Shown: positions 1-64,000, counted from the stretch's first letter. The stretch is 64,000 nt of DNA from Squalus acanthias (GCA_030390025.1 CM059431.1:94118001-94182000), one strand, 5' to 3'. Notes: generated by a model not told the origin, from the sequence alone. Program-made: numbers and translations.

Positions 1-185
1 TACAATTCACTGGGACCGTTCAGAATCTAGGGAATTTTGGAAGATCACAACCAATGCATCCACTATCTCTGCAGCCACCTCTTTTAGAACCCTAGGATGT
101 AGGCCATCAGGTCCAGGGGATTTGTCAGCTTTTAGTCCCATTAGTTTCTCAAGTACTTTTACTCTACTGATAGTAATTACTTTAA
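1..185 (-). mobile_element. CR1 LINE ORF2 fragment (pre-RT region)
   Basis: Minus-strand translation LKADKSPGPDGLHPRVLKEVAAEIVDALVVIFQNSL is typical of CR1 ORF2. Confidence 0.85.
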
Positions 186-331
186 GACTCACTGGGAGAA
201 GCAGCGAGAGCGGCCCTGGGTGGAGACTGAGCGCAGAGACCAAGGAATTTAAGAGCAGGAGAGAGAGAGAGGCCCAGACTCATCGGGAGCAGCGAGAGCA
301 GCCCAGGGTGGAAACTGAGTGCAGAGACCAA
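186..331 (+). repeat. Imperfect ~90-bp tandem duplication (AGACTCA...GCAGAGACCAAGG); second unit continues at 1224 after the MITE
   Basis: Units start at ~186 and ~276; the second is split by the 332-1220 insertion. Possibly CR1 5' UTR sequence. Confidence 0.55.
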
Positions 332-1220
332 GGGGGAGAAATTCAGTATCGCCCCATTTGGGGCGCAATTATCGGCCGGGCGCAAAGATTAGCGCCTGGC
401 GCTAATTATCGCCACCGACTGCAAACTTGACTTTTATCGCCCCTGGAGGTGATTGGAGTGCTAAATCAGGTGCTTCACACCTGTCTTAAGGCGCAAAGGC
501 CGAGGAGCGAGGCGCTACCTCAGAGCACTGGCGAAGCTCATGTGATGTCAGTCAGCAATGGAACACACACACAATGGCACGGGCCAGTTCTTAAAGGGGA
601 TGGTTAATCTTGCTTTCCATCCACATCCTGCTCATTGCAGCCTTGAATCTCGGCCTGGAGAGACCTGCACATCAAATCTGCTGGAAAGAACAATGGAGAG
701 TACCAGGCAAAGAGCTCAGAGTGCAGCCCCCACAGACTCTTCTAAATTGATACAAGGAATGGCAGATCAAAATGCCTGCAAAGTGCTGCTCAGTACCCAA
801 AACTCCTTCACACAACGTTGAATCTCTCCAGAAGTCTCTCTCTCTCTCTCAGAATGCGTAGTTCAAAAATGGCACCAACAATAAAAGGCAGGAAGCGGTC
901 ACCTTTAAATAGCGCTCCCCCTTTCCCTTCATGACTGCAGAACGCTCCCCTCAACCTGTCGTTGCTAGCATCAGGCGGTAAGGCAGGGGGCGCCACTCAA
1001 TTTCCGCTCCGGGGCGTTACCGGGGCGTTGCGCACTCGACTGACGTCACGATCTGCCGGCGCAGGAGATCGTGGCGGTAGTGTTTAGTGCCGCCGCAAAA
1101 TGTCTAGTTAATTTCGCGAGCGGCGCAAACTTCGCCGCGCCTGGGCGCTAGATGCTTTGCGCCCCATTAGCGCCCTCTTAAGGCGCTAACGGGAGGCGCA
1201 ACCAACTGAATTTTTCCCCC
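332..1220 (+). mobile_element. Non-autonomous Harbinger element (MITE-like, 889 bp)
   Basis: 16-bp TIR GGGGGAGAAATTCAGT / ACTGAATTTTTCCCCC; TSD CAA (329-331, 1221-1223); ends resemble the 15788-20004 element. Confidence 0.93.
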
Positions 1221-1255
1221 CAAGGATTTAAAGTGCGGGGCAGAGAGAGAGAGAG

Positions 1256-4200
1256 ACTCCAGGAATGTATGTTGCCTCCCTAGTGCAAGGGTCAAGGATG
1301 TCACCGAGCGGCTGCAGAACATTCTGAGGGGGAGCGTGAACAGTCAGAGGTCGTGGTCCATATTGGTACCAACGACACAGGTAGAAAGAGGGATGAGGTC
1401 CTGCAGGCAGATTTTAGGGAGCTAGGAAAGAGATTAAAAAGCAGGGCCTCAAAGGTAGCAATCTCCGGATTACTCCCAGTGCCACGTGCGAGTGAGTGTA
1501 GAAATAGGAGGACAGAGTAGATGAATGCGTGGCTGGAGAGATGGTGCAGGAGGCCGGTTCTGGGGGAAGTGGGACCTGTACAGCCTGGACAGGTTGCACC
1601 TCAACAGAGCCAGTACCAATATCCTCGCGGGGAGGTTTGCTAGTGCTGTTGGGGAGGGTTTAAATTAATTTGGCAGTGGGAGTAATGTAGCATTAGAAAG
1701 GGGAAATAAAGTGCTCAAAGGATTAGGAGAGGCAGAGAGCACTAAAGTAAGAAATAGTAAGGTATTAGGTAGGGTCCAGCTAAGAGAGAGCACAGGATGG
1801 TCTAAGATAGGTTCACAGTGTATGTATGTGAATGCACAAAGTGTAGTAAACAAGGTAAGTGAGTGCAGGCACAAATAGCCACATGGGAATATGATGTTGT
1901 GGCAATAACTGAGACCTGGCTCAAAAAAAGGCAGGAATAGGTTATTAAATATATCTGGTAATAAGATGTTCAGGAAAGATAGGGAGGGAAAGATAGGAGG
2001 TGGTGTGGCAGTATTAGTTAAGGAGAATGTTACAGTGCTGGAGAGGGGGGATGTCCTGGAGGGGTCAAGGACAGGATCTATATGGCTAGAGTTAAGAAAT
2101 AATAGAGGTGCCATTACACTACTAGGTGTATTCTATAGACCACTAAATAGTGGGAAGGATATGGAGGAGCAAATTTGCAGAGAAATTACAGAGAGGTGCA
2201 AGAACTATAGAGTAGTGATAATGGGGGACTTCAACTATCCTAATATAGACTGGGATCGTATAGTGTTAAGGGCAGAGAGGGGGAAGAACTTCTGAAGTGT
2301 GTACAGGATAACTTTCTTGGTCAGTATGTTTCCAGCACGACGAGGGAGGAAGCATTGCTGGATCTGGTTCTGGGGGATGAGGTAGGTCAAGTGGAGCAAG
2401 TGTCAGTAGGTGAACATTTAGGGAACAGTGCCCATAATATCATAAGGTTTACATTAGCTATGGAAAAGGACAGGAAGCAACATAGAGTAAAATTGTTTAA
2501 CTGGGGGAAGGCCAATTTCAGTGGGATGAGAACGGATCTGGCCCTGGTAAACTTGAATCAAAGATTGGCAGGCAAAACTGTAGTGGAACAATGGGCTGCC
2601 TTTAAAGAGGAAATAGTTCAGGTACAGTTGAGGTACATTCCCACTAGGGGGAAAGGCAGGGCAACTAAAATCAGAGCTCCCTGGATGACGAAACAGATAG
2701 AGAATATGATCAAATAGATAAAGAGCGTGTCTGACAGATGGCAGGTTGCAAATACATCTGAGAATCAGGCTATATATAAAGGTCAGAGGAGAAGTGAAAA
2801 AGAAAATAAGAGGGGCAAAGAGAGGATATGAGATTAGAATGGCAGCCAACATAAAAGGTAATCCAAAAGTCTTCTACAGGCATATAAATAGTAAAACGGT
2901 AGTAAGATGAGGGGTGGGGCCGATTAGGGACCTATGCATGGAGGCAGAAGGTATAGCTGAGGTACTAAATGAGTACTTTGCATCTGTCTTCACCATGGAA
3001 GAGGATGCTGTGAAGGAGGAGGTAGTAGAAACACTTGATCGGATAAAAATTGATAAAGAAGACATATTTGAAAGGCTGGCTGTACTTAAAGTAGATAAAT
3101 CACCAGGAGCAGATGGGATGCATCCTAGGATGCTGAGGGACTTGAGGGTGGAAATCGCGGAGGTACTGGCCATAATATTCCAATCCTCCATAGATACAGG
3201 GGTGGTGCCAGAGGACTGGAGAATTGCAAATGCTACACCATTGTTCAACAAAGGGTGTAAAGATAACCCCAACAACTACAGGCCAGTCAGTTTAACCTCG
3301 GTAATGGGGAAGCTTTTAGAAACAATAATCAGGGACAAAATCAACAGTTACTTGGATAGGGTTGGATTAATTAAGGAAAGCCAGCATGGATTTGTTAAAG
3401 GCAAATCGTGTTTAACGAACTTGATTGAGTTTTTTGATGAGATAACAGCAAGGGTTGATGAGGGTAATGCGGTTGATGTAGTGTACATTGATTTCCAAAA
3501 GGCGTTCGACAAAGTGCCAGCAAAATTGAAGCCCATGGAATAAAAGGGACAGTGGCAGCATGGATACAAAATTGGCTAAGTGACAGGAAACAGAGAGTAG
3601 TGCTGAGTGTTTTTTTTTCGGATTGGAGGAAGGTATGCAGTGGTGTTCCCCAGGGATCGGTACGAGGACCATTGCTTTTCTTGATATATATTAATGACTT
3701 GGACATGGGTGTACAGGGCACAATTTCAAAATTTGCAGATGACACAAAACTTGGAAGTACAGTGAACAGTGAGGAGGAGAGTGATAGACTTCAGGAAGAC
3801 ATAGACAGGCTGGTGAAATAGGCAGACACGTGGCAGATGAAATGTAATGCAGAAAAGAGTGAAGTGAAGCATTTTGGTAGAAGGAATGAGGAGAGGACAT
3901 ATAAACTAAATGGTACAATCCTCAAGGGGGTGCTCGAACAGAGAGACCTGGGGGTATGTGTGCATAAATCATTGAAGGTGGCAGGGCAGGTTGAGAAAGC
4001 AGTTAAAAAGGCTTATGGGATACTGGGCTTCATGAATAGAGGTATAAAGTACAAAAGTGTGGAAATTATGATGAACCTGTATAAAACACTGGTTAGGCCC
4101 CAACTGGAGTACTGTGTCTAATTCTGGGCACCGCACTTTAGGAAGGATGTAAAGGCCTTAGAGAGGGTGCAGAAAAGATTTACAAGAATGATTCCAGGAA

Positions 4201-4557
4201 TGAGGGACTTCAGTTACATTGATAGACTGGAGAAGCTGGGGTTGTTCTCTTTGGAGCAGAGAAGATTGAGAGGAGATTTGATAGAGGTGTTCAAAATCAT
4301 GAGGGGTCTGGACAGGGTAGATAGAGAGAAACTGTTCCCATTAGCAGAAGGGTTGAGAACCAGAGGACACAGATTTAAGGTGATTGGCAAAAGAACCAAA
4401 GGCGACATAAGAAAAAACTTTTTTACACAGCGAGTGGTTCAGATCTGGAATGCACTGCCTGAAAGGGTGGTGGAGGCAGAATCAATTTTATCTTTCAAAA
4501 GGGAGTTGGATAAGCATGTAGGAAAAAAAATTGCAGGGCTACAGGGAAAGGGCAGGC
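1256..4557 (+). mobile_element. CR1 LINE, decayed (ORF1 esterase end, APE endonuclease, RT); 3' tail resumes at ~7024-7104
   Basis: [51 protein letters not shown] and KFADDTK motifs with stops and frameshifts. Confidence 0.95.
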
Positions 4558-4560
4558 CTA

Positions 4561-5450
4561 TGTGGTTGATAATGAAAAAGAAAGCTGTAGACTGCAGGAA
4601 GATATCAATGAACTGGTCAGGTGGACAGAACAGTGGCAAATTCAATCCGGAGAAGTGTGAGATAATGCATTTGGGGAGGGCTAACAAGGCAAGGGAATAC
4701 ACATTAAATGGTAGGACACTAAGTAGTGTAGACGGACAAAGGAACCTTGGAGTGCAGGTCCACAGATCCCTGAAGGTAGTAGGCCAAGTAGATAAGGTGT
4801 TAAGAAGGCATACGGAATGCTTGCCTTTATTAGCCGAGGCATAGAACACAAGAGCAGGGGGGTTATGCTTCAACTGTATAAAACACTAGTTAGGCCTCAG
4901 CTAGAGTACTGTGTGCAGTTCTGGTCACCACATTACAGGAAAGATGTGATTGCACTCGAGAGGGTACAGAGGAGATTTACGAGGATGTTGCCTGGACTGG
5001 AGAATTTTAGCTACAAGGAAAGATTAGATAGGCTGAGTTTGCTTTCTTTGGAACAGAGGAGACTGAGGGGAGAACTTATTGAGGTGTATAAAATTATGAG
5101 GGGCCTAGACAGAGTGGACAGGAAGGACCTATTTCCCTCAGCAGAGGGGTCAACAACCAGGGGGCACAGATTTAAAGTAATTGGTAGGAGGTTTAGAGGG
5201 GATTTGAGGGGAAATTTCTTCACCCAGAGGGTGGTGGAGGTCTGGAACTCACTGCCTGAAAGGGTGGTAGAGGCAGAAACCCTAACCACATTTAAAAAGT
5301 GCTTGGATGTGCACTTGGGATGCTCTAACCTGCAGGGCTACGGACCAAGAGCAGGAAAGTGGGATTAGGCTGGATAGCTCTTTGTCGGCCGGTGCAGACA
5401 CGATGGGCCGAAATGGCCTCCTTCCGTGCTGTAAATTTCTATGATTCTAA
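4561..5450 (+). mobile_element. 5'-truncated CR1 LINE nested in the 3' end of another CR1
   Basis: LYKTLVRPQLEYCVQFWSP, RRLRG and FFTQRVV..WNSLP motifs; (ATTCTATG)-type tail at ~5436-5450. Confidence 0.92.
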
Positions 5451-7019
5451 GGCCGCGAATTTAATTGCGCTGAGGGGGCGGGTTTGGAGGCGGGACCGCT
5501 GTCAAAATCACAAAGATTGACAGCGGGTAGGAAACCCCCGACACCAAGCGGCGGGGGAGACAATTCTGGTACTTAAATGGTTTGTTAACAGCCAATTTAA
5601 GAGGATTTTAAGGCTTACCTATAATTTTAGCTTCTCCCCCAATGGTTACCCGCTTTTCGAAGAACATGCCAGCTCAACCTGGTGTGTTGTGAGTCTGCTC
5701 TGATGTTTGTGTAAAGCTGACAGCTGCAGAAGTGGTGTCAAGGATGCCATGTTGCAGATGGTGAGTTTCAGAGCAAAGAAAATGTTGGTTACTTCATTTT
5801 TCATACATATAGAGATTTATTTTACTTACAAGTTTTTAAATCCATCTGTATGTCCAGTGCCACCTCATTGGGAGAACCTCTCTCACCAGTGACAGATCAC
5901 TTCTGTCATCTCACCTGCAGCTGCCATCTATTCCAGCAACATCGGAGCCATTGAAACAATCAGACCTTGGTCCACCGAATCCTTCCACAATCAGTCCCAA
6001 CACCAACATCACCAACCTCATCACCAACCTTCGCCACCATCACCTGATGCTGCACTGGACACAGGGTATCAGCCCTTGACAAAATTGCTGGCCGGGAGGC
6101 CATCGATGGCATCACCATGGCCAGACTTTCTTCACTTGACGCTGTAAACCTTGGCTGGCGCATGATGCGCCAGGTTGACACCATCCCACACCAGCACCGT
6201 GAAGCATCCCTTTAATGTCCAATCCATTCCATGCACACACATCATTATAGCGGGGTGGCGGTGGGGGGGGGGGGGGGGGGGGGGGGGGGTGGCGGTGGCT
6301 AGTTATGACTGAACAATCACTGGAACTCAGTAAGACAGTTCTTAATGTGCGCTCAGATCTGTCCAATAAGGGGCACTTTTGGAAAAAGATATTACACTGT
6401 ATGACAACACTTTACCAGAAACTTCACATGGACATTGGCTAAACCATTCAAGTGCCTACCCTTGTGTGTTGTTAGTTGGTATGCTTGCAGTTGGAAGAGG
6501 GTTAGTGTGAGGGGTGGCTAGTGAGATGGGGAAGTGATAAAGTAGATAGAGAGGGTTGGGTGCAGGTGCAAGGTAAGTTGGTGTCCTGGGGAGGTCTCTT
6601 CCACCCTGGGGAGGTCTCTTCCACACTGGTGAGGTCTCCTCCGCCCTTGGAAGGGAAGAGAACCTCCCTGCATGCTGTGACTCCCTCCATAAGCATATGG
6701 AGGGAGTCATTGGAGAGCCTGGGTGCAATTGTTCACCTTTGTGCAGTGATTGTCAATGTTTGCAGCACCTCAATGCTTTCAAACACTGACAGAACAACTG
6801 TCAAACTCCATGTGGATATGGTCCCTTTAAGGAAACTGGCAGATGACACGTCATCAAATGATGTCATCAGACCCACTTCCTGTTAATTGTCCGATAAGTC
6901 TTAACAAGGCCAATCAAGGGAAAATCATGTCTGCAGAGCGAAGGCAGTTGGGGACGGGACCGGAACCTGGAAACCAGCTGACCTGCCCCCATCCCGCCTT
7001 CAGAAATAAAATCGCGGCC
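5451..7019. mobile_element. Non-autonomous TIR element, probably Harbinger-type
   Basis: TIR GGCCGCGAATTTA / TAAAATCGCGGCC; imperfect 3-bp TSD (TAA/TAT) inside a CR1 tail repeat; long poly-G run at ~6263-6289. Confidence 0.7.
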
Positions 7020-7187
7020 TATGAGTGGGACTAGCTGAGAGTTGGCACCTGCTCGACGGGCCGAATGGCCTTCTTTCGTGCTGTAACCATTCTATGATTC
7101 TATGATGTTCCTCACTCTAATTAGCCCCTTGGTTCCCCACTATTTTGGTAGACTTTTTGTCTCATCTATTGTGAAGACAGATGCATT

Positions 7188-8540
7188 GGTCCAAAAATTG
7201 GGCTACTTACCGCCACCCGTTAGCACTGGAATCAATGTGAAAAATGGCGGCTGCCACTCTTACGCCAGTCCCTGGTGCGGGACTCGGTGGCCACCATTTT
7301 TGTAAGGGCCTTAGCGCTGCCAATAGGGTCACCCATTTAAAATGGAGATGAGGAGGAATTTCTTCTCTCAGCGGGTCATGAATCTTTGGAATTCTCTACC
7401 CCAGAGAGCTGTGGAGGCGGAGTCATTGAATATATTTGAGCTACAGGGGAGCCAAGGGTTATGGGGAGTGGGTGGGAAAGTGGCGTTGAGGCCAAGATCA
7501 GATCAACCATGATCTTATTGAATGGCGGGGCAGGCTCGAGGGGCCGAATGGCCTACTCCTGCTCCTATTTCTTATGTTCTTATGTTGTTCTTATGTTGGC
7601 AGGCCTGTCAGAAAGCCTAAATGCAATGTCAAGGAGCATGGAGGAGTTCAGCTCCAGTCTTGCACCGGGCTTTGTGCGGAGCTTGGAGCCCATCATTTCC
7701 AGCGTGGAAGAGGAGGCCAGATTCATTAACGCACTTGTGGACCCAACCATCATGCCATGTCTGATGGCCAAAGTCTCAGCTTCCATTGCAGCACAAGCAG
7801 AAGCCACCCAATGTCTGAGTTCTGCAATGGAACCTCAGACTGAAGTCATGCAAGCACAGCTTGCTGTCACACAAGCACAGACTGCTGGAATCATGGCTGG
7901 TTTGCAGGGTGCAACAGCAGTCCAGCAGCCTGTACTCCATCAGATTACTAGGATTGTTGAGGCGCTATCCCAGGGGAATGGCAATGGATCCATGGAGTTT
8001 CACTGCAGGTCTGGTTGCAAGAGGTGGCAGAGTTCTGTGAGCCTCCTTTGTAAAGCGCAGACACGTCAGACACTGCTCCTGCCTCAGACTGCGGTAAGAG
8101 AATTGCTCTCAGAAGACCCTAGGTGGGTAAGGCCTCCTGCTAAGAGCCCTTCTGCTCCTCCCTGTGCGAGCAGCTTGTCCTCTTATTTGTTGCCTCTGCT
8201 CCAGCTCCTTGTCATGCTGCAGGCCAAGGGGGATGACAACTAGAGCACCCATGACCAATGTTCCCTTTAAGCTGTGCGGCCAGTGCGGCTTCTAAATAGA
8301 AAAACAGTGCATGCGCCGAATTTTGAATGGACCACACACTTAACATTGCCTGTGACTGGGAGGAAGTGGTCTGACCAGAAACCTTGACGTCAGAAGCATG
8401 GCCTTCTCCACTTGCAGCACCACTTCCTGTCATCTCACTAACTTTAACGAACTCAAAAATCTCCAAACAGTTGCACAAACTTACACAGAGCCAGTAGAAA
8501 TCAAAAAGCAAGTTACCTTTAAATAGCAAAATGGGCACTA
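7188..8540 (+). mobile_element. Decayed Harbinger relic (left end plus Myb-gene C-terminal fragment at ~7595-8000)
   Basis: Left end resembles that at 60838; translation SLEPII...ASIAAQAEATQ...AQTAGI...QQPVLHQI matches exon 3 of the other Harbinger Myb genes. Right boundary uncertain. Confidence 0.55.
7340..7590 (+). mobile_element. Short CR1 3' fragment
   Basis: GAGATGAGGAGGAATTTCTTC...GGGCCGAATGGCCTACTCCTGCTCC and a TTCTTATG tail. Confidence 0.8.
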
Positions 8541-8562
8541 CGCAACCAAAGTTCTAAGCCTA

Positions 8563-9060
8563 TGTAAAACAACTCATCTTAAGTTGTTACCATGGCGTCA
8601 GCTTGGTGGGTTTACTAATGACTAAGAGATAAGACCAGAGATGCGTACATGAAGAACGAAGCATCCAAATAGTATAAGAAAGAAGTATGGATGAACAGAT
8701 GAACAAAGAAAGCTGGCCAGTCTATGTTTCAACTTACGACTTTTCCTGGACAGATCACCCAGAGATAAAGGAGCATGTATAAAAGTTGGACATAAGAGCT
8801 TAGATATTGTTAAAGTGTACTTTTATGTACGGTTGACTTGGGATATAAATCGCCAGAAGGTAGCATATAAGTTGCTGGGGTGTACTTTTATGTACAGTAA
8901 ATTGGAAGCATATTGATTACGAGAGAATGCTTCTATGTACACTTGAAATTTGAACTATAGTGTAAATAAAGACCAATTTTATTGATCACATACTTATCTG
9001 TCATTGTTACGCTTATTTGTAATTCTCAAAGTCTGAACAGTAGTAAGAGAATGGCTTACA
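8563..9060 (+). repeat. 5' LTR
   Basis: TGTAA start and TTACA end; AATAAA at ~8965; 8689-9060 repeats at 14488-14858. 5' boundary less certain. Confidence 0.8.
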
Positions 9061-9064
9061 TAAA

Positions 9065-9082
9065 TGCCGATCATGAAGGGAC
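9065..9082 (+). promoter_or_regulatory. Primer binding site, tRNA-Arg(TCG)-like
   Basis: TGCCGATCATGAAGGGAC, 4 nt after the LTR, matches TGGCGACCACGAAGGGAC (complement of a vertebrate tRNA-Arg-TCG 3' end, recalled from memory) at 15/18. Confidence 0.7.
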
Positions 9083-9112
9083 TTTGAGGGGAAAAAGCGT
9101 TTTTTTATAACA

Positions 9113-10040
9113 ATGCTGGACAAGAAAGTGAGAAGTATGGAGGATTTGGTAGCAAAATATATTAATGGAAAAATCGATAGAGATAAACCATGGGTTAGAG
9201 ATATTGTGCAGAACGATGACCCTGTACAAAAAGCAAAGGAATGGACGGAAGGTCTGTTAGGAAAGGTGCCATGGTATAAAGCGATGTGGCTGTTTGCCTA
9301 TCAAAGACAATTAGTTCAAAATAAGAAAGTGATGGATGAACAATCCAGAGAGATTGAGCAACTGAAACGAAAGGTGAACGACAGGGAAGCGGAGATGGAC
9401 CACCAGTTAAAAGAGTTAGAGGAATTAAAAGAACAGAGACAAGCTGGAAAAGTGAAAGGGGAAAGTAACGTGGAATACTTGCAATGTCAGGTGATGGAGT
9501 GTTCAAGGAGAGCTGATGAATGGGAGAAAAAAAGCCATAAGCAACATCGGCAGACAGCCTCGGCTGAGGAAGTGTTAAGCAATGTAAAAACAGCGGCAAC
9601 AAAAAGAGGGCGAAGCTGGTCACACTAAATGCCGAAAGGAAATTGAGCGATTGAAAGCTCGTCTATCAGTAGAGAAGGGGGATAATATGCTTGATGACCC
9701 CAGAGGAAGGAGATATGGAGGAGGAAGTAGAGGGGGAAGGAAAGTGGTCTGAGGATGAAACACAATACGGGGAATTGAGAATCCCGCCGGAAGTACCGGA
9801 ACCCCCGGTCCCACCGCCAATGAATCCTATGAGGCAGCAGAAATTTGGTTCCCCTGTCAGAGGACAGAACAGAGGGGTGTTAGAAAGTGATTATACCATA
9901 CCGTATAACACGACGCCATTGAAAGAAATGCTGGGTGATTTAGGGAAACTAGAAATGGGAGGTGAACTCCAAGGACATTTCATTGCAGTCGAACAAAGGG
10001 CAGCTGTAAGTGAAATGGATGAAGATGGAAAAATGAAGTT
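9113..10040 (+). pseudogene. gag: gag-like gene, N-terminal part with a long coiled coil and a proline-rich segment; frameshifted and truncated
   Basis: Starts just after the PBS; ORFs 9113-9628 and 9691-10095; E/K/Q heptad region; PEPPVPPPMNP. Confidence 0.6.
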
Positions 10041-11189
10041 AACCCCGCCAGAAAAGGGAGGGAGACAGAATAAGTTGCTGAGGCAATTTAAGTGAAGGAA
10101 AAAAAGGGGAAAATTAAAGTTTTACCGACACGAAGCTATTAGTTTCTGTCCAAAACAAGTAAAACACAGGAATTGCTGAGTGAAAGGAACCTTAAAAGAA
10201 TGTTGGAATTTCAGTTTGTGTGAAAGTGTGTGTTAAAAGTGTGGAAGTTTTCTGTTTCTTGAAAGAAGGTGTCTGGTGTGTTTGTTTCAGCTCCACCCAC
10301 TTTTCTGTACTGAGAGCTAGAAGTTGTTCAACCTTTTGTAGTCTTTTCTTGAATGATGGACAAGCGTGTGCTATTTTAAGTTTGTTAATTAAAATTCAAT
10401 TTAAGTTTGTGAATTGTTTTACAAAAGATAAGCTTCAGCCTTGAAGTTACAGTTGCCAATTTGAATGTTTACAAAGTATGTGTGAATGTTTCTTTGTTAG
10501 TGTGGCTTCTTCCTTTGTTTTTCAAGTGATACTGGTGAGTTTAAAATATTGGTTTGAATTGAATTGGAGTTATTGAGGTTAATTAACCTGTTAAAACCAG
10601 ACTTTTATTGTGGCCACGGTGAAATTCTGGTTGGTGTAAATTTGTGTGATAGCCTCTAGTTCTGGATATGAGGCAAAAACACATCAACACTTTTTGAAAT
10701 TTTTGACCAATTACAAGTATGGGTGTCCAGGGGGAAAAAAAGGAAATGCTATTTATTGTGTGGAGTTGCTTCACAGAATGTTTAGGATGTCTGATGCTTT
10801 TACGTGCTGAAGTGAATTGATCAGGATCTTAACAAAGATTTTAAAGGTACAAAGACTTTGCAAAAAGTAAAGATTTACTTGAAAGCTGTGAGAAGTTGTG
10901 TGAGAAAATCTGACAGTGATTGATGTCTGTGTTTGTCTTCTTTTGAAATGCAAAAGGTAGAAGTTAACTCTTTTCACAAGCAGCTGTGAACTCTGTTTTT
11001 AACTCCACAAACAGATGTGGGTTTTGTAAACATTTTGGGCATTGTTTTAAGTTTGAGTGGATGTTTCCCCACATTGACAGAAGGGCGTCGGAAATTGACG
11101 AATTCACCCATTTGGCTGTTCGGAAAGCCGCAATGGATTGTCTGTTTTTTCTTTTAAGCAGGGGGCCAGATGAGTGTTGATGGTGCAAG

Positions 11190-11683
11190 ATTACCAGCTG
11201 GGTAGAAGTCGTCTCACGCAAGTCAGCCACGGCCAAGACCCTAGTTGAGGGGGTATTCTACAGATGGGGATGTCCTCCGTGATAGGGTCAGGCCAGGGAA
11301 GTCTTTCTACAGGTCAGGTAATGCAAGCCACTCTGAAATTGCTAGGAATTGAAGGGAAATGGCATGTAACCCACAACCCACAATCATCGGGGATTGTGGA
11401 AAGAATGAACTGTACATTGAAGTTGGCCCTGCGAAAGGAATTAAACGAACAACACACTAAGTGGGATAAGGGACTTTCCCTAATCCTTATGGGGATACGC
11501 AGTAACAGATCCAAAGGATCGGGTCATTCCCCTCATGAATTGGTAACGGGGAGACCCATGCGAACCCCCACACACCTGTTGGTTCCCACTCTGACTGATA
11601 AACAAACTAAGGAGGTGGCTCAGGACAAATTCCTGAGCGACCTGTGGGGATCTTTAAAGGAACTGAACTTGAGCCGCCCGTAA
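11190..11683 (+). pseudogene. Retroviral/Gypsy-type integrase core remnant
   Basis: LGIEGKWHVTHNPQSSGIVERMNCTLKLAL...W...L..IR...GHSPHELVTGRPMR. Confidence 0.9.
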
Positions 11684-11805
11684 CATTGGGAACAACATCG
11701 GCAACCTTGGGAGGAGGTGGGAGCAAACCAAAAAGGAAATGATGTTGAATGTGTGAATAAGAGAATGTGAATATTAACTGTGTTGTGTGTTACAGAAGCT
11801 CCAGG

Positions 11806-13870
11806 ATGGGGAAACTCCTATACGCATTGAACGCTTTGATGCTCGTAATGGTTGGGATTGAACTATATCAGGAATCACAGCAGCTTGGAAACAGCACCAA
11901 TGGAACCATAACCTCACTGGATACAGGGTTTTCTGTTGTAAATGAGATGAATGTAACAATTAAAAATCAAACTATAACATGTTATAATTGGACAGTGAGA
12001 GTAACGGAGCAGAGGGTGCACGAGGGGCAAGGGATTTGTTTAAAATGTTCAAATGAGACCACTCCAAACGGGACGATCCTAGAACTTCGGTTTGCACCGG
12101 GTTAGACCACAAATAACTTGAGATTGAGGAAGGCAAGACAAATCGTAGCTACCCCGTTAATTGATGGGACAAGTTACTTTTGGACAAATTTCTGGTCAAG
12201 TAATCACACAGGAATATATATGTGTGTAAACAGAAATTTCTCCCATGATGATCCTCAAATTAAAAATTGTTATGATAATATTCAATGCCCTGATCAGTCC
12301 AAAGAAGCCATTCAATTAAAGGCGAAAGAGAAACCAGGGCCACCCGATGAAAGGAGTGAAAAGTGCCCCACCCCATTCCTTGCTCCAGTTAACGGATTGG
12401 TGTTGGTTCTGAGTGAGTTGTCAATGTTACATGATGTTGTATTAGATGCGAGGGAGGTTATTATCAATATGTCTAGTCTTGCCTTGCCAACATGGTACAG
12501 TGAACACACTAGAAACTGGTTAAGAGATAAAAAAGTGCAGTTAATAAAAACCTTTTGGAAGGAAAGTAGTGATCAGGTCCCGAAATCATTGGTACAGAGG
12601 AGAAAGCTCAGTGTGCTTAATAATATAGCAACAATGTGGAATAGGATTGGTAAATACAGGGGATATTGTGAGCCTGAACTATCAATTGGGAAAATTGAGA
12701 GAAAAGGTACAGCAGGCATTAAGAAACCAGAATAGCATAGGTAAAGTACAATTAGAAGCAGAATTGACCTTGATAATTCACATGCAAGGGTTGGTCAAAT
12801 TGTTGGAAAATCAGGCACAGGCCATAAACAATTTGACAAGGGAGGATAGAAACGCCTCTGATCAGGCAGCACGAAATGATGCATGCACGATGATGAGTTC
12901 TTGGATTCTACAGGACATAGGGAGGAATTTGAATAGAATAGCTGAGGGAAGGGTTCCAATTTGGATGGAAGATAAACACCTTAAGGCAGCGGAAAGGTAT
13001 CAGTCAAACTTGACAGTGTGTCAGTTGCAGTGTCTTCATTGTGGTACGTGTCGTGCCACATGAATGTAATCAGACTAACGATGATAGTTTGATAGGAATC
13101 ATATTAAGCATGCCCGTAATGTCCAAACCTTGGGCACCACTGCAGGTGTATAAGGTAGCCAATATGGGTTTCCTGAAAGAAGGTGTTTTAGATAAATATA
13201 CATCATTGCCTGGATATGTTGTTAAATATAACCAATCTCTCTATGAGGTAAAATTACAGCTATGTAAGACCCAAGGAAGAACCACCATGTGTATGTATAA
13301 TGTCTTGGACGATGAAGAGCCGTTATGCGGATTTAACTTGACAAGGATGTCTAAGTATCAGTGTCAGGTCACTGCTGTAAGGTCGAAACAATATACCACC
13401 ATTGTTTATAAGGAACAGGGGGTATTGTTGGACCACCACAGAAACAAAGTATAAATATGGGCAAAAGAATGCTACAATATGTCTGGTATCTAACAGTACT
13501 ATGTGTATTAAACCTAAAAGGATGGTAAAAATCAGGAACAGGACTATTCTGCCTTTAATGGATCAGAATCCAATGCATGTTAAGGCATCAACCGGGGTAG
13601 ACGATTTGGAGAAATACGTGTCCATTTTTGGATATGGGTTACCTTGGATAAATTAAAATCTCACTGAGTTTGTGAAACAGATTGGAGAAGTGGGAAGGAC
13701 ATTCTCAGTATTAATGCCAGAATAATAACCTCGTTAATGAACGAGGCGACTTCTTGGTGGGATTTGAGATATAATCGTATAGACTTAGCTCCGTGGGTAA
13801 GACTGTACTCACAAGCTCTGCTATGGTTACAGCTAATGTGTGTGATTGTGCTTATGTGGGAATGTGGGCA
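11806..13870 (+). pseudogene. env: env-like class I fusion glycoprotein gene, fragmented
   Basis: N-terminal hydrophobic signal (MGKLLYALNALMLVMVGI), many NxS/T sequons, degenerate furin site QRRKL/S (~12595-12612), fusion-peptide-like GIGLVNTGDI, heptad repeat, Cys-rich region, C-terminal TM-like ALLWLQLMCVIVLMW. Confidence 0.75.
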
Positions 13871-14064
13871 AGACATAAACAAAGAGAGAACAAGTGAAGA
13901 CAATTTAAACGTACGAGGGAATTGTTCCGGGATCAGCTTTAATAATGTGAAATGGGGGTATAGATATTGTATTATAGGGGATAAAAGGGGACTATGTCCG
14001 ATCGGAATACATACTGCTCCAACTCTGGTGAAATGTCTGCACATGAATAAACATGAGAGACATT

Positions 14065-14074
14065 GAAGGGAGGA
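14065..14074 (+). promoter_or_regulatory. Polypurine tract
   Basis: GAAGGGAGGA, one base before the 3' LTR start TGTAA. Confidence 0.75.
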
Positions 14075-14075
14075 C

Positions 14076-14858
14076 TGTAAGATTCTAAAAACTGTAATAA
14101 AACCGCTGCTACCATGTGGAGATCAAAGTTCAGAATGAATTGTGAAATGGTTATGGAATACTCAGAAGTCAGCATGTTCCTTTGTTTGTGAAGACACAAA
14201 ATGGCAGAAGTCAGCAGGGGGTCCTTTGCCTGGTGGTCAGCATGGTCCTTTGTGTGTAAGACCACATGGACAGGAAGGAGAAACATGAGTGATGAGGAAG
14301 TCCCATCCCCACACACATCACAGGAACATGAAAGTGTCATGCAGAAGGAACTCCAATCAAGGAAGGTTTGGAGTGAAACTGACCTATCAGAGGGAGGCAG
14401 ACAGTGATATACGAGGGGGGCCGGCAGAAAGGCCCTATAAAAGAATTGACCCAAAGGCGGGAAATTCAGAACAAAGAAAGAAGAACGGATGAACAGATGA
14501 ACAAAGAAAGCTGGCCAGTCTATGTTTCGACTTACGACTTTTCCTGGACCGATCACCCAGAGATTAAGGAGTATGTATAAAAGTTGGACATAAGAGCTTA
14601 GATATTGTTAAAGGGTAGTTTTATGTACAGTTGACTTGGGATATAAATCATCAGAAGGTAGGGTATATGTTGCTGGGGTGTACTTTTATGTACGGTAAAT
14701 TGGAAGCATATTGATTGCGAGAGAATGCTTCTATGTACACTTGAATTTTGAACTATAGTGTTAATAAAGACCAATTTTATTGATCACATATTTATCTGTC
14801 ATTGTTACGCTTATTCATAATTCTCGAAGTCCAAACAATAGTAAGAGAAGGGCTTACA
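14076..14858 (+). repeat. 3' LTR (783 bp)
   Basis: Follows the PPT; TGTAA...TTACA termini; AATAAA at ~14763; 3' half matches the 5' LTR. Confidence 0.88.
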
Positions 14859-16146
14859 GGCCCCGATGTACTCAAGTGGAGGGAGAAAGCCTAGTGTAGG
14901 CCTCTTCTCTCTCCATTTGGGTTCAACCTACTTACTTTAGTCCTCAGTTGGTCAAGGCCTAAAAGTGAATGTTCCCTTCTCCTCTTTGGGGCTCTTCTGC
15001 CTCTTTAATTCGCAGGCCACCTCTTCTGGTACTGCACCAGCAGTCCTGCTCCAGCACCACTGGGATATTCCATCATTAGCAGTGACAGGCTCCCTCTTGT
15101 GGTGGTGGTCTTGCCTGGAGACCACCTTATATGCAAAATAAGCCCTGGCCCAAGGAAATGGATTAGTGTTGTAGTGGTGTGAAGGCGGCAAGCGGAAGTC
15201 CTGCCCTGTCCCACCATGATATCACTACAAAGAGGAAAATACAACACAAGTCATGACAACAACCCAACAAGTTCTTCTTTCTTTAAATACTTTCTTTTTG
15301 CCAATCATCTCCCCTGTCTCTAATATGCCTGGGGATAGTTCGACAAGTTCAAACTTCCAGGGGTCTCGCCCAAGAGGCTGCTGTTTGTGAGCCAAAAATA
15401 AAACCCACGCCAACGATCAAACCGAGCGATGGCAAACTACGGCTGTTTCAGCTTTGTCACAAAATAACTAAACAAACAACTTCATCACAATTTTAAAAAA
15501 ATTACAAGTCTGAGTTTATTTTGGACTTAGAAGGTCATCACTCCTTTGTGTATGTGGATTCTCTGGAGTGGGGAAAGTTTTTGAGGATGCGCTGTGTTGT
15601 GGAGTAATTTGAAATACTCAACACAAGTCTGATATCGAGAGTCCAAGCATTCTTTATTCGCACGCGTGGGGAGACAGCCTGCTTCTGTCTAGGCCAAGCT
15701 TCTCCCAATTGTTCCAGCAGTGGTCAGATATTTATACATCCAAATGATGCGTTATACATCGTTCCCGCCTCTTTTCTAGGACATTCTGGGGGAAAAATTA
15801 GGTCGCGCCCCATTTGGGGCGCAAATATCGTCTGGACGCAAATATTAGCGCCTGGCGCTAATTATCGCCACTGACTGGAAACTTCACTTTTACCGCCCCG
15901 GGAGGTGAGTGGAGCGCTAAATCAGGCGCTGCACACCTGTCTTAAGGCGCAAAGGCCGAGCAGTGAGGCGCTAACTCAGCGCGCGAGCGCAGCGCAGCTG
16001 CTGCCAGTTAGCGAGGGAACACAGACACACTGGCGCCGGCCACTTCTTAAAGCGGGGGGGGGCCACTTGCTCCCCAGCCACACCCTGCTCATTGCAGCCT
16101 TGAATCTCGGCCTGGAGAGACCTGTGAATCCATTTTGCTGCCAAGG

Positions 16147-18020
16147 ATGGAGAGGGTGAGAGAACGAGCTCATCGCTTCACCAAGCGGGCCTTTGATGCA
16201 CTGGTTGGCGCGGTGGAGCGCAGAAGATGTATACTCTTCCCTGAGAGTGGCAGGAGGCCTTTGCCACGCGAGTTCAGAAAAGTGTGGAGGGAGGTGGCTC
16301 AGAGCGTCTCCTCCAGGAGCATGGTGCCCAGGACCCATACTCAATGCCGCAAAAAGTTCAACGACCTCACTCGGGTCGTCAGGGTGAGTGGCTTTTTCTC
16401 ATTACCTCTCCATCCCTCCATCTCAACCTCACTCTATGGCCAGAGGGTCTTAAAACCCCAATGCACAACACTCATCCAACACCTATGGCCCTTTCATGAA
16501 ACACACACACACATTCCACACTTTGCATACAGTAAGGGCTATTCACCTATGGGAGGCACATCAGGCAAGACCATGGCTGCATACAGTAAGGGCTATTCAC
16601 CTATGGGAGGCACATCAGGCAAGACCATGGCTGCATACAGTAAGGGCTATTCACCTATGGGAGGCACATCAGGCAAGACCATGGCTGTATATTTACTCAG
16701 ATGCTGTCCTTTTTCTTATAGGCCAAGCTGGCGCATAATCGGAGACAGCAGCAATGGACAGGTGGAGGGCGGCCTCAGCTGCAACCCCTCAGCGATCTTG
16801 AGGAGCGCGTCCACAGGATTGTGGCAAGCCGGGTGATCGGTCCCGTTGCCACTGGAGACGCCGACCCCGTTCTGGACAGCAATGGTAAGGTCATCACCTT
16901 TTTGTCCTCTGTCCTTCCACTTGTCCCTCACAACACCAGCCTTTGACACTTTCAATCCAACTTGCTAACTCGCTGCACTTATTCCTCCCTTACTGCCACC
17001 CTGTCCTCACGCTAAAGCCACTCTTGTACCTCCCTGCTTTCAGATGGTGATTCACCAGCTGAGGAGACGGGCCCTGAAGCTGCCACTGGGAGTGAAGCTG
17101 CAGCCGAGGAGGAAGAGGAAGCCGGAGCATCAGTGCCACCCTCTCCCGAGGAAGTCCATGCCCACACTGGGAACACGCCTTCCCTGGAGGGGAGCAGGGG
17201 GGAAGGGTCTGATGAGGGTGAAGCTCCAGGACCCAGCGGGCTGCAGCAACGCCATGGGGGTAGGGAAGAACGGGGGCCTTCTCCCCAGAGGGAGAGTATG
17301 CCAGACACACCTACTGCAATGGACGCAGAGGAGGAGCGGCTGATCGCAGAAATGAACACCCAGGCGGTGGGCATGCACACTGAGCTCATGGGTGCAGTGG
17401 GAAGGGTGCCCGAATGCATTGAGTCACTGGCAAGGAGTGTGGAGCACTTCGCTGTAGCACAGGCGGATGCCACACTAACGCTTAGTGCTGCAATTCAGTC
17501 ACTGGCTGCCGTGATCCCATCTCTGACTGCTCTCATGCAGACTCAGATTGAGGCCACGCGAGCACAGACTGCTGCCAACCTCGATGGTTCGTTCACATGT
17601 CCCCGGGGCTCTCACCGCGCCGCAGCAGGCCAGCAATCTGTTCTCCAGCAGATTGCTCCGGATGCTGAAGTGCTGCCCCGTGGGAGTGCCAGTGTGTCGG
17701 GCGAGCAGGGAGTTGCTGTCCTCTCTCACGATGACAGCATTCCTGCTGCCAACACTGTCACTTCTCCACTGCACTTGCCACCGCCTGTAGGACAGACTGC
17801 TGCCGCCCATGCAGAGTTGGTGCAGTCTGCAGCCGGGCCCTCCAGGCCCAGAACTGGTCGAGGCCGTCCTTCAGGGGCATCTGCAGTGTCCGGGTCTGAC
17901 GAGCAGCAGCCTTCCACCAGCTTTGCTGCAGCCACTGAGGTCCCATTACGGAGGAGCAGTAGGGTTAGAAGGGGGGAAGTGCGCAAGGGAAGGAGATCAC
18001 CCTCGAAGGGCAAAAAGTAG
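16147..18020 (+). CDS. Harbinger Myb/SANT-like DNA-binding protein; 3 exons (16147-16383, 16722-16884, 17044-18020), ~458 aa
   Basis: RFT...LV..V..R...LF...W..VA..V....RT..QCRKKFNDL trihelix motif; GT-AG introns join in frame; TGGG motif in exon 2. Confidence 0.85.
16525..16686 (+). repeat. 54-bp tandem repeat x3 in intron 1 of the Myb-like gene
   Basis: GCATACAGTAAGGGCTATTCACCTATGGGAGGCACATCAGGCAAGACCATGGCT, three identical copies. Confidence 0.95.
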
Positions 18021-18332
18021 GAGGTGTGACAAAATGCTGGTCATTTTTTTACTAAAGGTCGAGGTTCATGGTCCAACTTTTGTTTAGTGTTTTGGACATT
18101 ATCTCCAGGTTGTGAGAACCAGTTATGTTATTGACTGTTTTTTTGTGTTTATTTCTATGAGTTTGTCATGAGGAATTGACACACACAGAGTTTGTAAAAT
18201 AAATAAGTTTCTGTATTCAAAATATACATGGTTGGTGGTTGGAATTATTGGTGCCTTGGCCGGCTTAGGGGTTGTGTGCTGGGTTCATTGATGTTGTTAG
18301 CAATGGCAGAAGCCATTTCCACAGCAGAGGCC

Positions 18333-19493
18333 CTAGAAGCGGCTTGCTATTAGCCGTTGACGGACGGCCCTTGCAGTTTCACCATTGTGGGCCGCCCTCC
18401 CGCCTTGGTGCTGCTGCTGATCATCCTCCTCGTCCTCTTCCTCCTCTTCCTCCTCCTCCTCTGGTGGTGCTCCAAGGCCTGGTGGCATTGGCTGGGTCCT
18501 GAGGATTGCCATGTTATGCAACATGCAGCACACAACTACGAAGTTGGATACTCGCTCATGCGAGTACTGCAGGGCTCCTCCAGAATGGTCGAGACAGCAG
18601 AACCGTTGCTTCAGCACGCCGATTGTGCACTCAATTATGTTCCTGGTAGCTTGATGGCTCTCATTGTTCCGCAGCTCAGCAGGGGTGTTGGGCGTACGGA
18701 GCGGTGTCATCAGCCAGGTGCTCAATGCATACCCCTTGTCCCCGAGAAGCCAACCAACTGGCTGATGCGGTGCCTCGAAAAGTTCTGCCACAGTAGTCTG
18801 GCGCAGGATAAAAGCATCGTGGCAGCTGCCAGGATAGTGGGCATTGACAGTGAGTATCAGCTGTCTGTGGTCACAGACCAACTGAACATTCAAGGAATGG
18901 AACCCCTTTCTGTTCCGGAATTCCTCGGCATTCTCATGCGGAGCACGCAAAGCCACATGCGTGCAGTCAATGGCGCCCTGCACCATGGGGAAGCCCGCTA
19001 CCCTCGCAAAGCCCAGAGCGCGGTCACGCTGCTTGTCTGGGGTTATGGGGAAAGAGATGAACTCTCGTCTCCTTTTAAAGAGGGCATTTGTGACCTGCCG
19101 GATGCAGCAATGCACCGCGAACTGGGAGATATTGGCGAGGTCCCCAGCAGCAGCTTGAAATGAGCCAGTAGCGTAGAAGTTGAGAGCCACTGTGACCTTC
19201 ACTGCCACCGACAGAGACGTCCTGGACCTCAGTTGAGGCTGCAGATCTGGCTGCAGCAGGTGGCAGAGCTCAGTGACCACCTCCTTGCTGAATCGCAGCC
19301 TTCGCAAACACAGCTCCTCAGACATATGAAGGTAGCAGAGCTGTTCACGATATACCCTGGGAGGGTAAGCTCTCCTGTACATACGCCTGTTGGCCCTCCT
19401 CCGTCTGGCCATCATTGCCACTCTCTCTCTGCGCCTCTGTGTCCTCCGATTCAGCTGGAGCAGGACGACGCCCCCAATCAGTGCAGCCCCCAT
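18333..19493 (-). CDS. Harbinger DDE transposase (HARBI1-like), 386 aa, open ORF
   Basis: [40 protein letters not shown] and IIECTIGVLKQRF motifs. Confidence 0.95.
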   Translation of the reverse strand: MGAALIGGVVLLQLNRRTQRRRERVAMMARRRRANRRMYRRAYPPRVYREQLCYLHMSEELCLRRLRFSKEVVTELCHLLQPDLQPQLRSRTSLSVAVKVTVALNFYATGSFQAAAGDLANISQFAVHCCIRQVTNALFKRRREFISFPITPDKQRDRALGFARVAGFPMVQGAIDCTHVALRAPHENAEEFRNRKGFHSLNVQLVCDHRQLILTVNAHYPGSCHDAFILRQTTVAELFEAPHQPVGWLLGDKGYALSTWLMTPLRTPNTPAELRNNESHQATRNIIECTIGVLKQRFCCLDHSGGALQYSHERVSNFVVVCCMLHNMAILRTQPMPPGLGAPPEEEEEEEEEDEEDDQQQHQGGRAAHNGETARAVRQRLIASRF

Positions 19494-19596
19494 AGTCTCT
19501 TTGCAAGCAAAGTAATGAAGGACAGCAACTAAAGTACTAGCGAAGTTAGGATCAGTAGGCAAAACTACCTCACAAAGCGTTGAGTCAATGCAGAAG

Positions 19597-19636
<40 letters not shown>

Positions 19637-20504
19637 AACGAGTGGTGCAAAAATGTCCACCACAGAATAAGACAGGAAGAGGTCCCCTTTAAATAGCGCC
19701 CCCCCCAGCCCCACAGCGATTGATAGCGTTCCAGTCTTCCGGTCGTTGGATGCGCCAGGCGGTAAGGCAGGGGGCGCCACTCAATTTCCGCTCCGGGGCA
19801 CCACAAGGGCGTTGCACCATGGAATGACATCACAATCTGTGCGCGCAGGTGGTCGCAGCGGTAAGGTTTAGCGCCGCCGCACAATCTCTAGTGAAGTTCC
19901 CGAGCGGCGCAAACATCGCTGCGCCCGGGCGTTAGCGGCTTTGCGCCCCATTAGCGCCCTCTTAAGGCGCTAACGGGAGGCGCAACCAACTGAATTTTTA
20001 CCCCTCTATGTTACAACGTCATTTGTCCCAGTTCCTGTTAATACCAGGTGGCGCACCCTTGCCCTAATTTTGAGAATTGGTAACTCCATGTCTATTGTGG
20101 CCCGACTCATTGTCAGCTGCCTAAGTCATGTGGTTCCTATTGCGGTTCTCCGTCTGCACAGATACATTATCTTGCAACAACAGCTCTTTTGCCACGTCTG
20201 TTAACCAGAACATTTTTAGTTTCTTGCAGCGTTTGCAATCCTGTGGTTACGTCCCGTGATTATGTCTGGCAATGTTGCACCCTGCTCTCCTTGACCATTG
20301 TCTGTATAGAACCAAGCCCCCGTCGCACAACACTACTCTACACTAACTTTACTTTTCCCCTTTCACGCTGGCTCAAGTCAACTTCACTCACTGCCCACAT
20401 ATATGGGAAATACGTAGGTTGGCGGGGTTTCCTATCACCAGTTAGTTCTTGGACAATTTTCCTCTTTGTGTCAGCTTGTCTCCATCAGTGGCACTATTAC
20501 TTGT

Positions 20505-20987
20505 AGCTTAGAAGGTCATTATTTCAAGCCCCACTTAAAATACTTGAACACACAATCTTGGCTGGCATTTCTGTGCAGAATTTAGGGAGTGCTACAGTGC
20601 CGTCTTTTAGATGAAATGTTAAACTGAGGTTCTGTCTGCCTGTTCAGGTGGATGTTAAAGATCCCATGGCACTTTTTGAAGAAGTGCTTAATGATCTCCC
20701 AGTGTCATGACCAACATTCTTTCCTCAACCAACATCGCCAAAAATGCATAGTGGGGCCTTGCTGTACACAAAATGGCTGCCGTATTTGCCTCCATAACAA
20801 CATCGACTGCACTTCAAAAGATCATTTGTTGGGTATGACGCACTTTGGGATGGTGCATCCTCAAAATATTTCCCCACTCCAAAGAATCCGTGCACACGAA
20901 AGAGTGATGACCTTCTATGTCCACAAAAATCACAGACCTGTAATTCTATTGTGATAAAGTGCTGTCAAAATGCAATGTTCTTTCTTT
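20505..20987 (+). mobile_element. Deu-domain SINE (SacSINE1/AmnSINE-like), decayed
   Basis: GCCGTCTTTTAGATGAAATGTTAAACTGAGG...CAGGTGGATGTTAAAGATCCCATGGCACT core recognised from memory; tail AAATGCAATGTTCTTTCTT. Confidence 0.7.
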
Positions 20988-21292
20988 GAATAATGTTTTT
21001 GGGGAATGAATCCCACTGTGGCCCATGATTCAGTCACCTGCCATCATATTATCAGGCCCATTATATTCCACAGTATCTGAACATTACTTATAACTGGACT
21101 TATTTCACCAGCTCCACTTCATAAACAGTTAAGAAATACAATTTGAACCAAATGAATATCTCTGTTTCACACATAAGGCATCAAAAATTACTATTACGAT
21201 AGCAAATTACTGCAGATGCTGGAAATCCAAAAAAACAACAGAAAACGCTGGAAAAACTCAGCAGGCCAGGCAGCGTCCGTGGAGAGAGAAAC

Positions 21293-21332
21293 AGAGTTAA
21301 CGTTTCAGGTCGAAGACCTTTCGTCAGAACTG
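21293..21332 (-). ncRNA. Minimal hammerhead ribozyme (inverted copy)
   Basis: Reverse complement of 23441-23480. Confidence 0.8.
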
Positions 21333-21873
21333 GAAAAAAGCAGGAAATTAAATAGATTTAAAGCAAGGATAAAGCTGGAAAAAGGGAGAAGGGATGAAAG
21401 AACAAAAGGTGAGATTAAGAGACATTGAGAGACATTAAGAGATGATCAAGGCAAGAGGTTGTGTTAATGTGACAGGTTGAGGCTAAAAGAAGTGTGAAAT
21501 GCACTGGCAGAATGAAGGACAGCTGCCAGCTTCTGGGAGGGAAAAAAAAGAGGGGGCCAAACAAAAGGGTGGATGAAAAAATAAAATATAAATGTGATTG
21601 GGGCCGAGGTTATGATCTAAAATTGTTGAACTCGATGTTGAGTCCAGAGGGCTGTAGGGTGCCTAAACGAAAGATGAGGTGCTGTTCCTCGAGCTTACGC
21701 TGAGCTTCCGTGGAACAGTGTAATAGGCCGAGGACAGTGAGGTCAGAGTGGGAGTGGAGCAGAGAATTAAAGTGACAGGCCACCGGGAGCTCGGGGTCCC
21801 CCTTACGGACTGAACGGAGATGTTCCGCAAAGCAGTCACCCAATCTGCGTTTGGTCTCCCCAATATAGAGGAG

Positions 21874-23160
21874 GCCCAACCAGTCCCCATCCACCACCAC
21901 CCTCCTCCGCCTGGCTGAACTTGTTCTCACATTGAACAACTTCTCCTTTGACTCCACCCATTTCCTCCAAATCAAAGGTGTTGCTATGGGTACCCGCATG
22001 GGTCCTAGCTATGCCTGCCTTTTCATGGGATATGTGGAACACTCTTTGTTCCAGTCCTACTCGGGTCCCCTCCCTCACCTCTTTTTCCGGTACATTGATG
22101 ATTGTATTGGTGCCGTCTCCTGCTCTCGCCCTGAACTAGAACATTTCATTCACTATGCTTCCAATTTCCACCCTTCCCTCACCTTCACATGGTCCATCTC
22201 CAACTCTTCCCTTCCCTTCCTCGACTTCTCCGTCTCCATCTCTGGGGATAGGTTATTGACAAACATTCACTACAAGCCCACTGACTCCCACAGCTACCTG
22301 GACTACACTTCCTCCCACCCCACCTCCTGTAAGGACTCTATTCCATTCTCCCAGTTTCTCCGTCTACGCCGCATCTGCTCTGACGATGCCACCTTCCATA
22401 CCAGTGCTTCCGACATGTCTTCCTTTTACCTCAACCGAGGATTCCCCTCTACTGTGGTCGACACGGCCCTCGACCGTGTCCGTTCTATCTCCCGCACTTC
22501 TGCCCTCACCCCTGCCCCTCCCTCCCGGAACCACGATAGAGTTCCCCTTGTCCTCACCTTTCACCCCACCAGCCTCCACATTCAACGGATCATCCTCCGC
22601 CATTTCCGCCACCTCCAGCGTGATCCCACCACCAAACGCATCTTCCCCTCACCTCCCTTTCAGCATTCCGCAGGGACCGCTCCCTCCGCGACACCCTAGT
22701 CCACTCCTCTACCACCCCCAGCACCCCTTCCCCTTCGCCCGGCACCTTCCCGTGCAAGCGCAGGAGATGCAACACATGCCCTTATACCTCCCCTCTTCCC
22801 ACTTTCCAAGGCCCCAAACACCCCTTCCAGGTGAAACAGCGATTTACTTGTACTTCCTGCAATTTAGTATACTGTATTCGCTGCTCACGATGTGGTCTCC
22901 TATACATTGGGGAGACCAAACGCAGATTGGGTGACCGCTTTGCGGAACACCTCCGTTCAGTCCGTAAGGGGGACCCCGAGCTCCCGGTGGCCTGTCACTT
23001 TAATTCTCCGCTCCACTCCCACTCTGACCTCACCGTCCTCGGCCTATTACACTGTTCCACGGAAGCTCAGCGTAAGCTCGAGGAACAGCACCTCATCTTT
23101 CGTTTAGGCACCCTACAGCCCTGTGGACTCAATATCGATTTCAACAATTTTAGATCATAA
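21874..23160 (+). pseudogene. Penelope RT (C-terminal part) plus GIY-YIG endonuclease; one frameshift near 22655
   Basis: QIKGVAMGTRMGPSYACLFM, FRYIDD, LPFLD, YKPTD; LVYCIRC..C...YIGETKR.L..RFAEH...GLN. Confidence 0.92.
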
Positions 23161-23440
23161 CCTCAGCCCCGATCACATTTATATTTTATTTTTTTCATCC
23201 ACCCTTTTGTTTGGCCCCCCCCCATTTTTTTCCCTCCCAGAAGCTGGCAGCTGTCCTTCATTCTGCCAGTGCATTTCACTCTTCTTTTAGCCTCAACCTG
23301 TCACATTAACACCACCTCTTGCCTTGATCATCTCTTAATGTCTCTCAATGTCTCTTAATCTCTCCTTTTGTTCTTTCACCCCCTCCCCCTTTTCCCAGCT
23401 TTATCCTTGCTTTAAATCTATTTAATTTCCTGCTTTTTTC

Positions 23441-23480
23441 CAGTTCTGACGAAAGGTCTTCGACCTGAAACGTTAACTCT
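23441..23480 (+). ncRNA. Minimal type I hammerhead ribozyme in the Penelope 3' repeat
   Basis: AGTT-CTGACGA-A-AGGTC-TTC-GACCT-GAAAC-GTT-AACT: CUGANGA and GAAA cores, stem II hairpin, palindromic AACGTT stem III, AGTT/AACT stem I. Confidence 0.8.
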
Positions 23481-23776
23481 GTTTCTCTCTCCAAGGATGC
23501 TGCCTGGCCTGCTGAGTTTTTCCAGCGTTTTCTGTTGTTATTAAAAATTACTATTAGTTATGTTTGCTACAGAGGCTAAGGAAATACATAACAATCTAGA
23601 AAATTAACATAAACTGACAAATAGCTTTAAAAGACCTGACACAGCCCCACATAAATGACAGCTCAAAAATGGCCTTCAAGCTCTGAGAGGTGAAAACAAA
23701 TAATTGCTGCAGTGAAAGTGCAGTAGGATACCACTGTCGGTAAACTCAACATTCCTTCAGTCATATTGGAGACAAT

Positions 23777-26700
23777 GGGGGGAAAATTGGGTCTTGCCAA
23801 TTTTGGGGCGCTAATATCGGCCGGGCACAAAGATTAGTGCCGATTGCGAAATTTGCCTCTATCGCCCCTGGAGGTGATTTGAGCGCTAAATCAGGCGCTA
23901 CACACCTCTCTTAAGGTGCTAACATCAGGGAGCGAGGCGCTACCTCAGAACGCTACCGAAGCTCAGGCGATGGGAGGCACATCTGCCAAACACATGGCTG
24001 CACACAATAACGGCTATTCAACTATGAGAGACACAACAGCCAAACACATGACTGCACACAATAACAGCTATTCAACTATGGGAGGCACATCAGCTAAACA
24101 CATGGCTGCACACAATAACGGCTATTCAACTATGGGAGGCACATCTGACAACCACATGGCTGCACACAATAATGACTACTCAACTATGGGAGGCACATCA
24201 GCCAAACACATAGCTGCACACTCACTCAGACGCTGTCCTTTTTCTTGCAGGCCAAGCTCTCTCATAACAGGCGGGAACAGCAATGCACGGGAGGAGGACT
24301 GGCTGACCTATACCCGCTGACCGATTTGGAGGCCAGAGTGCACAGGATCGTTGCCAGCCAGGTCATAGGTGCCGTGGCCGCTGGAGAGATCCACCCCCTT
24401 GGTGACAGCAATGGTATGTTCATCAGCTTTCTCTCCTCTCTCATACCACTTGCCTCTCACAACACCAGCCTTTTACACTTTCAATCCAACTAACAGTTTC
24501 TAGTCCTTGCTCCCTTCCTGCCCCCCCACTAAAGCCACTCTTGTATCTTCCTGCTTTCAGATACTGAACCACCAGCTGACCAGCCTGTCCCTCAACCTGC
24601 CAGTGGCAGCGACGCCCCAGACAAGGAGGAAGAGGAAGTCGGAGCCTCACCGCCTGCATGTCCCAAGGATGACACATCCGACACTGGGGCCACGCCTTCC
24701 CTGGAGGGGAGCAGGGGGTTAGGGTCTGATGAGGGTGAAGCTCCTGGACCCAGCGGGCTGCAGCAATGCCATGGGGGTAGGGAAGCTCGGGGGCCATCTC
24801 CCCGGAGGGTGAGTAGGCGCACGGGTTCTGCTGCACAGGACTCGGATGAGGACCTCGACATCGCGGCCATGAATACCCAGGCCTTGAGCATGCACACTGA
24901 GCTCATGGGTGCAATGACAAGGGTGCCCGACAGCATGGATACACTGGCTAGGTGCGTGGAGGAGTCCGCCGCCAGCACAGCTGTCATCTGTGCGCAAACC
25001 CTTGAACCCATCCTTGCCTCGTTGCAGAGGATGGTGGAATTGCAGGGAGACTGTGGTGAACCAGAGCCCATGCCGCGTGTAATGGGTGAGGTGGCAGGAT
25101 CCATTGCAGCACAGGCCGACGCAACGCATCGTAACGGCTTAGTGCTGCAATCAAATCATTGGCTGGTGCCATCCAGTCTCAGACTGCTCTCATGCAGTCT
25201 CAGATTGATGTCATGCAAGTGCAGACTGCTGCCATCCTCCCTGTGTCGCCCACAGTCCCACGGGGATCTCACGGTGCCGCAGCAGGCCAGCAATCTGTGC
25301 TCGAGTAGATTGCTCCGGATGCTGAGGTGCTGCCCCGGGGGAGTGACAGTGTGTCGGTCGAGCAGGAAGGTGCTGTCCTCTCTCAGGATGACAGCATTCC
25401 TGCTCCCACCACTGCCACTTCCCCATTGCACTTGGCACAACCTGTAACACAGCCAGCCCAGACTGCTGCCGCCCATGCAAAGTTGGTGCAGTCTGCAGCC
25501 AGGCCCTCCAGGCCCAGAGCTGGTCGAGGGCGTCCTTCAAGGCCATCTGCAGTCTCTGGATCCAGAACTCAGCAGCCTTCCACCAGCCCTGCTGCAGCCA
25601 CTGGGGCCACATTACAGAGGAGCAGAAGGGTGGGAAGGGAGGAAGTGCGCAAGGGCTGGAGATCACCCTCGAAGGCCCAGCAGTAGAATCTGTAAATAAA
25701 TGGGGGGAATGTTTGTGGGAAAGTTCGAGGTTGTTGTTATTATATTTGTTTACTATTTTGCCGTTTATCTCCATGTTGTGAGAACGAGTTTTGTTAGTTC
25801 ATGAATTGTTGGGTTTGTTTCTAATTGTTTGTCCGAATAAATCACACAGAGATTGTAATGTAAATACATTTTTTTATTGTTACTTTACAACTTTCCTGAT
25901 TTGACTCATTGCCGCTTTTCCCGGCATAGTGGGTGCGGGATGCTTTCGATGATGTGCTTCTTCATCCCAGAAGCCATCTTCTCTGTAAAGGGTTAGTCTT
26001 ATGAGCTGTTCACGGACGGCCCTTGCAGTGGCAACATTGTGCACCTCCCTCCCATGTTGGTGCTGCTGATCCTCCTCTTCATCCTCCTCCTCTTCCTCTC
26101 CCTCTTCCTCCTCCTCCTCAGGTGGTCCACCAATCCCTGGTGGCAATGGTTGGATCCTCATGATTGCAATGTTATGCAGCACACAACAATGAAAAGGGAG
26201 ACTCGCTCGGGAGAGTACTGCAGGGCTCCTCCTGAGTGGTCCAGACACCGGAACCGTTGTTTCAACACGCCGATCGTCTGCTCTATGAGGTTCCTGATGG
26301 CGCTATGGCTCTCATTATATTGCAGTTCGGCAGGGGTGTTGGGGGTTATGGAGCGCTGTCATCAGTCAGGTGCAGAGTGGGTAACCCTTGTCCCCGAGGT
26401 TGACGTGGTGCTTGGAAGAGGTCTGCGACACCAGTCTGGCGCAGGATGAAAGCATCGTGGCTGCTGCCAGGATAACGGGCATTGACGGCGAGTATGAGCT
26501 GTCTGTGGTCACAGACCAACTGGACATTCAAAGAGTGGAAGCCCTTGCGGTTTCAGAAAACCTCTGCATTCTCATGAGGTGCCCGCAATGCCACATGCGT
26601 GCAGTCAATGGCGCCCTGAACCACGGGGAAGTCTGCTATCCTAGCGAAGCCACATGCGCGTTCGCACTGTTTGTCCCGGGTCATGGGGAAAGAGATGTAC

Positions 26701-27589
26701 TGGCGGCTCCTTTTTTGTCACCTCCCGGATGCAACAATGAATGGCGAACTGCGAGATATTCGCTATGTCCCCAATAGAAGCCTGAAAGGAGCCACTGGCA
26801 TAAAAATTCAGAGCCACCGTCACCTTCACTGCCACAACAGAGACGTCCTGGTCCTGAGCTGAGGCTGCAGATCTGGTTGCAGGAGGCGGCAGAGCTCAGT
26901 GACCACCACCTTGCTGAAGTGCAGTCTGCGGAAACACTGCTCCTCGGACAAATGAATATAGGAGAATTGCTCCCGGAATGCCCTGGGCGGGTAAGGTCTC
27001 CTGTGCAGAGGCCTGTTGGCCCTTTGCACGTTGCCACATTTGTCACACTCTCTCTCTGCGCCTCTGCTGCCTCCGAAGGTGAAGCTGGATGACGCCATGA
27101 GTTAGTGCAGCCCCCATAGAAGCTTCTAAATATGGTAAATATGAAGGTGAAATAAATATTAACCTCCAAAGTGGTTCTCAGGACACAAAACTCCTTAGAG
27201 CAGCGTCAAATCTCTCCAGATGTCTCTCTCCCTCTCAACCTGCGTGTTCCAAAAATTTTGCCGACAAGAAAAGGCAGAAAGCGCCCGCCTTTAAATAGCG
27301 CTCCCCCAGCCCCTTCCCGACTTGAAAACGTTCCTAGCGGCAGGCGGAAAGGCAGGGGGTGTGACTCAATTTCCGGTCCGGGGCGCTAACGGGGCGTTAC
27401 ACGCTCGACTGACATCACGATCTGTGGGCGCAGGAGATCATGGCGGTAGTGATTGGCGCCAGTGCAAAATGACGTCAATTTCGCGAGCGGTGCTAAAATC
27501 GCTGTGCTCGGGCGCTAAGTTCCTAACGGCCCGTTAGCGCCCCCCTGGAGGAGCTAATGGGAGGCGCTAACCAACTGAATTTTTCCCCC
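23777..27589. mobile_element. PIF/Harbinger transposon, decayed related copy C (3813 bp)
   Basis: TIR GGGGGGAAAATTGGGT / ACTGAATTTTTCCCCC; TSD AAT; Myb gene lacks exon 1 (24251-25686, +); frameshifted transposase (~25990-27117, -). Confidence 0.93.
23970..24221 (+). repeat. 54-bp tandem repeat x~4.7, diverged homologue of the 16525 repeat
   Basis: ATGGGAGGCACATCTGCCAAACACATGGCTGCACACAATAACGGCTATTCAACT units. Confidence 0.92.
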
Positions 27590-27887
27590 AATAAACCTAG
27601 AAGAAGATTTTCCTTTTTAGCACTGTGATGTAAAGCTTTGTCTGGGCAGAATGCATAGAAGAAAATGTTGGATGGTGAGGATCACATGACTGTAATGGAG
27701 GCCTCCCAATTTTACATGCGTTTAAATTAATAGATGGAAAATCACATGAGCTCAACGTTCTGCCCAGGCAATGCTTTACTCCCAAGCATTAAAGCAGAAA
27801 CCTGCCCCCAATGGTTTATTTTACGATTCCTTGATCCCAACATGCAGCCAAATGTGACAGGAACACAGGCTAGAAAATCAAAAGTAT

Positions 27888-28630
27888 GGGCCAGAATTTT
27901 CTATCAAAATAACGGTGTGGCTACTGCTGCTCATCTTTATTTAGCAACGTCAGGTGAGGAGCAGATGCGCAGTTAAATGCAAGTATCCAAAAGTTGCTGT
28001 CTGAGTTGTGCCGCTCCGCTGTTAGCTTTGTGAAAACGGCATTTCGCTGTGTGCCTCACCATTGACATGCATTGAATGTAGCTGTATTTACACGGCAGAT
28101 ACGAACTAAACCTGTCCCAGGTACTTAGGGCTTGGTAGCCTAAATACACTTTTAACAACGTGATAATTGTTAATTATTGCCAATAAACCTCTCTGGCACT
28201 TAAAATGAATTATTACAAATGTGGAGTCTCATTCCTTCAGGCTTTGAATTTTTCGGGGAGATTTAAAAAAAATTAATTAATAAAATGTTTTCTTACTTTT
28301 CCTTTCTGTATCTTTTATCTTTCTCTTAATCCAATCTTTCCCCCACCCCTCTCTTTATTTCTCTTTCTGTGTCTGAATTGACATTGAATTCACCCTTTTA
28401 ATTCACCCTTCTTCTCAGTCCTTCCTGTGCTTATTTCATTGGTTAAGGAGATACACTGTTGGTTTCCCTGTTCACTCAGGTTCCAGATGCCCTGTTTCTC
28501 TCGCTGCACCATTATCAGCTCGCACTTTCACCAACATTGTGGGCAAAAACCTTTTGAGCTGAAGGGTGCAGGGGCAAGTCTAACTAATGGCAGACGCCAT
28601 TAGATGCCCTGATGCAGCCAATTCTGGCCC
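27888..28630. mobile_element. MITE, Harbinger-type (743 bp)
   Basis: Perfect 11-bp TIR GGGCCAGAATT; TSD TAT. Confidence 0.85.
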
Positions 28631-29405
28631 TATAATGTTGTAGTTCTACTTCCAATATACTTGTGGATCCAGCTTGGGATCCCTGAATTTACCCTTATAA
28701 GTCTAAAGGATACAATTGTTGAAGAATCAAAGTTTATTTTCTAGAAGGGGGTTCTAGGACCATGTCTTGCCCCAGACAATTTAGATTTTTTACCATTTTA
28801 TTTGGTGCGTTTTCCAGCATTTTGAGGTGTGCAATGAGGAAAAGTATTGAGGTTCTTTTTAATAATAAACTAAAAGGGCTTTTGCTTGATTATGTTGAAA
28901 ACTACACTCTATTTCACATTTAGGAATTAAAATATATATATATATTCTGAAGCTTCTTTCTCCCAGTAACAGCAGAATATCCATTACTGGGACAAAAAGC
29001 TTTAATTTTTTTTAATTACTTATGGGATTCAAACCTGATCTTATTGACAATTATATCATTCAAATTAGGACTGCAGAAAAAATGCAAAATTGAACTACTT
29101 CCAAATGTTGCCCTCATCTACACCCAGCCGCCCACCCCCACCTCTTGAAGATAGTGGTGAATTCCAGAGTGAGCTGGGGACATTGCTCCCCCCTGGAAAA
29201 TGTTGCATTTTTAGATTAATGCTGGATTATGATAAATGTTAAACATATTTTACTTTGCAATTGAAAAGATCTTAATCTAACAAAGGAAAGGTAAGTGACA
29301 TTTGGGATTTCATCAGATCATCACATCCACTGAAGTTTCCTCAACTCTTCCCCCTTCACAGAGATAATCTCTCCCTGTAGTCCCTTCTCAAACTTCACAA
29401 CAGCA

Positions 29406-31070
29406 TGTGAAGGAAAAAGCCATATAACCTATTCAGAAAAATACACCATTCTATGAAAGAATTCTGGCCTTATTAAAACATGACAAACTGGGTTTGGAAA
29501 TTTAGAAACCTAACTATGAAATAGCTATGAAAGAATTCTGGCTATTGAGATAAGACAGTTGTTGACCCTGAATAAATAACCTTATTGAAACAGAAGGTTA
29601 AGGGCTCCGACAGGCTGAACTTTTTGGATGAAACAATGGTTCACCCTGGATAAGGTGTTCTAATTTACACTTCGTAAAGAAGCATATAAAGTAAGGAACA
29701 TCTGCCCTCGTAAAGATGACATAAAGTAAAAAAAAACCTGCTGTCACACCGTTTTTTATATGGTAAGCTTAGAACACCTCAAGATGAGACATGAGTCTGG
29801 CAGAGGTCAGCAGAAAAATGAAAAGAGATAATTAGCTTACATCAGCAGAAAACCTTAAAGGAAATACCAATGGAAAAGGGTATAAATATTGAACTCTCAA
29901 ATGGGATAACAGACTCACTTTAATCGGGAAAAGCGATTCTCGGCTTCAGAGGCGGCTCTGTAAGTTTCCAACTCTTTGGGGGAAAAATTCAGTTGGTTGC
30001 GCCTCCCGTTAGCGCCTTAAGAGGGCGCTAATGGGGCGCAAAGCAGCAAGCGCCCGGGCGCAGCGATGTTTGCGCCGCTCGTGAAATTAACTAGACATTT
30101 TGCGGCGGCGCTAAACACTACCGCCACGATCTCCTGCGCCGGCAGATCGTGACGTCAGACGAGTGTGCAACGCCCCGGTATCGCCCCGGACCGGTATTGA
30201 GTGGCGCCCCCTGCCTTACCGCCTGACGCTAGCAACGACAGGTTGATAGGAGCGTTCTTCTGTCATGAAGGGAAAGGGGGAGCGCTATTTAAAGGTGACC
30301 GCTTCCTGCCTTTTATTGTTGGTGCCATTTTTGAACTACGCATTCTGAGAGAGAGTGAGAGAGACTTCTGGAGAGATTCAACGTTGTGTGAAGGAGTTTT
30401 GGGTACTGAGCAGCACTTTGCAGGTTCATTTTGATTTGCCATTCCTTGTATCGATTTAGAAGAGACTGTGGGGGCTGCACTCTGAGCTCGTTGCCTGGTA
30501 CTCTCCATTGTTCTTTCCAGCAGATTTGATGTGCAGGTCTCTCCAGGCTGAGATTCAAGGCTGCAATGAGCAGGATGTGGATGGAAAGCAAGATCAACCA
30601 TCCTCTTTAAGAACTGGCCCATGCCATTGTGTGTGTGTTCCATTGCTGACTGACATTACATGAGCTTCGCCAGCGCTCTGAGTTAGCGCCTCACTCCTCG
30701 GCCTTTGCGCCTTAAGACAGGTGTGCAGTGCCTGATTTAGCGCTCCAATCACCTCCCGGGGCATTAAAAGTGAAGTTTGCAGTCAGTGGCGATAATTAGC
30801 GCCAGGCGCTAATCTTTGCGCCCGGACGATATTTGCGCCCCAAACGGGGCGCGACTGAATTTTTCCCCCTTTGAACCTCGGGGATCAAAGGTATTTGATT
30901 TTGGTGGATATCCTGTAGAATACTAAGAACTATAAAATTGTAGCAAAGTTAAGATTTGAAAGTAAGGTTCTCTGATAATAAGATTGTAAGCTTTCTCTTT
31001 TTGAAACTGTTAATGTTGCGACTGAATCACCAACTGTAAACTGCATGTCGATTCTTTAATAAATCTATAG
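29406..31070 (+). mobile_element. LTR-like repeat split by a MITE; homologous to 47660-48739 (reverse)
   Basis: Collinear similarity blocks such as ATTCAGAAAAATACACCAT and GTTAATGTTGCGACTGAATCACCAA; TATAAA at 29881 and AATAAA at ~31058. Confidence 0.7.
29978..30869 (-). mobile_element. Non-autonomous Harbinger (892 bp), inverted copy of the 332-1220 family
   Basis: Perfect 16-bp TIR GGGGGAAAAATTCAGT; TSD TTT; highly similar to the reverse complement of 332-1220. Confidence 0.94.
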
Positions 31071-32752
31071 TTTGACAGTTAAGGTTAATAGTTTATAAAG
31101 TTTAGAAGGTCTTAATTTTGTGGTTATAGTTTCGAAGGTCTCTATTGTGTAGCCGGGAGTGCTAGTAAACAAGGGCCCTTGAGTATATCATTTAATTGTA
31201 GTGTAATTAGTGATATTGATTTGATTTAATTTAATTTAAATTAATTAAAGGGTAAGTCATGGTAGCACAGCTCAGCCCCATGGCATGCTCCTCCTGCACT
31301 ATGTGGGAAATCAGGGACACTTCCTGTATCACTGACAACAATGTGTGCGGGAAGTGTATCCAGCTGCAGCTACTGGCAGACCACATTGCGGCGCTGGAGC
31401 TGCGAATGGATACATACTGGAGCATTCGCGATGCTGAGGACATCGTGGATAGCATGTTTAATGAGTTGGTCACACCGCAGGTAAAGGCTGCACAGGCAGG
31501 AAGGGAATGGGTGACCGTCGGGCAGAGAAGTAGGCGCAGGCAGGTAGTGCAGGGGTCCCCTGTGGCCATCCCCCTCTCAAGCAGATATACCGCTTTGGAT
31601 ATTGTTGAGGGAGATGGCTTATTGGGGGAAGGCAGCAGCAGCCAACTTCCTGGCACCATGGGTGGTTCTGCTGCACAGGACGGGAGGAAAAAGAGCGGTA
31701 GAGCTATGTGATAGGGGATTCTATTGTAAGGGGAATAGATAGGCATTTCTGCAGCCACAAACGAGACTCCAGGATGGTATGTTGCCTCCCTGGTGCAAGG
31801 GTCAAGGATGTCTTGGAGCGGCTGCAGGGCATTCTGGAGGGGGAGGGTGAACAGCCAGTTGTCGTGGTGCATATTGGTGCCAACGATATAGGTAAAAAAT
31901 GGGATGCGGTCCTAAAAGCTGAATATAGGGAGTTAGGAGGTAAATTAAAAAATAGGACCTCAAAGGTAGTAATCTCAGGATTGCTACCAGTGCCACGTGC
32001 TAGTCAGAGTAGAAATAGAAGGATATTTCAGATGAATACGTGGCTAGAGGAAAGGTGCAAGGGGGAGGGATTCAAATTCCTGGGACATTGGAACCGGTTC
32101 TGGGGGAGGTGGGGCCAGTACAAACTGGACGGTTTGCACCTGGGCAGGACCGGGACCGATGTCCTCGGGGGAGTGTGCTAGTGCTGTTGGGGAGGGTTTA
32201 AACTAAAGTGGCAGGGGGTTGGGAACCTGTGCAGGGAGACAGAGGAAAGGGAAGCAAAGATAGAAGCAAAAGACAGGAAGGAGAAAAGCAAAAGTGGAAG
32301 TCAGAGAAATCAAGGATGTAAATCAAACATGGCCACAGTAAACAATAATTCTAAAAGGCCTAAGAGTGTTAAAAAAACAAGCTTGAAGGCTTTGGGGTAG
32401 AAATTAGGTCGCGCCCCATTTGGGGCGCAAATATCGTCCGGACGCAAATATTAGCGCCTGACGCTAATTATCGGCACTGACTGGAAACTTCACTTTTACC
32501 GCCCCGGGAGGTGAGTGGAGCGCTAAAGCAGGCGCTGCACACCTGTCTTAAGGCGCAAAGGCCAAGGAGTGAGGCGCTAACTCAGCGCGCGAGCGCAGCG
32601 CAGCTGCTGCCAGTTAGCGAGGGAACACAGACACACTGGCGCCGGCCACTTCTGAAAGCGGGGGGGGGCCACTTGCTCCCCAGCCACACCCTGCTCATTG
32701 CAGCCTTGAAACTCAGCCTGGAGAGACCTGTGAATCCATTTTGCTGCCAAGC

Positions 32753-34577
32753 ATGGAGAGGGTGAGAGAACGCGCTCATCGCTTCACCGAGCGGGCCTTG
32801 GATGCTCTGGTTGGCGCAGTGGAGCGCAGACGATGTATGCTCTTCCCTGAGAGTGGCAGGAGGCCTTTGCCACGCGAGTTCAGAAGAGTGTGGAGGGAGG
32901 TGGCTCAGAGCGTCTCCTCCAGGAGCATGGTGCCCAGGACCCATACTCAATGCCGCAAAAAGTTCAACGACCTCACTCGGGTCGTCAGGGTGAGTGGCTT
33001 TTTCTCAATACCTCTCCATCACTCCATCTCAACCTCACTCTATGGCCAGAGGGTCTTAAAACCCCAATGCACAACACTCATCCAACACCTATGGCCCTTT
33101 CATCAAACACACACACACATTCCACACTTTGCATACAGTAAGGGCTATTCACCTATGGGAGGCACATCAGGCAAGACCATGGCTGTATATTGTAAGGGCT
33201 ATTCACCTATGGGAGGCACATCAGGCAAGACCATGGCTGTATATTTACTTAGATGCTGTCCTTTTTCTTGCAGGCTAAGCTGGCTCATAATAGGAGACAG
33301 CAGCAACGGACAGGTGGAGGGCGGCCTCAGCTGCAACCCCTCAGCGATCTTGAGGAGCGCGTCCACAGGATTGTGGCAAGCCGGGTGATCGGTCCCGTCG
33401 CCACTGGAGACGCCGACCCCGTTCTGGACAGCAATGGTAAGGTCATCACCTTTTTGTCCTCTGTCCTTCCACTTGTCCCTCACAACACCAGCCTTTGACA
33501 CTTTCAATCCAACTTGCTAACTCGCTGCAGTTATTCCTCCCTTACTGCCACCTTGTCCTCACGCTAAAGCCACTCTTGTACCTCCCTGCTTTCAGATGGT
33601 GATTCACCAGCTGAGGAGACGGGCCCTGAAGCTGCCACTGGGAGTGATGCTGCAGCTGAGGAGGAAGAGGAAGCCGGAGCATCAGTGCCACCCTCTCCCG
33701 AGGAAGCCCATGCCCACACTGGGAACACGCCTTCCCCGGAGGGGAGCAGGGGGGAAGGGGCTGATGAGGGTGAAGCTCCAGGACCCAGCGGGTTGCAGCA
33801 ACGCCATGGGGGGGGGGTAGGGAAGAACGGGGGCCTTCTCCCCAGAGGGAGAGTATGCCAGACACTCCTACTGCAATGGACGCAGAGGAGGAGCGGCTGA
33901 TTGCAGAAATGAACACCCAGGCGGTGGGCATGCACACTGAGCTCATGGGTGCAGTGGGAAGGGTGCCCGAATGCATTGAGTCACTGGCAAGGAGTGTGGA
34001 GCATTTCGCTGTAGCACAGGCGGATGCCACACTAATGCTTAGTGCTGCAATTCAGTCACTGGCTGCCGTGATCCCATCTCTGACTGCTCTCATACAGACT
34101 CAGATTGAGGCCACGCGAGCACAGACTGCTGCCAACCTCGATGGTTCGTGCACATGTCCCCGGGGCTGTCACTGTGCCGCAGCAGGCCAGCAATCTGTTC
34201 TCCGGCAGATTGCTCCGGATGCTGAAGTGCTGCCCCGTGGGAGTGCCAGTGTGTCGGGCGAGCAGGGAGTTGCTGTCCTCTCTCACGATGACAGCATTCC
34301 TGCTGCCAACACTGTCACTTCTCCACTGCACTTGCCACCGCCTGTAGGACAGACTGCTGCCGCCCATGCAGAGTTGGTGCAGTCTGCAGCCGGGCCCTCC
34401 AGGCCCAGAACTGGTCGAGGCCGTCCTTCAGGGGCATCTGCAGTGTCAGGGTCTGACGAGCAGCAGCCTTCCACCAGCCTTGCTGCAGCCACTGAGGTCC
34501 CATTACGGAGGAGCAGTAGGGTTAGAAGGGGGGAAGTGCGCAAGGGAAGGAGATCACCCTCGAAGGGCAAAAAGTAG
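32753..34577 (+). pseudogene. Harbinger Myb/SANT-like gene (exons 32753-32989, 33274-33436, 33596-34577); frameshift in exon 3
   Basis: The G5 run of copy A is G10 here (33808-33817). Confidence 0.8.
33131..33238 (+). repeat. 54-bp tandem repeat x2
   Basis: Same unit as at 16525-16686. Confidence 0.9.
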
Positions 34578-34871
34578 GAGGTGTGACAAAATGCTGGTCA
34601 TTTTTTTATTAAAGGCCGAGGTTCATGGTCCAACTTTTGTTTAGTGTTTTGGACATTATCTCCAGGTTGTGAGAACCAGTTATGTTATTGACTGTTTTTT
34701 TGTGTTTATTTCTATGAGTTTGTCATGAGGAATTGACACACACAGAGTTTGTAAAATAAATAAGTTTCTGTATTCAAAATATACATGGTTGGTGGTTGGA
34801 ATTATTGGTGCCTTGGCCGGCTTAGGGGTTGCGTGCTGGGTTGATTAATGTTGGTAGCAATGGCAGGGGCC

Positions 34872-36032
34872 CTAGAAGCGGCTTGCTATTAGCCGTTGAC
34901 GGATGGCCCTTGCAGTTTGACCATTGTGGGCCGCCCTCCCGCCTTGGTGCTGCTGATGATCATCGTCCTCGTCCTCTTCCTCCTCTTCCTCCTCCTCCTC
35001 TGGTGGTGCTCCAAGGCCTGGTGGCATTGGCTGGGTCTTGAGGATTGCCATGTTATGCAACATGCAGCACACGACTACGAAGTTCGATACTTGCTCAGGC
35101 GAGTACTGCAGGGCTCCTCCGGAATGGTCCAGACAGCGGAACCGTTGTTTCAGCACGCCGATTGTGCGCTCAATAATGTTCCTGGTTGCTTGATGGCTTT
35201 CATTGTACCGCAGCTCAGCAGGGGTGTTGGGCGTACGGAGCGGTGTCATCAGCCAGGTGCTCAATGCATACCCCTTGTCCCCGAGAAGCCAACCAACTGG
35301 CTGATGCGGTGCCTCGAAAAGTTCTGCCACAGTAGTCTGGCGCAGGATAAAAGCATCGTGGCAGCTGCCAGGATAGTGAGCATTGACAGCGAGTATCAGC
35401 TGTCTGTGGTCACAGACCAACTGGACATTCAAGGAATGGAACCCCTTTCTGTTCCTGAATTCCTCTGCATTCTCACGCGGAGCACGCAAAGCCACATGCG
35501 TGCAGTCAATGGCGCCCTGCACCATGGGGAAGCCCGCTACCCTCGCAAAGCCCAGAGCGCGGTCACGCTGCTTGTCTGGGGTCATAGGGAAAGAGATGAA
35601 CTCTCGTCTCCTTCTGAAGAGGGCATTTGTGACCTGCCGGATGCAGCAATGCACCGCGAACTGGGAGATATTGGCGAGGTCCCCAACAGCAGCTTGGAAT
35701 GAGCCAGTGGCGTAAAAGTTCAAAGCCACTGTGACCTTCACTGCCACCGACAGAGACGTCCTGGACCTCAGTTGAGGCTGCAGATCTGGCTGCAGCAGGT
35801 GGCAGAGCTCAGTGACCACCTCCTTGCTGAATCGCAGCCTTCGCAAACACAGCTCCTCGGACATATGGATGTAGGAGAGCTGTTCACGATATACCCTGGG
35901 AGGGTAAGCTCTCCTGTACAGACGCCTGATGGCCCTCCTCCGTCTGGCCATCATTGCCACTCTCTCTCTGCGTCTCTGTATCCTCCGATTCAGCTGGAGC
36001 AGGACGACGCCCCCAATCAGTGCAGCCCCCAT
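34872..36032 (-). CDS. Harbinger DDE transposase, 386 aa, apparently intact
   Basis: AIDCTH, GDKGY and IIERTIGVLKQRFRCL motifs; no stops. Confidence 0.95.
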   Translation of the reverse strand: MGAALIGGVVLLQLNRRIQRRRERVAMMARRRRAIRRLYRRAYPPRVYREQLSYIHMSEELCLRRLRFSKEVVTELCHLLQPDLQPQLRSRTSLSVAVKVTVALNFYATGSFQAAVGDLANISQFAVHCCIRQVTNALFRRRREFISFPMTPDKQRDRALGFARVAGFPMVQGAIDCTHVALRAPRENAEEFRNRKGFHSLNVQLVCDHRQLILAVNAHYPGSCHDAFILRQTTVAELFEAPHQPVGWLLGDKGYALSTWLMTPLRTPNTPAELRYNESHQATRNIIERTIGVLKQRFRCLDHSGGALQYSPEQVSNFVVVCCMLHNMAILKTQPMPPGLGAPPEEEEEEEEEDEDDDHQQHQGGRAAHNGQTARAIRQRLIASRF

Positions 36033-39000
36033 ATTCTCTTTGCAAGCAAAGTAATGAGGGACAGCAACTAAAGTAGCAGCAAAGTTAGGATCAATAGGCA
36101 AAACTACCTCACAAAGCGTTGAGTCAATGTAGAAGTCTCTCTCTCTCTCTCTCCGAATCTCTCTCTCTCTCTCAGAACGAGTGGTGCATAAATGTCGACC
36201 ACAGAAAAAGACAGGAAGAGGCCCCCTTTAAATAGCGCCCCCCCCAGCCCCACAGCGATTGATAGCGTTCCAGTCTTCCGGTCGTTGGAAGCGCCAGGCG
36301 GTAAGGCAGGGGGCGCCACTCAATTTCCGCTCCAGGGCGCCACAAGGGCGTTGCACCATGGAATGACGTCACAATCTGCGCGCGCAGGTGGTCGCAGCGG
36401 TAAGTTTTAGCGCCGCCGCACAATCTCTAGTTAAGTTCTCGAGCGGCGCAAACATCGCTGCGCCCGGGCGTTAGCGTCTTTGCGCCCCATTAGCGCCCTC
36501 TTAAGGCGCTAACGGGGCGCAACCAACTCAATTTTTACCCCTTTGTGTCTTAATGCGAGGAGCATTCCTAATAAGGTGGATGAATTAGCTGCGCAAATAG
36601 ATGTAAACGGATATGATATAATTGGGATTACGGAGACATGGCTCCAGGGTGACCAAGGCTGGGAATTCAACATCAGGTGTATTCAATATTCAGGAAGGAC
36701 AGGCAAAAAGGAAAAGGAGGTGGGGTAGCATTGCTGGTTAAAGAGGAGATTAACACAATAGTAAGGAAGGATATTAGCTCTGATGATGTGGAATTTGTAT
36801 GGGTAGAGCTGAGAAATACCAAGGGGCAGAAAATGTTAGTGGGAGTTGTATACAGACCCCCAAACAGTAATGCTGGGGTTGGGGATGACATTAAATGGGA
36901 AATTAGAGATGCGTACAATAAGGGCACAGCAGTTATCATGGGTGACTTTAATCTACATATAGATTGGGCTAACCAAATTAGTAACAATACTGTGGAGGAG
37001 GAATTGCTAGAGTGTATATGGGATGGTTTCCTGGACCAATATGATGAGGAACCAACTAGAGATCAGGCCATTTAGACTGGGTATCATGTAATGAGAAAGG
37101 ATTAATTAGCAATTTAATGTGCGAGGCCCCTTGGGGAGGAGCAATCATGATATGATAGAATTCTTCATTAAGATGGAGAGTGAAGTAGTTGACTCAGAGA
37201 CTAGGGTCCTGAATTTAAATAAAGGAAACTACGATGGTATGAGGTGCGAGTTGGCTAGGATGGATTGGGGAATGTTACTTAAAGGGTTGACGGTGGATAG
37301 GCAATGGCAAACATTTAAAGATCGCATGGATGAACTACAGAATTTGTTCATCCCTGTTTGGCATAAAAATAAAACAAAAAAGGTGACTCAACCGTGGCTA
37401 ACAAGGGAAATTAGGGAAAGCATAAGATCCAAGGAGAGGATATATAAATTGGCCAGAAAAAGCAGCAAACCTGAGGATTGGGAGCAGTTTAGGATTCAGC
37501 AAAGGTGGACAAAGGGATTAATTAAGAGGGGGAAAATAGAGCATGAGAGTAAGCTTGCAGGGAACAAAAAAACTGACTGTAAAAGCTTCTATAGATATGT
37601 GAAGAGAAAAAGATTGGTGAAGTCAAGCGTAGGTCCCTTGCAGTCAGAATCAGGGGAATTTATAATGGGGAACAAAGAAATGGCATACCAATTAAATACA
37701 TACTTTAGTTCTGTCTTCACAAAGGAGGACACAAATAACCTCCCAGAGATGTCGGGGAACATAGGGTCTAATGAGAGGGAGGAACTGAATGAAATCAGTA
37801 TTTGTAGGGAAATGGTGTTAGGGAAATTGACGGGATTGAATGCTGATAAATCCCCAGGGCCTGGTAATCAACGTCCTAGGGTGCTTAAGGAAGTGTCCCT
37901 ATAAATAGTAGATGCATTGCTGGTCATCTTTCAAAATTGTATAGACTCTGGAACAGTTCCCATGGATTGGAGGGTAGCTAATGTAACCCCACTATTTAAA
38001 AAAGGTGGTAGAGAGAAAACGAGAGCCTGACATCGGTAGTGGGGAAAATGCTAGAGTCCATTATAAAAGATGTAATAGCAGAGCACTTGGAAAACAGTGA
38101 CAAAAGGTAAATCATGCTTGACTAATCTACTGGAATTTTTTGAGGATGTAACTGGTAGAATAGATAAGGGAGAACCAGTGGATGTGGTGTATTTGGACTT
38201 TCAGAAGGCTTTGATAAGGTCCCGCATAAGAGATTAGCATGCAAAGTTAAAGCACATGGGATTGGGAGTAAGGCACTGACTTGGATAGAGAACTGGTTAG
38301 CAGACAGGAAGCAAAGAGTTGGAATAAACGGGTCTTTTTTCCAAGTTGCAGGCAGTGACTAGTGGGGTACCGCAGGGATCGGTGCTAGGACCCCAGCTAT
38401 TCACAATATATATTAATGTTCTAGACGAGGGAACTAGATGTAATTTCTCCAAGTTTGCAGATGACATAAAGCTGGGTGGGCGTGTGTGCTGTGAGGAGGA
38501 TGCAGAGAAACTCCAGTATGATTTGGACAGGTTGGGTGATTGGGCAGATGCATGGCAGATGCAGTATAATGTGGATAAATGCGAGGTTATCCACTTTGGT
38601 GGCAAAAACAGGAAGACAGATTATTATGTGAACGGCAATAGATTGGAAAAAGGGGAAGTGCAACGAGACCTGGGTGTCCTTGTGCACCAGTCGCTGAAGG
38701 TAAGCATGTAGGTGCAGCAGGCGGTTAAGAAGGCAAATGGTATGTTGGCCTTCATAGTGAGAAGATTTGAGTACAGGAGCAAGGATGTCTTGCTGCAGTT
38801 GTACAGGGCCTTGGTGAGACCACACCTTGAGTATTGTGTGCAGTTTTGGTCGCCTTATCTGAGGAAGGATGTTCTTGCCATGGAGGGAGTGCAGCGAAGA
38901 TTCACCAGACTGATACCTGGGATGGCAGGAATGACATATGAAGAGAGATTGGGTCGATTAGGCTTATATTCGCTAGAGTTTAGAAGAATGAGAGGGGATC

Positions 39001-39336
39001 TCATTGAAACTTATAAAATTCTAACAGGACTAGACAGACTAGATGTAGGAAGGATATTCCCGATGGCGGGGGAGTCCAGAACCAGGGGTCACAGTCTAAG
39101 GATATGGGGTAAGCCATTTAGGACTGAGATGAGGAGGAATTTCTTCACCCAGTGAGTGGTGAACCTGTGGAATTCTCTACCACAGAAGGCAGTTGAGGCC
39201 AATTCATTAAATATATTGAAGAATGAGTTAGATATATTTCTTAAGGCTAAAGGGATCAAGGGATATGGGGAGAAAGCAGGGATAGGGTACTGAATTTGGA
39301 TGATCAGCCATGATCTCAGATCTATAGCTACACAGG

Positions 39337-39830
39337 AGAGAGGGGAGCAGCCGAGCGTGGAGCAGCAGAGAGAGGAGCAGCAGAGAGGGGAGCAGCAGAG
39401 AGGGGAGCAGCAGAGAGGGGAGCAGCAGAGAGGGGAGCAGCAGAGAGAGGAGCAGCAGAGAGGGGAGCAGCAGAGAGGGGAGCAGCAGAGAGGGGAGCAG
39501 CAGAGCGTGGAGCAGCAGAGAGGGGAGCAGCAGAGAGGGAAGCAGCAGAGAGGGGAGCAGCAGAGAGGGAGCAGCAGAGAGAGGAGCAGCAGAGAGGGGA
39601 GCAGCAGAGAGGGGAGCAGCAGAGAGGGGAGCAGCAGAGAGGACAGCAGCAGAGAGGGGAGCAGCAGAGAGGACAGCAGCAGAGAGGGGAGCAGCAGAGC
39701 GGACAGCAGCAGAGAGGGGAGCAGCAGAGAGGGGAGCAGCAGAGAGGACAGCAGCAGAGAGGGGAGCAGCAGAGAGGACAGCAGCAGAGCGTGGAGCAGC
39801 AGAGAGGGGAGCAGCAGAGAGGGGAGCAGC
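39337..39830 (+). repeat. 15-bp minisatellite (GAGCAGCAGAGAGGG)n, ~33 units
   Basis: Directly visible; translates as EQQRG or GSSRE repeats. Confidence 0.97.
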
Positions 39831-41330
39831 TCGCAGGAGGCACTAACTGCGAAACAGGGTCTGCAGGCAGAGGCTGCGTTTCCTTGACATCTCTGAACAG
39901 CAGTGTCTCAGGAGGCTCAGGTTGTTGCGTCATCTGCAGCCAGCTGGAAGAAGACCTGCTGGATCTGGTGGCCACATGTTACCACTGGCTGTCAAAGGCA
40001 CCACCATCCTCAATTTTTTTGCTTCTGGATCCTTCCAGGGCTCTGCTGGAACACCCAGTCAGCATCCTACAAATGCATAAGACAGGTGACTGATGGGTTG
40101 TTTGCCAGGGCTGGCAATTATGTCAACCTTGCCTGTGATGATGCCAGTCAGAATGAGTGGGTGCTTGGGTTTGCGGCTCTAGCTGGCTTCCCACAGGTGT
40201 AGGCGTCATTCACTGTACACACGTGGCAATTCGGGCACCCCTAGATCAACCAAGATTATTTGTCAACCACAAGGGCTTCCACTCCATCAATGTGCAGCTG
40301 GTGTGCAACCATAAAAAAATATTTCTACAGGTGTGTGTGAGATTTTCAGGGAGCTGCCATGATGCTTTCATCCTGCAGCAATCCAAGCTCCCAAGCAATG
40401 CCCTGCAACACTCATGTTTGAGCTGGACTCCGCCATTCTCTATGCAATCGTGGAGAGTGTGCATGGAAGGCCTGCCAGTACACAGCAGATTTTTTGCTGC
40501 CCCTCAGTGATTATTCTCTTCATCGTTGGCCCCCGGGATACAGCATCTGTGTCCAGCTGAGCAGAGCCCTCCGACGCAGACTCTCCACAGTTGTCCCTGC
40601 CACCACTGTCTACTCTTGCTCACTTGTGAACTGTGAGTCACCAGGTGAAATCCCAATTAACTGCCGAGCTGGACCTACTGAAGTGTGAGTATCTGAGCTG
40701 GTGCATGGTAAGCATGAGTCCTGTGATGGTGCACCCTCAGAAGGAATCAACTCCTCTGAGGATTCATGATCCGGGAGCTCCACCGACTGCTGCTGTACAC
40801 GTGAAGACCCCGGTGGAGAAAAAAGACATGAATCAGTACTGACAAAGTAAGAATGTTGTAACTTAGCATGATGAAGAGGATCATATTTCACTCGCTGCTG
40901 AAATCAAGTCAACTTGACTAAGTGTTGTATGACATGTGAGTCGCTGATATTTAATTGTGTCACCAGGTAGCTGAGAGCTCCCAATCTCCCTATCTCCGAT
41001 GGTCAGGGATGCTGAAACACCATTGATCTCCAGCGCCTCCTCCTCTGCAACTGAGAAATCTGTCGAGGACCACCTCCAGTTCTCTCCCTCTCTCTTGAGT
41101 TCTCTGATCTCTTCTCCTGTAATATGAGTTACTGTAATGGCACATGTTCACCCGATGGATGCAGTGCCTTTGGTGAGGGTGACTATCAGGGAGAGGCATC
41201 AAATTGCAAAAGGATCAGGTTGAGTGGCAGCAGTGGATGGATTGATGGGGATGTCAGGAAGTGCATAGGAAGAGAACAATGGGTGCACTTGCAAAGTAAG
41301 TGGGTGTGAGCAGTTATGTGATAGTCTTGA
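39831..41330. mobile_element. Decayed, internally deleted Harbinger relic
   Basis: Plus strand FLDISEQQCLRRLR, IHCTHVAIRAP and KGFHSINVQLVC..SGSCHDAFIL (39870-40390); minus-strand Myb-gene fragments at 40500-41110. Confidence 0.8.
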
Positions 41331-41339
41331 CCTTTGGTT

Positions 41340-44300
41340 ATTGACTCACTCGCCAGATGGAATAGTTTTTCTATCTATCAAACCTCTCATCATCTTGAAA
41401 ACCTTTATTAGGTCACCTCTTAACCTTCTCTGTTCCAAGGAGAACAGTTTTAGCTTTTCCAACCTCTCCTCGTTACTGAAATCCCTCACCCCTGGGAACA
41501 TCCTGGTAAACCTCCTCTGTACCCTTTCTAAGGCCTTTACATCTTTCCTCAAGTGTGCTGACCAGAATTGTCCACAATACTCCAGCTGAGGCCTAACCAG
41601 TTATTTATAAAATTCAAGCATGATCTCTTTGCTGTCAAATTCTATTCCTCTATTTATAAACCCAGGTAACCCATGCGCATTATTAACCACCTTATCAACT
41701 TGCCCTGCCACCTTTAAAGATTTGTGTATGTGGACACAAGGGGCACAAAGTTCGAATACGTAGGGACCGTTTTTAGGTGCTACGATGCCCTTGGAACTCC
41801 AAAATGGGGTCCACATGTGCGCACACCACTTCTGGTGTGAGTTGTGTGGGATGCCATATTGGTGAGGGCATTAGCGTGCAGCATGAACGTCCGTCGGATC
41901 ATGATGTCAATCAGCGCTCAACGTTGATTTGACACCAGTGCGGCCATTTTGGAGCTCAATGCTCGAGCAAATGCCCTCTCTTAACTTTGCACAGCGGAAC
42001 AAGTGTTCAGCAGCAGGAAGGACCCCCCACCAGTGCTATTTAAAGCGTTTGGCATTTTCTCGAGTTCTTTAAAGTTGCTAAAGTCTACAGGGAGTAGTGT
42101 GGCAGGTGTTGAAGGACTTTTTCCTGACTTCAAGGCTTCTACACAATTCCCCTTGGAATACAGCATAACTTGAAGAATGAACAGAAGGCACGCAGAACAG
42201 AACAAGCTGCTGGAAGAGAGAGGAGGAGGAGGGGAGGAGGTCTCTCAGCAGGAGGCCATATCTACCCAGGGTATTCAGGGAGCATTTACTGGAACCACAG
42301 CGAGGAATGATGTGTGAGATGTGTGCGCTTCACTAAGGACATCCTCACTAAAATATCCCACCTGCTGCAGCCACAACTACAACCTCAGAGCAGAGCAAGG
42401 ACCGCATTGCCAGTGGCTGTGAAGGTGACCATGACGATGAACATTTATGTGTCGGGCTCCTTCCAGGCTGGAGCTGGAGATATTTGCAACATCTTGCAGT
42501 TTGCCATCCCCTGTTGCATAAGGGAGGTCACTGAGGCTCTGTATTTTAAGAGAGTTGAATACATTTCATTCTCTCTTGCCAGAGAGCAGCAGGTGGAGCG
42601 TGCAGGTGGCTTCGCTGGGATTGCAGGCTTCCCCATGGTGCAGGGAGCCATTGACTGCACGCATGTCGCTTTGCGGGCGTCGCCTGTCAAGTCTGAAATG
42701 TACCGCAACCGAAAGGAATTCCACTCCCTCAACATCCAGCTGGTGAGCGACCATCGACAGTAAATCATGCAGGTCAATGCCCGGTATTCTGGCAGCAGTC
42801 ATGATGCCTTCATTCGGCAGCAGTACGTTGTCCCATCTGCACTTGAGCCACCATGACAAACCAGAGGGTGGCTACTGGGCGACAAGGGCTATTCGCTGAT
42901 GTCTTGGCTCTTGACTCCAGAGTGCAACCCATGCAAACGTGGGTGGCATGCATACAATGAAAGCCATGCTGCCACAAGAACTGTGATAGAGCAGACCATT
43001 GGCATGCTGAAAAAACACTTCCGCTGGAGGAGCCCTGCATTATTTGGCAGAGCAGGAGTCAAGATTTGTGGTGGTCTGCTGCATGGTGCACAACCTCACC
43101 ATGAGGGCACAGCCCTGGCCACCAGCTATACGGCGGGCAGCTGAGGAGCAGGAGGAGGAAGAGGAGGACAAGGAGGAGAAGAGACAACATAAACAACCAC
43201 TTTCTAGCTGGGCTGTCCGTGAAGAACTCATCCAAGTGTGACACAAGAAAAAACACAATCCCAATTCCCCATTCACCAAAAGTCCCACACCTTACCTTCC
43301 CTCTGTCACTGATCATCACAGTTTCCACTTGGCAACAATGCAAAAATAAAAGCCAACACTAAATAAACATTCTAAACCAAATTTATGAATGAAATCATGC
43401 TATATTGCATACATACGTAAAGTAATCACCTTTGTGCATTCCCTTAGTGCCTGTCTTCCATGTTCCTTTGCCTATTCTAGTGCTCCTACACAGTGCTACT
43501 CCAGTGGCTGCAGCATGGCTGGTGGAAGGCTGTTGACTTTCAGTAGGGGAGACAGTAGATGGCCTTGGAGGACGACTTCGAGCAGCTCTGGGCCTAGAAG
43601 GCCCAGCTGCGGACTGCACCACCTCGGCATGGGCGGCAGCAGACTGGGCTGGCTGGCTGACAGGCAACAGCAAGGGCATTGGCGGAGTGGCAGTGGTGGG
43701 AGGATGAATGCTGTCATCCTGAGAGAGGACAGCAGGTTCGTGCTCCACGGAGCCAGTGCCACTCCCCTGGGGCGACGCCTCAGCAATCCTAGTAATCTGC
43801 TGGAGGACAGATTACTGAACTGCTGTGACACCCTGCAAGTCCCTTTCCACACTCATAAACCCAGCCATGATGGCAGCAGTCTGAGCTTGCATGACTTCAG
43901 TCTGAGCTTCCATTGCAGCACTAAGGCAATGGAAGCTGCAACATCGGCTATCAGACGTTGCATGATGGTTGGGTCCACAAGTGTGCTAATGGAGTTGGCC
44001 ACCACTTCCATGCTGGAAAGTACGGGCTCCAATCTCTAGGCAAAGCCCCGTGCCAAGTTGATGCCAAACTCATCCATGCTCTTTGACATTGACAGCAGGC
44101 TTACTGGCAGGCCTTCCAATGCACTAAACATTTCATTGTGCATACTCATCAGTCTTCTTCTGTAGCTGCCCCATTGAAGTCCTCATCTGAGACCTTTGCA
44201 GCAGAACTCATTTTGCGACCTCGCCCTCCGGCGAGCTGGCACCTGCACTATCCTTACCCCCTGCCCTGGCTGCAGGCCATTCGTCTCCGGTGTCTCACCA

Positions 44301-46500
44301 TGTGCAGATCCTGCCTCTATGCTACCCTCTAAATTACACACAGTGTCAGTATCTGAGTTGGTGGCTGTGAGTGTGAAATTGAGTGAAGGTTTTTCTTCAT
44401 CATCACTGTCTTGTTGCTCTTCCACCTGTTGCTCTTCCACCACTACCTGACTAGGTTGCAGTTCTTGAGTATCTGAAAGGAGAAAGGCACAAAGGTAAGG
44501 TTGTGGTGAGGGGAGGGAGTAAAGCAAGAGGTGCATGCTTACACCTTCTGCAGCTTGTAAATCAGAAGTGATTGTGGGATGAAGGGGAAGTACGAAGTGA
44601 GAAGGAGGATTAGGTATGGAGATACCATCAACTTTGAAGGTTTCAGCACCGCCACTGCAGACATGCAGACTTGCCTGTATCCTGCCAGTTAGGTCCTGCT
44701 GCCTCCGGTTGTGCGTCACCTTTTCCTACAAGAGAGACGGAAATGTGTCAGTGAGTGTGATGCAATCTGTTTGGGTGATGTGCCTGTCATGGTCAAATAG
44801 CTGGCAGTTTGTCCAAGCTATGAGATGTGTGAGGCTTGCAGCAGTGCTAAGTGTGTGCGGATGAGGTGAAACTATGAATGTTAGATAAGAGTCCTGATTG
44901 ATAGAAATTGTTGGTAGGTGAGTGATGTGTGTGTGGTGCATTGAGCAGTTGCTGAGGCAAGTGGTGCAGATGGTGAGATATGGCATTTGAAGATGTATTC
45001 ACTGACCTTGATCATTCATGTGAGGTCATTAAACTTTTTGTGGCACTACATCCAGGTCCTCGGGGCTTGACTCCTGGCATTGACCACCACGGCTATCTGC
45101 TCCCACAGCCTTCTGAGCGTTTGTCTGGAGGTCCTCCTGGCTCCCTGTGGATACAACATATCTCTCCTGCTTTCCACCTCCACCACCAAGGCCTCCAGTG
45201 CAGCGTCGGAGAACCTTGGAGCATGCTCTCTACCATGTTGCGCCATTACTGAGTGTTTCCCACATCAAAATCAGTTGTAGAACGACTTTCAACACCTGCT
45301 CCAGCCACAATGCACAATGTAGGTTGGCTTTAAGTGGTGCAGGCTAGCTTTAAGTGATGCTAACCTCTCACGATTTTGGGCCACCTGCTGATGCATGCCA
45401 ATGAACAGCATGGTTAGCGCTGGCTGCATGCTACAATCATGAAGTTGGCATGCTGGCTGCATCAGAAGGAATGGATGCGGGTTAATCGCGCATTGTAATC
45501 CCCACGCCCATTTTCGGGGGTTAGCAAATTTTGCGGCCAAGTTTTCTCTGCTCATCTACACTTTTAAAAATCATGCCATTTACAGTATACTTTCTTTCTA
45601 TGTCATCCCAAAGTACATCACTTCACACTTCCCTGCATTAAACTCCATCTGCCATGCTTCTGCCCATTTCGCCATCCTGAAGTCTACATCTATCCTTATC
45701 ACTATCTACTACTTTGCCAAGTTTTGGATCATCTGAAAACCTTAAATTGCTGCTCCCTACACTCGAGTCTAGGTCGTTTAAAAAAATTGAAAAGAATAAT
45801 GAACACAAAACTGGCCCTTGGGGAACACCACTGCAAACCATCCCCCACCCCAGTCTGAAAAACATCCATCCACCAGCACCCTTTGCTTTCTGTCATTGAG
45901 CCAATTCCGTATCCATATTGCCATTTTACCCTTGGGCTTCCATCTTCTTAACAAGCCTCCTGTGTGGCACTTCCGAAAGTCCATGTATACAACATCTACT
46001 GCATTACCTTGATCAACTTCTCTGTTACCTCATCAAAGAATTCAATCAAGTTAGTCAGGCATGATTTGCCTTCAACAAATGTATGCTGGCTGTCCTTGAT
46101 TAACCCATGCCTTTCTAAATGAAAGTTTATTTTGCCCATGATAATGGTTTCCATAACTTACCCACCACCGATGTTAGGCTGACTGGCCTGAAATTTCCTA
46201 GTTTATCTCTTTTGCCTTTCTTGAATGGTGATATAACATTAGCAACCCTCCAATCCTCCGGCACTACTCCTGTATCCAATGAGGATTGAAAGATTGTGAC
46301 CAATGCCTCTGCTATTTCTACATTTGTTTCTTTCAGCAACCTAGATGCATTTCATCCGGATCGGATGACTTATCAACTTTCAATAATGCTAATCATTTTA
46401 GTACGTCTTCTCTATCTATTACTATCCTGTCCATAACTTCCCTCTCCTCTTTTAGTATAACCTTCACATCATCCGCTTCCTTTGTGAAGGTAGATGCATT
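41340..46500 (-). mobile_element. CR1 LINE fragment (41340-41740 plus 45539-46500) split by a Harbinger
   Basis: LERVQRRFTR, GVPQG and FRPVSLTSVVGK on the minus strand. Confidence 0.88.
41741..45538. mobile_element. PIF/Harbinger transposon, decayed, different subfamily
   Basis: Imperfect TIR GGGCACAAAGTT / AATTTTGCGGCC; TSD AAG; transposase pseudogene at ~42200-43241 (+); Myb-like gene at 43395-45246 (-, PRFSDAALEALV..V..R). Confidence 0.88.
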
Positions 46501-47659
46501 TAATACTATGAAGAAACACAATTCTTACACTCAACATTTATAATCTTTGTGGGCCATGACAGGAAGCTGCCCAAAACAGATCACCAAATGTCAAGTGATG
46601 CCACACTGACAAGGAGCTATTGGTGAAAGCATGAGCCTACAGTAACAGGATATGACTGGCAAGTTTCAGTCTCACAAGCCTGCAAACATCTGTTTATCTC
46701 TCTACTATCCTCTTCGCCTCAGAAATAGTACTTACTATTAAAAAACCACACAGCTTGCCAATCGAAGCTATAGGAGCTATTCTTAAGGAGATGGTGTCAT
46801 AGGTGTAATTGTAAATGAGCAATGTGTTGAAGAGGCACTGGCCACAGAGCTGGATGATCTCTTTGCAAATGTCAGTGGTTTGATTTTCACACATCCAATG
46901 TTGTGTTTCTGTATTCTATGTCCTGCTAGTATCCTTATCAAAGGATCTGCTGATCACTGAACCCATTTTAAGTTGGAATAAAGACAAATTGAAAACTGAT
47001 TAGATATCTAAATAGTTGACTACTGAAAGCTGCAAAACACAATAGAAGTGAGAATTGTAATGTATACGTGATCTAATGCTTATCTTACTCAATCTTCAGT
47101 AAAGTTTGGTTGTCACTGTGGGCTCCTGGACATCTGCTAGTCAAAGGGCTAGGATTGGTCATAGTAACAATTAGAGATGGAAGGCTAGATTTCCCTCCAG
47201 GGTGGGTTCACCACCAGAGATGGGTCAAGTGGGACTTCTGTCCTCTGGCCCAACCAGCCATGACTCTGTCCTATTTTTCTGGGTCAGTACTCATTAAGCA
47301 TGCAACAAGAACAACTTGCATTTATATAGCACCTTTAATGTAGGGAAATATCCCAAGGCACCTCAAGCAGCACATTCAGACATTATACATGCCTCAATGG
47401 GAGAGAGAATGAGAACATACTGCAGGAAGAAAATTCCATGGTTCAGATTGAAGGGATTATTACTAGTCCTAGCCCTTTTAGGGCTACCCCGGATCAGGCG
47501 TATTCCCCAGACGTTCACCTTCAACTAAAGTTAGAGGTAGCCGAATCCTAAAGACGCTTAATTGGGTCTAAAGGTCCAGACTATCTCTCCCTAAAGGAAA
47601 GGAACAGCCTGAAGATGTTACCGTCCTCCAGATAGCACTTTTAATAAGTTTAGCCAGAC

Positions 47660-48739
47660 TGTAACGTTCCGGATATTATGAGGGTCCGGAAAACTCCCCC
47701 AGAATTCTGCAACTCCTCACCAAAGAGCGTACAGAGATTGAGTTTGCGAGTTTGATACAGAAGTACTATGTGAGACAATTCTAAAAATATATAGATTTAT
47801 TAAAGAACCGACATGCAGTTACAATTGGTGATTCAGTCGCAACATTAACAGTTCCAATTACAAAAACTTACAGTTCTATTATCAGAGATCCTTATTCTCA
47901 AATCTTAACTTCGTTACATTTTTACATTTCTTAGTCTTATTCCAGGATATCCACCAAAATCAAATACAGTACCTTTTTGATCCCCGAGATACAAAGAGTT
48001 GAAGACTTACAGAGCTTGCCTCTGAAGCCTGAGAATCGCTTTGCCCCTTCAAGCGAATCTGTCTTCCCATTTGAAAGTCCAATTTTTATACCCTTTCTCA
48101 GTGGTATTTCCTTTGAAGTTTTCTGCTGATGTAAGCTAATTATCTCTAGTCATTTTTCTGCTGGCCCCTTCTATTCTTACAGTTAGTTCAGCTGTAGCAT
48201 TAAGAATCGTGTCTCTACCTTTAGGTGTTCGAAGCTCATCATAAAAAAACAGTGTAACAGCAGTGGTTCTATCTGATGTCATTTTTACGAAGGCATATGT
48301 TGCTTTATCTTTTTGTGTTTCATTTCAAAGTGTTGGTTTAAGACACTTTAACAGAATATTCCATTGTGTTCTTTCCAAGGCTGCAGACTTCCAGAAACCT
48401 TTAACCTTTTGTTTCAATGAGGCTATTGTTTCAGTGTCAACAACTTATCTTATCTCAAAAGCCTGTATGCTGTTCACAGCTTCTGATTGTTGAGGCGTCC
48501 AGATTTTCAAACCTAGTTTGTCATGTTTCTAAGGCCAGAATTCTTTTATAGGATGGTGTATTTTTCTGAATATGGCACATTCCTTCACAAGATCACCCTG
48601 TCTCAATCCACACTGTTCTCATGTTTAGTGGCAAAACTCAGACTTAAAAGAAAGGCTCTGCCTTCGACAGACCTGATAGAACTGAGGCCCATGTTATCTC
48701 ATCTTTCCACAGTATCAACCCTACTATCTTCCTATTACA
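47660..48739 (-). mobile_element. Probable solo LTR (~1080 bp)
   Basis: TGTAA...TTACA termini; minus-strand TATAAA (~48085) then AATAAA (~47797); second copy at 29406-31070; no TSD seen. Confidence 0.65.
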
Positions 48740-49676
48740 ACATTTAGCTTTTTTTTAACGAGTCCAGAGTCCTGACTTCAACCAGACTTTTTGGCAACCT
48801 GTTCCAGCTGTTGATTACTTGTACAGGAAATACTTCTTGGAATCTCTCCTAAACTTGCCTTTCACTGCACTGAACCTGTGTCCTCTTATCCTGGTAACTT
48901 GGTATGCGGTGTCTATATCGATTAGATATTCTATGGCTTGTACAACGATTGTGTGCAGATATATATAGTGCAGGTAATGAGAATGAAGGATCTGTATCCA
49001 TAGGTGTGCTTACGTAGTCATAATGCACCATCTGCTCTCTTCAAAAAGCAAGGAGAACCTAGTGGGCCACGATCCAGATCCAAAGGGCACCATGTAACTG
49101 GGCAGCAACTGTCAACACCCTCACCTGACACAGGCACTAGTACAGATACAGATATTACAACAGATATAAATAGGGATGAGGAGCAGAAAGCACATAATTA
49201 AATATTAAATACAGTAAAAAAAGGAAAGCAATGATGGGGGATAATGAGGATCTGGCAGCTATCAGGCAATGTCCCTGCATGCTGTGTCTTTCTATTGAGT
49301 TGTAGGGACACAGACCTCAGGCTCGCAAATGGAAGTTGGTAGAATGCTAGTATCACTTACATCCTTACATTACATTGGAAGGTAACCTAGGTAATCTGGA
49401 GATGACCAATGCCCAGATATGTGCTGTACTGATATTGAGGTGCTGCATTTTAGTAGGAAGAATAAGGGGGCCACATATACATTGGAAAATAAGAATCTAA
49501 ATGGGATAGAGGAGCAAAAGGATCTATGGGTACAGATACACAAATCAGGGTACAATTCTAAAGGAGAACAGAGAGACCTGGGAGTATATGTGCACAAATC
49601 ATTGAAGGTGGCAGGGCAGGTTGAGAACGCGGTTAAAAAAGCATACAGGATCCTGGACTTCCTAAATAGAGTCATA

Positions 49677-52600
49677 GGGCTGGATTTTGCCATTGGTGGC
49701 GGGTTGGGTGCGAGTTAGGTGGTCGGTGGGTCCTGATCCTGCCTCTGCTATCGGGCGGGAAAAATTGTGATTTTGCCCTAATTGGGCAATTGATTCCCAG
49801 CGTGTGCAAACCCCTGGCCCAATTAGTTTTTGGGCCTGAAACTTGCCTCTGTTGACGTCATTTCTCCAGCTGCATTTAAGGGCTAGAGCAGCCTTGGTTA
49901 ATTTTGTGCCTATACGCTTGTGTTTACTTCTGATCATAATAGTTTTTGGAGCTAGTGGAATGTTGACTTCAAGGCCCAAGGCCTCACCTCGGTGGAGGGA
50001 GCCAGAGCACAAAAGGAGGTGCTCTTTCCATCCTCTGGGAGGAAAAAACTTCCTCAGCAGACCAAAGCTGTGTGACTGCAAGTTGCCCAGAAGGTCAGTT
50101 CCAGATCGATATGCAGCAGAACCTGACTGCAGTGCCGAAAGAGGTTCAGTGACCTTTTTCGAACAGGCAAAGTGAGTACAGCATCACTTTTACCCTCATT
50201 CTGCTCCCCATCTCCTCTCAGCACCATCACTCTGCATTGTCAACATACTCCTACACATCCCACTTTACCTTTACATCCCTTGCACCCTTAACCATCCCTC
50301 TCTCTCTATGTACACAATCACTTAACTATTCGACTATGCTGCCCTCACACTTCCTATCACTGTTATGCTATGACAACAACTAACAACACACAGGGAGGGC
50401 CCTTACTTTTGGGACCTCACTCCATCTTTGTGTCCTTCTAAGCATCTATGCTATGGATTATCTACACTCACTCCATCATTCTCATTCAAACTCCACTTGT
50501 GTCTCTCATTGCAGGAAAAGAGAGCCCACAATAAGAGGGAAAGGGCGAAGACCAGAGGAGGGCCACCCTCAATAGCCCGTCTTACCAGCGCAGAGGAGGC
50601 GGCCCTAGAGATCGCTTGCGTCAAGGAGGATGTGGAAGTGGGGGACGGACAGATGGACACATCAGAGCAAGCTGGTGACAGTATAGTTTTGCATCTCTCG
50701 CATTGACATTGCATGAGTGACTGATAGGGCTTCTGATGCTCAATAAGATTCCATGTGCATGCTACGTTTATATCACATGTCTAACTCATGCCTTTACTCC
50801 CCTACAGGGCCATCGACAGCCCCCCTCCCCACTGTCCAGGAGGGAGAGACTGAGCCGGAAGACTCTTCAGAGGAGCCTGCAACCTCTGAGGGCGCAGCGT
50901 CAGCAGAATTATGCGCACCCAGCACCAGCGCAGATACGCACACCTCGGTGGGACCTTCGGGACATAGAGTAGTGTTGTCACCTGGTGTATCACAGCTCAC
51001 AAGTGAGCATCAGCAGATGGTGGAGACAGGGACAGCAGTGGAGAGTCCTCGTTGGAGGCCGCAGGGCACTCCCAGCTCTGCTCAGCTGCATGTCGACCCT
51101 GTGCCTCTGGGTCCATCCAGAAGGAGAGCAGTGCTGGAACTCCAGGAACAGGTGCAGGAGTCTCTGGCAGGTATTGTCTCCAGGGTCACTACGAGTGTGG
51201 AGCAGATGGAGGAGTCCAACGCTAACATGAGCAGAGCCTTTGTGGCGGCAATGGCGAATGAACACATCACCATGGAAAGGATGGCTACCTCCATGGAAAG
51301 GATGGCTACGGCAGAGGAGAGGATGACTACGGCCATGGAGGAGCTAAGTTGCCAGAGTGTGGAAAACATGGTGAATGTTCAGAATAGACTGACATCTCTG
51401 GAGGAGCGATGGACAGCTATTGATCAGAGAAACCAGACCTTCATGGAAGTCCTCTGGAGTAGGACTGCCAGTGCAGAACCGGGTCCTCATGGCCCCCCTG
51501 ATGTGCAGCAAGGTGCTGTCAAGCCACTTGCTAGCTCTGAAATGGGGCTGACCCATGAGAGAGATGTTGGTGGCAGAGAAGAAGGAAGTGGGGGCTCCTC
51601 TCCAAGCGCTTACACGACCATGCCACTGCGAAGCCCTCGGTCAGAGCCCCACCAGAGTCCTCACCCAAATGAGATGGGCGTCTCAGCCCCTGCACAGCCG
51701 CAGGAGGAGCAGACTGTTGCCAAGCCCTCACAGGCTCACAACCCCAGAGGACGCCCGCCAAAGGTGTCGAAGCAGGAGCAGCATGAGAGTAAGCAAGGGG
51801 CCTCCACATCTGTTGAAGCCACAGGAGAAGCACCATGTAGGAGCACGCGTAAGAGGAAGATAAAGCACAATTAGTCACAAGGGTAGTCACTTGGGTGTTA
51901 TGTTGTGTTTAATAGTTAAATGGCATCCTTTAGTCAATGTATTAAAATGAAGTGATGGCAAATTGCTGAAGTTCTGGACTCTGTCATTTGGGAAATGGAA
52001 ATTCCACATTGAGGGCTCAGGGTGCATTGTATTTGTCATGATGGTGGTCAGAGTGATAGGAAGCCACAGGTTCTTGTCCATTGTCTATGGTGTGGTAAGA
52101 AGGAGCCAGGCACATGTGTTTGAATGGGCAACTTAAGCAAATCTGGCCAAGATGAGTGTATCCCTTGCATCCCGGGCAGCAATGTGCTCGCGTGCTGCTG
52201 CAGCTGGTTGATGCGCATCCGCAAGGTCTTCGTTCTTGTTCTCAGCTATGCGCTGAGCCACTTGTTCCTCAGGCAACTGCAAGCCACGATGCTGTGCGAT
52301 GTTGTGCAGTGCACAGCAGACCACGATGATTCTGGAGACCCTGGCTGCTGAGTATTGCAGGGCTCCACCTGATCTGTCAAGGCATCTGAATCACATGTTC
52401 AGCAAGCCGATGGGTTGCTCGATGATGGATGTGGTCAAAATGTGAATGGAGTTGTAGCGCTCCTCAGCTTCGTTGGATGGCCTCCTGAACGGCGTTCTTA
52501 GCCACGTCTTCAGGGGATAGCCCTTGTCTCCAAGTAGCCGTCCGTAAAGTTGGTCTGGCGGACTGAAGAGCGGAGGCACACTAGACTGCCGCAGGATGAA

Positions 52601-55600
52601 CGAGTCATGGCAACTGCCAGGGTACTTGGCGCAAACATGCAAAATGTCCTTCTTGTGGTTACACACCAGCTGCACGTTGAGGGAGTTGAAGCCCTTGCGG
52701 TTGACAAAAACAGTTGGGTTGTGATGGGGTGCCTTAAGGGCTACATGTGTGCAGTCTACAACGCCCTGCACCCTTGGCAAGCCTGCCATATTTGCAAAGC
52801 CAACCGCACGGGCGGGTATACTTGCTTGATCCGTGGAGAAGTGGATGTAATTGTCCGCCTTGGCAAAGAGGGCATCGGTAACCTGCGTGATGCAAGTGTG
52901 TGCGGCCGACTGGGAGATGCCGCTGATGTCTGCTGATGATCCCTGGAAGGAGCCTGAAGCAAAAAAGTTGAGTGCGGTGGTGACTTTGACAGCCACTGGT
53001 AAGGAGTGTCCATCCGCTCCTCTGGGCTCCAGGTGTTGGAGCAGCATTGCGCAGATGTCACCGACTACCTCTTGCAAAAGTCTCAGCCTCCTTTGGCACT
53101 GCTGCTCAGTCATGTTGAGGAAGCTCATCCTCATCCTGTAAACTTTGTTTTGGGGGTACCTCCTGCGGCGACGTGCTTCCCTGCACTGGCACCTTCTGCC
53201 CTGTGCACCATTTAAAAAAAAGTCTTTTATTCGTATATGGGATGTGGGCATCGCTAGCAAGGCCAGCATTTATTGCCCATCCCTAATTGCCCTTGAGAAG
53301 GTGGTGGTGAGCTGCCTTCTTGAACCGCTGCAGTCCATGTGGTGAAGGTACAACCACAGTGCTGTTAGGTCGGGAGTTCCAGGATTTTGACCCAGCGACG
53401 ATGAAGGATTGGCGATATACTTCTAAGTCAGGATGGTGTGTGACTTGGAGGGGAACTTGGAGGTGGTGGTGTTCCCATGTGCCTGCTGTCCTTGTCCTTC
53501 TAGGTGGCAGAGGTCGCGGGTTTGGGAGGTGCTGCCGAAGAAGCCTTGACGAGTTGCTGCACTGCATCTTGTAGATGGTACACACTGCAGCCACGGTACG
53601 CCAGTGGTGGAGGGAGTGAATGTTTAAGGTGGTGGATGGGGTGCCAATCAAACAGGCTGCTTTGTCCTGGATGGCGTCGAGCTTCTTGAGTGTTGTTGGA
53701 GTTGCACTCATCCAGACAAGTGGAGAGTATTCCATCACACTCCTTACTTGTGCCTTGTAGATGGTGGAAAAGTTTTGGGAAGTCAGGAGGTGAGACACTC
53801 GCTGCAGAATACCTAGCCTCTGACCTGCTCTTGTTGCCACAGTATTTATGTGGCTGGTCCTATTAAGTTTCTGGTCAATGGTGACCCCCCAGGATGTTGA
53901 TGGTGGGGGATTCGGTGATGGTAATACCGTTGAATGTCATGGGGAGGTGGTTAGTCTCTCGCTCGTTGGAGATAGTCGTTGGCTGGCACTTGTGTGGCGC
54001 GAATGTTACCTGCCACTTATCAGCCCAAGCCTTATCATCGTCCAGGTCTTGTTGCATGCGGGCATGGACTGCTTCATTATCTGACGGGTTGTGAATGGCG
54101 CTGAACACTGTGCAGTCATCAGCGAACATCCCCATTTCTGACCTTATGTTGGAGGGAAGGTCATTGATGAAGCAGCTGAAGATGGTTGGGCCTAGGACAC
54201 TGCCCTGAGGAACTCCTGCATTGATGTCCTGGGGCTGTGATGATTGACCTTCAACCACCACAACCATCTTCCTTTGTGCTAGGTATGACTCCAGTCAGTG
54301 GAACATTTTCCCCCCGATTCCCAGTGACTTCAGTTTTACTAGGGCTCCTTGATGCCACACTCGGTCAAATGCTGCATTTATGTCAAGGGCAGTCACTCTC
54401 ATCTTAGCTCTGGAATTCAGCACCTTTGTCCATGTTTGGACCAAGGCTGTAATGAGGTCGGGAGCCAAGTGGTCTTGGCGGAACCCAAACTGGGCATCTG
54501 TGAGCAGGTTATTGGTGAGTAAGTTTCACTTGATAGCACTGTCAATGACACCTTCCATCACTTTGCTGATGATTTAAAGTAGTCTGATGGGGCGGGGATT
54601 GGCCGGGTTGGATTTGTCCTGCTTTTTGTGGACAGGACATACCTGGGCAGTTTTCCACATTGTCGCATAGATGCCAGTGTTGTAGCTGTACTGGAACAGC
54701 TTGGCTAGAGGCGCGGCTAGTTCTGGAACACAAGTCTTCAGCACGATAGCCGGGATGTTGTCGGGGCCCATAGCCTTTGCTGTATCCAGTGCGCTCAGCC
54801 ATTTCTTGATATAACATTAGGTAATTCGAATTGGCTGAAGGCTGGCTTCTGTGATGGTGGGGACCTCAGGAGTAGGCCGATATGAATCATCCACTCGGCA
54901 CTTCTGGCTGAAGATGGTTGCAAATGCTTCAGCCTTGTCTTTTGCACTCAGGTGCTGGGCTCCACCATCATTGAGGATGGGGATATTCATGGAGCCTCCT
55001 CCTCCCGTTAGTTGTTTAATGGTCCACCACCATTCACGACTGGATGTGGCAGGACTGCAGAGCTGTGATCTGATCCGTTGATTGTGGGATCGCTTAGCCC
55101 TGTCTATAGCATGCTGCTTCTGCTTTTTAGCATGCATGTAGTCCTGTGTTGCAGCTTCCCCAGGTTGGCACCTAATTTTTAGGTATGTCTGGTGCTGCTC
55201 CTGGCATGCTCTTCTACACTCCTTATTGAACCAGAGTTGGTCCCCTGGCTTGATGGTAATGGTAGTGTGAGGGATATGCCAGGCCATGAGGTTACAGATT
55301 GTGGTGGAATACAATTCTACTGCTGCTGATGGCCCACAGTGCCTCATGGATGCCCAGTTTTGAGCTGTTAGATCTATCCCACTTAACACGGTAGTAGTGC
55401 CACACAACACGATGGACTGTGTCCTCAGTGTGAAGACGGGATTTCATCTACTCAATGACTGTGCGGTGGTCACTGCTACCAATACTCTCATGGACAGATG
55501 CATCTGCGACAGGTAGATTGGTGAGGACAAGGTCAAGTAGGTTTTTCCCACGTGTTGGTTCTCTCACCACCTGTCGCAGGCCCAGACTGGCAGTTATGTC

Positions 55601-56686
55601 CTTCAGGACTCGGCCAGCTCAGTCAGTAGTAGTGCTACCGAGCCACTCTTGGTAATGGACATTGAAGTCCCCCACCCAGAGTACATTCTGTGCCCTTGCT
55701 ACTCTCAGTGCTTCTTCCAAGTGGTGATCAACATGGAGGAGTACAGATTCATCAGCTGAGGGAGGGCAGTAGGTGGTAATCAGCAGGAGGTTTCCTTGCC
55801 CATGCTTGACCTGAAGCCATGAGACTTCATGGGGTTCGAAGTCAATGTTGAGGACTCCCAGGGCCACTCCTTCCTGACTGTATACCACTGTGCCCCCCAT
55901 CCCTGGTGGGTCTGTCCTGCCGGTGGGACAGGACATACCCAGGGATGGTGATGGAGGAGTTTGGGACATTGGCTGAAAGGTATGATTCTGTGAGTATGAC
56001 TATGCCAGGCTGTTGCTTGACTAATCTGTGGGACAGCTCTCCCAATTTTGGCACAAGTCCCCAGATGTTGGTGAGGAGGACTTTGCAGGGTCGACTGGGC
56101 TGGGTGAGCAGCAGTTTGGCCTTCCTGTTGTTGCTGCTGTTGGTGCTGCTGTTGGTTCCCAGGCTGCTGGTAGATATCTCCGCTAAGGAAGCGCTCAGTC
56201 AATGTGGGGAGAGGGTTTACCCAGGAGGTCACAGTGGAGATGGATCTCAGCTTCACCACTTCCAAGATCAGTGGACCTGCAAAAAGTTCTCCAAGACCTG
56301 AAAAAACAAAGTTCTGCCACCTGCAACTGATCCTTATTGAGAGCTCCATTTTTCTGGTGCAGCTGCAGCTGTTAGGAAGCCAGCCACTTGTCAACCCGAC
56401 AGGATTAGCTGGAGTGTTTCACGAGAGACGTGCAGCACGCTGGAAATGTGGCAAAATTTGAAAGGCCTCTCAAAATGGGATTATAGAGGTACTTAAGTGG
56501 TAGTTAAGTGCCTTAAGGGCTTATCCCGCCGCCTGGAGGCACGACCAAAACGGACTCTGCAAACCCGCCTTTGGCAAAGTTGCGCGGAGGCGGGTTGACG
56601 GCGGGATAAGCCGCCGTCTTTTTTTCAAATTTTCCCACTAGTCCCACCTCCAAACCCGCCTCCTCAGGGCAGGTAAAATCCAGCCC
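49677..56686. mobile_element. PIF/Harbinger transposon carrying a nested LINE
   Basis: Perfect 12-bp TIR GGGCTGGATTTT; Myb gene (+, ~49950-51874, last exon open); transposase (-, 52133-53210, N-terminus at ~56100-56200); TSD not preserved. Confidence 0.88.
53211..56100 (-). mobile_element. Non-LTR retrotransposon, CR1/L2-group family distinct from canonical vertebrate CR1 (EN+RT, decayed)
   Basis: NIWGL.PKLGEL, ILTESYL, VGDFNVH, MGPDNIP, RPIRLL, GVPQGSVLGP, MFADD and YKAQVRSVMEY motifs; AATAAA in the tail. Confidence 0.88.
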
Positions 56687-57030
56687 TCTGATTACAAAAG
56701 CAAGGAAGTTCTGATGAAACTTTATAAAACACTGGTTCGGCCTCAACTGAAGTATTGTGTCCAATTCTGGGCACCGCACTTTAGGAAGGGTGCAGAAAAG
56801 ATTTACAAGAGTGGTTCCAGGGATGAGAGACTTCAGTTACGTGGAAAGACTAGAGAAGCTGGAGTTGTTCTCCTTAGAGCAAAGAAGTTTGAGAGGAGTG
56901 TTCAAAATCATGAGGGGTCTAGACAGAGTTGATAGAGAGAAACTGTTCCTATTTGCAGAAGGGTCGAGAACCAGAGGACACAGATTTAAGGTGATTGACA
57001 GAAGAACCAAAGGCGACATGAGAAAAAACT

Positions 57031-58423
57031 TGCAAACGCTTCAGCCTTGTCTTTTGCACATGCGTGCTGGGCTCCACCATCATTAAGGATGGGGATTTTC
57101 ATGGAGCCTCCTCCTCCCATTAGTTGTTTAATTGTCCACCACCATTCACGACTGGCTCTGGCAGGACTGCAGAGCTTTGATCTGATCCGTTGATTGTGGG
57201 ATTGCTTAGCTCTGTCTATAGGATGCTGCTTCTGCTTTTTACCATACATGTAGTCCTGTGTTGCAGCTTCCCCAGGTTGGCACCGCATTTTTAGGTATGC
57301 CTGGTGCTGCTCCTGTCATGCTCTCCTACACTCCTTATTGAACCAGGGTTGGTCCCCTGGCTTGATGGTAATGGTAGAGTGAGGGATATGCCATGCAGTT
57401 ACAGATTGTGGTGGAATACAATTCTGTTGCGATGGAGGGTGTCGTCAGTGTGAAGACGGAACTTGGTCTCCACAAGGACTGTGAGGTGGTCACTGCTACC
57501 AATGCTGTCATGGACAGATGCATCTGCGACAGGTAGATTGCTGAGATGGGGTCAACTATGTTTTTCCCTCATGTTGGTTCTCTTACCACCTGCTGTAGGC
57601 CCAGTCTGGCAGTTATGTCCTTCAGGACTCAGCCAGCAGTGGTGCTACTTGGTGATGGACAATGAAGTCCTCCACCGAGAGTACATTCTGTGCCCTTGCT
57701 ACCCTCAGTGCTTCTTCAACATGGAGGTGTACTGATTCATCAGCTGAGGGAAGGCAGTTTCCTTGTCCATGCTTGACCTGAAGCCATGAGACTTCATGGG
57801 GTCCGGAGTCAATGTTGAGGACTCCCAGGGCCACTCTCTCCCGACTGTGTCGCCACCTCTGTTGGGTCTGTCCTGCCGGTGGGACAGGACATACCCAGGG
57901 ATGGTGATGGAGGAGTCTGGGATATTGGCTGAAAGGTATGATTCTGTCAGGCTGTTGCTTGACTAGTCTGTGGGACAGCTCCCCCAATTTTGGCACAAGT
58001 CCCCAGATGTTAGTGAGGAGGACTTTGCAGGGTTGACTGGGCTTAGTCCATTTTCATGTCCGAAGCTGGTGCCTAGGTAGATGCTGGGTGGTCTGTCCGG
58101 TTTTATTCTTATTATTGCTTTTCATAGCAGTTTTGTTACAAGTGAGTTGCTTGCTAGGCCATTTAAGAGTCAACCACATTGCTGAGAGTCTGGAGTCACA
58201 TACAGGCCAGACCACGTAAGGATGGCAGATTTCCTTCCCTGAAGGACATTAGTGAACCAGACAATCCGGTAGTTTTATGGTCACCATTATTGATACTAGC
58301 TTTTAATCCCAGATTTATTTAATTAATTGAATTTAAATTCCCCAGCTGCCATGGTCTCCAGATCATTAGTCCAGGCCTCTGAGATTACTAGTCCAATAAC
58401 ATAACCACTATGCTACCATTCCC
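57031..58423 (-). mobile_element. Second, 3'-truncated copy of the same LINE with a tRNA-like/SINE-like 5' region
   Basis: 57031-58043 aligns with 54920-56100, with deletions; box-A-like TAGCATAGTGG at 58415-58405 (-). Confidence 0.8.
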
Positions 58424-58777
58424 ATTACTTGACAAATTTAAAAAAAGATTATATTCAAAAGCTTTTAAAACTTGCCCAATAGTTTCTTTGCGCACACAAA
58501 GAACCAGCTTAATTTTTAGAGCCTCCTCGAAGATCTGCAATGAGCGCAATTAGTGGAAACTCCCAATGGTGATTAATTCAATCGGGGGCCTGGGCAGTTT
58601 TGTTGGTGGGGCCTGGTTCTACGTGATGTTTTTTAACCTAGCACAAAAGGTTCCAAAACTCAATTTGCGCAGAACATAATTTACATTTAAAATTCCACAA
58701 TCTTTTGCGCTGGTTTCGCCGATTTTGGGCAAATTGTGCCGAAAAAACCAGAGTAACCAAGCAGAAATTCCAGGCCA

Positions 58778-59350
58778 ATGATATTAAACTTGTATAGAAC
58801 CTTGGTTAGACCACACTTGAAGTAATGTGCACAGTTCTGGTCTCCATATTATAAAAGGAATATAGAGGCACTGGAGAAGGTGTAAAAAAGATTGACATGG
58901 CTGATATCAGAATTGAGAGGTTATACCTATCAGGAAGGAGTGAACAGACTGGGGCTCTTTTCTGTAGAAAAGAGAAAGCTGAGGGGTGACTTAATCGAGG
59001 TCTTTAAGATTATGAAAGGGTTTGATAGGGTAATTGTAGAGAAGATGTTTCCACTTCTGAGGGAGACCAAACTAGGTGCCATAAATGTAAGATAATCGCT
59101 AATAAATGCAATAGGGAATTCAGGTGAATCTTCTTTCCCCAGAGAGTGGTGAGAATGTGGAACTCGCTAACATAAGGAGTAGTTGAGGCGAATAGTGCAG
59201 ATGTATTTAAGGGGAAACTAGATAAGCACATGAGGGAGAAAGCAACAGAAGGATGTGTTGATTGGGTCGGAGGCATCTCGTGTGAAGCATAAACAGCGGC
59301 ACGGCCCAGTTGGGCTGAGTGGCCTGTTGCTATGTTGTACATTCTATGCA
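58778..59350 (+). mobile_element. CR1 3' fragment
   Basis: LYRTLVRPHL and RKLRGDLIEVFKIMKG motifs; ATTCTATG tail. Confidence 0.85.
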
Positions 59351-60837
59351 GTACCGGATGTTCCCTGACTTTTCCCTCCTACTTATAAAATGTTTGTATA
59401 ATTGACAGCTGCAGTTTGAAACTAAGATGGCCAAACTGTAAAAAGAAAATGTAATTTGCTCTGATCTCATTTATCATTTATGACGAACTGGCATGCAATA
59501 AGAATTGCTGCAGGTACTTCCATCTCACACCCCAGAAATTCTAGTGTTGAGTCTGGTATCATTTCCTTCTCTGCTCTTTTGAGGCTGAAAGTAAGGCATT
59601 AGGAAAAGGTAGAGAGGGTTTTATAGTTGTGTTAAAACCAGAAACAGCCTTGTTCCCCTATCTGCTGGTGGGATGAATAGCTCAGTCTGTTCATGGTGAC
59701 CAATTATTATAAGTTCAGACAAGGTCAGGGCAATATGGTAATGGCCTGCTCCTCTGCTGCTCCATGCATACCACTCCAGGAGGACATCTTGTCATGATGA
59801 CCACAAATCTGCGCAAGCATTGAACAAGATTATCAGCTAGATATCGATGAGGAAGCCTATTACAGTTCATCTATGTTTATCCCTCCAAAAAGAACCTAGT
59901 TTCCACATCACAGTATCTAATTGTTTCTTAAATGATTGCAAGGCATTTGCTCCTATATGGAAGTCCATTCCATGTGTTGATCACTCTTTGTGTAAAGAAG
60001 AAATTATTGTTAACAGTCCAAAATTGGCCTTGTACTAGTTTGGACCATGTGACCTCTTATCCTGGTGCCACAGTTTACCTTGAAAAAATGATCCAGTTAA
60101 CACCATCCTCAACCACAAAATCAAATCCACTATCTTGAGCTTGAGCCCTGCACAAGTGACAGTGGGCACTGCTCTGACAACGCTGAGGGACTTCAGCACA
60201 TTGTTTGGTCGAGTTGTAAACTGAAATACGATGTTATGTTCTGCATGGTCCTGTTATCATTTGTTACAGTACCTTCATATTACGATGGGCTCCTTCCTGA
60301 AATAAGTCTAGTTTTGTAATTATGTTTTTTGCTTTGTGAAGGTGATTGTGTAGTTATGTTTTTGGTCTCCTTTTCTTATTGTACATTGACACTGCCTGTT
60401 GATTGGATGGTTGTCAGTTGCTATGAGCATTACCAGTTAAAAGTCAAGTGAAGCTACTTACCTCTAGCATGCATTAATAAAATCATCCCCTAGCTGTCTA
60501 CAATGGTTATTCCTGCAATATTTTATTAACCCCAGAGAAGTATTGAGAGAGTCTGCACTCTTGTCATGTGTCAAAATAATATTGTTGCTTTGATCACAAT
60601 TGATAAAGTTGTCTCATTTTAATTGCAAATAATTCTGAGAGTTTCTAACATGTACTCAACTGCAATTTACCACATGACAATAGATTTGAACTATTTAAAA
60701 AACTTTGCAGCATATACCCTGTCTGCTGTCTCCCGCCACGCTTACTGCACTAGTCAATTTTGAGGAGGGCATCCTTCTAACCTATACAGGACAGCCTTTC
60801 TTTCCCATATGCCCCGGATCAGCAGTTCCCACACCGT

Positions 60838-63270
60838 GGCCCAGAAATTGGAGTTGTTAGCACCGGCCATTAAGGTCTGTTTTGGCAAAAAAAATGGCGG
60901 CTGCCTCACTTCTGCCCACTTCCTGCGGATCCTGTGGCTGCTGCCATTTTTGGCTGGTAGGCAGCGCTGCCGATGTTTGCGCTTGCTGGAGATAGGTAGA
61001 TTATGTAGATCATGATGTTAGTGAGTGTGCAATGTTAACCTGACACCTGATCTGCCATTTTCGTGTTCACCGCTCCACTTACCGGCCTGTGTTAATGACA
61101 ACCAGCTGACCAAGTGTTCACAAGCAGGAAGGAGCCTCCAGTAATGATATTTAAAGGGATCATCAGCAACAACTTGCAGTAGACATGCTTTTTCAGTTTG
61201 ACTGGCTCTGTGTAACTTTTTGCAATCCTTGCAGCTTTCAAAACATGTTTCAAGTTCCTAAGGTGACAGGGAGTGTTGGTGAAAGTGGAGAACGCCTTCA
61301 TTCTTATTTAAAGGTTCCTGCTCACAGTCATGGAGCTCTACTTGCAGTCCCCCTCATGCTTGAGTATCTTAGGGAGAGGGAGCGGAGACAGTGAAGGAGA
61401 GAATAAGATGCGCGCAGAGGGAGGAGGGCAGGGATGCTCTCAACAGGAGGTCTTACACAACTAGGGTCTTCTGAGAACACTTCTCCTACCTCCACTTAAG
61501 CGAGGAGCAGTGTATGAGAAGGCTCCGCTTCAGCAAGGAGGTGATCACAGAACTCTGCCACCTCCTGCAACCAGACCTGCAGGCTCAGAGCAGAGTGACG
61601 ACGCTCTCACAGTGGCCCTTAAGGTCACCGTGGCCCTCAATTTCTTCGCCAGCGGATCCTTCCAGTCTGCAGCAGGAGACTTAGCTAACATCTCGCAGTG
61701 CGCTGTCCATCCCTGCATCTGGGAGGTCACAGAGACTCTCTACACCAAGAAAAGGGACTACGTCGTCTTTTCTCTGAACAGAGAGAAGCAGGACGAGCGT
61801 GCATATGGCTTTGTCAGGATCGCGGGCATCTCCATGGTGCAGGGCGCCATCGACTGCACACACATGGCTTTGCGGGCACCATATACCAATCCTGAGATCT
61901 TCTGTAACCGCAAAGGCTACCACTCACTTAATGTGCAGTTGTTGTGCGATCAAGCCCTGATGGTGAATGCCTACTATCCTGGCAGCAGTCATAATGCCTT
62001 CATCCTGCGTCAGTCCAGTGTGCCAGCAATCTTCCAGCCGCACATCAAACCCGAGGATGGCTGCTTGGAGACAAGGGCTATCTGGTCTGCACATGGCTCA
62101 TGACTCCACTCCGCAATCCCACCACTCCTGCCCAGTACACATATAATGAGAGCCAATCTGCCACCAAGGACATCATCGAGAAGACTGCTGAAGCAACGGT
62201 TCTGCTGCCTTGAACGTTCGGGAGGAGCCCTCCAATACTAGCCGGAGCGGGTGTCCCATTTCAGGATTGTCTGCTGCATGCTTCACAACTTGGCCATCAC
62301 GAGGGTGCAGCCTTTGCTAGCAGGGATTTCGGGACCACCTTGGGAAGAGGATGAGGAGAGGAGGAGGTGGAAGAGGAAGAGAAGCAAGAGGAAGAGGAAG
62401 CGGAAGAGGAGGAGGACGAGGAGGAAGGGAGCAAATCCCCCTTATACATGGGCTGTCCATGAACACTTCATCAGACTCCGATTCGAGTGAAGGAAACCCC
62501 AGATCCCTATTTCTGACCACATCCCCATCATACCATCCCTCTGTCACCGAACATCACAGCATCTTCCTGGGCACAATGCTCAAATGAGAGCCACCACAAA
62601 ACAAACATTACAAACAAAATTAATACATTTATAAGTATTAAATTTACATTACAACATGAACTAATCACCCTTATGCAATCTCTTAGTGCCTGTGTGCCCT
62701 TTCCTCCTCTAGTGCTCCTATGCAGTGCTCCCCCAGTGGCTGCAGCATGATTGGTGTAAGGTTGCTGAGTTTCCGTGGGGGAGACTACAGATGGCATTGC
62801 AGGACAACCTTGACCAGCTGTGGACCTAGAAGGTCCGGCTGTAGACTGCAACTCCTCGGTATGGGTGACAGCAGTCTGGGCTGGCTGGTTCACGGACAGC
62901 GGCATGGGCAATGGCAGAGTGGCAGTGGTGGGAGAAGGAATGGTGTCATCCTGAGAGAAGACAGCAGGTCCCTGCCCCGCAGACCCACTGCCACTCCCCC
63001 GGGATGGCACTTCAGCATTCCTAATAATCTGTTGGAGGACAGATTGCTGGCCTGCTGCGACACCCTGCAAGCCCATTTAGATACTGCAAAACCCAGCCAC
63101 GATTGGAGTAATCTGACCATCAAGCATAGACAGCATTACAGCACTAGGATGTTGCGTTGCTTCCGCCTGTGCTGCAATGGAAGCCTCGACATCGCCCATC
63201 ACACGCAGCATCATGGTGGGTCCACAAGGTCTCTCCTGGAGTTATCCATCATTTCCAGGCTGGAAATCAT
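60838..63270. mobile_element. Decayed Harbinger, interrupted or truncated by a CR1
   Basis: GGCCCAGAAATT end; transposase pseudogene at 61330-62490 (+, GAIDCTH, NRKGYHSLNVQ); Myb C-terminal exon at ~62680-63270 (-). Confidence 0.85.
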
Positions 63271-63274
63271 AGGA

Positions 63275-64000
63275 TAACATAGAATATCCAGCACAGAAAC
63301 AGGCCATTCGGTCCAACCAGTCCATTCCGGTGTTTATGCTCCACTCGAGCCTCCTCCCATCTTTCCTCTTCTAACTCTATCAGCATAACCCTCTATTCCC
63401 TTTTCCCTCATATGCTTATCTAACCGTTCCTTAAATGCATCTATACTATTCAGTTCAACCAATCCCTGTGGTCGTGAGTTCCACATTCTCACCACTCTCT
63501 GGGTAAAGAAGTTTCTTCTGAATTCCCTATTTGATTTCTTGGTGACTATCTTATATTGATGGCCTCTAGTTATGCTCTTCCCCACAAGTGGAAACATTCT
63601 CTCTCTGTATCTACTCTGTCAAAACCTTTCATTATTTTAAAGACCTCTATTAGGTCACCCCTCAGCCTTCTCTTTTCAAGGGAAAAGAAACCAAGCCTGT
63701 TCATCCTTTCCTGATATGTATACCCTCGCATTTCTGGTATCATCCTTGTAAATCTTCTCTGCACCCTCTTCAGTGCCTCTATATCCTTTTTATAATATGG
63801 CGACCAGAATTGCACACAGTATTCCAAGTGTGGTCTAACCAAGGTTCGATACAAGTTTAGCATAACTTCACTACTTTTCAATTCTATCCCTCTAGAAATA
63901 AACCCTAGTGATTGGTTTACTTTTTTTATGGCCTTGTTAACCTGTGTTGCTACTTTTTGTGATTTGTGTATTTGGACTCCGAGATCCCTTTGTCCCTCTA
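63275..64000 (-). mobile_element. CR1 LINE 3' part, running off the window end
   Basis: LYRTLVRPHLEYCVQFWSP and NFFTQRVVRMWN motifs; ATTCTATG tail. Confidence 0.92.

Follow-up and report, generated by a model that had tools for sequence, protein, structure and literature searches.

A decayed provirus with an F-like envelope gene in Squalus acanthias and its possible relation to lokiretroviruses

Like the shark family described below, lokiretroviruses, including BHIKHARI, are vertebrate LTR proviruses with a dual RNase H (which in the shark family was seen in the protein P0002), and their envelope protein (Env) resembles that of the sharks in its furin site, long helix, Cys-rich region of about 200 aa, transmembrane (TM) segment and weak similarity to the Pfam family PF00523. 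Lokiretrovirus-like viruses with an F-type env have been reported in lampreys, bony fishes, amphibians and reptiles, and the cartilaginous fishes are an odd gap in this host range. Wang & Han screened 6 chondrichthyan genomes and found lokiretroviruses in 0 of them, in line with the statement of an earlier note on this DNA that reports named other hosts rather than sharks; lokiretroviruses have a reverse transcriptase (RT) with PFGY in all 19 sequence passages compared and conserved CPFGY and IYVDDIL, a hydrophobic fusion peptide (FLGGL..AA.A.GSLF) and an integrase (IN) which is sister to CGIN1 (PMC7947760). In the zebrafish lokiretrovirus BHIKHARI, the N-terminal coiled coil of Gag is described as foamy-virus-like (bioRxiv 10.1101/2024.03.25.586437).

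The F proteins of paramyxoviruses and pneumoviruses (PF00523) and of baculoviruses and errantiviruses (PF12259) have the same order of parts as the shark Env, namely a short or medium N-terminal subunit, a furin site, HRA, the Cys-rich DI/DII, HRB and TM. The F of paramyxoviruses and baculoviruses belongs to RNA or DNA viruses, whereas the F-type env studied here sits in a retroelement. Foamy-virus Env is also structurally F-like and has an added receptor-binding domain in its N-terminal subunit (PMC11468914). Hence, an F-like env alone is no marker of a lokiretrovirus.

We analysed a window of 64,000 nucleotides of S. acanthias (the window is this whole stretch, and all positions are counted in it), for which the earlier note had proposed a provirus with an F-like env, possibly a lokiretrovirus. 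The segment 8676-14858 is a fossil, heavily deleted endogenous retrovirus (ERV) on the + strand, and all features of the element given below lie on that strand. We give a probability of about one half to the reading that it represents a shark retrovirus-like lineage related to lokiretroviruses. Judged from its sequences, this family, known so far from sharks only, appears closest to lokiretroviruses by integrase, tether and Env motifs.

Borders, gag and the repeat in place of pol

The complete 3' LTR (14076-14858) is 783 bp long and runs from TGTAAG, the inverted repeat of its end, to CTTACA, with TATAAA at 14576 and AATAAA at 14763. It is directly preceded by the polypurine tract GAAGGGAGGAC (14065-14075), which overlaps the env stop TGA (14064-14066); the contig depth steps up at the 14075 bin border in all four sequencing runs, and the junction between LTR and flank at 14858 is crossed by one contig of run X1 with 2 differences. 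At the other side, 8676-9060 holds the last 385 bp of the LTR, ending in CTTACA and carrying TATAAA at 8778 and AATAAA at 8965. This stretch differs from 14474-14858 at 26 of 385 positions (93.2% identity, K2P 0.071). As the 3' LTR counts 783 bp from 14076, the 5' LTR is a remnant truncated at its 5' end. Two borders of the earlier note had to be moved: the 5' LTR was made to start at 8563, and 8563-8675 has no match to the 3' side of the element and is low-copy in the sequencing runs; the 3' LTR truly starts at 14076, next to the polypurine tract, which does not adjoin 14474. A primer-binding-site-like 18-mer (9065-9082) lies 4 nt past the LTR end; it is degenerate, starting with TGC instead of TGG, and the tRNA-Arg proposed for it by the earlier note is a putative assignment. 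No tRNA genes were found within the 64-kb window.

The coiled-coil gag announced by the earlier note is found as an open reading frame at 9113-9628, the N-terminal part, which matches only coiled-coil families of Pfam (E 4e-4 to 0.2). The gag continues in another frame (9673-10095) with an acidic, Pro-rich part and the start of the capsid region, matches no Pfam family there and ends abruptly at 10095. What follows, from 10096 to about 11160, is a filler which stands where the rest of gag, the protease (PR), the RT, the RNase H (RH) and the first half of the IN belong. It includes a high-copy non-coding repeat unrelated to the element (10148-10840), without open reading frames or families found, which in 4/4 runs reaches 10-20 times the contig depth of env and shows loose ends at 10150. 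The integrase resumes at 11199-11683, where the core is preserved up to its end from just past the region of the second catalytic Asp, but is interrupted by two stops and, near 11280, by a frameshift; the C-terminal SH3-like domain is lacking. This remnant, also claimed by the earlier note, has an identity of 57% with P0001 and of 60% with P0002, two shark Pol proteins. With the LTR pair, the gag-like frame, the integrase remnant, env and the polypurine tract all present, the claim of a provirus stands.

The element is multi-copy in all four runs, which come from four organisms. A contig of run X9, from a second organism, spans the junction between filler and IN (11055-11312), and an integrase of the P0002 type can be read in loose ends of runs X6 and X9. 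Since the pol-less junction also occurs in a second organism, this copy is one of a non-autonomous subfamily whose spread was probably brought about by relatives with pol. Non-autonomous derivatives are also known among lokiretroviruses, where BHIKHARI carries gag only. The window copy itself cannot function: besides the truncated 5' LTR and the replacement of most of gag, all of PR/RT/RH and half of IN by an unrelated repeat, its env has one stop, at least four frameshifts and a decayed furin site.

An envelope with the order of parts of F proteins

The env (11806-14066) has to be read through frames 1, 2, 0, 1 and 0. The N-terminal subunit (11806-12594, 268 aa, to which P0011, P0017, P0020 and P0021 align) opens with a hydrophobic signal peptide (11806-11870) which begins 16 codons past an upstream stop, and there is no long leader peptide. 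A Cys- and N-glycan-rich extra domain of about 190 aa comes next, and then an F2-like part with PGP at 12334 and NGLVLVL at 12391; the subunit holds 10 N-x-S/T sequons and an in-frame stop at 12103-12105. The decayed furin site and the conserved N-terminus of the membrane subunit (12595-12664) consist of QRRKL at 12595-12609 followed by a SVLNNIATMWN / GIGLVNTGD segment, with a frameshift near 12642-12650. Six relatives have the furin-type R-x-R-R at the aligned site, and in the relatives the 20 residues past it are polar (G-[VLT]-[VLI]-N-D..NTGTS..NS[LM]D). Further on, we found a long HRA-like heptad helix and an EGRVPIWM segment (12665-13030, 36% identical to P0010), a DI/DII-like Cys-rich beta region (13053-13656, frameshift at 13421-13423, stop at its end), and an HRB-like membrane-proximal helix with SWWDL, TM, cytoplasmic tail and stop (13668-14066). 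This last piece was misplaced by MAFFT and was matched by eye to the C-termini of P0013-P0015; its TM helix lies at 13803-13859 (best 19-residue hydropathy window 1.73). The signal peptide, sequons, near-furin site, GIGLVNTGD segment, long helix, Cys-rich region and TM described by the earlier note are therefore all seen, except that the Cys-rich region measures about 200 aa and not 250. About 200 aa separate the two helices, and CX6CC, as the earlier note had stated, is absent both from the three frames of 11680-14100 and from 14/14 relatives. This Env thus departs from gamma-type Envs, in which CX6CC and an immunosuppressive domain come after a short HR1, and its F-like order of parts bears out the claim of a non-gamma-type, F-like env.

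In searches for relatives of the Env, phmmer gave 3 real matches among 1.84 billion representatives, the shark proteins P0005, P0006 and P0008, which match the Cys-rich region, and a profile search gave 14 relatives, of which all 9 with a named species come from sharks, in three orders. This agrees with the earlier note's view that the host is probably a cartilaginous fish. Direct proof of an F fold in this family is weak. The Cys-rich piece matches PF00523 with an E of 0.0013 and 17.6 bits (profile positions 270-357 of 487), below the gathering threshold of 29.8 bits; among 18 Env sequences searched with Pfam, 17 had no match to this family and one had a match below the cut-off. Two AF2 models of the family are poor (pLDDT 43.5 and 54.7), the model of P0010 has helices at 30-75 and 83-146 with low confidence, and Foldseek with both poor models gave nothing at E <=0.001. 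In the ESM Atlas, the top feature matches for P0006 are Baculo_F/Gypsy env (0.95, 0.94, 0.94) and Fusion_gly (0.92), and by structure the first five rows without exception are clusters of F type (TM 0.39-0.57), with the remainder at most 0.29; for P0011, rows 1-4 are F-type (0.31-0.37) and the remainder at most 0.23. These leads and the one weak Pfam match fall among the F proteins of paramyxoviruses and baculoviruses, but the Pfam score is below cut-off, no profile match to a solved F was obtained and the models are not confident. The top feature matches of both proteins are clusters of insect Baculo_F / gypsy Env, as would be expected of a Ty3/gypsy "errantivirus-like" retrotransposon with a captured F-type env, known in insects and other invertebrates, a reading that Pol makes very improbable (see below).

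The main rival to a lokiretroviral relationship is a foamy-like (class III, spuma-related) ERV of cartilaginous fish, whose F-like env would come from the F fold of foamy Env; we hold it unlikely. Foamy viruses and fish foamy-like ERVs share with the shark element an F-like Env, an enlarged N-terminal subunit (in foamy Env through the added receptor domain) and a coiled-coil Gag N-terminus of the type described as foamy-resembling for BHIKHARI. The top Foldseek row of the P0010 model, weak and not significant (E 0.18), is the postfusion foamy-virus Env 8rm1_D. Against this, foamy-specific Pfam families did not appear: Foamy_virus_ENV is without a match in 18/18 Env sequences (E up to 1), Gag_spuma in the two gag pieces and Spuma_A9PTase in P0002. 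Fish foamy-like gag and env have, however, been reported without detectable homology to foamy viruses (PMC10699275). A search of PDB sequences (E up to 10) with profiles A4 and A5 and with the piece from the window recovered neither F nor foamy Env. The window Env has a plain signal peptide where foamy viruses have a long leader, and its extra domain is placed differently, N-terminal to the F2-like part and not between this part and the furin site.

Pol relatives and the comparison with lokiretroviruses

The region of pol missing from the window copy can be studied in P0002, its closest intact relative, in which Pfam recognises RVT_1, RT_RNaseH/RT_RNaseH_2 (the tether), RNase_H PF00075, Integrase_H2C2 and rve. 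P0002 hence has a dual RNase H (PF17917/PF17919 and PF00075), the second one, of cellular or retroviral type, scoring 67 bits; the dual RNase H of lokiretroviruses likewise pairs a gypsy-derived tether with an acquired domain. The alignment of P0002 with XMRV/MLV covers its RT and RNase H from one end to the other (230 bits, the best retroviral score among solved structures), as does that with foamy-virus RT-RH (195 bits), while its alignment with Ty3 RT ends at the tether. Over RT and tether, the 8wus chain, which we take to be a gamma-type RT, scores 198 bits, foamy RT 7o0h 172 and Ty3 RT 147. For a Ty3/gypsy origin one may quote the Integrase_H2C2 domain and the weak Tf2-type SH3 domain of the relatives' integrase, but a Metaviridae-type Pol without acquired retroviral RNase H is not what P0002 has, its RT scores lowest with Ty3, and a survey of env-bearing gypsy elements reports that those of invertebrates have no homologues among vertebrate ERVs (bioRxiv 10.1101/2023.10.26.564294).

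Pol bears on the foamy-like reading in both directions. PFV integrase is the best match among solved structures, both for the window's integrase (39 bits) and for the family (120 bits versus 90 for Ty3); foamy-like ERVs of sharks have been described on the basis of pol (PMC5512871; PMC10699275), and clade III is where the RTs of most shark ERVs are reported to fall (PMC11089739). The RT and tether of P0002, on the other hand, score lower with foamy RT than with 8wus.

The comparisons with lokiretroviruses are manual counts made by eye on the consensus proteins of the PMC7947760 supplement, and carry no statistics. By these counts, the integrase core of P0002 is about 46% identical to that of Loki-Bsp over about 172 aa, with VFSRWGLP, LPLVLMxIR and MTGRxMxxPxHxL in common; for the window's integrase, identity to Loki-Oja comes to about 42%, versus 32% to PFV integrase in an alignment. 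The integrase counts of 46-49% for loki versus about 32-33% for PFV also speak against a foamy-like element. The tether of P0002 is about 39% identical to loki versus about 23% to XMRV. The Envs have in common, again by eye, G-R-[IV]-P-x-[WY], Y-[RK]-[LV]-x-[DN]-[VM], PPxV, C-x8/9-LCP-x12/13-CG and, about 90 aa upstream of the furin site, PGPxxG[IL]VL; a coiled-coil N-terminus of Gag is a further likeness.

The RT differs. In its core, identity is highest with XMRV, at about 35%, and lower with loki (about 30%) and Ty3 (29%), partly by manual counts; its motifs LPQGF and QYVDDLLL are identical to those of XMRV, and by eye the PFGY and IYVDDIL conserved in loki are missing. This RT would fit a fish lineage of canonical retroviruses, close to epsilonretroviruses or snakehead retrovirus, with an uncharacterised env type that happens to be F-like. 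The primer of snakehead retrovirus is tRNA-Arg, which would agree with the putative binding site at 9065-9082. Elephant-shark ERVs cluster with snakehead retrovirus and epsilonretroviruses (PMC4422223). We nevertheless find such an origin unlikely, as tether and integrase resemble, by eye, those of loki far more than those of XMRV or PFV, the RNase H domain is equidistant from XMRV (36 bits), human RNase H1 (36 bits) and PFV (31 bits), and the gamma-type markers are absent (no Pfam match to zf-H3C2 or MLVIN_C in P0001/P0002, no CX6CC in Env).

The lokiretrovirus claim of the earlier note is consequently supported only in part: integrase, tether and Env motifs are loki-like by eye, and the canonical-type RT motifs and the polar peptide past the furin site argue against simple membership. 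Lokiretroviruses have R-x-K-R and a hydrophobic fusion peptide, whereas the shark relatives have R-x-R-R followed by polar residues and the window QRRKL; the sharks also differ in host class, in the extra N-terminal domain of about 190 aa and in a PF00523 signal far weaker (E 1e-3) than that reported for loki (2e-7). A third point against the claim, which also favours a foamy-like element, is that three species scored loki-negative in the screen of Wang & Han hold this Env family, among them Chiloscyllium and Scyliorhinus torazame. The canonical-like RT motifs, the polar fusion-peptide region and the extra Env domain led us to a lineage separate from loki.

The intact virus and the ancestry of F-type envelopes

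If the lineage is indeed related to lokiretroviruses, an intact member would be built as LTR-gag-pol-env-LTR, with a Gag having an N-terminal coiled coil and a Pol comprising protease, RT, tether, acquired RNase H and integrase, as seen in P0002 but not in the window copy. Its Env would be a class I fusion protein of F type: after the signal peptide, a glycosylated N-terminal subunit (the extra domain of about 190 aa and the F2-like part) would be cleaved at R-x-R-R by furin from a conserved polar N-terminus, and the long heptad helix would be separated by Cys-rich beta domains of about 200 aa from a second helix, with the TM anchor last. By analogy with F proteins, the trimer would refold at entry into a six-helix bundle. 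A lineage in sharks that combines an RT of canonical appearance with an integrase and an Env of loki type would close the gap in host range, and would be a new data point on the ancestry of F-type envelopes in retroviruses and on how often pol domains are swapped.

The same mixture, RT canonical-like and tether, integrase and Env loki-like, could also be that of a deep retroviral lineage between lokiretroviruses and canonical retroviruses, a tentative reading that we consider unlikely. Were it true, then, taken with the F-like structure of foamy-virus Env, it would argue for an F-type envelope in the common ancestor of all vertebrate retroviruses, and for a separate gain of the extra receptor domain at the N-terminus in sharks.

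Finally, the only named Pol relative is from a shark, and P0001 carries the NCBI name "NYNRIN-like", NYNRIN being presumably the present name of the gene CGIN1.

Structure of the provirus and of its copies

Downstream of the env stop codon (TGA, 14064-14066) we found a purine tract, GAAGGGAGGAC (14065-14075), and then, at 14076, the hexanucleotide TGTAAG, which repeats exactly, in inverted orientation, the CTTACA that closes both copies of a 385-bp direct repeat (8676-9060 and 14474-14858; 26 differences, 93.2% identity, K2P 0.071). The summed contig depth of four sequencing runs rises sharply at the bin border at 14075, and the segment 8531-8675 is low-copy in four runs. From these three observations we concluded that the full LTR is 14076-14858. 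The complete 3' LTR, delimited by its inverted-repeat ends and by the depth jump, is thus 783 bp long, with TATAAA at 14576 and AATAAA at 14763, while comparison of the repeats shows that the 5' LTR is a remnant (8676-9060) deprived of its first ~398 bp. Hence the start at 8563 which had been proposed for the 5' LTR must be moved to 8676. No target-site duplication can be read at the provirus, as the start of the 5' LTR is missing. A contig of run X1 follows 8489-8677 with 2 differences and continues with 107 nt dissimilar to the window; it diverges at the exact start of the shortened 5' LTR. It may stem from a different allele or a different copy, or else the assembly may branch here.

Inside the LTRs, a PBS-like stretch of 18 nt beginning with TGC (9065-9082), with tRNA-Arg as its putative primer, precedes gag, a coiled-coil ORF which starts at 9113 and continues to 10095 in a different frame. 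Its Pfam matches are to coiled-coil families only, in agreement with the earlier note, which had also rightly announced an integrase: a remnant at ~11199-11683 carries the motifs WVEVV, FYRWG, HNPQSSG and VTGRPM and lacks the C-terminal domain. Between the two, a filler without coding signal (10096 to ~11160) contains a separate repeat, 10148-10840, which occupies the place of pol and is 10-20 times as abundant as env in all four runs. Finally env (11806-14066) passes through frames 1, 2, 0, 1 and 0, with changes near 12642-12650, 13030-13053, 13421-13423 and 13650-13668, and is interrupted by a stop codon at 12103-12105. This is a real provirus, but a dead and non-autonomous one.

Four sequencing runs, made from four coded organisms, supply contigs which cover all 30 bins at 85-99% likeness. 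Those of organism A span 14820-14998 and 15001-15200 with 2 differences each, which means that organism A carries this very insertion. A contig of organism D bridges the junction of filler and integrase (11055-11312); the pol-less structure is therefore common to more than one organism and not private. Loose contig ends in two runs read as integrase of the P0002 type (see below). In contigs of all four runs 11195 is joined directly to 11797, so that some copies of the family do without even the integrase remnant.

A search with the integrase piece found three proteins: P0001, a 'NYNRIN-like' protein of Heptranchias perlo (57% identity), P0002, a Pol of 1145 aa with PR, RT, tether, RNase H (PF00075) and IN domains (60%), and a gypsy Pol (30%). 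When the Cys-rich piece of Env was compared by phmmer with 1.84 billion representatives, five matches were obtained, three of them real (P0005, P0006 and P0008); P0004 and P0007 were discarded as low-complexity repeat proteins. A word-based homologue search with the same piece against longer proteins gave no match; a profile search for Env relatives returned 14 proteins. All nine named Env relatives come from Pristiophorus japonicus, Chiloscyllium punctatum, C. plagiosum or Scyliorhinus torazame. No relative was found among viral contigs with P0002 or among metagenome contigs with alignment A7; the only contig retrieved by the Pol alignment (L001, 24% identity) is unrelated and was not used. 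The provirus belongs to a shark-restricted ERV family with a probable F-type Env.

Fold of the envelope

Aligned, the Env relatives jointly span the entire Env. Six of them have an R-x-R-R cleavage site, and the CX6CC motif, which the earlier note had not seen in env either, is absent from all of them. Judged from its sequence, the architecture of env is F-like and not gamma-type.

Of the F-protein-like env put forward in the earlier note, the architecture and the ESM Atlas leads speak in favour, while the direct tests were weak. The Pfam family of fusion glycoprotein F0, PF00523, matched one of 18 Env sequences with an E-value of 0.0013 and a score below the cut-off, the match falling where it would be expected in the profile; for the Env of lokiretroviruses the published value is 2.2e-7 (Wang & Han, PMC7947760). 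Sequence searches of the PDB with two Env profiles (A4 and A5) and with the Env piece of the window matched no solved F or foamy Env. AF2 models of two Env relatives were of too low confidence (pLDDT 43.5 for P0010, 54.7 for P0013) and were set aside as evidence; Foldseek found nothing with them at E <= 0.001, and the faint matches to F and foamy proteins that came up with P0010 were not counted as evidence. In a wide VIA-align search the only matches were those of the long helix to coiled coils. In the ESM Atlas, queried with two family members 30-34% identical to each other, clusters of baculovirus F, gypsy Env and F0 rank first by features and predicted structure, and these F-type clusters clearly outscore unrelated rows for both queries. 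A comparison by eye reveals a motif string and a Cys framework common to the Env family and the published lokiretrovirus consensus. We put the probability that the Env of the family has an F-type fold at roughly four in five.

Affiliation of the family

Lokiretroviruses are defined by their RT phylogeny, a dual RNase H and an F-like Env, and none of six chondrichthyan genomes contained them (Wang & Han, PMC7947760); among the papers listed by a literature search on lokiretroviruses, none reports them in sharks. We compared P0002 with lokiretroviruses by manual counts on the printed consensus proteins, and with the other references by HMMER alignments. Lokiretroviruses are the closer in the tether (~39%, against ~23% for XMRV) and in the integrase core (~46-49%, against ~33% for PFV), while XMRV scores higher in the RT core (~35%, against ~30% for lokiretroviruses and ~29% for Ty3), the thumb (~42% against ~38%) and RNase H (~28% against ~26%). 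The RNase H bit scores are 36 for XMRV, 36 for human RNase H1 and 31 for PFV. The RT motifs LPQGF and QYVDDLLL are as in XMRV, unlike lokiretroviruses. Together with the identities by region, this shows that the Pol of P0002 is a mosaic in similarity. The candidate lokiretrovirus label given earlier is thus only partly supported: on counts made by eye, by integrase, tether and shared Env motifs, but not by the RT motifs.

Two other affiliations remain serious competitors. The family could be foamy-like, as such ERVs are known in sharks (PMC5512871, PMC10699275) and as the Env of foamy viruses is itself described as F-like in PMC11468914; or it could belong to the epsilon/snakehead-like ERVs, which PMC4422223 also records in sharks. 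A gypsy origin is unlikely because the Pol of P0002 has an acquired RNase H. Most likely, the ERV family is related to lokiretroviruses yet distinct from them.

Surrounding sequence

The window, which contains no N, is repeat-rich vertebrate DNA with LINE RT fragments and Penelope-like and PIF/Harbinger ORFs; Rfam and ARAGORN detected no RNA gene in it. In each of the four runs, both a short repeat unit just 5' of the provirus (8457-8518) and the ~700-bp unit 10148-10840 are far commoner than the provirus itself. Two intact transposase ORFs of PIF/Harbinger type, of 451 aa each (18333-19688 and 34872-36227, both on the minus strand; DDE_Tnp_4, E 1e-38), lie inside a duplicated block of at least ~4 kb (16.0-19.7 kb versus 32.6-36.2 kb) in which neighbouring ORFs are duplicated too, and a third, partial copy is found at 52391-53269 (minus strand). 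Penelope-like remnants lie at 22624-23160 (plus strand) and 21610-22008 (minus strand), and Pfam recognises a GIY-YIG endonuclease motif in them with E 1e-4. Lastly, 39228-40093 is a long low-complexity tandem array with several open frames on both strands, rich in Ser/Leu/Pro or in Gly/Glu/Arg.
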